Shown: positions 1 to 64,000 of the stretch, in pieces
Numbering within the stretch: the stretch's first letter is position 1
Layout of the letters: each line of letters starts with the position of its first letter
Assembly: GCA_004431415.1 (NCBI GenBank)
Contig: QPMI01000180.1
Location: 62,001-126,000 of the forward strand
Source: Cyanophora paradoxa CCMP329
Lineage: Eukaryota; Plantae; Glaucophyta
Length of the DNA: 64,000 nt
Direction: 5' to 3'
The notes under the pieces: generated by a model
Database searches by the model: none
What the model was told of the DNA's origin: nothing
The model's input: the letters and a program-made list of their open reading frames with translations, nothing else
Program-made: the position numbers and the translations under genes

Positions 1-2761
1 CGGCCGCGTACTCCCAGACCGGCAAAGCTGTCTCACGGACCCGATTCCCCGGCAGGGCGGGCGCTGCCCACGCAGGCCTCCGGTGCCTCCTCGTCGCCGT
101 CCTCAGCTGCCGAGCAGCAGTTCGTCTTCGATCCGAATGACACGCCCGCCGGCGGTGCGCCCCGCGGGGCCCCGATGCGCGCTTCGGATCTAATCACGGT
201 GCGCTGGCAGGCTTCTTCCAGATGGCGAGGGAGGTTAGCTCGCTGCCCGAGGTCTTCGAGCGCTGCGCCGAGATGTACGGCACGGCCCCGGCGATCACCG
301 ACCCCCACCGGGAAGAGGCGGCCAAGCTCAACTACAAGGAGGTCCGCGGCGCGGGGGGCGCGGGGCGCGCGCGCGCGCCGGACCGCGCTGACGGCGGGCA
401 GCTGAACGAGCTGATCACGCGCTTTGCGTCGGGCCTGAGCGCGATGGGCGTGAAGGCCGGGGACAAGGTTGCGCTCTTCGCGGAGAACAGCGCCCGCTGG
501 CTCGTCGCCGACCAGGGGACGATGCGCGCGGGGGCCGTCAACGCCGTCCGCGGCGCCACCGCCCCCATCGACGAGCTCGAGTACATCTACGAGCACAGGT
601 CCGCCCTCGCCCCGCCCCGCCCCCGCCCGCGCCGCCCCGGCCGCCGGCGTGACGCGGGTCCGCCCCGGGTCGCGCCGCAGCGAGAGCACGGGCCTGATCA
701 TAGAGAACGAGGCGGCGCTGGGGCGGCTGGCGCCGCTGCTGGCGGCGGCCCCGCGGCAGCCGGCGTTCGTGGTGGTGCTCTGGGGCAAGCCCCAGGGCCC
801 GCTGCCTGGCCTGGGCAACACGCCCGTCCTCTCCTACGACGAGCTCCTCGCCCGCGGCTACGCGGCCCCCTTCGCGGCGCCCAAGCTCCGCGAGTCGGAC
901 GTCGCGACGCTGATCTACACGTCGGGGACGACGGGCAAGCCCAAGGGCGTGCAGCTGACGCAGGGGAACATCCTCTCCCAGGTGCGCTACATCATCTCGA
1001 TCAAGACGGTGTCGCCGGGCGACCGGACGCTGGCGCTGCTGCCCACGTGGCACGTGTACGAGCGGACGGCGGAGTACTACTTCCTCTCGCGCGGCTGCCA
1101 CATGATCTACACGAACATCAGCAAGTTCCGGGACGACCTCGTGGAGTACAAGCCGCAGTACTTCGCCGCCGTCCCGCGCGTGCTCGAGCGCTTCTACCAG
1201 ACCGTCGAGCAGAAGATCAAGCGCAACCCTAAGGCCCAGAAGCTCTTCGCCTTCTTCTTCCGCTTCTCCCTCATGCGCGCTCCTCGCCGCCCCGCTCGTC
1301 TGTCGGCGCGCTGAGGCGGGGGCGGGGGCCGGGGCAGGTTCGTGCAGGCGCGGCGGACGTGGACCGCCCTCGTCATGGCCCACCGCCTCCCCTCCCTCTT
1401 CGAGCGGGCGCGCCCTCCCCCTCCCTTGTCCGCGCGCGCTCGGCTGAGGCCGGGGCGGGCGGGCGCAGCTCTCGGCGCTGGTGAGGATGCTGCTGCTGTG
1501 GCCGCTGCACGCCGTGGCGGACGCGCTCGTGTACAAGAAGATCCGGGAGGGCCTGGGGGGCGAGTTCCGCATGGCGATCTGCGGGGGCGGGGCCCTCGCG
1601 GCCTTCCTCGACGACTTCTACGAGGTCGTCGGCGTCCCCATCCTCATCGGCTACGGCCTCACCGAAACGGCGCCGACCCTCACCGCCCGCCGCGAGGTCG
1701 CCAACGTCGCCTACAGCGCCGGCCTCCCCGTCCCCGGCACCCAGGCGCGCCCGCCCCCGACCCCGCCCCGCATTCCCTCCTCCTATCCCCCGGCGAGCGG
1801 GGCGGGCGGGCGGGGCGCAGGTGCGAGTGGTGGACCCGGAGACGCTGGCGCCGGTGGAGGCCGGGGCGACGGGCCTCGTGGTGGCGCGGGGCCCGCAGGT
1901 GATGGCCGGCTACTACAAGGACCCCGAGGCGACCGCCAAAGTCCTCGACGCCGACGGCTGGTTCAACACGGGCGACCGCGGCTGGGTCACCCCCGGCGGG
2001 CACCTCGTCATCACGGGGCGGTACAAGGACATCATCGTGCTGAGCAACGGGGAGAACATCGAGCCGGCGGCGGTGGAGGACGTGCTCATCCGGAGCGAGC
2101 TGATCGACCAGGTGGTGCTGGTGGGGCAGGACCAGAAGAGCCTCGGCGCCCTCGTCGTCCCCAACCTCGACGCCCTCCGCCGCGTCCGCCCCCTTCCCCC
2201 CTCTGCCACGCTACGCTGTGCTTTGCTCTGAGCGGGCGCGGGGGCGGGGGCAGTGGGCGCGGGGGTCGGGGGGCGGGGCGAGCTCGAGCGGGCACGCGCG
2301 GGAGGACGTGAAGGCCGTCGTCCAGTCCCTCGGGCCCAACCCGGGCGTGACGTCCGCCTGCCCCTCCCGCCGCAGGCCCGCCCCGCCCCGGCCTCACCCG
2401 CGCCCGCCCGCCCCCGCGCAGCCCCGAGCAGGTCGACCGGCTCTTCGAGACGGAGATCGCCAAGTGCGCCCCCGCGCCGCGGGAGAAGGGGCGGGGCGGG
2501 GCGGGGCCGAGCGCGGGGCGGGGCGGGGCGCAGGCTGGTGAGGACGAAGGCGTCGTTCCGGCCGGACGAGAAGATCGGGGCCTTCCGGCTCGTGCCCGAG
2601 CCCTTCACGATGGAGAACGGCCTCATGACGCAGACTCTCAAGATCAAGCGCAACGAGGCCCGCCGCCCGCCCGCCCGCTGCCCCGCCCCCGGCGCGGCCT
2701 GAGCCCGCGCGCGCAGGTGTACGACCGCTACGAGGCCCTCATCCGCGAGATGTACGAGTAG
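1..2761 (+). CDS. Long-chain acyl-activating enzyme, cyanobacterial acyl-ACP synthetase (Aas) / plant plastid AAE15-like; multi-exon, 5' end before the window
   Basis: Spliced exons give GDKVALFAENSARWLVADQG, the AMP-binding motif LIYTSGTTGKPKGV, GYGLTET, RGPQVMAGYYKDPEAT, GWFNTGD, TGRYKDIIVLSNGENIEP, VGQDQKSLGALVVPN and EPFTMENGLMTQTLKIKR. About 10 introns of ~55-85 nt; stop TAG at 2759-2761. Confidence 0.92.
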
Positions 2762-4475
2762 CCCCGGCCGCCCGCGGACCCCCGCGCCCCGGCCCCGGCG
2801 CCGACCGGCCCGCCGCTTTCACGCTTTCCGTTTCGCTCGCTCTCCTTTTTTCGTTGAAATGACGCCCATACACGAACCCCTGCCCGAGTGCCCTGCTCGG
2901 CTGCTGGCCATGAGTTAGGAGGGGCAGTTGCATGCGCGGCAGGTATGCATGCCCCTTCCCAGGTTAACGTTCCGTGCGGTTCTCGCAACTTCAGGCCGGC
3001 CGCGGGGCGCTTCTGTGGGGCGCTTTACTGTGCCGGGAAGGCTGCCGCAGTGCATCAGACGATCTTGGGAGCTTCGGAAGCTTAAGCATCATGGCATGTC
3101 AAGCGTTCGGTTGGCGAAATCGATCGGCTAACTACGATCGCCCAGAACTGGGCACGGTGGAAATGATTCTACGGATCTAGATGGAGCCGGAGCGGCTCTT
3201 CAGGAGGTCTGGAAGGAAGACTGCCGCGAGGCACCCCATTCCCTTGAAGAAGTGGCCTCGCTTCTTTGCCGAATGGAAGAAGAATCCTTCCGCGACCAGG
3301 TTTGCGCTGGCCACCACCCGCACGACAGTAGCAGCTCGGCCCGCATCCGCGCTCTACCAACCGAACCGTTGAAGGAAGTCAATCGCGTCGCGTAGCAAAC
3401 GGGAGTGAGGGGGAAGACGGGCCTGCGAACCGAACGAAAGCGGCGGCGTAAATTTTCTGCGAACGAAGCAAGTAGGGGCGCAGAAAGAAGGCAGTCTGAC
3501 GCGCCTGCTCGATTGCCTTTCCGCGCGCCTCGCCGCGCGCCTCGCCGCGCGCCTCGCCGCGCGCCTCGCCGCGCTTCTCGGCAGCACGAATCGCCTTCTG
3601 TGATGGGGGTTGTTGAGGGAGAGCGCTGACGGGAAAGCGCAGATGAAGCTAAGCGCAACCGCACCTGCACTTCGGGATTGTCGAGGAGGGCGGGCGCCCG
3701 GGGCTTGAGGTGACTCGGCATTGCCTCTTCTGGTGTTTCCTCCAATCTGGGAGGCCAGAATAGTGAGAAAGGCGACTCGGCGGACAGGAGGTCGCTGCGG
3801 GCGCTGACCAGGCAAAGATGTCTCGGAGGGTGTGTAGAAACGCCCTTCGCTCTCTCCTGATGGGCTGGAAAAGAGCGGAGGGCAGTTTTCTCAGCTTTTC
3901 TGGAAGTCGGGTGTACGTAGTTTGCGATCAATCCCCCGGCTAATTTGCAACAATCGGCCTTGATGTGCATGCCCCTCGCGCTCGCGTCCACGCGCGGCGC
4001 GCCCTGTTCGGGGGCGCCCGCCAGGCCCAGAGACCCCCGAGCGCCCGGCCTCGCCCGCCCACGCCCTCAGTCCCTAGACGCCGGCCGCCTCTCCCCGAGG
4101 TGCCCTTCGGCGCGAGAGTGCGCTAGCGCTGGTCGGCTTTCCAGTGCTGACTTCGCGCAGGCGCGATCGGATCCTCGCGCGGGACGCTTGCGTCGCGGAG
4201 CTGGCGCGGGCAGCTGCAGCGCGAAACGCTTTGGACGACCTCCCCTCAGCACTGCCGGCGCCGCTGGACCGCCTGATCCACTTCGCCTTCCGCCCAGCTG
4301 CAGCCGCTGCGCCTTCCGTCTGCTGGCACGCTGACGGACAGGCGACCGCTGCGCCCGTCTGCAACCTAGCGCTCTGACCTCGGCCTCCTCTCCCGCCCCG
4401 CCCGCGCCCGCCTCCCCACCTCTAGCAGCCGCCCGCCGCCGCCGCAGCGCGGCCAGGCCCACCGCCGGGTCAGAT

Positions 4476-4618
4476 CCAGCTGGCGTGCATCGTGGCGGCG
4501 CTGTGCCACGACCTGAGGCATCCGGGGACCACGAACGCCTTCCAGCGCGAGTCCCAGTCCCCCGTCTTCCTCGCCTACGGCGCCGTCTCCACCCTCGAGA
4601 AGATGCACGTGCGCGCCG
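4476..4618 (+). pseudogene. Captured PDE HD-motif exon fragment (inverted copy of about 13433-13575); second copy at 8488-8630
   Basis: Encodes QLACIVAALCHDLRHPGTTNAFQRESQSPVFLAYGAVSTLEKMH plus the GTGCGCG donor; nearly identical to the reverse complement of the downstream PDE exon. Confidence 0.88.
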
Positions 4619-5344
4619 CGCGGTGGTGGCGGTGGTGGCCCCGAGGCCGCCTCGGGCCCCTGCAGGCCGTTCCCGCGGAGCGCGCCGCTGCCGGCCTCCT
4701 GCGCGCCCTCGTCGAGTACTGCCACCGCCTCGCCGTCCGCCCCGCCCCGCCCCGCCCCGCCCTGCTCCGCCCCGCCCCGCCGGCTTGAGGGCTGACGTGC
4801 AGCGCCCGGCAGGTGGAGGAGCGGGCGCTCGAGAGGAGGGGGCGCCCTCGGCCTCGGGGGCGCTGGCCGAGGAGGCGCTGGAGGGGCGCCGGGGCGAGCT
4901 GAGCGCGGCTCCCGACGACGAGCTCATGTTCGGCTCACGCGACGAGCTTCTCCGCCGCCCGCGGCTCACGCTTCGACAGCGAGCTCATGTTCGGCGTTCC
5001 CTGCGCCGACGCCGCCGCCGACGCCGCCTGCCGCGCATCCAACTCCCTCGCCGAGGCACGACCGGGCCCCGCCCGCCGCCGCCGCGCCGCGCGCAGCCAA
5101 CGCCGCTTTGCAGGGCGGGCGCTGGCGCTCTTTGTGTGGCAGGCGGGGATGCTCGCGGGCGCGCTTGCCGCCGCCCTCGCGCCGGGGCCGCGTGACCCGC
5201 GGGGGCGCACCTCGCGCCGTGCCGGCGCTGGCGGAGGGCACCCTTGCCGCCGGCCTCGCCCGCGCGGACGCCCTTCTCGACGCCCACACCGCCGCCCCCG
5301 CCCCCGCCCCCGCCTTCGCCCGCCGGCAGCCGAAGTCGCCCGCC

Positions 5345-6797
5345 GTGGACTGCGCTCGTCATGGCCCACCGCCTCCCCTCCCTCTTCGAGCGGGCGCGCC
5401 CGCCGCCGCGCGCCCTCCCCCTCTCTTGTCCGCGCGCTCTCGGCTGAGGCCGGGGCGGGCGGGCGGGCGGGCGCAGCTCTCGGCGCTGGTGAGGATGCTG
5501 CTGCTGTGGCCGCTGCACGCCGTGGCGGACGCGCTCGTGTACAAGAAGATCCGGGAGGGCCTGGGGGGGCGAGTTCCGCATGGCGATCTGCGGGGGCGGG
5601 GCCCTCGCGGCCTTCCTCGACGACTTCTACGAGGTCGTCGGCGTCCCCATCCTCATCGGCTACGGCCTCACCGAGACGGCGCCGACCCTCACCGCCCGCC
5701 GCGAGGTCGCCAACGTCGCCTACAGCGCCGGCCTCCCCGTCCCCGGCACCCAGGCGCGCCCGCCCCCGACCCCGCCCCGCATTCCCTCCTCCTATCCCCC
5801 GGCGAGCGGGGCGGCGGGCGGGGCGCAGGTGCGGGTGGTGGACCCGGAGACGCTGGCGCCGGTGGAGGCCGGGGCGACGGGCCTCGTGGTGGCGCGGGGC
5901 CCGCAGGTGATGGCCGGCTACTACAAGGACCCCGAGGCGACCGCCAAAGTCCTCGACGCCGACGGCTGGTTCAACACGGGCGACCGCGGCTGGGTCACCC
6001 CCGGCGGGCACCTCGTCATCACGGGGCGGTACAAGGACATCATCGTGCTGAGCAACGGGGAGAACATCGAGCCGGCGGCGGTGGAGGACGTGCTCATCCG
6101 GAGCGAGCTGATCGACCAGGTGGTGCTGGTGGGGCAGGACCAGAAGAGCCTCGGCGCCCTCGTCGTCCCCAACCTCGACGCCCTCCGCCGCGTCCGCCCT
6201 CTTTCCTCCCCTCCCCTCCCCTCCCCTCCGCTACGCTCTGCTCTGCTCTGAGCGGGCGGGGCCGGGGGCGGGGGCAGTGGGCGCGGGAGTCGGGGGGCGG
6301 GGCGAGCTCGAGCGGGCACGCGCGGGAGGACGTCAAGGCCGTCGTCCAGTCCCTCGGGCCCAACCCGGGCGTGACGTCCGCCTGCCCCCCCCGCCCCCCC
6401 CGCCCGCCGCAGGCCCGCCCCGCCGCGGCCTCACCCGCGCCGGCCCGCCCCCGCGCAGCCCCGAGCAGGTCGACCGGCTCTTCGAGACGGAGATCGCCAA
6501 GTGCGCCCCCGCGCCGCGGGAGAAGGGGCGGGGCGGGGCGGGGCCGAGCGCGGGGCGGGGCGGGGCGCAGGCTGGTGAGGACGAAGGCGTCGTTCCGGCC
6601 GGACGAGAAGATCGGGGCCTTCCGGCTCGTGCCCGAGCCCTTCACGATGGAGAACGGCCTCATGACGCAGACCCTCAAGATCAAGCGCAACGAGGCCCGC
6701 CTCCCGCCCGCTGCCCCGCCCCCCGGCGGGGCCCGAGCCCGCGCGCGCGCAGGTGTACGACCGCTACGAGGCCCTCATCCGCGAGATGTACGAGTAG
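5345..6797 (+). pseudogene. 5'-truncated Aas copy 2
   Basis: Lacks the N-terminal exons including the AMP-binding motif. A 7-G run (6 G in copy 1) at ~5563-5569 shifts the frame at GLGGEF. Confidence 0.85.
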
Positions 6798-9357
6798 CCC
6801 CGGCCGCCCGCGGACCCCCGCGCCCCGGCCCCGGCGCCGACCGGCCCGCCGCTTTCACGCTTTCCGTTTCGCTCGCTCTCCTTTTTTCGTTGAAATGACG
6901 CCCATACACGAACCCCTGCCCGAGTGCCCTGCTCGGCTGCTGGCCATGAGTTAGGAGGGGCAGTTGCATGCGCGGCAGGTATGCATGCCCCTTCCCAGGT
7001 TAACGTTCCGTGCGGTTCTCGCAACTTCAGGCCGGCCGCGGGGCGCTTCTGTGGGGCGCTTTACTGTGCCGGGAAGGCTGCCGCAGTGCATCAGACGATC
7101 TTGGGAGCTTCGGAAGCTTAAGCATCATGGCATGTCAAGCGTTCGGTTGGCGAAATCGATCGGCTAACTACGATCGCCCAGAACTGGGCACGGTGGAAAT
7201 GATTCTACGGATCTAGATGGAGCCGGAGCGGCTCTTCAGGAGGTCTGGAAGGAAGACTGCCGCGAGGCACCCCATTCCCTTGAAGAAGTGGCCTCGCTTC
7301 TTTGCCGAATGGAAGAAGAATCCTTCCGCGACCAGGTTTGCGCTGGCCACCACCCGCACGACAGTAGCAGCTCGGCCCGCATCCGCGCTCTACCAACCGA
7401 ACCGTTGAAGGAAGTCAATCGCGTCGCGTAGCAAACGGGAGTGAGGGGGAAGACGGGCCTGCGAACCGAACGAAAGCGGCGGCGTAAATTTTCTGCGAAC
7501 GAAGCAAGTAGGGGCGCAGAAAGAAGGCAGTCTGACGCGCCTGCTCGATTGCCTTTCCGCGCGCCTCGCCGCGCGCCTCGCCGCGCTTCTCGGCAGCGCG
7601 AATCGCCTTCTGTGATGGGGGTTGTTGAGGGAGAGCGCTGACGGGAAAGCGCAGATGAAGCTAAGCGCAACCGCACCTGCACTTCGGGATTGTCGAGGAG
7701 GGCGGGCGCCCGGGGCTTGAGGTGACTCGGCATTGCCTCTTCTGGTGTTTCCTCCAATCTGGGAGGCCAGAATAGTGAGAAAGGCGACTCGGCGGACAGG
7801 AGGTCGCTGCGGGCGCTGACCAGGCAAAGATGTCTCGGAGGGTGTGTAGAAACGCCCTTCGCTCTCTCCTGATGGGCTGGAAAAGAGCGGAGGGCAGTTT
7901 TCTCAGCTTTTCTGGAAGTCGGGTGTACGTAGTTTGCGATCAATCCCCCGGCTAATTTGCAACAATCGGCCTTGATGTGCATGCCCCTCGCGCTCGCGTC
8001 CACGCGCGGCGCGCCCTGTTCGGGGGCGCCCGCCAGGCCCAGAGACCCCCGAGCGCCCGGCCTCGCCCGCCCACGCCCTCAGTCCCTAGACGCCGGCCGC
8101 CTCTCCCCGAGGTGCCCTTCGGCGCGAGAGTGCGCTAGCGCTGGTCGGCTTTCCAGTGCTGACTTCGCGCAGGCGCGATCGGATCCTCGCGCGGGACGCT
8201 TGCGTCGCGGAGCTGGCGCGGGCAGCTGCAGCGCGAAACGCTTTGGACGACCTCCCCTCAGCACTGCCGGCGCCGCTGGACCGCCTGATCCACTTCGCCT
8301 TCCGCCCAGCTGCAGCCGCTGCGCCTTCCGTCTGCTGGCACGCTGACGGACAGGCGACCGCTGCGCCCGTCTGCAACCTAGCGCTCTGACCTCGGCCTCC
8401 TCTCCCGCCCCGCCCGCGCCCGCCTCCCCACCTCTAGCAGCCGCCCGCCGCCGCCGCAGCGCGGCCAGGCCCACCGCCGGGTCAGATCCAGCTGGCGTGC
8501 ATCGTGGCGGCGCTGTGCCACGACCTGAGGCATCCGGGGACCACGAACGCCTTCCAGCGCGAGTCCCAGTCCTTCGTCTTCCTCGCCTACGGCGCCGTCT
8601 CCACCCTCGAGAAGATGCACGTGCGCGCCGCGCGGTGGTGGCGGTGGTGGCCCCGAGGCCGCCTCGGGGCCCTGCAGGCCGTTCCCGCGGAGCGCGCCGC
8701 TGCCGGCCTCCTGCGCGCCCTCGTCGAGTACTGCCACCGCCTCGCCGTCCGCCCCGCCCCGCCCCGCCCCGCCCTGCTCCGCCCCGCCCCGCCGGCTTGA
8801 GGGCTGACGTGCAGCGCCCGGCAGGTGGAGGAGCGGGCGCTCGAGAGGAGGGGGCGCCCTCGGCCTCGGGGGCGCTGGCCGAGGAGGCGCTGGAGGGGCG
8901 CCGGGGCGAGCTGAGCGCGGCTCCCGACGACGAGCTCATGTTCGGCTCACGCGACGAGCTTCTCCGCCGCCCGCGGCTCACGCTTCGACAGCGAGCTCAT
9001 GTTCGGCGTTCCCTGCGCCGACGCCGCCGCCGACGCCGCCTGCCGCGCATCCAACTCCCTCGCCGAGGCACGACCGGGCCCCGCCCCGCCGCCGCCGCGC
9101 CGCGCGCAGCCAACGCCGCTTTGCAGGGCGGGCGCTGGCGCTCTTTGTGTGGCAGGCGGGGATGCTCGCGGGCGCGCTTGCCGCCGCCCTCGCGCCGGGG
9201 CCGCGTGACCCCGCGGGGGCGCACCTCGCGCCGTGCCGGCGCTGGCGGAGGGCACCCTTGCCGCCGGCCTCGCCCGCGCGGACGCCCTTCTCGACGCCCA
9301 CACCGCCGCCCCCGCCCCCGCCCCCGCCTTCGCCCGCCGGCAGCCGAAGTCGCCCGC

Positions 9358-10798
9358 CGTGGACTGCGCTCGTCATGGCCCACCGCCTCCCCTCCCTCTT
9401 CGAGCGGGCGCGCCCGCCGCCGCGCGCCCTCCCCCTCTCTTGTCCGCGCGCTCTCGGCTGAGGCCGGGGCGGGCGGGCGGGCGGGCGCAGCTCTCGGCGC
9501 TGGTGAGGATGCTGCTGCTGTGGCCGCTGCACGCCGTGGCGGACGCGCTCGTGTACAAGAAGATCCGGGAGGGCCTGGGGGGGCGAGTTCCGCATGGCGA
9601 TCTGCGGGGGCGGGGCCCTCGCGGCCTTCCTCGACGACTTCTACGAGGTCGTCGGCGTCCCCATCCTCATCGGCTACGGCCTCACCGAGACGGCGCCGAC
9701 CCTCACCGCCCGCCGCGAGGTCGCCAACGTCGCCCACAGCGCCGGCCTCCCCGTCCCCGGCACCCAGGCGCGCCCGCCCCCGACCCCGCCCCGCATTCCC
9801 TCCTCCTATCCCCCGGCGAGCGGGGCGGCGGGCGGGGCGCAGGTGCGGGTGGTGGACCCGGAGACGCTGGCGCCGGTGGAGGCCGGGGCGACGGGCCTCG
9901 TGGTGGCGCGGGGCCCGCAGGTGATGGCCGGCTACTACAAGGACCCCGAGGCGACCGCCAAAGTCCTCGACGCCGACGGCTGGTTCAACACGGGCGACCG
10001 CGGCTGGGTCACCCCCGGCGGGCACCTCGTCATCACGGGGCGGTACAAGGACATCATCGTGCTGAGCAACGGGGAGAACATCGAGCCGGCGGCGGTGGAG
10101 GACGTGCTCATCCGGAGCGAGCTGATCGACCAGGTGGTGCTGGTGGGGCAGGACCAGAAGAGCCTCGGCGCCCTCGTCGTCCCCAACCTCGACGCCCTCC
10201 GCCGCGTCCGCCCTCTTTCCTCCCTCCCCTCCCTCCCCTCCGCTACGCTCTGCTCTGCTCTGAGCGGGCGGGGCCGGGGCGGGGCAGTGGGCGCGGGGTC
10301 GGGGGCGGGGCGAGCTCGAGCGGGCACGCGCGGGAGGACGTCAAGGCCGTCGTCCAGTCCCTCGGCCCAACCCGGGCGTCAGGTCCGCCCCCCCGCCCCC
10401 CCGCCCGCCGCAGGCCCGCCCCGCCGCGGCCTCACCCGCGCCGGCCCGCCCCCGCGCAGCCCCGAGCAGGTCGACCGGCTCTTCGAGACGGAGATCGCCA
10501 AGTGCGCCCCCGCGCCGCGGGAGAAGGGGCGGGGCGGGGCGGGGCCGAGCGCGGGGCGGGGCGGGGCGCAGGCTGGTGAGGACGAAGGCGTCGTTCCGGC
10601 CGGACGAGAAGATCGGGGCCTTCCGGCTCGTGCCCGAGCCCTTCACGATGGAGAACGGCCTCATGACGCAGACCCTCAAGATCAAGCGCAACGAGGCCCG
10701 CCGCCCGCCCGCCCGCTGCCCGGCCCCCGGCGCGCCTGACCCCGCGCGCGCAGGTCTACGACCGCTACGAGGCCCTCATCCGCGAGATGTACGAGTAG
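9358..10798 (+). pseudogene. 5'-truncated Aas copy 3
   Basis: Same truncation and same +1 G as copy 2, a Y>H change in NVAYS, and a diverged 3' flank. Confidence 0.85.
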
Positions 10799-11937
10799 CT
10801 TCGGCCCGCGGACCCCCGCGCCCCGACGTCGACCAGCCCGCCGCTTTCACGTTTTCCGTTTCGCTCGCTCTCCTTTTTTTGTTGAAATGACGCCCATGCA
10901 CGAACCCCTGCCGCAGTGCGCTGCTGGGCTGCTGGGCTGCTGGGCTACGAGGGGCCGTGGCCAGTTGCATGCGCGGCATGCACATGCATGCCCCCCTCCC
11001 AGGGTCCATGCGCGCGGTTCCCCGGGGGCGCTATGAGGCTTCGAATTGCGGCCAATGTTTCCGATATAGATCGCGAGGATCAGCGAGCTAGGGGCGGCGG
11101 CCGCGGCGGGCCCGGGGCGCACGGGCGGGGGCAGTGGGGGCCGGGGCGCATTGCGGCACGCAGGGAATTCGAATGGCATCCTCCTCATCTTCCAGAGCGA
11201 GCCTCGGAGCAGGCTAGCGCGTATTCCCCCTGGCTGGCCCAGGGCCTGGTCCGATTCCGGGGATCGGTGCCCTTGCAGATCTAGGCGTCGACGTCGATGC
11301 ATATTTAAAAGATGAACTCGGAAGCGGAACCTCGAGGCGCTCATGATCACGGGGCTCCTGGCTGCCAGCCTGCTGTTCTTCTGGATCTTGTGAAGAAACT
11401 TTGAAATGTAAACAGCCGCTGAGCCTCAGGGCCTGATCATCGGATCATGAGCAAGTGTCAAAGTGTAAACTTTAGATCTAGCACGTAGAAGCCTTGAAGT
11501 GTGCTTCAAGGCTTCGAGTCGAGCGACGTCTGGCGGCTGATCATGAGACCAGGGTCGCTTGAGAGGCCCTGAGGCTCGGATCCGGAGTATAAGGCTGTCT
11601 TTATGGTATCATTGTACATGTATCATCAGTATCGTAAGTATGTATCGCATGAAGGCGTCTTCAGTACTACGGTAAGAGCGCCAAGGTCATCTTCAGTATA
11701 CGTAAGGACTTGAAAAGACTACGGAAGCTTCGCGAATAGTGCCGCGCTCGCTAGGTCGGCGAGACGCTCAGCTGCCGGCTCGCTGAGGTCGATTTATGCT
11801 GTCTCCGCGGACCGGGCCGTGCCGGGTGGCACGGGGTGCATGTGGGGTGGGCCGATGGCGAGGGCGGAAGGGGCTCCTTGGAAGGGGAGGGGGAAGAGGG
11901 CGGCGGGACGCTGGGCGGGGCGGGGCGGGGCGGGGCC

Positions 11938-14900
11938 TCAGGGGGCGGCGCGGGCGGCGCGGAGGTCTGCGAGGACGGCGCGGCAGGCGCGCTTCCAGCG
12001 AGCCGTCACCTGCCACCGCACGAAGTTGGTCATCACCTGCGTGTAGTAGACGGCCAGCTCGGGGAGGCCCTCCGCGATCGTCCGGTACAGCGGGATGACG
12101 ACGACGCGGAAGAAGAAGATCTGGCCCTCGGCCCACGCCAGCTGCTGCTCGAACGCCGACCCCTTCGTGTCCATCCCCGGCGACACGTTGAAGCCCAGCG
12201 AGAGCTCCCGCCTGCGCCGCAAGCCTCAGGTTTGCGGTGCGCAGAGACGCGGGCGCGAGGAGGGGAGGGCGGACCGGCCCTGGCGGAGGAACTCCTGGCG
12301 GAGGCGGCGGGACCAGTAGATGGCGTTGTCGAAGCCGCGGGCGGCGTTGGAGAGGTCCGCGCACTTGATCATCATCTCGCCGAGCAGGCGCGCCTCCTGG
12401 AACGAGAAGCCGCCGCCCAGCTTCGAGATGGCGGCCTCGGGGGGCGAGCCGGCCGGGAACGAGCGCGCGTACTCGCGGATGTACGACGCGTTGCGCGTCA
12501 CGTCCGTGGCGAGCACGAGGGCGCGCAGCATCGCCCGGAAGCGGGCGCGCTGGCGGGGGCGCAGGCGGTCGAGGATGGCGGCGGGGCGGAGGGCGCGGAG
12601 GGCGGGCTCGAGGGGGGCGCCCGGACCGGAGGCGGCGTTGGCAAGGGCGAGGACGGGGCGGAGGGCGGGGTCGGGGGCGGAGGGGGTCGTGGGGGACCGC
12701 TCGTCCGAGGATGCCCCGCTGTACTGCTCGGGGACGTGCGCCAGCGAGGCACGCCGGGAGCGGCCGCCGGCGGAGAGGGAGCGGGGCGTGCCGGGCCCCG
12801 TGGCGGGGCCCGGGGCGAGCCCCCAGGGGGAGCTGCGGGCCGAGGCGGGGGAGGCGGAGCGCGAGGCCTCGATCCGGATCTCGATGGAGGGCGGCGGGGC
12901 CAGCGAGCTGCCCGACGAGGCCCGCCCGCCCCGCCCGCCCCGCTCCCCTCGCTCCCGCCGCCGTCCCCGCGCCGCTCCGGCTGCTCTCCGCACCGCTCCC
13001 GCTCCCGCTGGGCGCCGCGCTCCCCACGCTGCTGAGCGGGGCGGCGTGGCGCGGGGCCTCGGCGGCGGGGGCGGTGGCCTGCTGGTAGCCGGCCTCGAGG
13101 GCGTACGCGTGGCCGGCCAGGTCCTCCACCTCGACGGAGTAGGCCCGGCGGCGGCCCCGCAGGCGGCCCCGCTCCTCGCGGGACCCGGCGCCCTCGCCGG
13201 CGGCGGGGGCGCCGTGGTGGTGGCCCTGGCCCTGGGGCAGGGGCACCGAGGCCTTGTCCTCCGCCTTCACTTCGGAGCCGTACACGAGGTCCTCCTCCTC
13301 CGCCGCCTCCGCCCCGTCCAGCTCCAGCAGCTGCAGCGCGCAGTGCAGCTGCGTCCCGCAGCTTTCAGGCCCCGCAGGGGGGCGAGAGCGCGCGGCGCGG
13401 CGCGGCGCGGCGGGGCGAGTCGGGGGCGGGGGCGGCGCGCACGTGCATCTTCTCGAGGGTGGAGACGGCGCCGTAGGCGAGGAAGACGGGGGACTGGGAC
13501 TCGCGTTGGAAGATGTTCGTGGTCCCCGGGTGGCTCAGGTCGTGGCACAGCGCCGCCACGATGCACGCCAGCTGGTCCTCCTGCGCCCGCCCGTCGGACC
13601 GAGCGAGGCCGGTGGCCTGGGCGCGGTGGGCGGGGCGGGAGCGCACCGGCGCGAGGTACCGCCGGCGGTTGCAGAGCAGGCGGATCATGACGTACATGCT
13701 GCGGGCGGGTCAGGGTGCGCCGCGCGGTTCGGGGAGGGAGGGCGACGCGCCAGTGGCAGACGTCGAGGGCGTGCTGGAAGCTGTGGAAGGGGGCGGGGGC
13801 GTACATCTGCCGCACCGCCTGCGGCGCGGGGCGTCACCGGCGTAGAAATCACGGCCGGGAGCGGGCCGAACGGGGCCGCACGGAGAGGAAGGGGCGGAGG
13901 ACGGCGCGGGTGATGCCAAAGTGGGCGTCGAGGCGGAGGCCGTGCAGCATCGCGTGGACGAACTCGTCGTGCCGCTCCGCGGGGATGCGCCACGTGCACA
14001 AACACGGGTCGTCGATCTGCGGCGGGGGCGGCGTCGGCGGGCGGCGTCGGCGGGGGCGGGGGCGCGCCGGCGGCGGGGCGGACGATGTGGGCGAGGTCGA
14101 CGTGGTCGGGGATCATGGCGGGGCCGGCGGCCGCGAGCGCGTTCATCGCGGCCGCCGCCGAGCTCGCCCGCCGCGAGCGCGCCTGGGCCTCGCTGCCCGC
14201 CGCCGCGGCCGCCGCTCGCGGGGCGGGCCGGGCGAGGGCACGCGCGAGGCCTCCGGCGGGCTCGCGAGGCTCGAGCCCGGGGCCGGGGCGAGGGTCGCCG
14301 CCCGCGGCGACTCCGGATCGTCGTCCTGCCGGGCCGCCTCCTGCCCGGCATAGGCGCGCGCGTCAGGCCGGCGGGGCAGGGCGGGGCGGGGCGGGGGCCT
14401 GTGACCTGCTGGTGGGCCTGCCCGGCGGAGGCGTCGCGGTGGCGGGGGCGGGCGGCGACGAGCCAGAAGGTCTCCATGGGGCCCTTGCCCTGCACCTCGA
14501 CCTCGCCGCGCCCCTCGAAGACGAACCCGCGCCCCGCCAGCCGCTCCTGCACGGCCGCGGAGCAGTGCACGCGGTTGGGCTCCCCGCCGCCTCCAGCCGG
14601 CTCGCCGTGTTCACCGCGTCGCCCACACCTGCCGGCGGGGCTCAGGCGCGCCGGGGCCGGGGCGGAGCGCCCGCCGGGCGGGGCGGGGCGGGGCGGGCGG
14701 GGGGGGGGGGGGGGCGGGGGAGGGGGGGGGGGGCGGACGTCGTAGAGGATGCGCTTGCGGCCGACGACGCCCGCTACGCACGACCCGCAGTGCTGCGCCG
14801 CGCGGGGCGCTCAGCTTGGCGGGGCGGGGCGGGGCGGGGCGGGTGGCGGACGAGGCCGATGCGGACGGCGATGGGCTCGCCGTCGGGGGTGCGGATGCGG

Positions 14901-16518
14901 CGGAAGATGCCGAGGAGGTCGACGGCGAAGCAGGCGAGGTCCTCCAGGTGCCGCGCCGTGCGGTGCGGCAGCCCGCCCGCCACGAGCAGCGCCCCGCCCA
15001 TCGTCTTGATCTTCTCGAGGCGCCCCGGGTAGCGCGCCTCGAGGCAGCGGTCGATGGAGGAGAAGAGCTGGTCGAGGAGGGAGACGAGGAGGGCCGGCTC
15101 GAGGGCGGCCGCGAGGCGCCCGAAGGCGACGATGTCGGCGAAGAGGAACGAGGCGTCCTCGTGTTTCTGGGCGACCGCGCGCCCCGCGTGCTCCCGCAGC
15201 ATCCGCACGATCGGCGCCGGCAGCACGTTGCTCAGCAGCGCCTCGCAGCGCCGCCGCTCCTCGGCGACGGCGCGCTCGGCCTCCTTGCGGGCCGAGGTGT
15301 CCCGGATGGTGGCGATGAAGGAGCAGGCGCCGTTGAGGACGGCGTGGGAGACGGAGATCTCCGCGGCGAAGAGGGCGCCCCCGCGGCGCTGCGCCGTGAT
15401 CTCCGCGAGGTGCCGCGGCTGGCGGCGGCCAACCGGCACCCGCAGGAAGCGTTCCACGTACCTGCGCGGCGAGGGCGCCTCGGCCGGGGCGCCGCGCGGG
15501 GCGGGGCGGGGCGGGGGGACCCGGCGTGTGCGTCGGCGAAGGGGGCGGGCATGAGGAGGGAGAGGGGCTGGCCGACGATGTCGCGGGCGGGCCACCCGAA
15601 GAGGGCCTCGGCGCCGGCGTTGAAGAAGGTCACGCGCGAGTGCCGGTCCGCCGCCACCACCGCCTCGCTCGCCCGCTGCAGCAGCTCCGCCGTGCTCGCC
15701 CCGGCCCGCCCCGCCCCGCCCCCGCCGGCCCCGCCTCCCGCACGTGCAGCACGGCCAGCGCCCCGGGCCCCGCCCGTACCGCGTCACCGTCACCTGCACC
15801 GCCCGCCCGTCCTTCGCCCGCGCGGGGCCCGACGCCAGGGCGCCCTCCGCGGCGCCCTCCGGCGGGAGCGGCAGGTAGAGGGCCGCCGGCCGCCCCGCCA
15901 CCTCGTCCGCTGCGCGCGGCGTCGCCGGCGGCCCGGCTGCGGGGTGGGGCGGGGCGGGCGGGGCGCACCGGGCCAGCCGAGGAGGCGCTCGGCGGCCTCG
16001 CTCCAGTGGACGAGGGCGCCGTCGCCGTCGCAGGTGACGAGGGCCTCCTCGGCGGCGCGCAGCAGCGCCGCCAGCTCCCGCTCGTGCTGCTCCGCGCTCG
16101 CCGAGAGCACCTCCTGCTCCTTCCTGCGCGCCCGACACCGCTCGCTCGCCCGCCGGTCGGGCCGGGGGCGGGCGCGGGCGCACCGGGCGTCGTCGCGCCG
16201 CCGCTGTAAGCGGGCGCGGGAGAGGACGACGGCGTCCGCCGCGAGGGCGGCGGCGAGCAGCACGAGCGCCGGGCGCGCCCGGCCGCCCATCAGACCGCGC
16301 AGGCTCCAGGCGCAGGCCCCGAAGAGGGCGGCACGCGAGGCGAGGGGCTGGAGGAGCTCCGCCAGGGCCCGTAGGCCCCCGCCCGAGGAGGAGCCGGCTG
16401 CGGGCGCCAGCTGCGGGAGGCAGCTGCTTCGCCGCCCATTCGAAAGACCCCCGCGATCTCTCGCCGCTGGCTGCCGCGTCTCATGTGGCGATTTCGGTGG
16501 ATCGGCCTCGGGCTGCAT
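11938..16518 (-). CDS. PAS-PAS / class III nucleotidyl (adenylyl-type) cyclase / class I cyclic-nucleotide phosphodiesterase fusion protein, multi-exon
   Basis: PAS: EALVTCDGDGALVHWSEAAERLLGW and EAVVAADRHSRVTFFNAGAEALFGW...FIATIRDTSARK. Cyclase: LLSNVLP, FLFADIVAF, KIKTMGG, VRIGL-HCG-VAGVVG-YD-VWGDAVNTASRLE, GKGPMETFWL. PDE: FHSFQHALDV, AALCHDLSHPG, LATDV, IKCADLSN, QEFLRQG, GQIFF. Same strand, separated only by intron-like spacers. Confidence 0.82.
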
Positions 16519-17706
16519 CGGGGCGCGCGTGGGCCAGCACCGGCCGGTCTAACGGCGATCGTCCCGCCGGGCGATGGGTCGGCCCAGCCACAAACTAGAA
16601 GGCGCAAGCGAACCCAAAAGCCCCAAACCAAACCGCCGCAGATCCACTAGGCTAAGGCCGCTGCTGCCGAGCCTCCATCGCGCGCTAGATCTAGCTATGA
16701 TAGCCGCAACCGTACCGCGTAGAACGCTGCTGACAAACCCGTACCGCGTACGCGCGCAGAGTGCGCGGCCGGCGGTGCGGCGTCTCGAGCTCCGCCTCGG
16801 GGAATCGCCGGCGGCGGGGATCCGTGCTCAAGCCTCAAGGCTCGAGCTCGAGCTCAAGCTGCTCACCGCCGAGTCACCGGCCACCAGCGCTAGCCGTGCA
16901 GGCCCCGGCCGGGCCGGCCCCCGGGCCCGTGCCGCTGGAGTAGCGCGCAGTAACTTGAAACTTGCAATTGCAACTTATAAGCTTTAATTTTTAAGCTTGC
17001 AAGCTCGACGCCGGCGACGGGCCGCGGCGCCGTCCGACGGTCCGACGGTCGTCGACGACCGTCGGACTCGACGTTAACGTTAACGCGACGACTCAGTACT
17101 AGTGACTTAACGTTAACGTTGACGTTTAATTTGGGGTACCGCAGGTCTGCGCGCCGTATACGTATTACGTACCCGCCGACTACCCGTAGTACCGCCGGTA
17201 CGCGTGATCTGGTAGTAGGCTATAGCTACTACTAGCCTACCAGTAGCCTGGTATCGTACGTCCCGGTCTCCGCGCGCATGCGCATACTGTAGAACTAGTT
17301 TATTTAGTACAGGAAAATAATTAGTACTTTGCGATTTTGGTCATTTTAGTGGGCGGGAAATATTTGGTAGGTCCGGCCAAGCGAGGCTCAGAAATATTTG
17401 GTAGTACTGCGCAGAGGCTCAGCGAGGCTCAGGGGCTAAGCTTAAGACTTCCTAGCCTCCTCCTCCGAGCGCACTTCCTCCGAGAGGATGCCCTTGAACC
17501 GGAAGTTCGGGCCGCCGTCCGCGTCCATCGGCTGGCAGACGCCTGTCGACGTCGTGCTGCTCGGCTGGCCGGCCTTTCATCACTGGAGCTCGGCGGCGAC
17601 GCCTGGCGCTTAGCTACGCGCTTGCATGGGCGGCATTGCTTTCCCGCGCTCAAGGGCTTTTCAGCCGGTACCCCCCCTACCCCCCCTCTTTAGTGAGCGA
17701 TAAAAC

Positions 17707-19370
17707 TTTAGTCAGGCGAAGCCTCTTTCTCAAAACCAAAAACGAACGGGTCCAAATTCCTTTTTTAACCTTTTTTTCCACTCGAGATCCCCCCTGCTAA
17801 ATAATTTCCGCGTCGCACTCTTTTTTTTAATTAAGATCTACGGTGGGCGTGCCCACTCGTCGCACTCCCTCGAGGCAGAATTATTAATTCTGCCTCGACA
17901 CGGACGCGATTGCTGCTAATAACACTGCTACCCTAACCCCCACAGACCTCTCTAAATCCATTTTTAGCGTCCTGGCTCCCCTAAGACGACCGCTCGCCCT
18001 TGGGCGTCGCGCGAAAATCGAATTTCCCTCTGGATCAATTCCGGTACTTAACCTCCGACAAATGCAGTCCAGGTCAGAAGGTGGCACCCGGTCGCGCCCG
18101 GTCCCGCGACGAAAACGCGCCAGGGACGCCCCAGAACGATACAGAATGACGCACGAGCGCGAGCGCATTGCCACAAGCTCGATTTCGGGCGCCGTCGACG
18201 CTCCAGTGCGAACAGTCGGCCGAAAATTTGATCCAGCCGGTCCCGGCCGGTCCCGCGACGCGCGCAATCGATGTGTACTGGCGCGCATAGACATAGCAGG
18301 GCCTGCGCACCCCCGAAATCCGCTTTTCGGAGGCCGAACAGTGCAGCAAGGTACCGGACATCAAAAATTCGATCCTGCACAGGCCCGGACATCTTTCCGC
18401 GCGCCCACGCCGCGGCGCACGCGCGGAAGAATAGCATAAGCATTTGAGATGTAGAAGAAGCTTTCCGCACGTTTTACAGATGCGCCGGGCCGCGGGGACC
18501 CACCCGACCCCGAAAATTCGATCCTTCACGGACCTGCACAGCTTTCCGCGCGCCCTAGCATCCTCACGCGAGAGCGCATCGCTACCATATTCATTTGGGA
18601 TTTTATCAAAGCCTTCCACAAGCTTGGAAGACGCGAAAGAGCACGAGAACCCAGCCGGCGGCAAAACTTTGATCCTGGACAGGCCCGGACAGCTTTCCGC
18701 GCGCCCACGCCGCGGCGCATGCACGGAACAATAGTATAAGCATTTGAGATGTCCGCAAAGCCTTCCGCATGCATTGCGTATGCGCCGGGCCGCGAGGACC
18801 CAGCCGACCCCGAAAATTCGATCCTTGACGGACCTGAACATCTTTCCGCGCGCCCTCGCATCCTCACGCATGCGCATCGCTACAATATTCATCTAAGATC
18901 TTTTAAAAGCCTTTCGCAAGCTCTGCAGACGCGACAGGGCGCGGCAATCCAGCCGACGCAAAACTTTGAAAATTCTATCCTGGCCACGCCTGCACATCTT
19001 TCCGCGCGCCCTCCCCTCCGCAGCCCCGCACATCGATGCTATATGCATTCGAGATTCTGTTTAAGCGATTCGCAAGCTCTGTACATGCGCCTGGCCGCGA
19101 GCCTTGGAGAACCTCGCCCCTCCCGGGCCTCCTTCCCAACAATATTATATAATTAATCTCCTCTCAGTATGCTCCACCCTTTATTTCCTCAGCACATTAA
19201 TATTCCTCTAGCCGGCCAGGGCTAGCTGGACTGGCCGTCAGCTAGCCAGCTTCCAGCCAGAAAGCTGTTCGCTGGCCAGTCGCTGAGTGCCCTATAGGCC
19301 TACTGTGACAGCCGCGAGGGCGTCCGCGAGGCTTCGCCGTACTTAGTGCTCCGCAGGAGCACGGATCTTG
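17707..19370 (+). mobile_element. Putative non-autonomous Helitron/Helentron-like element
   Basis: 11-bp inverted pair GGCGAAGCCTC (17715-17725) / GAGGCTTCGCC (19328-19338). Then hairpin GTGCTCC-GCA-GGAGCAC (19346-19362) and CTTG|T (19367-19371). Lower GC, non-coding, with internal tandem repeats. Confidence 0.45.
18215..19100. repeat. Degenerate ~150-bp tandem repeat with ~300-bp higher-order (A-B) periodicity
   Basis: AAAATTCGATCC-like anchor at ~18222, 18363, 18512, 18663, 18812 and 18969, followed in the last five units by CTTTCCGCGCGCCC. Alternate monomers are much more alike (e.g. ATAAGCATTTGAGATGT at ~18436 and ~18736). Confidence 0.85.
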
Positions 19371-19891
19371 TAGAACGCCCAAAACTTTTTAGTACTATAA
19401 ATATGCAGCCCACTAAATATTTCTAGTTCTACAGTAGCACGGTGACAGCTGCAGGCACTGACAGCGCACCGACTCTCCGGTACCGGATCATCATGATCAG
19501 GTCCGGACTCCGGATGACGGCTAGCAGGCTAGTAGCAGGCTAGTAGCACTGTAGCAGGCTAGCTAGCGCTAGCGCTTTAATTCAATGATTAATTTGCAGC
19601 GGCGCTTTAATTTGCCAAGTTGCAGTTGCAAATTACTTGCAATTTGGGGCGGCCGGCGCCCGGCTTAATTAGGGGCCGCCGGGCCGGCTTTAAGGCGGCT
19701 TAGGCCCGGCCCGGCTATTCGGCGGCTAACTTAGTAAGCTTAAGGGCGGCTTCAAAGAAGGCTTCAACCGGCTCAGCGGCTTGATCGAGCCGAGCGCTAG
19801 CCGTCTGCAGCTGGGGCCCTGGCCCCTGGGGGTTCGATTCGTGTCGCAAATCTCGCGATCGCCGCCGATTCGCCGGGGTTCGCGATCGCGA

Positions 19892-21260
19892 GTGGTTCAA
19901 ATATTAATCTGACTGCAATGAATTTCGGAATGCCCGCTTTTGCTAGCTGGATGAATGTGTGTGTACATGTATCGGGCGGCCGGCAATTTGCTGCGGCAAA
20001 TTAAAGGGACCTGCAGCCAGTGATGGTATTCCGAATTAACCCAAAAATGGACCATTTCGGAAACGTTTCCGAAATATTTCGGAAATATTTCCGAAATATT
20101 TCTGAAATCAGGGCCCCTCCCGAGGGCCCTTCTGCTGATGCCTGACGCTCCCTTTAACCTTCTTATGCTTTACTTATTGGTAACTGTCCAGTTTCGTGTC
20201 TTCCTGATCATCAGAACATGCGACAGTACGAAAGGGAAATTCACACCTCGTACCCCCTGCCAGCCTTGTTGGCGGCTGAGTTCCGGCTCTAGACGTCTAC
20301 GATAGACTCCTATCGTGTTGTTTAACCTTTCTATCACGTTTCCTATCATTCTAATGCGTTGTTTCGCCGTGTTTCGCGCAGAATGTGGCAAAACGAGAGT
20401 ACCCCCCTTAAATAGAAATAATTCCTAATTAGGGGGGTCTCTCGGGACCTTTTTGGAAACAATTTCGAAATTGATTTCGAAATTGTTTATAGAAATGTTT
20501 CTAGAAAAAATGCCATCACTGCCTGCAGCTGGCGGGCCAGTGGCGGCCCGGCCCGCCCGGGGCCCGGGGCCCGGGCCGCCCGGCGCACGGCCGCCCGGAC
20601 CATGGGCGGGAACGCCGGCGCCGGGAATTCGAATTCGAAGTTCGCCGGGGGCCCGGGATCCGGGAACCGGGGCAGGGCGCCGGAAAGGCGCCGCGCGCCG
20701 GGCGCCGGGCCGGGCGGCCCAGAAGCCTTGAAGATGCGAGGGCGCGGGAGAGCGGGTGCCCGCGGCCGGGCGGGGCCTGCGCGCGCGGGGAGCGCCCGGC
20801 CCCGGCAGGAGCAGGCCCTCCCCGCAGGGCCCCGAGCCCCGGCCGCGGCCCAGAGGCCCGCAGCCGCCGGCCGCGGCGCGCGCGCCCGGCGGGGCGGCCG
20901 CCGCCCATGCCATGATATCGATGGGACGAAATAGAAGCGGGGCGGGGGCCGGGGGCGGGGAGCGGGGGTAGGGGTAGCTGTACATGCAGGGCGCGAGCTC
21001 GCGATCGACGGCGTCCTCGGGCCCCGTGGAGGCCCGGCCCGCGCCCCACGCCCCGCCGGCGCTCTCGGGCCGGAGCTCGAGGAGCGCCGGCGGCTCCGCC
21101 CCCGCCCCCGCCCCCGCCACCGCCGCAGCGGCGGCGGCTGCTGCGGCGTAGGCAGCCTGGAGGGGGTCCTCGGCGGCGTCCTGGGCCTCGGAGGCGAAGC
21201 CGGGGCCGGCGGCGGCGGTGCCACGGTGGCGGTGGCGGCGTTGGATGCCTTCAGCTTCTA
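19892..21260 (-). pseudogene. Orphan diverged copy of the last exon and 3' flank of the voltage-gated channel gene (about 35420-36160), interrupted by a MITE
   Basis: Shared AGAGAGAEPPALLELRPESAGGAWG coding sequence (21040-21120 vs 35950-36025) and shared flank GAATTTCGGAATGCC...AGCTGGATGAAT (19920-19965 vs 35431-35468). Confidence 0.8.
20018..20521. mobile_element. hAT-type MITE, 504 bp
   Basis: TIRs CAGTGATGGTATT / AATGCCATCACTG (12/13 match). Perfect 8-bp TSD CCTGCAGC at 20010-20017 and 20522-20529. Subterminal TTTC(G/C)GAAA-like repeats at both ends; AT-rich. Confidence 0.9.
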
Positions 21261-21570
21261 GGAAGCGTCGACATCGAAGCTCGAAGCGTCCTCTCTCCGC
21301 CTCCCGCCTCCTCCCGCCCCTGCCCGGCCCGGCGGGCCTGTAGCGGTTGGCTAAGTGCGAACGTTTCGAACGTCCAATTCAACCTGTTTAAACGATTTAA
21401 TACATACAAGCACTGAGCACATGACTATAGCAGCATAGCTAGTTTTACAGAAGCGCAACTGCAACTAAACAGAAACTGAAAGCGCAAATCTTAAGTGGAA
21501 ATAAACCAAACTGTCGAACTGATCATGAGACACAAGAAATTCGAAATGCGGCGCAGGCCTAGAGTCGACG

Positions 21571-24500
21571 TCACGGGTCCGGCTGGACCGTGACGACGGC
21601 GACGTCGACTCCGACGTCGGCGGCCGGCTCCCGCGGCCGCCGGCTTCGGGCACCCTCCGCCGGAGCCGGCTCGCCGATCGCGAGGGGCGGCGGCAGGGCG
21701 GCGGCGAGCCTCTGCCGGATCTCCCTGCGGGGGAGGGGGGCGAGGCGCGCGCGTCAGGGGAGGAGGGGCGGGGGGAAGAGATCGAGGGGGCGCACAGGAA
21801 CGTGGGGCGGTGCGCCGGGTTCTTGGAGAGGCAGGCGCGGGCGAGGGGCCGCAGGGGCTCCGGCACGGCGGCGAAGGCGCTCGCGGCGTACGGCTGCCCC
21901 CCGGCGAGCTGCTCCGGCCCGATGGGCTCGCCCCTGTACGGCTTCGCCCCCGTCGCCATCTCCATGAGGACGATGCCGAAGGCCCAGACCTGCGGCCCGG
22001 CGCGGCGCGTCGGCGCGCGCGCGGCGAGGAGGGGGCGGGGCGGGGCGGCGGGGCGCGCGTCGGCCTTGGTCGGCTCGCTCTTCGTGTAGGTCTCGGGCGG
22101 GAGGTAGACCCTGCGGAGCCGCCGGTCAGCGCGCGCGGGCCCCAGGCGCGAGGCCGCCGCGCCAGCGCACAGTGTGCCGCGGAGGGACTTGGCCGTCTCG
22201 ACGTGCCTCGAGATGCCTAAGCGGCCGCGGGGTCGGCGTCGCTTCAGACTGCGCGGGCGAGAGCAGCGCACCGAAGTCGCACACGCGCAGCGTCGGCCCC
22301 GCGCCGTCGACCTGACGCCGTCGAAGTTGCACACGCGCAGCGTCGGCCCCGCTAAGCGGGGCGGGGCCGGGGGCCGCGCACGCCGCGGAAGACGAGGATG
22401 TTCTGGGGCTTGAGGTCGCGGTGGGCGACGGGCCGCGGCAGCTCGTGGTGCAGGTACGCCATCCCTGCCATCGATCGCGGGGCGTCGCAAGCAGGTGTGA
22501 GCTCGAGGGCCGGCGAGGGGCGGGGCGGGGCGGACCGGCGGCGATCTGGAGGGCGAAGGGGCCGAGGAGGTGGGCGGGGAGGATGTCGCGGGAGGCGAGC
22601 AGCGCGCTCAGCGACAGGTCCGCCAGCGGCAGCACTGCGCCGGCCCATCGCCAGGAGCTCGCGCGGGGCGGGGCGGGGCGGGGGCGGGCGGGGCGGGGGC
22701 ACCAATGTAGAGCTTGAAGCGGTCGGCGAAGAGGGCCTCACAGCGGAGCACGTTCGGGTGCGAGCACGCCTGCCGCCCCCGCCCGTCAGCCCGCTGCCGT
22801 CCCGGCGCCCTCGCGTGAGAAGGGGATGGAGAGGGGCACCATCTGCAGCCGGGCCCCGTAGATCTCGCGCGCGGCGACCTGCGGGGCGGGCGGCAGGCGG
22901 CGCCGGCGGCGGTCACGGCGAATCGAACTGGGGTCGCGGGGCGGGGCGGGGCGGGGCGGGGCGGGGCGGGCTGGGGGGACCTCGGGGTCGGCGAGGGAGA
23001 CCTCCTTCACGGCCCGCTTGATCACCCGCAGCGCCTCCCGCTCGCCCGCCCGCCCCCGCCCCCGCCGCCCTCCGCTGCATCGCCGCCGCCGCCCGCCGCC
23101 GCGCCCTCCTTCCCCAGCCACGTCGCCGTCGCTTCCGGCACGCAGACCGCGTACACTGCCGCCGGCTCGCGTGAGGCATCGATGGCATCGGGATCGGGGC
23201 GGGGCGGGGCGGACCGCGGCCGAAGGCGCCCTCGCCGAGCATGGCGAGGGGCTCGCGGACGGCGCTCAGCAACGCCGGCGGGATCGGCTTCGGCGGCCAG
23301 GCGGCGGCGCGCTGGGCGAGGGACGGGCCGGGGGCGCCGGCGGGCGCCTCGGGCTTGCCCGAGTGGTCCGGGGCGGTCGTCGAGAGGGACGAGAAGCCCA
23401 GCAGGTCCAGCTGCTCCCGCCCGCTGAGTGCCGGGAAGTCGATCTGCGCGCGCGGCGCGAGCTCAGCGGCCGAGGGGCGCCTCGCGCCCTCGCTGCGGGC
23501 GGCGGGGGCGGCGGGGGCGGAGGGGGCGGACCCAGACGCTGGTGAAGTCGCCGCCCGTGAGCGCGCTGAAGGCGCCCGTCGTCTCGAGGAGGGAGCCCGG
23601 GGCCGGAGAGTGCGCCGTGTCGCCCGTCCCGGCGGAGACGGAGGCGGAGGCGGCGGAGGCGGCGGCGTACGCGCGGCGCCTGCGCCTGTGCCACACCGCG
23701 AGGCCCGCCGCCATCGCGATCGCCGCGACGCCGGCGCCGGCCGCCGCGCCGGCCGCCGCGCCGATCGGCGGGCCGCCGCCGCCGGAGGACCCGCCGCCGC
23801 CGGCGGCGGCTGGGACCGGCTGCTCGGCGGCCGGCCGCAGATCGGTCTGCCCTCGGCGTAGATCGTCTCGCCGCGGGCGAGGGCGGCGGCGGCGGCGCCG
23901 GCGCCCGGCGGGGGCGCGCCGGCGGCGAAGGAGGCGTTGAACATCGAGGAGACGGGCCGGTCGTCGAGACCCGGGAGCAGGAGCTGGCCGGCCCGCGTCA
24001 GGTTCGCCATCATCTCCAGGATGAAGCCCTCCGAGGTGTCCACGCCCCCGGCCGCCGAGGAGGAGGAGGAGGCGGCGCCCGCCTCGAAGAGCTGCAGCGG
24101 CCGAGTCAGGGGGTCAGTGAACGCTGGAGGCGGCGGGGGGCCGAGCTCGAGGGCGCGCCTGGACGTTGAGAAGGATGGAGCCGCAGCGGGCGTCGGCCAC
24201 ACGCACGCGCCCCTGCGCCCCCCCCCCCCCGCCCTCAGCGGAGGCGCGCGGGCCGCGGGAGGGCGGGCGGGGCGGGCGCCTCGGTGAGGTCGGCGCGGAG
24301 GGCGGCGGCGAGGAGGCGGGAGAGGCCCTGCGAGAGGGCGGCGAGGCTCTGCCGCCGCAGGAACGCCTCGCACTCCGGCAGCGTCGCCCGCACCGCCAGC
24401 CACAGCTCCACCGCCGCGCGCCCCGGCGCCCCCGCCGGCGTCGGCGTCGCGCCCGCGCTCGGCGAGGGCAGCGCGCCGGCGGCCGGCGGCGCCGAGGCCG

Positions 24501-27500
24501 CCGGCGCGGGCGTCGGGAGGCGGACGGGGGCGCCGCCGCGGGAGGGCTGGCCACGGGACTCGGGGAGGGCTGGGGCGTCGGGGTGTGGACGGGGGCGGCT
24601 GTGGGGGTCGCCGGGGCGGGCGCCACGGCCGGCAGGCTCCCAAAGGGGAGGGCGGGCAGCTCGCCCGGGAGGGGGTACGTGCAGGCGCTTTTGGTCTCCG
24701 GCACGGTGCCTGCGCGCGGATCTCGATCTCGAGGGAGCCCGGCGCGCAGGGAAGAGCCGGGGGGTACCGGAGAGCGAGAGGAGGCGGGACTGCGGGGCGG
24801 GCGGGCCCGTCGCGCCGAAGAGAACTCTGGCGCGTGGGCGGGCGGCGAGACCGGGTGAGGGGGCGGGGCCGGGCCGGGGCGAGGGGCGGGGGCGGGCGGG
24901 GCGGGCGCACGCGGTGCAGGCGGGGCAGTCCGAGGCGAGGAGGAAGGGGCCCTCGAGGGGCGGGAGCTCCAGCTCCAGCTCCTGCTCCGCCGCCCCGTCT
25001 GCCCCGCCCGCGCTCGCCGTCAGGCCGCGGGGCGGGCGCGCGGGGCGCGGGGGCTGCGCGGCGGGCGGGCGGGCGGGGCGCGCGCCGGCCGGGTCGAGGA
25101 AGGCGACGGCGGCGGCGGAGGCGGCGGCGCCGGTCGAGTTGGCGAGGAGGGCGTAGAGGTGCCCCTGGCAGGCCCCGAGGCGGAAGGCGGCGGGGGCGGA
25201 GGGGCGCCGGAGCACGCCCACGAGGCGGAAGGCGCGGCCGCCCGCGCCCGCCGCGTTGCGGCCCAGGTCCACCGCGCTGCCGGCGCCGGAGGGGGCGGCG
25301 TGAGCGGATCGAACTCGCTCGAGTTCGGAGGGGATCGAGTTCGGAGGGCGCGCACTGGAGGGAGATGGCGCTGGAGCCCTCCGACGCCCCCGCCACGTAC
25401 CACGTCGCGTCTGCCGGCGAGTCTAAGGCGGAACCTCGACGCGAGGGGCGATATCGATCGCGGCGGCGGGCGTGGCACCGAGGCGGGCGCAGGACGGGGA
25501 AGGGCGCGGGGGGATGTCGAGGTTGCCCTGCCGCACCTCCGTGCCCCAGGCAGCCCCTGCCAGCTCCAGGCTGCGCGGCGGGCCGTCGGCCCGGCGCCGC
25601 GGACGGGGCCCAGCGAGAGGGAGCCGCGGGGCGCGGCCGACCTGAGCATGTCGTTCCTCGAGGCGACCGTTCCTCCCGTGGAGCCAACCCCGCCGAACAC
25701 CTTCGCGCGAGGGCGCGTCAACGTCGCCGGTACGGTATGAAAGCTCGAGGCCGGGGCGGGGCGGGGCGGACCCAGAGCCGCTGGTCGTGGAAGGTCGCGC
25801 AGTGGCCCGCCCTCGCGACGGGCATGGGCGGGAGGTCGGCGCGCGCCTCGAAGGAGACGGGGAACGCCCACGCCGCCGCCGCGAGGCTCTCCGCCGCGGC
25901 CGCGGACCCGACGTACCCCCCTGCGGACGAGGATCGGAAGCGCTCACGCCGGCGGGCGCGCGACGAGGTCCGCGCCGCGGCCCGCTCACCGGCACAGAAG
26001 ACGACGCCGCTCTGGTCCCACGCGCACTCCATACCGAACCCGTCGAAGGGCGCGCGCGCCGCCGCCTCCGTCCACTCCCCCATCCCTGCGCGCCGGCGCC
26101 CTCACGATGGTCAGCGGGCCGAGAAAGCAGCGGCGCCCGAGGAGGTCGGCGCGCCTGCGTCGTAGACGAGGACCGCGGCGCTCGGGGCCGGCGCGGCGGC
26201 GTCTGGGAGCCTGCCGAAGAGGGCGAGCTTGGAGCGGCCGAAGGCGCTGCGGAAGAGGACGGCCGCCGAGAAGCGGGCGCCGGCGGGGGCGAGGGCGCCC
26301 GGGGCCGCCCCCTCGCTCCCCTTCATGAGGAAGATCCCTGCGGGGCCCTCAGGCGCCGATCGCGAGCCCCGCCCGGGACGCGCCGGCGAGGGCTAGCTAC
26401 GGCGCTCACCGGGGACGGGGGCGGTGGCGGCGGGGGACCACGGGGACTCCCTCCCCGCCGACGAGACGACCCTCGCGCGGCACGAGGCGGACCAGGCGCC
26501 GCTCTCCGACGCCGCCACGCGCAGCGACGCCGCGAGCGGCGGGGCGGCGCCGGCGCCGGCGGGGAGCGAGGCGGCGTAGGGCCGCCGGCGCCGAGGCACT
26601 GCAGCTCGGCGCGGGCGGCGCTCTGGCCCTCCGTGAAGGCGATCCGGAGGGACAGGAGCGTCGCGTTGACCGCCGCGAGCGCCTCGACGCGCGGCGCCGA
26701 CGGCGCGGCCGCGGGGACGGGCAGCGACGCGAAGGCCGGGGGCGAGAGGAGGCCCGTCGCCGCCGCCCGAGCGACGAAGGTGCAGTTCGCGAGGTAGCCG
26801 GCGCTGTACTGGGGGGCGATCGCGACGAGGGCGGCGACGCGGCCGGCCGCCTCCTGCGGGGCACCGATGGGCGCGCTCGCCACGTACGGCCCTCCGAGCC
26901 CGCTGCAGTTGCAGGCGACCTGCGACACGCCCTGCGCCGCCGAGAAAGAGAGCTCCGCCCGCAAATGCGTCTCGTTGACCAGCGTCAGAACGATGCCCCA
27001 CGGAGCCCACGGGTTGGCTGCTCGGGCCGGGGGCGATCATGAGGCGCGAGAAGCGTCACATGGCCGATGTCAATGCGACGCGACGCACCCGCCGACACGA
27101 GCAGGGAGACGTTGGCGGCGGCGGTGCGGAGCCCCGAGGCAGCGAGGACAGCGGGCGAGCACGAGACGGTGTAGTTGCCGAAGTAGTTCGGAGACACCGG
27201 CACGGGGACGGTCGCCCCGCCGGAGTCCGCGTCCGCCACTCTCGCGCGCACGAGGTACGGGCCGCCAAACCCGTCGCACTCGACCTCGACTTGGCTGACG
27301 TTCTGGCCCGAGGTGAAAGCAACGCGGAACTGCAGGAGCGTCGAATTCACGGCCGCCGTGGCAAGACACGTCGGCATCTCCGGATGCGCTGCGACACGGC
27401 CGCGTAAGCCGAGGCAAGATTCGAGATACGGGGAAAAGGGAAGCAGAAGCAACAAAAGAAACACACCGGCTGGTGTCGTCACCAAGTCTGCCGATTTCCA

Positions 27501-30500
27501 GGCTGACGCCTCGCCTGTCGATGCCCGCACGCGCGCCTTGCAGCTCAGGTCGTAGCTCCCGCCATACGACGGCGCAAGCCCCATGCTGATGTTCAATCCA
27601 GGCGCTGCAGCGTCCGTCGCCGTCGTGTTGACAGAATACGGTCCGCCGAAGCCCGAGCACTCAATCTCCGTCGCAATGACGCTCTGATCCGCCGTGAAGC
27701 GGACGCGCGCCACCGCCTGCGTCGCGTTGACGATGAAAACAGCCACATCCAGCGGCGCCCACGGCACAGCTGCAGGAACCGCGTCCAGTCAACGAGCGAG
27801 TTGGAAGCCCCTGCAACACGAGGGCCGCCCGCACCTGCCGGCACAGTCCTCGCCGCTGCAGCCGTCCATGCCGACACCAAACCCGTCGACGCCCGCACAC
27901 GGGCCGAGCAGCTCAGGTCGAAACCGCCGCTGTACGACGGCGAGAGCGGGACGCTGACGTTGAGACCCGACGCGTCGGCGTCGGCTGCCGTCGCGTTCAC
28001 TCGGTACGGGCCGCCGAGCCCGCCGCACTCGACCTCGACTTCCACAACGCTCTGGTTCGCTCCGAACGCCACGCGCAGCGTTGCCAGCGTCGCGTTCGTG
28101 GACGCCACCGTTACTTCCGCGGGGGCCCACGGCGCGGCTGCGCAGCGGAGCAGAACGCGCACGTCAGCCGCCGCAGGCTGAAGGCAGACCTCTTGATGCT
28201 ATCGCTACGGCGCTGATCATGACGTGCACAACATCACAAGCGCACCCGCTGGAACCGATGCAGGGGCCGCAGAGGTCCAGGGCGACGTTAGTTCCGTCGA
28301 CGCCCGCACGCGCACTGCGCAGGCCAGCTCGTAGCTGCCGCCATACGACGGGCTGAGCTGGAGGCTGACGTTGAGGCCGCCTGCCACCGCGTCCGTCGCC
28401 GACGCATTCAGCCGGTACGGGCCGCCAAAGCCCGAGCACTCCACCTCGGCCGCCGCGACGAACTGGCCTGCAGTATAGCGCACGCGCATCGCCGCCTGCG
28501 TTGCGTTGGTCGAGGCGACAGCGACTTCCAGCGGCGCCCACGGCGCGGCTGCGCATGGCACAAAACAATCACCGGAATGAATGCCCGAAGAAGGTTTACG
28601 CGAAGGCGACATACCTGAAGGAACAGCCGCTGTTGCCGCCGCCGTCCAGGCTGATGCCTCGCCCGTCGATGCACGCACGCGCGCCTTGCAGCTCAGGTCG
28701 TAGCTCCCGCCATACGACGGCGCAAGCCCCATGCTGATGTTCATTCCGGGCGCTGCTGCGTCCGTCGCCGTCGCGTTAACAGAATACGGTCCGCCGAAGC
28801 CCGAGCACTCGATCTCCGCCGCAATGACGCTCTGATCCGCCGTGAAGCGGACGCGCGCCACCGCCTGCGTCGCGTTGACGATGAAAACAGCCACATCCAG
28901 CGGCGCCCACGGAACGGCTGCAGGAACCGCGTCCAGTCAACGAGCGAGTTGGAAGCCCCTGCAACACGAGGGCCGCCCGCACCTGCCGGCACAGTCCTCG
29001 CCGCTGCAGCCGTCCATGCCGACACCAAACCCGTCGACGCCCGCACACGGGCCGAGCAGCTCAGGTCGAAGCCGCCGCTGTACGACGGCGAGAGCGGGAC
29101 GCTGACGTTGAGACCCGACGCGTCGGCGTCGGCTGCCGTCGAGTTCGTTCGGTACGGGCCGCCGAACCCGTCGCACTCGACCTCGACTTCCACAACGCTC
29201 TGGTTCGCTCCGAACGCCACGCGCAGCGTTGCCAGCGTCGCGTTCGTGGACGCAACCGTTACTTCCGCGGGGGCCCACGGCGCGGCTGCGCAGCGGAGCA
29301 GAACGCGCACGTCAGCCGCCGCAGGCTGAAGGCGGACCTCTTGTTGCTATCGCTACGGCGCTGATCATGACGTGCGCGACATCACAAGCGCACCCGCTGA
29401 AACTGATGCAGGGGCCGCAGAGGTCCAGGGCGACGTTAGGTCCGTCGACGCCCGCACGCGCACTGCGCATGCCAGCTCGTAGCTGCCGCCATACGACGGG
29501 CTGAGCTGGAGGCTGACGTTGAGGCCGCCTGCCACCGCGTCCGTCGCCGACGCATTCAGCCGGTACGGGCCGCCAAAGCCCGAGCACTCCACCTCGGCCG
29601 CCGTGACGAACTGGCCTGCAGTATAGCGCACGCGCATCGCCGCCTGCGTTGCGTTGGTCGAGGCGACAGCGACTTCCAGCGGCGCCCACGGCGCGGCTGC
29701 GCATGGCACAAAACAATCACCGGAATGAATGCCCGAAGAAGGTTTACGCGAAGGCGACATACCTGAAGGAACAGCCGCTGTTGCCGCCGCCGTCCAGGCT
29801 GATGCCTCGCCTGTCGATGCCCGCACGCGCGCCTTGCAGCTCAGGTCGTAGCTCCCGCCATACGACGGCGCAAGCCCTATGCTGATGTTCAATCCAGGCG
29901 CTGCTGCGTCCGTCGCCGTCGCGTTGACAGAATACGGTCCGCCGAAGCCCGAGCACTCGATCTCCGCCGCAATGACGCTCTGATCCGCCGTGAAGCGGAC
30001 GCGCGCCACCGCCTGCGTCGCGTTGACGATGAAAACAGCCACATCCAGCGGCGCCCACGGCACAGCTGCAGGAACCGCGTCCAGTCAACGAGCGAGTTGG
30101 AAGCCCCTGCAACACGAGGGCCGCCCGCACCTGCCGGCACAGTCCTCGCCGCTGCAGCCGTCCATGCCGACACCAAACCCGTCGACGCCCGCACACGGGC
30201 CGAGCAGCTCAGGTCGAAGCCGCCGCTGTACGACGGCGAGAGCGGGACGCTGACGTTGAGACCCGACGCGTCGGCGTCGGCTGCCGTCGAGTTCGTTCGG
30301 TACGGGCCGCCGAACCCGTCGCACTCGACCTCGACTTCCACAACGCTCTGGTTCGCTCCGAACGCCACGCGCAGCGTTGCCAGCGTCGCGTTCGTGGACG
30401 CCACCGTTACTTCCGCGGGGGCCCACGGCGCGGCTGCGCAGCGGAGCAGAACGCGCACGTCAGCCGCCGCAGGCTGAAGGCGGACCTCTTGATGCTATCG

Positions 30501-33500
30501 CTACAGCGCTGATCATGACGTGCGCGACATCACAAGCGCACCCGCTGGAACCGATGCAGGGGCCGCAGAGGTCCAGGGCGACGTTAGGTCCGTCGACGCC
30601 CGCACGCGCACTGCGCAGGCCAGCTCGTAGCTGCCGCCATACGACGGGCTGAGCTGGAGGCTGACGTTGAGGCCGCCTGCCACCGCGTCCGTCGCCGACG
30701 CATTCAGCCGGTACGGGCCGCCAAAGCCCGAGCACTCCACCTCGGCCGCCGTGACGAACTGGCCTGCAGTATAGCGCACGCGCATCGCCGCCTGCGTTGC
30801 GTTGGTCGAGGCGACAGCGACTTCCAGCGGCGCCCACGGCGCGGCTGCGCTTAGCAATCGGTTTTTGCCTTGCTTGAGACTGATTAAACCATGTCGCACC
30901 GGGAGGGACGATGACAACACCGGCCTGCGCACGAGCGAGGAACTGCCCGACGGCCGCAAACGCGTCGACTGCGCAGTCGAGGCCGTAGGCCGCAGAGAAA
31001 GAGCTGGCAACGGCAAGGGCGATGACCGCGCGCGACGCGTCCGCGTCCGCAACGCCCCTTGAAGAAGCGAAGGACTGCCCAGCAAACAGGCCTCCTGGAC
31101 GTGCTGTGCAGTTTGCGGCGAGGGAGGCGATGCCGCGACCGAAGCCAAAGCTCGAGACCACGGTCACACTCCCCGCGCCAGCTGAGCTCGCCGAACAGAT
31201 CAGTGGCCTCAGGTTCTCGCCTGTGCGGCAACCGGTCAACACAGCTGAGAGGTATCTTTGAGAACAAAAGCATCTCACGCGCCATTGTCTTTGACCACAA
31301 AGTAGTTCGTGAGCTGGTGCGACTGGACGGTCTGGTTCGACGCGTCCAAAATGCGAATAATGTAGTCGCCCGCCGTGCTGTTGGCGGGAAGCTGTAGCGT
31401 GATGTTCCCTCCGGCGGATTCGGAAGCGTTCAGATACGTGCTCGAGAGGACGACCCCGCTCCAGGACTGGCGCGGCCTCGATCGTGAGCGCTCGCGGGGC
31501 GAGGTGAGACGCCAGGTGAGGGCGGTCGCGCACGAGGACGGCGCTGCCGTTGCTGGGGAGGAGGTGCGCCTCGAGGGGGAAGGACCAGGCCGCCGCCGTC
31601 CACGCCAGCGGCAGGGACGTGTTGGACCAGATCTCGTACCCCGCCTCCCAGTGGAGGAGCTCGAGCAGATTCCCTGCGAGGCGGCGGCGTCGGCGCGCTG
31701 CAGGCAATGCGCACGCGGGCGGCGGCCGACGCGCATGCTGGAATGGTGAAGGAGGGCGTCCGCAGGCTGTTTCCACCCGCCGGAACGAGACGCAGCTGGT
31801 AGGAGCCTGCATTGAGAAGAGAGGGGATCGGGACGTCGAGCTGCCCGCCGGTCTTTAGTAGAATGACGGACGTCAGCAGACCGAGCTGAGAAGAGAGCAA
31901 TCGAAAGTGAGCTCCAGGCCCTTCATGATCATGAGCAGGTTATGAGCAGGAATGACACCTCGATTGGCGGCGTGTTGACGCTGGAGTCGGCAGCAGTGAG
32001 AACCACGGAAGCGGGGCCGTACGAGCGACTCGCCGCAGACCACGTCACGTTCAGCTGCGCGCGAAGAAAGCTCAAGTGAGTTTGAATTCCCTGTAGATCT
32101 TAAGCTTGAACAGAGTATCCAGAAAAACCGGACAAAGAGCTCACGCTGGATCCCCTCTGTACAACCTGGCCGACGGAGGGGCCAGTCCAGGTCACGGAGG
32201 CGGCGGGCACGGTAACTGGACCCGCACTGAGCAGCGTGCACGCGACACCAGAATATCGATAGAAAGAGCTAGAGAGAGCCGTGATCATGACATACCCGTC
32301 AACTCGACGAGGGAATCAGAGTAGTCATATACCGGACTGAAACTCGTGTCCCAGCCCGCAGCCATAAATCTGCAGCTTCGTCAACGGCTGCGGGAGGAGG
32401 GCGGGTGCACTGAGCGGGGCGCCGCGCGAGCGCACATCTTGCAGGCGAGCTGGCCCCCGATCTCGAGGTCGTACGCGGCCTGTGCAGCTGCGAACACAGC
32501 AAGCCTTTCGCCGGGGTAGGCAAAAGGGTATCCAGGGTTGTACGTGAATTCCACGACTCCGTCTGCAGGATGCGACAACGTATTCAATGAGGTTCGCGCT
32601 GGAACTGAATGTCAAACGCACCCGCCGGATTGATAACTGCGTGAATGGGTCCACCTTGCGCTGCGCATGCCACATAGTGATCATGAGCTCATCGCATTCG
32701 GAATTGCTTGAACGGTCCAAGGAGCGCCGCACGAGCAGACATCCAGAGAAGCCCTTGGCACGGCGCCGCATACTCGACTAAGCCCGCATAATAGCCGGTG
32801 GAAACGGGGGTCAAGAAAGTCCAGCGCTTGGGAGATGCCGCCGCCAGATCCACATAGCTGCGTTGACGTTGCGCGGCAGTCAAATGCGGAGAGTGGGCAT
32901 ATAGAAAAGCGCACGCGCGCGCACTACACGTCGTACTGCGCGATGAAAAACCGGCTTCCTGCAGAGGCGGACTGTAACTCACGATCATTCTTAAATGGCA
33001 TCGATATCGGCGTGCATTATCGCACCTTGCCGAGCACATGAATTCAGGCGGCGGCCGCTCATGTCGCTGTTCCCTGCAGGCTCTTGTAAGGCTGAGCAAA
33101 AAAGCAAACCGGATATTTCAGTCGTCAGCATACCGTTCGGGATCTCGACTGTCCAACTCTGAGAGCTGGGAGAGTATCTGCGGCAGAGAGGGCCGGGGGA
33201 ACGTTACAAGTACTACAGGCAACTTCGCGTGAGTAGACGGGTCGCACCGGAGGAGGTCATTGAGATACGTTGAGCCGGGCCCGATACCGGCAGCCAGCCA
33301 GAAGCTGCCTCCAAAAAACGTGACGCAAAAATCGTTGCGATATCCGTACGCAGTCAATATTTCTCGTGACTCTGTCGCCACGTCGAATCTGTAGAACGAG
33401 TGCTCATCTGGGACGCGTACGCCCTTATCATCGGCAAGAAGATGCGGGCGGGCCGGGGCGGAAGGGCGCACGGTAGCAGTAGATGAAATTCGCCCCATCC

Positions 33501-34333
33501 CAATCGCAGTGGTACTGCGGAAGATGGAATTTCAGGACTGTCCTCATGGTTGTCAGCCTCCACTCCCGCGTCTCTGCTCGAGAATTGTCGGCTCTACAGT
33601 TCACGATCGAATGTCTACAGCTAATTTGATAAGGAACAGAATCTCGTACCCAAGTTAATCACCCAAACTTCATCATAGCGCACTTCGGGAGTGCCGCCAT
33701 AGCCCGAGAGGACGGCAAAGAGTGGGACATGTACAGCGGAGCTGTTGCGGAAGAGCACGCCGCATGACCACTGCCTCACCCCAAATTCCGACGGCACGGG
33801 CCTGTTCCTGACGAGAGTCACGGAGAAACCTGCGGCTGTTGAATTAGTGCGCCGATTGGGAGCTCGATCGAGGCTCGAGGGGCGCTGGGGATCACGTCAT
33901 CATGCCGGGCGAGCCCATGGCTAAACTACTAGCTGGGGAGGCGCTGGAAGCGGGTCCTGGCGGGTGTGGGGGGGGGGGGAGGGGGAGGGGGGGAGGGGGT
34001 GGGGGTGGGGGGGGGGGGGGGGGGGTGAAGGGGTTGGTTGGAAGGAGCTAGGGATGGGCTAGCGATCGAGGTGTCAGGGATTTGTAGGTGTGGGTGGGTG
34101 GCCGGGGGTCGGGGATGGGGCGGGGGTGGGTGGGTGTGTTGGGGGGGGGGGGGTGGGAGTGGAGGGGCGGGGGGGGGGGGGGGGGCGGGGGGATCCGGAT
34201 GCATGGCAAAAAGCTGGCTGCTTGACGCAGCAGGGGCGGGGGTCGCCAGTTTGTAATCACCTTGGGATGAAGCGATGGGGAGCAGAGCCGTCGTCAAGAG
34301 CGCCGCGAACCCGATCGCTATGCACATGTACAT
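21571..34333 (-). CDS. Very large receptor-like protein kinase (TKL-like): signal peptide, Pro-rich stretch, kelch-like and beta-sandwich ectodomain repeats, single TM, kinase. Linkage of the 31-34 kb part to the rest is uncertain
   Basis: Kinase motifs LGEGAFG, AVKEV, HPNVLR, GMAYLH, HRDLKPQNIL, VCDFG, GTL-VYLPPE, DVWAFGIVLMEMATG, CLSKNPAHRPTF; stop at 21571. TM GAGVAAIAMAAGLAVW-HRRRRR at ~23680-23770. Kelch-like RAGHCATFHDQRLW-VFGG. Many N-x-S/T sites. N-terminus MYMCIAIGFAALLTTALLPIASS. Confidence 0.68.
26560..30846 (-). repeat. Array of ~12 ~100-aa two-Cys FN3/Ig-like domains, mostly one per exon; nine form a near-identical (A-B-C)x3 block of 1148-bp period
   Basis: ORFs recur at 27593/28741/29889 and 28164/29312/30460. 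Consensus PWAP-x-V...NAT...RV-F...EC-GFGGPY...PSY-G-Y-L-C--RVRASTG--S-W...VP. Introns are duplicated along with the exons. Confidence 0.92.
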
Positions 34334-35616
34334 GGCTACTGGGTCTCGACTGCGGAAAGCCCGTGGCCGCCTCGAGAAACGCGGAACGTCCGCGGCCGCC
34401 GGGTTTTCATCCGCTGCAGATTGAGAGGGTTTAGCAAATGCATCTCAATAGTTGTGTGTGTATGTAAATCACGTACCAACGCGTACGCCGGCACATGCAT
34501 TTGCCGCCATATGCATATGCGCAAGCTCGCGAGCTAGCGCTGTGCTAGAACTGCGAAATGCAAAGCTCGAGACTAGTACTAGTACTGCGGCTGCCGCTGC
34601 AGCTGAGCCAATATCCGCCGCAGCTGCGCATGCGGCTGCAAAGCTGGACACGTACAGATCTAGAGATTCGGCGCTTGATCAACGTCCGTCCGGGCCGTAA
34701 ATGAGATGATGTACAGCTGAAGCTGCGCATACGGCCGCGTCTGGCGTTGGACGTCGCGATCGACGCTGACAGCGCTAACGTGCGGGCCCGCGCCCCTTGA
34801 GCTTCCGGTGCGATCGCGCGCTGTCATTTCCGCACTAAAACAGCGGAAATGATGAGACTGATGGGCCGCGGCGCGGCCGCGGCGACTCCGGCCCAGGTGC
34901 AGGCGATTGCTGTTAACGTTACCGCGGCCGGCGCCCGAACGCGTGGGCAGGCTGCTTCGAAATCCGGTGGCGGTTCTAAGCTCGCGACCCGTCGCGGTGC
35001 ATATGCATGGAACCTGCTGCTTGCAATTGGGAATCCGCGCGCGCGCGGCCGACGCGGCACGAATCCGAACGCTTCCCAGTCGCCTGGCTGCTTCGAAATC
35101 CTGACTGGCGCTGGCGCGGCTTCGAAATCCCGAGCTTGCGAGGTCACGGCGTGGGCCCGAAGCTTCTAGATCTGCCGCCCGCGCGCCCCTGTGGCCGCTC
35201 CGTATGCGTGAGCACTGCGGCAGCTTCGAATTCCGACGTCGATTCCGCCGCGGGCCGGCCGCGGGCCAGGCCTTTGCCAGCAAGAATCCTCTACCCCTCT
35301 CATCCCGGTTCACGGGATCCTGGCCATGGAGTGGCAACAGATCCCGGAGCTAGCTATAGCTGATAGCAAGCTGATAGCATATCAAGCATCCCGAGCTAGC
35401 TGATCATGCATGAGCGCTAGCGGTTCAACTGAATTTCGGAATGCCAGGCTTTTAGCAGCTGGATGAATATGTATCGCTGACGCTAGCGCTGCGGCAAAGG
35501 GGGGACGTCGGACTCCGGACCCCGCCGCCGACCTCCATGGCCGGGGGCCCCAAAGCCCCCCGCGCGGGCCGCAGCCGGACTCCGTGGCCGGGCCTCGGCC
35601 CTCTCGTCCGCGGGGG

Positions 35617-37992
35617 CTACCCGTAGAAAGCTCCGGGGGGCCGGGGCATGGGCGGGAGCGGGGGCAGGGGGAAGGCGCCGCCGGGCGCCCAGGAGATGCC
35701 GGGGCCCGGGAGGGCGGGGGCGGGAATTGCGCCGGGGGGCGCCCCGGGCAGGAGCAGGCCCTCCCCCGCGGGGGCCCCGGCCCATAGGCCCGCCGGCGCG
35801 CCCGGCCGCGGGGCGGCCGCCGCCCACGGGGCGAATTCGAAGCGGGGCGGGGGCCCTGGGCGGGGGGCGGGGGGTAGGGTAGCTGTAGGGCGCGAGGGCG
35901 TCCTCGGGCGGGGGCCAGGGCCGCGCGGGGCGGGGCGGGCCTCGGGCAGGCCCCACGCCCCGCCGGCGCTCTCGGGCCGGAGCTCGAGGAGCGCCGGCGG
36001 CTCCGCCCCGGCCCCCGCCCCCGCGACCGCTGCTGCCGCTGCTGCGGCGGCGGCGTAGGCGGCCTGGAGGGGGTCGAGGGGGTCCTCGGGGGCGTCCTGG
36101 GCCTCGGGGGCGAAGCCGGGGCCGGGAGCGGAGGTGGCGGAGGAGGCGTCGAAGGAGCGCGCCGACGTGCTCCCCGACGAGCTGCTCGACCCCGCCCCGC
36201 TCCCGCCGTCCTCTTCGGGCCCCTCCGGCCCCTCCCCTCCCCCTTCTCCCCCGCCGCCCGCGCCTCCGCCTCCTCCCGCTCCTGCCCGCGCGTCAGGCGG
36301 CTGCGGGCGGGGGCGGGTGGGGGGGGGGGGGGGGGGCGGGCGGGCCTTGCGGCGCTGGCGGTGCTCGCGCCAGCGGCGCTGCACCATCTTCGCCGCGTCT
36401 GCGCGCCGCGCGCGCCGCGCGGGTCACGGCTGCCCGGGTCCGGCGGGGCGGGGCGGGGCGGGCGGGGCGGGGCGGGGCGGGGCGGGGCGGGGCGGGCGGG
36501 GCGGGGCGGACAGTACTGGGAGGCGTGGAGGACCATCTCCCCCGCCGCCTCCGAGTCCCCCGCCGCACCCTGCCCGCCCCGTAAGGCGGGGCCGGAGGCG
36601 GGGGCGGGGGCGGGGGGCGGGGGCGGGGGGCGGGCCTTGGGGCCGGCGCGGGCCTTCTTCTGGAGCTTGTCGAAGGCGCGGAGGCCCTCCTTGTGGATCC
36701 GCCGCCGCACCTGCCCGCCCCGCTCAGCGGCCGAAGCGTCCGGGGCGGGGGCGGGTGCGGGCCTTGAGGGGAAGGGCGAGGCCGGCGCCGGCGTAGACGT
36801 GCTCGACGAGGGCGCGGAGGAGGTGGTAGAAGTGGACGCGGCTCCCGTCGAAGACGGGGAGGTCCAGCGCGCAGATCAGCCGGATCACCTCCAGGTTCGT
36901 GCTCTCCCGCGCTGCCCGCGAGGCTCAGCGGCGCGGGGCGGGGCGGGGAAAGGGGAAAGGGGAAAGGGGCGGGGCGGACGGAGGCCGAGCGGGGGCCCGA
37001 GGCGGCGGAGGAGGGCGGGGAGCTGGGTGTCGATGTGGAGGAACTCGGTGGCCTCGCGGTCAAGAAGCTCCCAGTGGCGCGCGAACTCCTGCACGTGCAC
37101 CAGGCTCACCTGCTGGGCGCCCTGCGACACCGTGTGCCGGTACGCCTCCAGCACGACGGACACGAGGAGCTGGAGGAGGATCGACTGCGAGAGGATGATC
37201 CAGGAGACGAGGAAGGGGATGGCCATCGAGGTGCCGCAGGTGACGCTCGGGCCGGGGACGCAGCCCGGCGGCGGCGTCACGCAGTCCCACATGATCGCGT
37301 TCCAGTTCTCCCCCGTCATCATCCTAAGGCGCCGCCGGTAAGATCGGAAGGCAGGCGGGTGGGGTAGCCGGGCGGGGGCGGGGGCGGGGGCGGGGGTACA
37401 GGGGCACCGGAAGAGGGTGAGCATGGAGAAGGCGGTGGAGCGGAAGTTGGCGTACTCGTTGAGGGCGTCCCCCAGGGGGACCTTGGCGAGGAGGATGGTG
37501 CCGAGGACGCCGTAGATGAAGAGGAGGACGAGGAGGACGGCGCCGACGTTGAGCACCGCCGGCAGCGAGATCACGAACGTGTGGAATAGGTTCTGCGCCC
37601 CGCCGAGGCGCCCCGCCCCCGTCACGCCGGCCGGGAGGCGCTGGAAGCTTGAGAGGGGGCGGGGCCGTGCCTTAAGGGACTCGAAGCGGTTGAAGAGGCG
37701 GAAGACGCGGAGGATGCGCGTCGCCCGGATCAGCTGAGGCCGGGTCGGGTCAGACGGGGCAGGGCGGGGCCGGGGCGGCGGGCCGAGGGGTGCGAAGGTG
37801 CGGGGCGGGGCGAGTGGCGGACCCGGACTTGGTCGGGGATGGCGGAGGCGGCGACGACGGCGACGACGGAGGCGGCGGCGACGGAGAAGTCGAAGACGTG
37901 CCAGCCGCTCGTGAAGTACACCCGCGGCCCGTACTGCGGGGGCAGGCGGCCCGGGGCGGGCCCCCCGGTGAGGCCGGGCCGGGAGCGGGGGC

Positions 37993-38027
<35 letters not shown>

Positions 38028-39801
38028 CGCACGCCGACGATCTTGAGGAGGGCCTCCGCCGCGAAGACCACCGCCACCCCCACGCTGATCAGCTCTGCCC
38101 GCCCCGCCCCTGATCAGCGAGCCGGCGAGCCGGCGAGGCGGCGAGGCGGGGCGGGGGGCAGCGCACCGAGAACGCTGACGATGGCGGAGGGGAGCTGCCG
38201 CATGTACACCATCTGCGCCCCGCCCGCGCCGCGTGAGGCGGGGCGGGCGGCTGGGGAGGAGGAGCGGGCCTGGGCGAGGACGTTGAGGACGACGACGGCG
38301 TCGACGAAGGCCTCGAAGCGCGGGTGCTGCACCAGCTTGTACAGCCGCCGCCGCGGCCCCGGGCCCGGCGGCGTCGCCTTCTTCCGCAGGCCCACCCGCA
38401 CCGCGTGCGACACCGCCGCTGCCAGAGCGAGCGAGCGAGCGCGGCGGGGCGTCGGGCGGGGCGGGGCCGGCGTTGCTCGCGTGGCTCGGCGCGGCGGAGC
38501 GGCGCACCCTGCCACTGCTTCTGGGCGGGGGTCATGAAGGCCGACCTGCGAGCCCGCGCCTCAGCGGCCGAGCCAAGCAGGGCGGAGAGGGGCGGGGCGG
38601 GGGCGGGCGGACTCGGCGCCGAGCTCCTCCATCTCCTTGGTGACCTTGAAGGCCCCGACGACCTCCGAGATGAACACTGCGCAGACTCATGCGTTAGCTT
38701 GCTAGAAGAAGTCGATCCATCGGATCGGGTCGCGCACTGTTGAGGACGAAGAAGGTGCCGATGATGACGAAGGCGATGAAGTAGAGGGCGCGCGAGGCCG
38801 ACGCGTTCTCGACCATCGACCGGTTCACCCCGACGCTGTCCATCCCGTTGAACATGTGCACCGTCCACCCCTCCAGCGTCGTGATCTCGAACAGCGTCAG
38901 CATCGCTGCGGCGCCGGGGCCCCCGCGGCGGCGTCAGCGGGGAGCAGGGGCGGGGAACAAGGGCGGGGCGGGGACCGTCGGTGACGGAGTCGAAGTTGGA
39001 GTGCTCCTCGAGCCAGAGGCGGGGCCGGACGATGCCCGTCGCCGCCTCCGTGAAGTTGCCCACGCAGCGGCGCCGGTCGGGAATAAGCGGGTCGCTGCAC
39101 ACGAAGTAGCGCCCCGCGAAGAGCTGCATCCCCAGCTGCAAGAGAGAGGCCCCTCGGCGCGGGACAGGGCGGGGCGGGGCGGGGCGGGGCGGGTGCGGAC
39201 GAGGGCGAAGATGAGCCAGACGATGAAGGCGAAGAGGGCGACGGCGAGGATGGCGGGGGAGACGCGGACGAGGGTCTCGACGACGATCTTCATGCCGGGG
39301 AACTGGCGGAGGAGGCGGAGGGGCCGGAGGGCGCGCAGGGCCGAGAAGGTCTTCAGGAACTTCACGTCGGAGAAGGAGGAGAGGATGACGCCGAGCCAGG
39401 AGGCGAGGACGACGCCGGCGTCGAGCACGTTCCACCCGTCCCGCAGGTACGCGTCCCGGGGCTTCCAGAGCCCCGCCGCGAAGGCCCGCGTCACGCCCTC
39501 GACGGTGAAGGCCGAGAGGAGCGCGAAGTCGCCGTAGTAGTGGAGGGGCTGCGAGTCGGGCGAGGCGGGGCGGAGGGGGTCCAGCGTGGCGAGGAGGTAG
39601 CACTGGAAGGCGATGAGTGCCATCGCCGCGTAGTTGAAGCCCGGGTGGGCGACGAGGCGCCGCGCGGCGGAGCGGATGCGGGCCTGGGCCGGGGGCTTCG
39701 GCACCCAGGCGCCCTCCCGCCCCGCGGGGAAGTCCGAGGCGACCGCCTGGGCGAAGAGCTCCACCTCCGTGATCGCGTACCCCCCGGGGCCCCCGGCCCC
39801 C

Positions 39802-39840
<39 letters not shown>

Positions 39841-42800
39841 TCCCCCGCGGCGGCGCTGCGGGGCCGCACGAGGGCAACGGCCTCGGCTCCCGCGGGGTGC
39901 ACGCGGGCGCTGCCGCCAGCCGCGGGCGCCAGCGCGAGCCGCTGCAGGACCGACTTGACACGCCCGATCGCCCCCAGCCGCGGCCGCGCCGTCCCGTCCC
40001 CGCCGTCCCCGCCCCGGCGCCGCCGCCCTCGGGCCCCCGGCCCGCCGGGGGCGGCCTGGGGGCGAGGTAGAGGGCGGCGCGGGGGCGAAGGGCCCCCCGG
40101 GCTCGTCGGCGGCCAGCGCGCCCGTCTTCTCTTTGGTCCGCCAGAAGCGCGCCGGCTCCCGCACGCCCTGCTCCCCCGCGTCTGCCCCAGCGCCGCCAGC
40201 GCCCACTCCGCTGCAGCCGCCCCCCTCAGTCAGCCGCGGCGTTGTGGGGCGCCGGCCGGGGCCGGGGCCTGGGCGGCACCTTCGGCCTTGCGGGCGGCGA
40301 CGGCCGCCTCGGGGTGCGCGTGGTGGCCCCGGCCCCCGGCCCCGCCCCCGCCCCCGCCCCGGAGCCGTCCCCTCGCTCCGCCCGCTCCGCCCCGTCGCCC
40401 CCTCGCCCGCCTCGCTCCCCTCGGAGCCCTCCTCCTCCTCGGCCTTGGGGGGGAAGAAGCGCTCGCGGACGCGCTTGCGGGCCCACACCTGCGCGGGGGC
40501 CCGGCCCGGGCGCGTGAGGCCGCGAAGCAGAGCGGCGCGGGGCGAGGGGCGGACGAAGGCGAGCGGGGGCAGGCTCTTGAGCCACTTCCAGGCCTCGGCC
40601 TCGTCCGAGTCGTCCTCCTCCCCGTCCTCGTCCCCGTCCCCGTCCCGCTCCTTCAGCGCGTAGATCACGATCGCCAGGAAGACGTTCAGGATGAAGACTG
40701 CGCGCGGGAGCGGGCGCGGGCGGGGGCGGCGGTTGGCGCCGCGCGGGCGGGGCCTCGGGGGCGGGGGCGGGGCCGGGGCTTCGGGAGCGTACACATTCCG
40801 AAGGTGTAGAGGAGGATGAAGTAGGCGGGGACGAGGAGGGAGACGATGGCGGAGCCGCCGCCCGCCATCCCCCGCATCGCGTTGAACATCACGTCGTTCC
40901 AGTTGTCCCCCGTGATGATCTGGAAGGTCGTCAGCGCCGACTGGAAGACCGTCTCGTAGTTGCTCCGCGCCGCGCCCCCGTCCCAGTTCACGATCACGCC
41001 CCCGCCGAAGAGCTGCGCGGGAGGAGGAAGGTGATGAGCGCGGGCGGGGCGGGGCGGGGCGGGGCGGGGGGGCGGGCGCGCCTGCATGCCGAGGAGGGCG
41101 ATGATCATGAGGGTGACGAAGAAGATGGGGAGGAAGGAGAGGGCGGGGGCGATGCTCGCCCCCGAGTTCTTCACGAGGGCGCGCAGGCGGGCCCAGGGCC
41201 CGTAGCGGGCGAGCTCGAAGATGCGGAGGAGGCGGACGGTGTAGAGGGGCCCGCTGGAGCCGAGGGCGGCCTGGGCGAGGCCGAGGACGACGCAGGCGAA
41301 GGCGAACTGGTTGGCCCCCGAGCGGAAGTAGCGCACGGCGCCGTGGGCGGCGAGCTTGACGGCCGCCTCCGCCAGGTACCCGAAGGTCAGCAGCACGTTC
41401 AGCGCGTCCAGCCGCGCAAGCTGCGGCGCCGCGTGGGCGGGGGCGGGGGCGGGGGCGGGGGGGGGGCGGGGGAGGGGAGAAGCAGAAGGAGCGCACGGTG
41501 TCCTGGTACCCGTCCGTGTCGCGGTACTTGTACATGCCGGCGACGAGGAAGGTAACTGCCGCGGCGGGGCGGGGCGGGGCGGGGCGGGGCGGGGCGCGTT
41601 CAGCGCCGCGCGGCGCGGGCGGGGAACGGGGCGGGCGGGGCCGGGTGCGGTGCGGACTGCCGACGAGGGTGACGACGTAGAGGTAGAAGGGGATGGAGGT
41701 CGCCACGATGTGCGCGCCCCGCCGCACGTACGCCATGTCCTCCCGCGGCGTCTCCACGTCCTCCGGCTCCTTCGCCGGCCGCGGCTGCGAGGCCGCCGTC
41801 AACGCGGCGCAGGGCGGGGCGGGCGGGGCGGGCGGGGCGGGGCGGGGCGGGCGGGGCGGGGCGTGGGGGCGGACGGGGAGGCCGGGGAGGCGGAGGGCGG
41901 CGCGGGCGGCGAGGGCGGCGTCCAGAGAGGGGCGGCGGCCCTCCAGCGAGGCCCGCGAGGCCGCCCCCGCGCTCCCCGCCCGCGCGGGGCGCCCACCGGG
42001 CCCCGCCGACCCCGCCCGCCCCGGCTCGTCGCCGCCGACCCCACGCGCGCCGCGTGCGCGCCGGCCGACCCGAGCCGGTGCTGGCTCCCGGCCGACCCCA
42101 GGCGCGGGTAGGCGCCGGCCGACCCGAGCCGGTGCTGGCTCCCCGCCGAGCCGAGGCGGTGCTGGCTGGCGATGCGGTGCAGGCTCGACGCCGAGGCGAG
42201 CTGTGGGTGACTTCCCGCCGAACCCAGCCGCGGACCCCGGCCCGTCGCCGAGCCGGCGCGCGCCGTCGCCGAGCCGACGCGGGCGGAGGCGGAACCGACG
42301 CGGGCGGTGGCGGAGCCGGCGGGGCGCTGGGTGAGGCCGCCGCCGAGGCCCTCGGAAGGGGCCGTGTCGGGGCGCAGCGCGGCCGCCTCGGCGCGGAGGC
42401 GGGCAGCCTCCTCCTCGGCGGCGGCGGCCTCGGCGGCGGCCGCCGCGAAGCCGCCCTCGTCCGCCCCCGGCGCCGAGTCGTCCTCCGGGGCGGAGAGGAG
42501 CCAGCGGAGGATGGCGCGGGGCCGCAGGGAGGCGGCGAGGCCCTTCAGGTAGGCGTAGAGGCCCTTGAGGCCGGTGATGCGGGGCCCCCGGCGGCGGCGC
42601 CAGGCGCGCTCCTCCTCCTGGGCGCGCGCCTCGGCGTACTTCTCGTTGATGACGGCGAGGAGCAGGTTCTGGATGAGGAGCGAGCCGGCGATGGTGAGGG
42701 TCACCGAGTAGGCGACCGCGACGCCGGCCCCCGCGCTGTCCTCCAGCCAATACATGTATTGCGTCCACTGCGAGAGCGTGAAGAACTGGAAGATGGTGAG

Positions 42801-44519
42801 GAATGCCCAGCCGATGTTGTCGAAGTTCGTGTATCCCTGCGTCGGGTTCGAGAAGGGCGCGCCGCGGGAGCGCCACTGCGGGTTGAGCTCCGTGGTGAAG
42901 GGCCCGCAGTAGATCCCGTCGTGCGCCCCGCGCGCCGGCTCCGCGCTCGCCTCGCACATGCGCAGGGGGTAGTTCACCTCCTCGTCCCGCCTGCGCGACC
43001 CGCCGCCTCAGCGCCGGGGCGGGGCGGGGCGGGGCGGGGCGGGGCGGGGCGGGGCGGGCGCACTGGGGGATGCCCGTGAGGCCGTCGAGGCGGCGGTAGC
43101 GCAGCTGGCCCTCGAAGATCTGCACCCCTGTGTGCACGCCCCTCAGCCCTCAGGCCCGCCGCGCCCCGCCCCGCCCCGCCCCGCCCCGCCCCGCCCGCTT
43201 GGAGGGGCGCACCCTGCGCGCGGGGTCAGAAAGGGGGCGGGCGGGGGGGAGAGGCGCGGGGGGGCGGACGACGATGCCGAAGACGATGAGGAAGAAGACG
43301 AGCTGGAAGCAGACCTGGATGAAGAGGGGCAGCGCGGCGCGCACCGTGTCCACCAGCAGCCGCGTCCCCGCCAGCACCTTCATCGTCCGCACGATCAAGA
43401 ACGCCCGGATCGTCCTGCCCGCGCAAACACACAACCCCAGGCTCGCAAGGGCGGCGAGGGTGGCGCGCCGGGCGGTGCGTCGGGACGGGGCGGGAGAGCG
43501 GACGTGAAGTTGGAGAAGGAGGGAATCTGGGCGAGCCAGCCGAGGACGACGACGGCGAGGTTGAGGGCGTGCCAGCCCGTGCGCAGCAGCGCGCCCCGGT
43601 GGAGGGCGAGGCCGTAGGCGAGGGCCCCGAGGAGGAGCTCGGCCGTGAAGTAGCAGGTGAAGACGAGCTCGGCGGTGTCGAGCCAGGCGTTGACGGAGAG
43701 CTGGAAGCGGTTGTCGCACGTCGCCGCGCTCGTGCACTTCGGGTCCCGCAGCGCCACGAACGCGAAGTTGAGCACCTGCCGCCCGCCCCGCCCGCGTCGG
43801 ACGCGCAGCCGGGAGCGCCGGCGCCAGGGGGGGCGGGGCGGGGCGGGGCGGGGCGGGTGCACGGTGGCGACGAGGGAGAGGAAGCCGTAGAGGCGGCACT
43901 CGAGGAAGGCGCGGCAGGCCCGCCGCACCCGCCCCGCCCGGCCCGTGTCCGGCAGCAGGAAGAGCGCCCGCTGCGGGTCGTTCACGACCTGCAGCCGCCG
44001 CGTCGCCGCCGCGAACTTGCGCTTGAGGCGCGTGCGCCAGCCCGTCTCCTCCTCCGCCTCCATGTCCTCCGCAAGGCCCGACATCAGCCCCGTCTGCTTC
44101 TTCGCGAAGGCCCGCGCCACAATCGCCGCCGCCGCCTTCATCTTCTTGGCCTCAGCGGTGTTCGCCGACACTGCGCCGCAGCGCACGCGTCAGCTCCGCC
44201 TGTGCGGCATCCTTGGCCCTGGCAGCCGCCTGGCCGCCACGCGCCGCGCCCGCCACGCACTTCTTCCCGTGGTGGGAGCTCCTCCAGCGCCCGCGGCCGG
44301 CTCGCCATTGTCGCCCGCCTGCGCCTCCGGCTGCTCGGCATCTTGCTCGGGCGGCTTCCTGACGCGCTGGAGGGCCAGGGCCGGCACGGAGGACTGGTGC
44401 CGCTCGCCGGCGCCCTGGTGCTGCTCGACGGAGCCAGCGCCGGTCGGCGAGTCGGGGGGGAGCACGGCATCGCTCCTGGAGACCGCCGGCTCCAGCCGCT
44501 TGCTGGCCGATCTCTCCAT
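35617..44519 (-). CDS. Four-domain voltage-gated cation channel alpha subunit (Cav/Nav-like), multi-exon; exact 3' end uncertain
   Basis: Four pore loops: NFDNIGWAFLTIFQFFTLSQW, NYETVFQSALTTFQIITGDNW, NFDS...LFEITTLEGW, NFRSTAFSMLTLFR-MMTGENW. S4 segments ALRALRPLRLLR and IRATRILRVFR. III-IV linker FMTPAQKQW. C-terminal EF-hand-like EFARHWELLDREAT and IQ-like AAKMVQRRWR. Confidence 0.92.
42030..42330 (-). repeat. Coding minisatellite (21/27-bp units) encoding tandem R-(L/V/A)-G-S-A motifs in the channel I-II linker
   Basis: Translation RVGSASARVGSATARAGSATGRGPRLGSAGSHPQLASASSLHRIASQHRLGSAGSQHRLGSAGAYPRLGSAGSQHRLGSAGAHAARVGSA. Confidence 0.8.
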
Positions 44520-44697
44520 CCTTGCCAGCTATAGCCTCCTGCTCTGGACAGTTGGGCAGATTTGAGAGCGCATCACCTCCATCTAAGCTCTACAACGAAA
44601 CCACAGCAAGTGGGCTTGCGCAGCCGCACGCCAGCCTATGGATTGTCCGCTCCTTCAAATTTGCCTCTACCCCTCAAGCGCCCGGTTCGGCAGTTTC
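44520..44697. promoter_or_regulatory. Probable bidirectional promoter between the channel gene and the GST
   Basis: Divergent ATGs at 44519 (-) and 44698 (+) are only 178 bp apart; the spacer is lower in GC. Confidence 0.55.
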
Positions 44698-46237
44698 ATG
44701 GCTTTCGCGGTTACTGCGGCTGCTATCGGCGGTGTTCGTGCTCCGGCGTTCCAAGCCCAGGCGGCTCGCATCCACGAGCAGCGCCGCGAGGCGCACGGCC
44801 TCGCACCCGCACGCCGCTTCTTCGGTTTCGAGGCCCAGCCGGCCGTCGCAGCGTCCAGCGCCGCGAAATTCACCATCGAAATGTCGGGTACTAACGTTAT
44901 CCTCCATCCGACGCCCTGCGCTCGCTCATCCGGAAGCTTCGGCGGCGTCCGGCAGGGAAGGCGACGCTCTTCTCGGTGCCCGTCTCTAACTTCGCGGCGC
45001 GCTGCCGCCACCTCGTGTGAGCGCGGGCCTATCGATCGCGCGCGCGGGCGCGTCGGAACGAACTGACGCGCGCGCGGGGCAGCTACGCGAAGGGGCTCGA
45101 GGGCGCCGAGGTCGAGATCAAGTCGCCGCAGGACGTCGGCGGCCTGAAGTCCGAGGAGTACATGAAGGCCCGCCCCGCCGGCCCCGGCCCTCGCGCGCGC
45201 GGCTCACGCGGGGCCGCCGCGCAGATCAACCCCCGTGCGCGCGCGCGCCGGGGCGGGAGCCGGGGCGGGGGCGGGGCTGACGGGCGGGGCGCAGTGGGTA
45301 AGATGCCGGCGCTGGTTACTGAGGAGGGTACGTGCCTGTTCGAGAGCGAGGTCATCAACAGCTACCTCCTCGACAAATACGCCGCCAAGGGCGAGGGCTT
45401 CAAGGCGCGCCCCCCGCCCCGTCCACGCCACCGCGCGCCGCCCGCTGAGGCGCGTGCAGCCGAGCAACGCCGAGGCGCGCGCCTACTCGTCCCTCGTCGC
45501 CCGCTTCCACGACATCTACATGTACCCCCCTCCCCCTCCCGGGCCCCCCCCCCGCGGGGCGGCCGACGGGGCGCGCGCAGGGGCCCGCTGCAGGCGTGCA
45601 TGTACAAGGACGGCATCGAGCCGGAGGCACGCCGCAAGATGCTTCAGGAGGCGTGCCGGCCCCCGCCCCGCCCCGCCCCGCCCCGCCCCGCCCGGCGCGT
45701 GCTTACGACGGGGGGCGGGGGGCAGCTGCTGGGCCACCTGGACACCCTCGAGGGCCTGATGGCCAAGGCCCCGGGCTTCGCCTCCTACGGCCTCGTCGGC
45801 GGGCCCAACCTCTCCGGCGAGCGCCGCCGGCGCCCCCGCCCCCGCCGCCCCACGCACCGCTGACGGGGCGGGGCGGGGGGGCAGCGGGGGACGTGGCGGT
45901 GTACCCGACGTTCGTGTTCTACACGCGCATCCTGCCGGAGCACTTCAAGGTGGATCCGTTCGCCGGCCGCCCGAGCCTCGCCCGCTGGTGGGCCACCGTC
46001 AAGGCCGACGCCGTGGCCGCCAAGGTGCCTGGGCCGGGGCCCGACCGGTGGCTCGGCGGCGCCCGACGCGCCGGCCCGACGCACCCGCCCGCAGGTGATC
46101 GCCGAGATGGAGGGCGGCCTCGACGTCTGGGCGAAGAACGACCGGTCCGCCCGCCCGCCCCCGCGCCCGCCCGGCCCCGGCCCTTACCCCCTCCCTCCCG
46201 CAGCTGGGCGACTGTGCTCAAGGACTACAAGCCCTAG
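44698..46237 (+). CDS. Glutathione S-transferase family protein with N-terminal plastid transit peptide, 11 exons
   Basis: Spliced: MAFAVTAAAIGG...AKFTIEM-SGKATLFSVPVSNFAARCRHLVYAKGL...KSEEYMKINPLGKMPAL...LFESEVINSYLLDKY...GDVAVYPTF...RPSLARWW...KDYKP*. Includes a 10-nt microexon at 45225-45234. Confidence 0.88.
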
Positions 46238-46353
46238 TGGTCCTCATTAGCCTAGCCGCGTCTGGTCCTGGCCTGCGAGTGCGAAACTAATGCACAGCAA
46301 TCCTAGCCTGCCTGCCTGCCCGGGGTCGCGCCGCCGGGGCCGCGCTGCGGCGC

Positions 46354-47174
46354 CTACTTCATCTGCATAGCTTCCGGGGCGTCCACGTGTATAATGGAGT
46401 ACGCGTTCGTGCGCCTCTTGACCTCGCGCGCGTCCTGGCAGTCCAGCAGGCAGCCGCAGCACATGAGGGTGCAGCACACCTGTCGCGCAACGGTGAGCGA
46501 GCGAACGACGCTGGCGGGCTTAGCTTTGAGAGCAGAAGGCAGCATGAGGAGCGCACATCGTGGACGTAGTTCGTCTCGATCCCGTACCGCGCCCTGTGCT
46601 CGTGCCTCCACAGGAACCCCTGCCCCGCAGCGCCGGCCGAGGTTAGGCCCGTCGAGCGGCGGCGCGGGCGGCGGGCGGCAGACCGTGATGCAGGGGCCGC
46701 AGGGCATGAAGTAAGAGAGCATGAAGTTCATCCACAAGTTGGAGCGAGGCTGCCGCCGTGTTAGGCGGGCGAGAGCGGCCTCCGAGGGCGTCCGGCCCTG
46801 CGCACCTCGGCGCGCTTGTGGGTGACTGCTTGTAGTGCGGACTGGCAGAAGCATCCTATGCAGCATGTCTCTCTGTCTGTGGCGCAGTCCCAGGGCTAGG
46901 CGAGGTCAGCTGGGAGGGCCGAGAACTAAAGAAGCGCAGCTAAGCGCGCCCGCAGCAGGCCGTCCTTAAGCGGTCAGGCGAGGTCAGCTGAGAGGGCCGA
47001 GAACTAAAGAAGCGCAGCTAAGCGCGCCCGCAGCAGGCCGTCCTTAAGCGGTCATAGCGCTCTATGCATTAGCTGCACGCATTAGCGATGCGTTGCGGGC
47101 GTTGCGGAGCAGCTGCCGGCTCGTTCGGCTGCGGCTCGGCTGCGGGAGCTCACTGCGGAATAGTAGTGTGCCAT
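46354..47174 (-). CDS. PLAC8/cornifelin-family Cys-rich protein
   Basis: Spliced MAHYYSA-PWDCATDRETCCIGCFC...FMPCGPCITVC-GFLWRHEHRARYGIE...CCTLMCCGCLLDCQDAREVKRR. Confidence 0.8.
46898..47053. repeat. 78-bp near-perfect tandem duplication in the first PLAC8 intron
   Basis: AGGCGAGGTCAGCTG...CTTAAGCGGTC at 46898 and 46976, one mismatch. Confidence 0.93.
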
Positions 47175-47291
47175 TGCCTCCCCACGCTTGTCAATGTGGT
47201 CCACACCAGTAACAAGTCCGCGCTAGTCGAGGTCTCGTGTCTAGCGTTTGTGTTGCCCTCTACCCCTGCCCGGCTTGCCCCCTCCTGCAAA

Positions 47292-50200
47292 ATGCGCGGC
47301 TTGCCGCGGCTCGCCCTCGGGGCGCTTCTCGCGGCCGCGTTGCTTCTATGCGTCGCCGGTGAAGATGCGGCCGCGCCGGAGCAGCCAGCGGTCCTGTCGG
47401 AGACGCCAGCGGAGTCTACGCTGCCGGCCGCGGAAGCGGAGCCTGCGAGCGCAGAACCGGCGAACGCGGAACCTGCGGAACCCTTGAGCGCCGCGGCGGA
47501 GCCAGAGCCAGGTCCTCCCGCTCAGCAGGAGGAGCCAGCGGCAGTGGCATCGCCGCCCGAGCAGAAGGTCGAGGAGACACGCGACGCTGCCGTTGCCGCG
47601 GACGTCGATGCCGAGATAGACGAAATCGAAGATCTCATTCAGCAGCTCCAAGCGAAGGTCGCGCGTCTTCGGAGCGTTCGCGCGGGCGCGACTGCAGGCC
47701 GCGCGAAGCCCCACGCGAAGCGGTTCGCTGCAGCGCGAACGGAGCGCTTCGAAGCGTGCGGGAGCTGACCGAACGCGCTTCGCACGCAGCTCCGACGCGG
47801 CGGCGCGCGGGGGCGGCGGGGCGCGGGAGGCGGCGCGGCGGGGCGCGGACCCGCTGGAGGAGCGTATCCACGCGGAGGAGGCGGCGGCGATGCGCGGGGA
47901 GGACGATGCGTTCGAGGCGACCGACGGCGACATCGAGGAGTGGCTCGAGGTCACCGGCCGCCTCAAGGCTCGCCCCGCCCCCTCCGCCCGCACCCCCCTC
48001 CCGCCGCCCGCCGCCCGCCCGGCGAGCGCGCGCTGACTGGCGGCGCAGTTCGACGTGGAGATCACGGCGCTGACGTTCCTGCCGACCTCCGCGCCCTACA
48101 ACGCCGTCCCGCCCACCGGCGGCCGCAAGCAGCCGCCCGTCGTCGACCCCCGCGGTGCGCCCCCTCGGCGTCGGCGGCGGCGGCGGCGGCGGCGCTCATC
48201 GGGGCGCAGCGCCGCGGCGGTTCGTGGTGGCGGACGCGAGCGGCTGGCTGCGCTGCTTCGACCACGCGGGGACGGAGCTGGCGAGCCTGCAGACGAACGG
48301 CACGGCCCGCATCACCTCCATCACCACCACGCCCTACGTCGACGGCGCGCCCCCCGGCCCGCCCGCTCGCCTGCCACGTTCGCCCCGGTCGTGACGCGCC
48401 GGCAGACATCCTGCTGGTGGCCGGCGATGTCGAGGGCTGGGTCCGAGCCTACTCCGTCCGCATCGAGAAACCCAGGCGGCCCCAGAGTGCGCCGTGCCGC
48501 CCCTCCGGGCCCCGCTGCGCTCCGCTCCGCCCCGCTGAGCGGTGTGGGGGCAGAGGGCACGGGCTCGGGGCCGGCGGTGCCGCCTGTGACGATCACGTTC
48601 GAGGCGGAGTGGCAGCTGCCGCAGGGGGCGAACGGGGCGGCCCCGCCGGCTGCCACGGCGCTCGTCGCCTACCGCCGCATCCGCGCCACCAACATCGTCG
48701 TTGGCGACTCCTCGGGCTCCATCGCGTGCGCCCGGCCCTCCCCCCGCCCCGCCGCCCCGCCCCGCACCGCCCCGCCCCCCAGGGCCTCCGACGGGGTCCG
48801 ACGGGGTCTGACGGGCGGGGCGGGGCAGGAGCTTCTCGCGGAACGGGACGTACCTCGGCTTCGTCAAGGCCCGCGGCGCCCTCCTCGCCCTCGAGGTCCC
48901 CCCTCCCGCCCGCCCGCTCCCTGCCGCCGGCCTCTGCGCGCCGGCTCACGGGCGGGCCGGCCGGGGCGCCTCAGATGACGGGGAACCTGCTGGTGTACAG
49001 CACGGACGCCGGCGAGTTCGGCGTCATCGACGTCCGCTCCTGGGCCCTCACCCCGCTCCCCTGCGCCGGCGTCCGCCCGCCCCGCCCCCGCCCCCGCCCT
49101 CCGCTCCGCCCCCGCCCCGGCCGACGGGGCGGGGGCAGATGCGGCAGTCTGTGATCACGAGCCTGGCGCTGGATCCGCACAGCCCGAGCGCCCTCTTCGC
49201 GGGGACCGCCTGCGGGCAGCTCCTCTCCCTCCGCCTCACCGGCGACGCCAAGGGCACCAAGTGCAAGGGTCCGGAAGCTCCCGTCCCCCTCCTACCGCCC
49301 CGCACGCCCCGCGCTCGAAGCCGAGTCGGCGGGCGGGGCGGGGCCGGGCGGGGCGGCAGTGGCGACGTCGGTGGCGGCGGCGCACGCGGGGGCCCCGTCC
49401 ACGTCGGCGTCGCCCGGTGCGGCGCCCCTGCGGCCGCCGCTCCCCGCGCCGCGGCGCAGGGGCGACGGGGCCGGCGGGCGCAGGGGCTACGTGCTCTCGG
49501 CGTCGGGGGCGGACGGCCTCGCCGTGCACAACACGACCTTCCTCGGCCGCCGCCGGCCCGGCCTCGTCTTCAGGTACCCCGCCCCCGCCCCCGCCCCCGT
49601 CCCCGCCGCCCCTCACGCCCCGCAGGCTCCCGCGGGGCCCGCCCTCGGGTGAGGGGGCGGCGGGGGCGCCGGCGGACCCGCTGGCGGAGCGGCGGCGGCC
49701 GGTGGCGCGGCCGGTGCTGATGCGGGCGAACAACGCGCGGCGGGAGGGGCCCCAGGCCGCCGTCGTCGTCGGCCACGACGGTGCCCCCCCGCCCGCTGCG
49801 GCCCCGCCTCCCGCCCGGGGCGATGGCGATGGCGGGGCGGGGCGGGGCAGGCTCGCTGGTGGTGTACAGCGTAAACCTGCCCTACGAGATCGAGCGCGTC
49901 CCCTGGCAGGTCTGGAAGAGCCCCCTGTGCGTCTCCCCGCCCCGCCCCGCCCCGCCCCGGCCCGCCTGGAGCCGAGGCGGGTTCGGGACGGGGGCCAGGG
50001 CCGTCGGAGCGCTCGTCTTCGTGATCTTCTGGCAGTTCAAGAAGTTCAAGGGCGGCAGCAAGGTCCCGCCCCCTACCCCGCCCCCGCCCCCGCCCCCGCC
50101 CCCGGCCCCGGCCCCCTTGTGAGCCTCTCCTTCCCGGCAGTCGCCGGCGGAGCGGTTCGCGGCGGCGGGGCCCGGGGCGGGGCGGGGCCCGCGGACGCAG

Positions 50201-50593
50201 CGGGAGCGGGAGCGCGAGGCGATGGAGTCCCTCTCCGTGCGTACCCCGCCCCCGGCCCCCCGCCCGCCCGCCAACCGTACCCCGTGCACGCAGGCGATGC
50301 TCGGCGGCGGCGGCGGGGCCGGCCTGGGCTCGGGCGGCGGCCGCTCCGGCGCGGGGGACCGCCGCGTGCGGTGCGCGGGGGCCGGCCCTCAGGCGCCCCG
50401 CCCCGCACCAGCCCTGGGGCTGATCAGGGGCGGCGGGCGGGGGCAGGTTCGCGGAGGGGGCGGGGGCGGGGCGGGGGAGCTGGATGCGCTGCGCGCGAAG
50501 GTGGACGCGCTGACGTCACGCCTCTCGGCCGTCGGGGCGGAGGCCCCCGCCGCCGGCGTCGGGCCCGCCTCCTCCTACGGCGGCGTCGACTGA
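47292..50593 (+). CDS. Signal-peptide, beta-propeller, C-terminal TM protein resembling plant uncharacterized membrane protein At1g75140
   Basis: Signal peptide MRGLPRLALGALLAAALLLCVAG, then a coiled coil, then FDVEITALTFLP, RFVVADASGWLRCFD, LLVAGDVEG, IVVGDSSGSI-FSRNGT, GVIDVRS...CAG, GDAKGTKCK, YSVNLP...WKSPL and TM ALVFVIFWQFKK. Motif order matches the family from memory; not searched. Confidence 0.72.
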
Positions 50594-51365
50594 GCCCCCG
50601 GCCCCGCCGGATGGCCGAGGCGGCTCCAGCCGCGCCGGCCCCGGGCGCTCCCCGCCCCGGCCCCGGACCGGGCGCCGGCCGGCGCGCTGGGCGCCCACTG
50701 ATCGTGACTTCGTGAAGTCTGCCAAAACTTGAGAAAGTTGAGCTTCCGGCCGTCGCCCGCGGGACGTACGCGGCCGCGGGCGGGACGCGGCGGGTACGTC
50801 CAGCTGCAGCACCGTCCGGGTGGGATATATCATAGTATCGATCTCGAGGAGCGCGACTCCGGGAGCGCGCGCCGGCGCCCGGCGTGCGGGGAGCACTGGC
50901 ATGCCCGAGGGTCGGATTCATGCCGGGCACAAATTCCGCACAATTGCAAATAAATGAGCCGCTTGAGGCGGCTGCGCTTCCGAAGTACGCGAAGTTTAAG
51001 CTTAGGCTTATACGCGCATATATGTCCGACGCCGGTCTGGCCGCCGGCGCGCGGCGGGCCGGCGGCGGGCCTGCTCCGCATGTCCGCGGCAATGATCCGA
51101 TGATCATGATGCGCACGTGCACGTGCCGCAGGCCCGCAGCCTGCAGCCTGCAGGCCCGCATGCGCCGCGAAGGCCCGCGATGCGCGCGGCGTTGCGCGCA
51201 CGAATCGGCAATGATTTGGCCGGGCATGCGCGAATAAGCTATTTTGTCTCTATGCCCCCTGGGCAGCCCCCGCAGTGCTGGTGTCTAGAGACTGTGGCCG
51301 GTAATTCACCAAAAAAAAAAAAAAAATTTATTAAATTTCCGATTTCGCCTTCACCGATTCATCCC

Positions 51366-54300
51366 TGTAGTGCGCCAAATAAAATGGCGCGCCATCTTAT
51401 TTTTATGGCGCACGCTTTTGAGCCATCGCAGAAAAAAAGGCGCCGGCCAGCGCAGCCGGAGCTTTGCGTTGGGGAGTACTGCTAGGCTAGCTGTCGCGAT
51501 CGAAATCGCCTATCATTATAGCCTACCGCCGGGCTACCGGTATAGGACCGCACTGGGCGGGAAGCGGTCGGGGAGCCGCGCGCGCGCACCGAGCCCGAAG
51601 GCGCGGCCCCAGGCACATCAGCAATGAGGTGGTGGGAGCATCCAGATGTCATGAAGATGTCCCACTTGTGCCACCAGTTGTCCTTGTCCTCCACTGTTCC
51701 CTTGTTGAAGTCCGATATTTCGCCACGCAGCGGCCGCGGGTGTGGCCGGTACGTGATAGAACGGCGGAAGGTCCTGCGATCCTCTACCTTTCCTACAGTG
51801 ACCGCGGGGCCATTCCGAAGTGCAAAAGTCATCTCGCCCTCGGCGTCCGTCTCCTCGAGCTGCATCCAACACGTGAGCAGCGGAAACGCAACGCATGCGT
51901 TGGAATTGCGTAGTTACCTGCAGGGCTAGGAAGAGTTCGTACTCGGCGTCCCAATCGAGCTCTACCTGAGCGTACTGCACGTAGTGAACCGTGGATGTGT
52001 CGAAGTGCAGGACGCGCCCGGGTGCCTGTCCGTATGCTGTCTTGGACTGGTCGAATGGCACGAGGATGGTGTGTTCTCTCTCCGTACTCCTCCTGCCGCG
52101 AACCACGAGACGCGTTTGTGGCTCGAGATCGAAATGCGGCGGCCATCGCAGCTTGAGAACTGTTTTCACGATCTGTTTCCGTCCGTTCCAGATGTGCGTT
52201 GCCACCTCATCTGCGAGGGCCTTCTTGGAAATGCGGCCCCCACCCAGGTGCCACAAAATCGGGTGAGGCCTCAACGCGTGGTTCACACCTCTGCCAAGAC
52301 GTGTAAGTAATAACGCAATGCCCACAAAATATGCCGTTGCACGCACACAACACCGCCGCCGTCTTCCGGTGCGCTCGCTGGAGGGCGGAAAGGCGACGTC
52401 GACGCTTCCTCCTCGGGGTCCACGGCAGCTCCGCGCGACGGTGTTCCACTGTCGTGCTCGATGCCAGCTGTTCCATGTAGAGCTCTGCCCGTGCCGGAGC
52501 GGAAGTGAGAAAAAAGTTATGCTCGCCTCAGAATGGGTCTCGAGAGTTGCGGGCGGGCATCCTCTGCGGCTCCTTCTGCACCGTTCAACCTGCAGACATT
52601 ATCGGAATATTTTGTGACGTGAATGGGGCATTGCATACTGCGTGGGAGTGCTGCAGGATCGGACAGCGTCTAGAAATGTGTCATCGACGGCGACGGGGAT
52701 GACTTCACGCTTGCCCCGTTTCCTGCCACCGTCATCCTGTTTGACTGGCTGAAATATGTATGGCGTCATATATTGGACAACCTCGTCCCCCTGTTTAATG
52801 GCGGCCCCGATGATGATGGGGTCATCCCGCGGCCACTCAATGACCACAACGAGGGGGCCTCCCCCCGACGATGTCTCCGCTGCGAGACGGGGTTCGAGCT
52901 CGGCGTACTTGTGCGTGTTGCACAGCCTCCACGGGTGCGACGTCACCCCTGGTTGGTGATCCCATACCGCAACAACTTGCTCCGAGCCCGGAGGGAGGTC
53001 GTCGTTGGGCTTTGTGAAGCACAGATACGACGACTTCGCATTGTATGCCCTTATGTGCTCTTGTTCGCGGATGAAGTGCTGAGCACGACTGAGACTGAGA
53101 GGTTTCTCCGTTCTGATTCACAACAACGCTACATCAACGTATGTACAACGCAAGCGTTGAGTATGCGTTGCAATGCTATGCTCGCCTGAGAAAGGGTTTG
53201 GATGACAGCTCCAGGATCGAGCCGCCGTCTGTAGAGTTCGAGCTGCACATGTATAATTACAGTCTGATTAATTACAGTACCGATTGTATAATTATTTGCG
53301 AGGACTGCCCATGCGCACCCGGTTTCCTGGTTTACGTAGGCCAACCGGCCCCGGGCGGGAGGGAGTATCTTGGGGGCGAGTGGACTCTCTCCGCCTGACT
53401 TGGCTTTTGCGCGCTCTGCCTTGCTGCGAAGCTGCCGAAAGCTGCTCTGCTTTCCAGGATTGAGAATCTTGGGAAGGGGCGGCAGCTGTCGGGGATTTGG
53501 GATTATTGGCTCCGCCGCCAGCTCATGTGCAGCCTTCCTCTTCTTTCGGATTTTCGCTGCAGGCGCCTCTGCCGGCTTCTCCGCTGCCACCGCCTTGTCC
53601 TTCTCCTTCAACTTCTTCTCGGCCGCCTTCTGCGCTGCGTGATTAGAACTCTTTCCTATGCCAGGCACTCGCACAGATCTAGAGTGACGCGAAAAACTGC
53701 ACCCTCTCATGTGCTGCCGCGGCAGCCTCTGCCTGCGCCTTCGTTTTCGCGGCCTCATTTTCGGCTGCAGCCTTCTTTGCTGCCACCGCCTTGTCCTTCT
53801 CCTTCGCTTTCTTCTCGGCCTCCTTCTGCGCTGCGTTATTAAAACTGTGCCCCAGGCCCGGAACGCTCGCACAGAGTGCCGCGCAACACTGCACCTTTTC
53901 CTGTGCTGCTGCCTGCTCCGCCGTTTTTGCGGCCTGCTTTTCTGCTGCGGCCTTCTTCGCTGCCGCCGCCTTGCCCTTCTCCTTCGATTTCGCCTCGGCC
54001 TCCTTCTGTGCTGCGGTATTAAAACTCTGCACTATGCCCGGGACTGGCACAGATTGCGTTTTTAAGACTGCACCTTCTCTGTCATTGCTGCGGCCTTGGG
54101 CTTCTTCGCCTCCTTCCCCATCTCCTTCTCCTGCTTCTTGCGCTTCCCTGCTTCCTGCTTCGCATGCTTCGCCTCCTGACCCTTCGTCTCTGCCTTGCGG
54201 TTGCGCTTCCTCGGGCTTGCCGCCTCTGCGTCCTCGTCCTCGTCCTCGCCCTCGTCCTCGTCCTCATTCCCGCTCTCGTCGTCGTCCTCGAGCTTGTCCT

Positions 54301-56347
54301 CTACGTCATCCTCCTCGTCGGACTCTGCGGGCACGGAATCAACGCAAATTGCGCTGTGTCTTTGCAACGCAGACAACGCAATATCAACGCTTGCGTTGAC
54401 GATGCGTTCTGCATGCGTTGTACACATCGCGCACCTTCGTCTGTCGGGGCGGCGCTGGCGCGTGCCTTGCCCTTCTGCTCTGGCATTTTCCTTGCCGGCT
54501 CTGCAAGTGCAAAAGTGCGCGTGAGCCTCGTGGCAACACGGAGGGAAGTTGAGTACGTCAACACTATTCAACGTATGTCAATCAACGTATGCGTTGCGAG
54601 GTGTTGACATATGCGTTGGTATTGCGTTGGAACAGCGCCGCGTACCTTCGAACGAGTCGCGATGTTCGATTTCCTGCTTCTTCTTGGACCTCCTCTTCGC
54701 CCCCGTCGCCTGGTACCTGCGTGGTAAATTGTTTCCACCGGTCAGTTTCGTATCGGTTGCTCGAAATAATGGAACTCTTGCTCACTCTCCCCTGTCCACC
54801 GCGTCCTTGCCATCCATCCAGCCGGCTACGTTCTCCTCCATCACCGTCAAATTGTGACTCCCTAGGATGAAGTCGGCGACATCCAGAATGCCGGGTCGCG
54901 AGATGCCCTTGAGCTTGTAGTGATCGTCCGGCACCTCCTGCTCCGCTTTCCTCATCCTTAGAATGCACAGTCTGTTCGGAGTGTACGCATCAGGGGCGTG
55001 GCATCGTTGCCCCATCTTCAACGCACGCACATGTTCTCAATGTTATGAAAATAGACATCTGTCTTGCATCTCGTGAGGGATTGAAGGTGGCTGAGGTCCT
55101 CCTTGTCGAATGGGGTGAGCAGCGGCCGCAGTCTGCTCAGCGTGTCGTGCGTTTTGCGGGTGCCGCCCCCGCACTTCTGCATCCGCGAGAGAGCTTGAGA
55201 TATAAATTTAAATTCTAACTCGATGCCATAACTGAAATTAAGGGACGGCACCTTGAGAAACAGCCAGGCTCGCGGGCATGTCTCCGGAGTGTACTCCCCC
55301 CCCGATCCCTCGATCGGCTCGTCCCACAGTAGCCGCACGACGTCCCGTGCCGTGTTGCAGTCCCCAGTGCCGCGCTTGCCATCCGTGTCCTCCTTCAGGT
55401 AGTTCGCGCCTGTCGCCGCCCTCTTCTTTGCTCGAGGTTCACCTGCAGAGGCGATCGCAGCTCCGACGGATCTCTGGACCTGCAAGGCCACGGCCTCCAC
55501 GAGCGAACTCAGCTGCGCCGAGTCCGACGAAGTCGCCGCCTGAACCGTCTGGGGCGCCGGCGCTGCAGCTGCGTGCTGCGCCTTGCCGCGCTTCATGAGC
55601 TTCACAAGTTCGGGGTCGGCGTTGCTGTCGCCGTCCTCGTGCGCTGGCTGCATGTCCCGCCGCACGACGTAGAAGAAACATCCGGGACTGAGCTTCGGCA
55701 GCTTCCGAGACGCAGTCCTCAGATCGAGGGTGTCCGCCTCCGGATCGTAGAAGTACAGGTCCAGGCCCGCAGGTCCGACGGATTGCGTGAAGCGGAGCTG
55801 CCGCTCCGCATCCTTCAAGAGCTCCGCAGGCCATCCCGTGCCTCCCTCGACCTCGATGGTCACCGTCGCTGCGTCACGGGCAAGGTGCACGCGCGGTCGG
55901 GCATCAGCGCGGCGCCCGGTGCGCGCCTTCGCATCACAGCTCAAGAGTATCGAACCTTTGGTCGTAGTAAGGCCTCCGTTCTGCCGGCTGTCGGCGAGAA
56001 CACGCACTTCGACTGGTTCCGCGGGCGCCTGCAGCTGCCCTGCGCGAGCCGCCGACTCTTCGGCTCCCGCAGCCGCTGCTGCGTCGCTCGACTCGCCTAG
56101 CTTAGCCACTTTGCCCTTCTTGGGCGCCATGTGAGGACCGCCCCGCCCGCTGCCGCAGTGCTGTCTGCCGGCTGCTGCTGTGCGCGCTACCTGTAGCTAT
56201 AGTACTATTGCATCATACGCTGGGAGTCGTAGTAGCCCCCCCAACGCAAAGCTCCGGCTGCGCTGGCCGGCGCCTTTTTTTCTGCGATGGCTCAAAAGCG
56301 TGCGCCATAAAAATAAGATGGCGCGCCATTTTATTTGGCGCACTACA
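51366..56347. mobile_element. 4,982-bp TIR DNA transposon with TGT...ACA ends and 5-bp TSD (Ginger2/TDD-like ends)
   Basis: 109-bp perfect TIRs at 51366-51474 and 56239-56347. ATCCC duplicated at 51361-51365 and 56348-56352. Lower GC than host genes. Confidence 0.95.
51482..56130 (-). CDS. Element-encoded protein of unknown function, ~14 exons, ~1,200 aa, with acidic tract and Lys/Ala/Glu-rich repeats
   Basis: GT/GC-AG junctions read by eye keep one frame from MAPKKGK (56130) through ...ENI-LCILRM, EYQATGAKRRSKKK, ESDEEDD, KEAEAKSK, GSNSTDGG, KPLSLSRAQHF, GVNHALRPHP and LQ-LEETD to the stop at 51482. The junctions at 52.3-52.6 kb are the least certain. Confidence 0.7.
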
Positions 56348-56897
56348 ATCCCCACGGGCCACTGCGCAGCGGGGTACGGTGAATTATTGCCATATAGGTA
56401 GCTCGAGAGTCGCCGAGTCTTAAGCCTCTAAGGTAGCCGCTTAGCTGCGCGGCCTGCGGCGCTGCGCCCACCGCACCGCCGGCCCGGCGCCGGGTACCGC
56501 CCGTCGCCCGCCAGCATGCACTGCGGCAGCTGCGGAAGCCTTGAAGCACAGCCATAGTTGCAGCTGTGAACAGTGAATTTCCCCGCTCGAGCTCGCCGAG
56601 GATCCGCAGCCGGATCCCGGAGTGCCGCATTCCGGCTCGTCGGCGGCTGTAACGCCCAGATCCGTATCGTATTTCGTCGCTTTTCTTGCCGCGGGTGTGC
56701 AGGCGGCCACACAGACTGCGCTGGAGCGCGCGGCACAGTTATCGTCGTCACCGCCGACCCGGCGAGGCCCGCGCACGGCGCAGCGACGATCTGGCGTCCG
56801 AGAAGGAACATCATTCGGAATGGTGACAGCCGGCCGCGGCCCGCCGCGGCCGCGGCCGCCCGACCACCCGGCGCCGGAGCGCCATGCCCTGTTACGC

Positions 56898-59800
56898 ATG
56901 CATTGGCGGCGTGGCCGGTCCGCCTTCGGCCGCGCGGCGGCGGCGGCGGTAGCAGCGGCGGCGTTTCCGCTGCTTCTTCTGACCTTCGTCAACTTCTGCG
57001 GGGAGGCGCGGGCGGCGACGCTGGCGGTCTCGCCCTCGGGGGCGGACTCCGCAACCTGCGGCGGGCCCTCCGCGCCCTGCCGCTCCATCCGCCACGGTGC
57101 GGCGCCGCGCGCCCGCGCCTGCGCGCTGCGAGCTGACCGTGGGGGGGGGACTGCGGCGTCGCTGCGCAGCGCTGGGGCTGGCGAGGCCCGGGGACACGCT
57201 GGAGCTCGCCAAGGGGAGGCACGCGGCCGGCGGGGAGCTTCAGCCGCGCGTCGAGGGCCTCACCATCGCCGGCGCCACGGGCGACCCCGCGGACGTCGTC
57301 ATTGACGGGGAGAAGAAGGACCGCATCCTCTATTTCGGGGACGCGGCGGCCAACTTCCGGCTGCGGGGCGTGACGCTGCTCAACGGGCGGGCCTGGACGG
57401 GCGGCTGCGCCGTCTTCGACATGCTCCTCAACACGTCCGCCGGCGCCACCGTCGACCGCGTCGTCTTCGATGGCTGTGAGGCGACCGGGTGCCGCCCCGC
57501 CCGCCCCGCCGCCCGCCTCCCGCCCGGGCCGCCGCCGACGCGGGCCGGGGCGGGGCAGGCTGGCGCCTGCGGAGAGCGGGAAGCTCCTGTACGTGGCGAA
57601 CTCGGGCGGGGGCGCCTACTTCGCGAGCGGCGCCTCGCCGCGCCTCGCGGGCGTCGTCTTCCGCAACTGCTTCGCGAAGCTCGCGGGGGGCGGCGTCTGG
57701 ACCCACGACGACTCCGGTGCCCCCCGCGGCCCCCCGGGGGCTCCCATCCCACGCCCGCTCTGGCCCCCTGACCGGCCGGCGGCAGGCCCCGTCTTCACGG
57801 ACAGCGTGTGGGAGGACAACAAAGCCGACGGCTTCGGCGGCGGTGCGGCCGCCCGCCCGCCGGCGCCGGCGGGCCTCGACTGACGGGGCGGGCCCGGGGG
57901 CGTGGCAGGGATGGTGCCGGAGAGCCGGAGCCGGCCGCTGGTGCGGCGGGGCCGCTTCTCCCGGAACGTGGGCCCCTTCGGCGGGGCCGTCGACTCGGGC
58001 CTCTCCTCCACCGCCCGCTACGAGGAGACCCTCTTCGAGGACAACTTCGCCCCCTGGTCCCCCCCGCCCCGCCCCGCCCGGCCTCCGGCCCGGCCGCAGC
58101 CCCGCCGAGGCGGCCTTGCGCGGCAGGTCGGGCGGGGCGGTGTACCACTACGGCAACGACCGCCTCACCTTCTCCCGCTGCACCTTCCTCCGCAACACCG
58201 TCCGCCCCGCCCGCGCGCGCGCTGCTTGTCTGCGGCGGGCGGACGGGGCTGGGGACGGGGGGGCAGGCCGGGGGCGGCGGGGGCGGGGCGGTGGCGGTGT
58301 CAACGACGTGCGCGCCGGTGTACGAGGACTGCCGCTTCGAGAACAGCTCGACGATCAACGGCGGGGGCGGGCACGTCGTCATGACCGGCACCACCAGGCT
58401 CACCGCCCGCCGCTCCACCTTCCGCAACTCCCGCGCCGGCCAGGGCGGGTCCGTCCGGATCCCCGCCCGCCCACCCGCCCCGTCCGCCGGCGCCCTCTGA
58501 CGCCACGCTCTGCCGCGCAGGGCGTTCTACCAGCGTGCGGAGGCGGCGGTGGAGCTGGAGGGGTGCCTGGTGGAGGGCGCCCGCTCGACGCAGTGGGGCG
58601 GGGGCTTCATGGGCATCTGGGGCGACGGCAACTCTCTCGTGATGACCGACACCGTCGTCCGCGACGCCGCCACCGCCTCCGACCCCGGCGCCGCCCTCGT
58701 CCGCCCCCTCCATGCCACCACCTCGCTCCGATTCGACGTGCCCCAGCTGACGTCGGTGTCGTCCATTTCGGACGCAGCGGTTGGAGGGGGCCGTGAAGGT
58801 CGTCATCAGGAACTCGCGCTTCGAGAACTGCAGCGGGGCCAACTACGGCACCATCGCCGCCTCCGAGGGGGTGCCCTCGCTTCCCCCGCCCGCCCGTTGC
58901 CGCCGCCGCCGCCGCCGCCGCGCCTGAGGCTCGCGGTCGCTCGCTCGCGGCAGAGCACGGTCACCATCGTCGACACCGTCATCACCGGGAACTCGTGCGC
59001 CCCGCCCCGCCCCGCCCCGCCGGCCCGACGAGCGGGCGACCTAACGGGCGGACGGGGGCGCCGCGCGCGCGCGCGCAGGGCGGACTACGGGGGCGCGGTC
59101 TCGGTGCCGGACGACTGCAGCGCGGAGGTGGAGGGAGGGCTGGTCGCCGGCAACGCGGCGCGCGTGCACGGCGGGGCTTTCTACACGGCCGGGCACGGGG
59201 CGCGGCTGGTGGTGCGGGGCACGGAGGTGCGGGGCAACCGGGCGCCCCGCGGCGGGGCCCTCTTCGTCGAGAACGCCGCCCTCGTCGCCCTCGTCGGCGC
59301 CCGCCTCCTCGAGAACCGCGCCGAGTCCGCCCCTCCGCTGCTCACCTGAGCCCCAGCTGAGCCTCGGACGACCCGGCTGACTCGAGCTCGCTCGCGCGCG
59401 CGCGGCAGCTACGGGGCGGCTGTCGGTGTGGGAGAGGACGCGGCGGCGGAGGGCGGGGCGGCCTCGCTGCAGGCGAACGGGACGGCGTTCGAGCGGAACG
59501 CGGCGGCCGTCGCCGGAGCCGTCTTCTACTACGGGACCGACCGCGCCCGCTTCGAGGCGGACGAGGCGACGGCGGCGCTCACCAAGGACAACGCGGCGCC
59601 GTGGGGCGTCCTCGCCGCCACCCGCCCCGCCCGCATCGCGCTGGAGGGCCCCGCCGCTGTGGCGCACGCGCCGGGGCAGGGCTTCACCGTGCGGGCGAGC
59701 CTGCTGGACGCGCTCGGGCAGCGCGTCGCCCTCGCCGTGCCCCCCGTCGCCGTCGAGCTGCAGGCACCCGCCGGCCTCCAGGTCAACACCCTCACCCTCT

Positions 59801-62800
59801 GGAAGGTTCCCAAAGCACTCCTCTCTTTCCTTAGTTATCCCTGAAGCTTAAGCTTAAGCTCGAATCTAACGAACCCACTGGGCCGGGCCGGGCAGGTCTT
59901 CAAGGGCGGCTCCGTAGAGTTCGAGGTGGACGTCTTCGTGGACGGGGCGCGGGGGCGCAACTTCACCCTCCGCCTCGCCTCGGACGCCGGCGCCGCCGAG
60001 CTCGCCCTCGCCCTCCTCCCCTGCGCCCCGGGCTTCTCCTCCCTCGAGGGACCCGCCTCCTTCCGCTGCCTCCCCTGGTGCAACCCACCCGCCCCCCCGC
60101 CCCCCGCCCCTTTCTTTTGCCGGCCCCCCTCACCTCTTCCTTCCTTTCTTTTCCTTTTGCAGCGCGGCGGGGAGATACAACCTGCTGGGGGACTCGCATT
60201 GCCGGCCGTGCCCGCCCGGGGCCTCCTGCCCCGGCAAGACCTCGGTGCTGGCGGCGCCGGGCTTCTGGATGGACCCCGCCTCGCTCGCCGCCGGCGTCCC
60301 CGCCCTCTACCGCTGCCCCCGTCCGCCCCCTCTCTCCCTGCCTCGCTCGCGCCTCACGGGCGCGAACGCGCAGGCGGTTTCTGCTGCCCGGACGGCGACT
60401 GCGGCACGGAGGCCCCCTGGTGCGCGCGCGACGGAGAGCCGGCGAGCGGCGGGCCCCCTCGAAGCCCGGCTGACGCGGGGCCCCGGCAGCGCGGAGGCGC
60501 GGACGGGGACGCTGTGCGGGCGGTGCCTGCCGGGGTTCAGCGACTGGGGCGGCCAGTGCCGGCGCTGCGGGAGCCCGCAGTACGCCCTCCTCGTCCTCCC
60601 CTTCCTCGCCGGCGTCGCCGTCCGTCTCTACCCGCCCCGCCCCGCCCCTCCCCTCCCATCCTCCGATCGCCTCCTCTCCGCAGCTTGTGTCGGGGAGCTG
60701 GGTGCTCTCGGCGGGGACGCTGGCGCTCTCCTCGGGCAAGGTCAAGTCGCTGCTCTTCTTCGTGCAGGCCGTCGCCCTCGTCATGCAGGACGAGGCACGC
60801 CCGCGCCAGGCTTCAAGGCTTCCTCTCTCCTCCCGCCCCTCTTGACGGGGCGATCCCCCTCAGGTGGGCTCGCTGTTCGCGACGCTCTCGTGGGACGTTC
60901 TCCTGGCGTCGCCCCTCGCCTGCCCCTTCCAGATCTCCACCTTCCACCGCACCATGCTCGGCTACTGGGCCCGCCCCCCTCCCTCCCCTTCTCCTCCCCT
61001 CGCCGTCTGAGGGTGCGCGCCGCGGGGCCGCCGGGGCGCAGGTGCCGGCCTTCTCGTTCATCGCGCTGCTGCTGGCGATCATGCTCGCGCTGGGGGCCGA
61101 CCTCGTCCGGAGCCGCTGCTTTGGGCGCCCCCGCTCCTCCACCCGCTGGCGCGACCGCCTCTGGTCCGCCCCCACCCCACCCGCCCCCGCCAGCCTTTGC
61201 TTGCCGTCTGCTCTTCTTTCCTCTGACGGGCCCGCTCGAAGGTACGTCGCCTTCCAGATCGCCTCCGTAGCCTACATCGGTGCGCCCGCGCGCGCCCGCG
61301 CCCCCGGCCCCTCCTCCGGCCTCCCCGCCCCCGCCTCAATCGCGTCGGCAGCGATCGGGAACACGGCGATCAAGTACCTCGACTGCGTCCCCGTCGGCCC
61401 CGAGCGCGTCCTCCGCCGCTTCCCCGTGCGAGCGCTCTCCGCCCCGCCCCGCACCGCACCGCCCCGCCCCGCACAGCATCGCCTGACCTCGCCGGCGCAG
61501 GGCGTGTCGTGCACGGACCCGGAGTACCGGCAGTGGCTGCCCCTCGCGTGGTGCATGCTGATCGTGTACACGGCCGGCCTCCCCCTCCTCTTCATCGCCC
61601 TCGTCTACCGCCTCGTCCGCCCCGCCCCCTCCCCCGCCAAACCCCCGCAACGCTCCGCTGAGCGACGCCCGGCGCGGCGGGGCCGGGGCGGTGCACAGAG
61701 CCGGAAGGGGGCGCTGTACTCGACGGAGGCGATGGCGACGTACGGGCTGCTGTACAGCTGCTACCGGCCCCACTGGAAGTACTACGAGGTCGTCGTCATG
61801 GGCCGCCGCATCCTCCTCGTCGCCCTCGACACCGCCGTGCGCCCCCGCCCCCGCCGCCCCCGCCCGCCCGGCCGCCCGCCCGGCTCCGCTCCGGGACGCC
61901 GAGGGAGGGTGCGGGGCGGGCAGTTCGGGAGCAGCGACAACGTGCGGGCGCTCGCCCTCTTCGTCGCCACCCTCGCCTTCGGCGGTGCGGGGGACCGCGC
62001 CCCACCCCTCCCCGCCCCCTCCCCGCCCCCCACTCACGCGGCCGGGCAGCGCTGCACGCGCTGACGCGGCCGTACGGGCTCCCCTTCGACAACCTCATCG
62101 AGTCCTTCCTCCTCCTCGTCCTGGCCCTCGCGGCGGCGCTCGAGATCGCGGTCTCGGCGGCCTTCCTGCCCCCCGAGTACCCCCTGCGCTCGGTGCAGTA
62201 CGTGCTCTACGTGGGGACCTTCGCCTCCGGCTTCGCCCTCGTCTCCGTCCACTTCATCCGCCACGTCCGCCCCGCCCCCTCCAACTCCCCGCAGCCCTTT
62301 CCTTGCGATTGCCGTCGCTGAGGCGCGCGCGGGCCCCGCAGGCGCTGGCGGCGCGGCGGCGCAAGGCTGCGTGCGCGCCCGAGGGCGAGGAGGAGGAGGA
62401 GGAGGAGTCGACCCTGGAGCTCGTCCAAGTCGACCGCGCCGGCGCCGGCGGGCCCGGCGGGCCCCGGCCCCCGAGCGCCGGCAGCTCGCCTCTGGTGCGG
62501 CCGGCCAAGGGCGTGGACGGCGGCTCGGAGGGGGCCGAGGAGCGGCCGGCGGAGCGGGCGCGGCGGGCCTCGCCGGCGCCCTCCTCCTCGGCCGCCGACC
62601 TCCGCACCGTCTCCCTCCAGTCGTGGCGCACCCCGCGAGCCGTGCGCCCCGCCCCCGGCCCCGCCCCCGCCCCCGCCGGGCGCTCTGAGTCGGGGCGGCA
62701 GTGGCGGCGATGGCGGGGCCGGGGGCGAGGAGCACGCCTTCCCCCTCCTCCGCAGCATCGCCGCCGCGCGCCCCGCCCCGCCCCGCCCCGCCCCTCTGGA

Positions 62801-63600
62801 GGCGCCCTCGCTCACACTCGGCGGCAGATGACGGCGCCGGGCGGCGAGGGCTCCTGGCGGGGCGGCGGCGACGGGAGCCCGCGCGGCTCCACCGGCTCCA
62901 TCCGCATCCGCTCCCGCGGCCGCATCGCGGCGCCGGCGGCCGGCGGGGGCGGGGCGGGGCGGTAGCGGGAGCGGGAGCGGGAGCACGCCGCGGGGGCGGA
63001 GGCGTCGCCGCGGCCCTCGGCGGTGCTGGGCGCCGCGCTGGCGGGGCAGGGCGGCGGCTTCGCCTCAATCAACGCCTTCGCGGACCCGGCGCCGCCCTCG
63101 CGGGCCGTCCGCGTCGTCTACCACCCCGACCCCGCCGACCACCCGACCACGCCGCCGCCGCGCCCACGCCCCGCCCGCCGCCGACGCCCCCCCGCCGGCT
63201 TAGCGGCCTCGGTGGCGCCTGCGGGCGAGCAGGAGTCGGGTGGCCTCGGCCTGGTCGCGCGGGGCGCCCTCTGGACCGAGATTTCCCCTGGGCCGCCGGC
63301 GCGGGTACCGGTCCGGGCAGCGTGCGCACGAGCGTGGAGGGCGCGGGGCCGGCGGCGGCGGCGGCGGCGGCGATGTCCGCGGCTCCTCGTGGCGCTCCAT
63401 CGGCCGAAACTCGCCCGTCGCCTGGCCAGCCCGGCCCCCGCCTCGCCCCGGCCCTCCCGCCGCCCCCGCCCCCGCCCGAGCCAGCCGGCGGGCGGCAGCA
63501 CGCCCCGGCCCCCCTCTGGCGAGGCCGCCGCCCCGGATCCCAGCGCCTCCTCCCTCCCCCCGCCCGCCTGAGCCCTTAGGGGCGCCTCTCCGCTCGCAGT
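56898..63600 (+). CDS. Surface protein: signal peptide, pectin-lyase-like/polymorphic-membrane-protein beta-helix repeats, Cys-rich region, multi-pass (about 7 TM) domain, low-complexity tail; 3' end uncertain
   Basis: VSPSGADSATCGGPSAPCRSI, many GGA(V/L/F)...FxxN repeats, CP-GASCPG...APGFW...YRCP, RTGTLCGRCLPG, KSLLFFVQ, IKYLDC, SCTDPEY, YGLLYSCYRPHWKYYEVVVMGRRILLV, RPY-FDNLIE. Confidence 0.8.
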
Positions 63601-63689
63601 GGATGCCGTCTCGACAGCCAATCGAGCTCTTTCCGTACCGCACCGCGGGGCGCGAGCGCGACGGGCGAGAAGGGTCGAAGGAGAGAGAT

Positions 63690-64000
63690 TTAAAAGGGGA
63701 AAAAGAGGGAAAGGGAAGGGGGAGGAGGGGAGGGAGGAAGGACAAGAGAAGTGATCATGACGGCGGGTTTACGCGGTGAGGGGCCGCGCGGGGCCCGCGG
63801 CGGGGGCAGGGGAGGGGGTTGCGGGCGGGGGCTGGAGTCCGGGCCGGGGCCGGGCGCGGCGAGGAGGGCCGGGGAGGACGGCGTCGGGTACAGGCCGTCC
63901 TCTTCGAGGGCCGCCACCAGCCGGCGCAGCGCCTCGGGCGCCGCCCGCCCCGCGGGCCGGCCGCGCCTTCCGGGCGGCGGGCGGGGCGCCGAGGGCGGCG
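63690..64000 (-). CDS. Possible 3' end of a convergent gene extending beyond the window
   Basis: Frame EALRRLVAALEEDGLYPTPSSP with host-like codon usage; no family recognised. Confidence 0.3.
   Translation of the reverse strand, partial: PPSAPRPPPGRRGRPAGRAAPEALRRLVAALEEDGLYPTPSSPALLAAPGPGPDSSPRPQPPPLPPPRAPRGPSPRKPAVMITSLVLPPSPPPPSLSLFFPF

Follow-up and report, generated by a model that had tools for sequence, protein, structure and literature searches.

Deletion derivatives of the Ds and dSpm type keep their ends, have lost the transposase region by deletion at microhomology, and require a full-length sibling. Elements of the CACTA/EnSpm group start with 5′-CACTA and have target site duplications (TSDs) of 2–3 bp. 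In the available text of Bao et al. (2010; PMC2836005), Ginger2/TDD transposons are described with TGTNR ends, terminal inverted repeats (TIRs) of 45–297 bp and, in TDD-4/5, a 5-bp TSD, and Ginger1 with 4-bp CCGG or CCGT TSDs and YPYY, H2C2, and GPY/F motifs. The available portions of PMC2836005 and PMC10045372 give TSDs of approximately 4, 15, or 25 bp for IS481EU and of 6 bp, with mostly TA..TA ends, for IS3EU/GingerRoot. Among Arabidopsis MULEs, VANDAL elements carry the anti-silencing gene VANC together with a short motif that is abundant in the non-coding parts of the element (PMC6719617).

The locus compared here lies in a 64,000-nucleotide stretch of the glaucophyte Cyanophora paradoxa CCMP329 (the window; contig QPMI01000180.1, positions 62,001 to 126,000), in which positions 51366–56347 are a real transposon copy of 4982 bp with both TIRs kept (Table 1). 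Direct re-comparison bore out the perfect 109-bp TIRs starting TGTAGTG and the exact 5-bp TSD, ATCCC, that had been reported in the first-pass annotation. The repeats are 100% complementary over 109 nt, end in TGTAG...CTACA, and have one GCGTTG word at the inner edge on the left (51466) and one CAACGC word on the right (56242). The family is multicopy, with a depth of 575 for a 3091-nt DNA contig of X3 versus 59.6 for a flank contig, and pieces of it were found on 13 annotated contigs, all of them from Cyanophora; no empty site was listed among the public contigs matching the element. CACTA/EnSpm was rejected because the word is reversed, with TGTAGTG at the start of the element, and because the TSD has 5 bp, and Ginger1 was ruled out by the ATCCC TSD and by the absence of HHCC and GPY/F. 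Ginger1, IS481EU, and IS3EU/GingerRoot all have integrase-family enzymes and TG-type or related ends, but none fits this TSD. The element is likely to be non-autonomous, derived by internal deletion from a larger cut-and-paste transposon with two genes, most likely of the Ginger2/TDD type.

Table 1. Positions in the window of the features of the 4982-bp element
Feature	Positions	Strand	Basis or remark
Left TSD, ATCCC	51361..51365		direct sequence comparison
Left TIR, 109 bp, starts TGTAG, fits TGTNR Ginger terminus	51366..51474	+	available text of PMC2836005
Left arm, probable promoter and first codons of lost convergent gene	51475..51651	+	function inferred
55-codon read-through tail, aa 1154-1208, antisense of left arm	51482..51649	-	outside native protein
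Deletion junction, 2-bp microhomology (CA)	51650..51651		contig comparison, sister proteins
Accessory (cargo) gene, aa 1-1153	51650..56130	-	gene model, splice joints, sister models
Accessory gene exons 1-5	56130-55252, 55176-55031, 54971-54786, 54716-54646, 54500-54435	-	
Accessory gene exons 6-10	54324-54074, 54005-53895, 53825-53703, 53629-53319, 53242-53186	-	
Accessory gene exons 11-15	53112-52639, 52589-52527, 52484-52347, 52290-51918, 51859-junction	-	
CAACGC-WW-GCGTTG palindrome, n=1, intron 14	51860..51917		
Segment unlike commoner copies	52370..52511		142 nt here vs 95 nt there; P0021
CAACG/CGTTG array, intron 10	53113..53185		spacing 11, 11, 9, 11
Low-complexity middle, acidic then Lys/Ala/Glu-rich	53569..54324	-	gene model
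CAACGC/GCGTTG arrays, introns 5 and 4	54325..54645		spacing 9, 11 or 22 bp
Right TIR, 109 bp	56239..56347	-	sequence comparison
Right TSD, ATCCC	56348..56352		direct sequence comparison; one locus only

In this copy the frame of the accessory gene stays open over 15 exons and 14 introns (GT-AG in 12 and GC-AG in 2 of the modeled introns) and 3627 nt, giving 1208 codons from an ATG at 56130, 108 bp inside the right TIR, to a single stop at 51482–51484, 7 bp from the left TIR. An open minus-strand frame with approximately 13 introns had been noted before; the frame stands, and the intron number becomes 14. Of the 14 introns, 11 (1–4, 6, 7, 9, 10, 11, 13, and 14) were seen as joints in RNA-like contigs (three RNA-like runs); for intron 8 the support comes from record coordinates, and for intron 5 from loose contig ends. 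Intron 12 in the form of this copy (42 nt, GC-AG) found no support in the RNA contigs because these hold another version of the divergent segment, which contains the acceptor of this unconfirmed intron and most of exon 13.

Other public copies have at least 437 bp of extra DNA between 51651 and 51650, known at the junction from 30 letters at each side. The 3091-nt contig of X3 matches from 51650 upward but shows no likeness to the window in its first 437 letters, and in contigs of X15 and X3 the left arm is matched to 51651 and then followed by at least 255 unlike letters. In the longer copies, translation of the loose letters in the gene frame gives L-K-K-stop, placing a stop three codons past the junction, and five annotated sister proteins end in MLKK at this same point, so the native end is four residues after WDIF. 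Because the longer copies have both extra DNA and a native stop, the 4982-bp copy is regarded as an internal-deletion derivative. Its frame is open yet not natively intact, since it is fused across 51650/51651. In its last 55 codons it reads the left arm in antisense, so that its end 7 bp from the TIR is artefactual. Such a tail has a 20–27% likelihood of being open by chance, and the GC of the second codon position is 0.71 in the tail versus 0.47 in the native part. The first-pass annotation had described one intact gene filling the element, starting 108 bp inside one TIR and stopping 7 bp from the other. These positions are correct, but the stop reflects read-through, and the claim of a single intact gene does not survive, as the frame is a fusion and the longer copies have extra DNA and a convergent second frame.

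The CA overlap at the junction could also be read as a 2-bp TSD, with the 5-kb form ancestral and the longer copies produced by a secondary insertion at 51650/51651 that duplicated CA. Junction-type transcripts, numerous in both X17 and X20 and divided into two allele sets (two haplotypes), speak for such an order; under the deletion reading, their presence in two allele sets requires recombination or conversion between copies and so counts against it. An insert of this kind would, however, have to bring a stop three codons on and at the same time extend the ATG frame of the arm. In the 30 letters shown, the extra DNA has no inverted repeat shared by its two ends, the codon GC of the tail is like that of non-coding DNA, and the major DNA contig is the long form, all of which makes an insertion very unlikely.

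On the plus strand of the left arm there is an ATG at 51624 and a second candidate ATG at 51646, and both frames stay open in the 30 letters shown beyond 51651. A second, convergent gene has probably left its stub here; the gene lost from this copy was most likely a transposase, and from the end signature we infer an integrase-type enzyme of the Ginger2/TDD group. In the parent, the transposase gene would start in the left arm and converge on the minus-strand accessory gene. A microhomology-type deletion would then have brought the first ~28 coding bases of the transposase gene up against the final codons of the accessory gene, which, having lost its native stop, would extend for 55 codons, and the enzyme of a full-length sibling would move the deletion copy and give the 5-bp TSD. 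Such mobilization is possible because both TIRs survived, and this copy would have moved in trans, with deletion in place also possible. The earlier suggestion of a non-autonomous accessory-gene element is supported by the deletion relative to longer copies and by the native C terminus, and its mobilization in trans is presumed. That the derivative instead lost a transposase of another group, or no transposase, and that an element with matching ends mobilizes the family is unlikely: TG...CA ends with 4–6-bp TSDs are common to several integrase-type groups, but TDD-4/5, as given in the available text of PMC2836005, have a matching TSD length and pattern of ends.

The accessory protein itself is Cyanophora-only and without a transposase signal. 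Exon-by-exon scans of Pfam, PHROG, NCBIfam, and PDB sequences gave nothing relevant, no HHCC, GPY/F, or CxxC motif was found in the protein, and no RNase H-fold row appeared in three structure searches of predicted folds, in agreement with the earlier report of no recognizable transposase. Single-sequence fold confidence was low (pLDDT 55.6 and 40.2), and matches to Ig-like sandwiches and helical hairpins (Z <8, TM ≤0.5) on these low-confidence models were discounted. By eye, exon 11 looked similar to EVE/PUA and exons 1–3 to BEN domains, but no tool bore this out and neither likeness was retained. Residues 78–165 (55636..55899, minus strand) are a possible ubiquitin-like (beta-grasp) domain, offered as a lead only: the predicted strand-helix order fits (pLDDT ~45) and the Atlas feature neighbors are TDP-43_N, GRHL1_C, Ubiquitin_GT-1, CIDE-N, KHA, and DWNN (0.82–0.86), with no Pfam match for this segment. 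Exons 7–9 derive from a tandemly duplicated intron+exon unit of ~180 bp (77–82% identity). A search of 1.84 billion representatives with exon 14 returned two Cyanophora copies and three other matches, and a search with exon 11 a single match, a Cyanophora copy; P0022–P0024 from the exon 14 search were set aside as repeat-summation artefacts, and P0010–P0014 and L001, which are short cluster members from a bacterial contig with soxD, as unrelated. No match was found in the metagenome and viral contigs scanned.

The lack of homologues outside Cyanophora would suit an orphan protein of ~1150 residues that is itself a new or unrecognizably diverged transposase, as the first-pass annotation had proposed as one option. 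The weak folds leave room for an RNase H core, and folding omitted exons 2–3 and 14–15 as native domains. The longer copies, however, contain a second gene, the protein has no DDE-associated motif, family match, or RNase H-fold row, and one-quarter of it is K/A/E-rich low complexity, so that this option now has little to recommend it and is highly improbable. Because the deletion removed a second gene that was most likely the transposase, the element is not evidence for a new kind of transposase. The intron-rich eukaryotic structure of the gene and its possible ubiquitin-like domain could point to simple capture of a host gene in a Pack-type element. This is the least probable reading of all, as the relatives found are all near-identical copies with no more distant host paralogue, and the introns contain the TIR word and are AT-richer than the host DNA of the window, which points to long residence in the element. 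In a partial list of differences between copies, the globular parts have 16 non-synonymous and 6 synonymous changes (ratio ~0.9). The listed differences are close to neutral, with no apparent purifying selection among them, and do not favor the earlier view that the element is maintained to carry this gene.

The CAACGCWWGCGTTG arrays in the introns were confirmed in this element. The hexamer occurs 16 times in 1022 intron bp, against 0.5 in shuffles (maximum 4) and 0.9 per kb outside, and the array motif is helically phased and includes a CpG. The host silences transposable elements via CpG methylation (PMC12344493). The accessory protein, we infer, works in the nucleus on the CAACGC arrays of its own element. 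By analogy, and with considerable doubt, the orphan protein might bind the phased arrays as a sequence-specific self-recognition or anti-silencing factor, an independently evolved VANC-like system in a glaucophyte transposon of integrase type, in which accessory-only deletion copies such as this one would be the main expressed source and act as helpers for full-length copies. A false lead is removed: what looked like a transposon filled by a single unknown gene has proved to be a deletion copy, in which read-through accounts for the close fit to the TIR. What remains of interest is the parent family, with a large orphan accessory gene and phased CpG-containing arrays in a CpG-methylating host. 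In the deletion copy the two genes are naturally separated, with the accessory gene and arrays kept and the presumed transposase gone, and because junction-type transcripts are abundant, copies that have or lack each gene lend themselves to comparison of methylation and expression.

As with VANDAL/VANC, an accessory gene is here combined with a CpG-containing motif enriched in the non-coding DNA of the element; the superfamily differs, no sequence similarity was found, and the likeness is a functional analogy only. Like Ds- and dSpm-type derivatives, the element shares its ends with longer copies and has lost internal DNA (at least 437 bp) together with the native stop, but it differs from them in retaining nearly the whole of a second gene, spliced and transcribed. 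Its TGTAG termini, 109-bp TIRs, 5-bp TSD, and multicopy state all fit Ginger2/TDD as described in the available text of PMC2836005, whereas this copy encodes no gypsy-integrase-like DDE transposase by family, motif, or fold match and is not classed as an autonomous member. The Ginger2/TDD families described in that text are 2.8–6.7 kb, with no second gene described there. The inferred parent, in contrast, would have Ginger2/TDD-type ends together with phased arrays of the motif and a second, convergent gene that is large and rich in introns.

The first-pass annotation's perfectly complementary 109-nt terminal inverted repeats (TIRs) starting TGTAGTG, with the target site duplication (TSD) ATCCC on both sides, were borne out, and the element at window 51366-56347 is real. 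Its GC content is approximately 60%, compared with 67-82% in the adjacent kilobases. The outer part of each TIR (51370-51413 and 56300-56343) is an imperfect palindrome (79%) capable of forming a hairpin.

The spliced model of the accessory gene comprises 1208 open codons in 15 exons on the minus strand, running from 56130 to 51482, and of six alternative acceptor combinations compared only this 15-exon model kept the frame open. Eleven of the 14 introns were joined in contigs of three runs, X15, X17, and X20, whose RNA label is the tool's guess; these runs contain spliced RNA because the joints sit at GT-AG or GC-AG sites and are absent from the DNA run (X3). Loose contig ends back intron 5, and record coordinates back intron 8. 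No support was found for intron 12 in the form seen in this copy, the RNA contigs having another version of 52370-52511. A joined 1125-aa protein from the public annotation (P0009) is approximately 95% identical to the gene model; a search with P0009 yielded the proteins P0015-P0020, which serve below for the native C-terminus and the contig count, the junction being established independently by the run contigs. Within exon 1, public models remove 55869-55955 as an additional in-frame intron; long RNA contigs retain this stretch. A joint at 55973-56096 occurs in both X20 and X3 and, being present in DNA too, is a deletion variant.

The claim of an open frame across many introns stands, but the last 55 codons are not part of the native protein. 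In X3 the main contig, 3091 nt long, agrees with the window sequence from position 51650 upward but differs from it over its first 437 letters. Contigs from X15 and X3 track the left arm, the element DNA running from the left TIR, as far as 51651 and then continue for at least 255 letters unlike the window. These points of divergence indicate that other copies have extra DNA between 51650 and 51651, with a 2-bp CA overlap; at least 437 bp are missing at this junction in the window copy. The first-pass annotation, made from the sequence alone, could not have seen this breakpoint. In the gene frame, the loose contig letters that directly follow Met-1153 read L-K-K-stop. MLKK is also the exact C-terminus of P0015-P0019, five sister proteins in the annotation, which puts the native length at approximately 1156 aa when counted as in the window copy. 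Over the final 55 codons the gene frame reads through the left arm in antisense, and the description of an intact gene ending near the left TIR had to be abandoned. When shuffled, a stretch like this tail stays open 21-27% of the time; the tail also differs from the rest of the gene in its GC by codon position. On the plus strand, the frames from two ATGs (51624 and 51646) stay open across the 30 letters shown of the extra DNA, and a second, convergent gene probably begins at one or the other.

RNA contigs spanning the junction were found in X17, reaching 51622 (29 letters beyond the junction, slightly short of the tool's 31-letter bar), and in X20, reaching 51634. The two differ and represent two allele sets. 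The window copy's alleles in exons 11 and 13 were absent from the RNA contigs, which drop rare variants. Derivatives of this deletion type are therefore transcribed and spliced, at the level of the family rather than the locus. Contigs from X15 and X17 also skip 51976-53527 at a 4-bp TGCA microhomology, abundantly in both runs; upstream of the skip their letters are identical to the window. With the skip, 1256 coding nt are lost and the shifted frame meets a stop at codon 745. It is not among the joints listed for X3 and is probably a second, well-expressed deletion derivative at another place. One annotated protein (P0005, tig00021612_g22862) consists of the gene's first ~60 residues followed by left-arm antisense and then unrelated sequence, as might be expected if a ~0.7-kb mini-derivative gave its start exon to a neighboring gene model.

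The element belongs to a multicopy family. Every true relative of the accessory protein is a EukProt protein of Cyanophora paradoxa, and a search for relatives outside Cyanophora found none. The relatives lie on 13 contigs of the annotation, possibly including the window's own locus. Depth in X3 was 575 for the contig on the 3' half of the gene, ~1230 for the left-arm contig, and 59.6 for a flank contig; together with the annotated contigs this fits ~10 or more copies, depth not being a copy count. The right TIR leads into a different flank in one RNA contig. A bacterial soxD contig (L001:1-2921), reached through a spurious cluster member, was set aside as unrelated to the element.

Other repeats were seen in the window. 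A ~4.0-kb unit is present in three tandem copies (97-99% identity) at 1555-10687, and a 185-bp part of it is also found inverted at 13432-13616. Five diverged tandem units of ~150 bp occupy a low-GC stretch at 18362-19099; an overlapping frame gave a weak, probably incidental match to DUF977 (E 1.7e-4). A minus-strand coding region at 27490-30864 contains a nine-unit internal repeat (period 368/411/369; higher order three units, 1148 bp), one unit of which had no match in Pfam. Two 78-bp tandem copies (98% identity) lie at 46898-47054, and a minus-strand frame at 43398-44189 with an Ion_trans match (E 3e-7) is a host channel gene.

Features of the element ends and of the accessory protein
Feature	Position	Description
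Left TIR	51366-51474	109 nt, fully complementary to 56239-56347
Right TIR	56239-56347	109 nt, fully complementary to 51366-51474
N-terminus	accessory protein	unstructured
Candidate ubiquitin-like domain	aa 78-165	Atlas neighbors all beta-grasp families (0.82-0.86); weak structure model
Helical region	accessory protein, after candidate ubiquitin-like domain	
Acidic and K/A/E-rich sequence	accessory protein	~300 aa, part derived from a duplicated intron-exon unit
C-terminal exons	accessory protein	beta-rich

As the first-pass annotation had noted, no transposase is recognizable: library and structure searches with the accessory protein, in single exons or stop-free stretches, returned neither a transposase nor any other family, the predicted folds being too weak to exclude anything. 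The introns contain arrays of CAACGCWWGCGTTG: 16 hexamers occur in 1022 intron bp, versus 0.5 after shuffling, at intervals of 9, 11, and 22 bp and with three exact palindromes; one copy of the motif also lies at each inner TIR edge. Our best guess is that the protein may be a nuclear, oligomerizing factor acting on the element's own arrays, a predicted role analogous to that of VANC, the Arabidopsis VANDAL anti-silencing factor (PMC6719617). C. paradoxa methylates transposable elements at CpG (PMC12344493).

Two options had been offered for the element, a divergent or new transposase family or a non-autonomous element carrying an accessory gene. The second is supported, with internal loss at the junction; for the first, no transposase was found in this copy. 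Because the ends fit Ginger2/TDD in termini, TIR length, and TSD, we infer that the lost gene was a Ginger2/TDD-type integrase gene. The parent element would have encoded a transposase of this type, and the window copy, having lost it, would have been moved by cut-and-paste in trans. Ginger2/TDD elements have TGTNR termini, with a 5-bp TSD in TDD-4 and TDD-5 (PMC2836005), and the window element resembles them in its termini, in a TIR length within the described range, and in its 5-bp TSD. Ginger1, IS481EU, and IS3EU/GingerRoot have a TSD unlike that of the window element. As it lacks a detectable transposase, the window copy is not classed as an autonomous Ginger2/TDD element; it is a non-autonomous derivative, which is a known kind of object.
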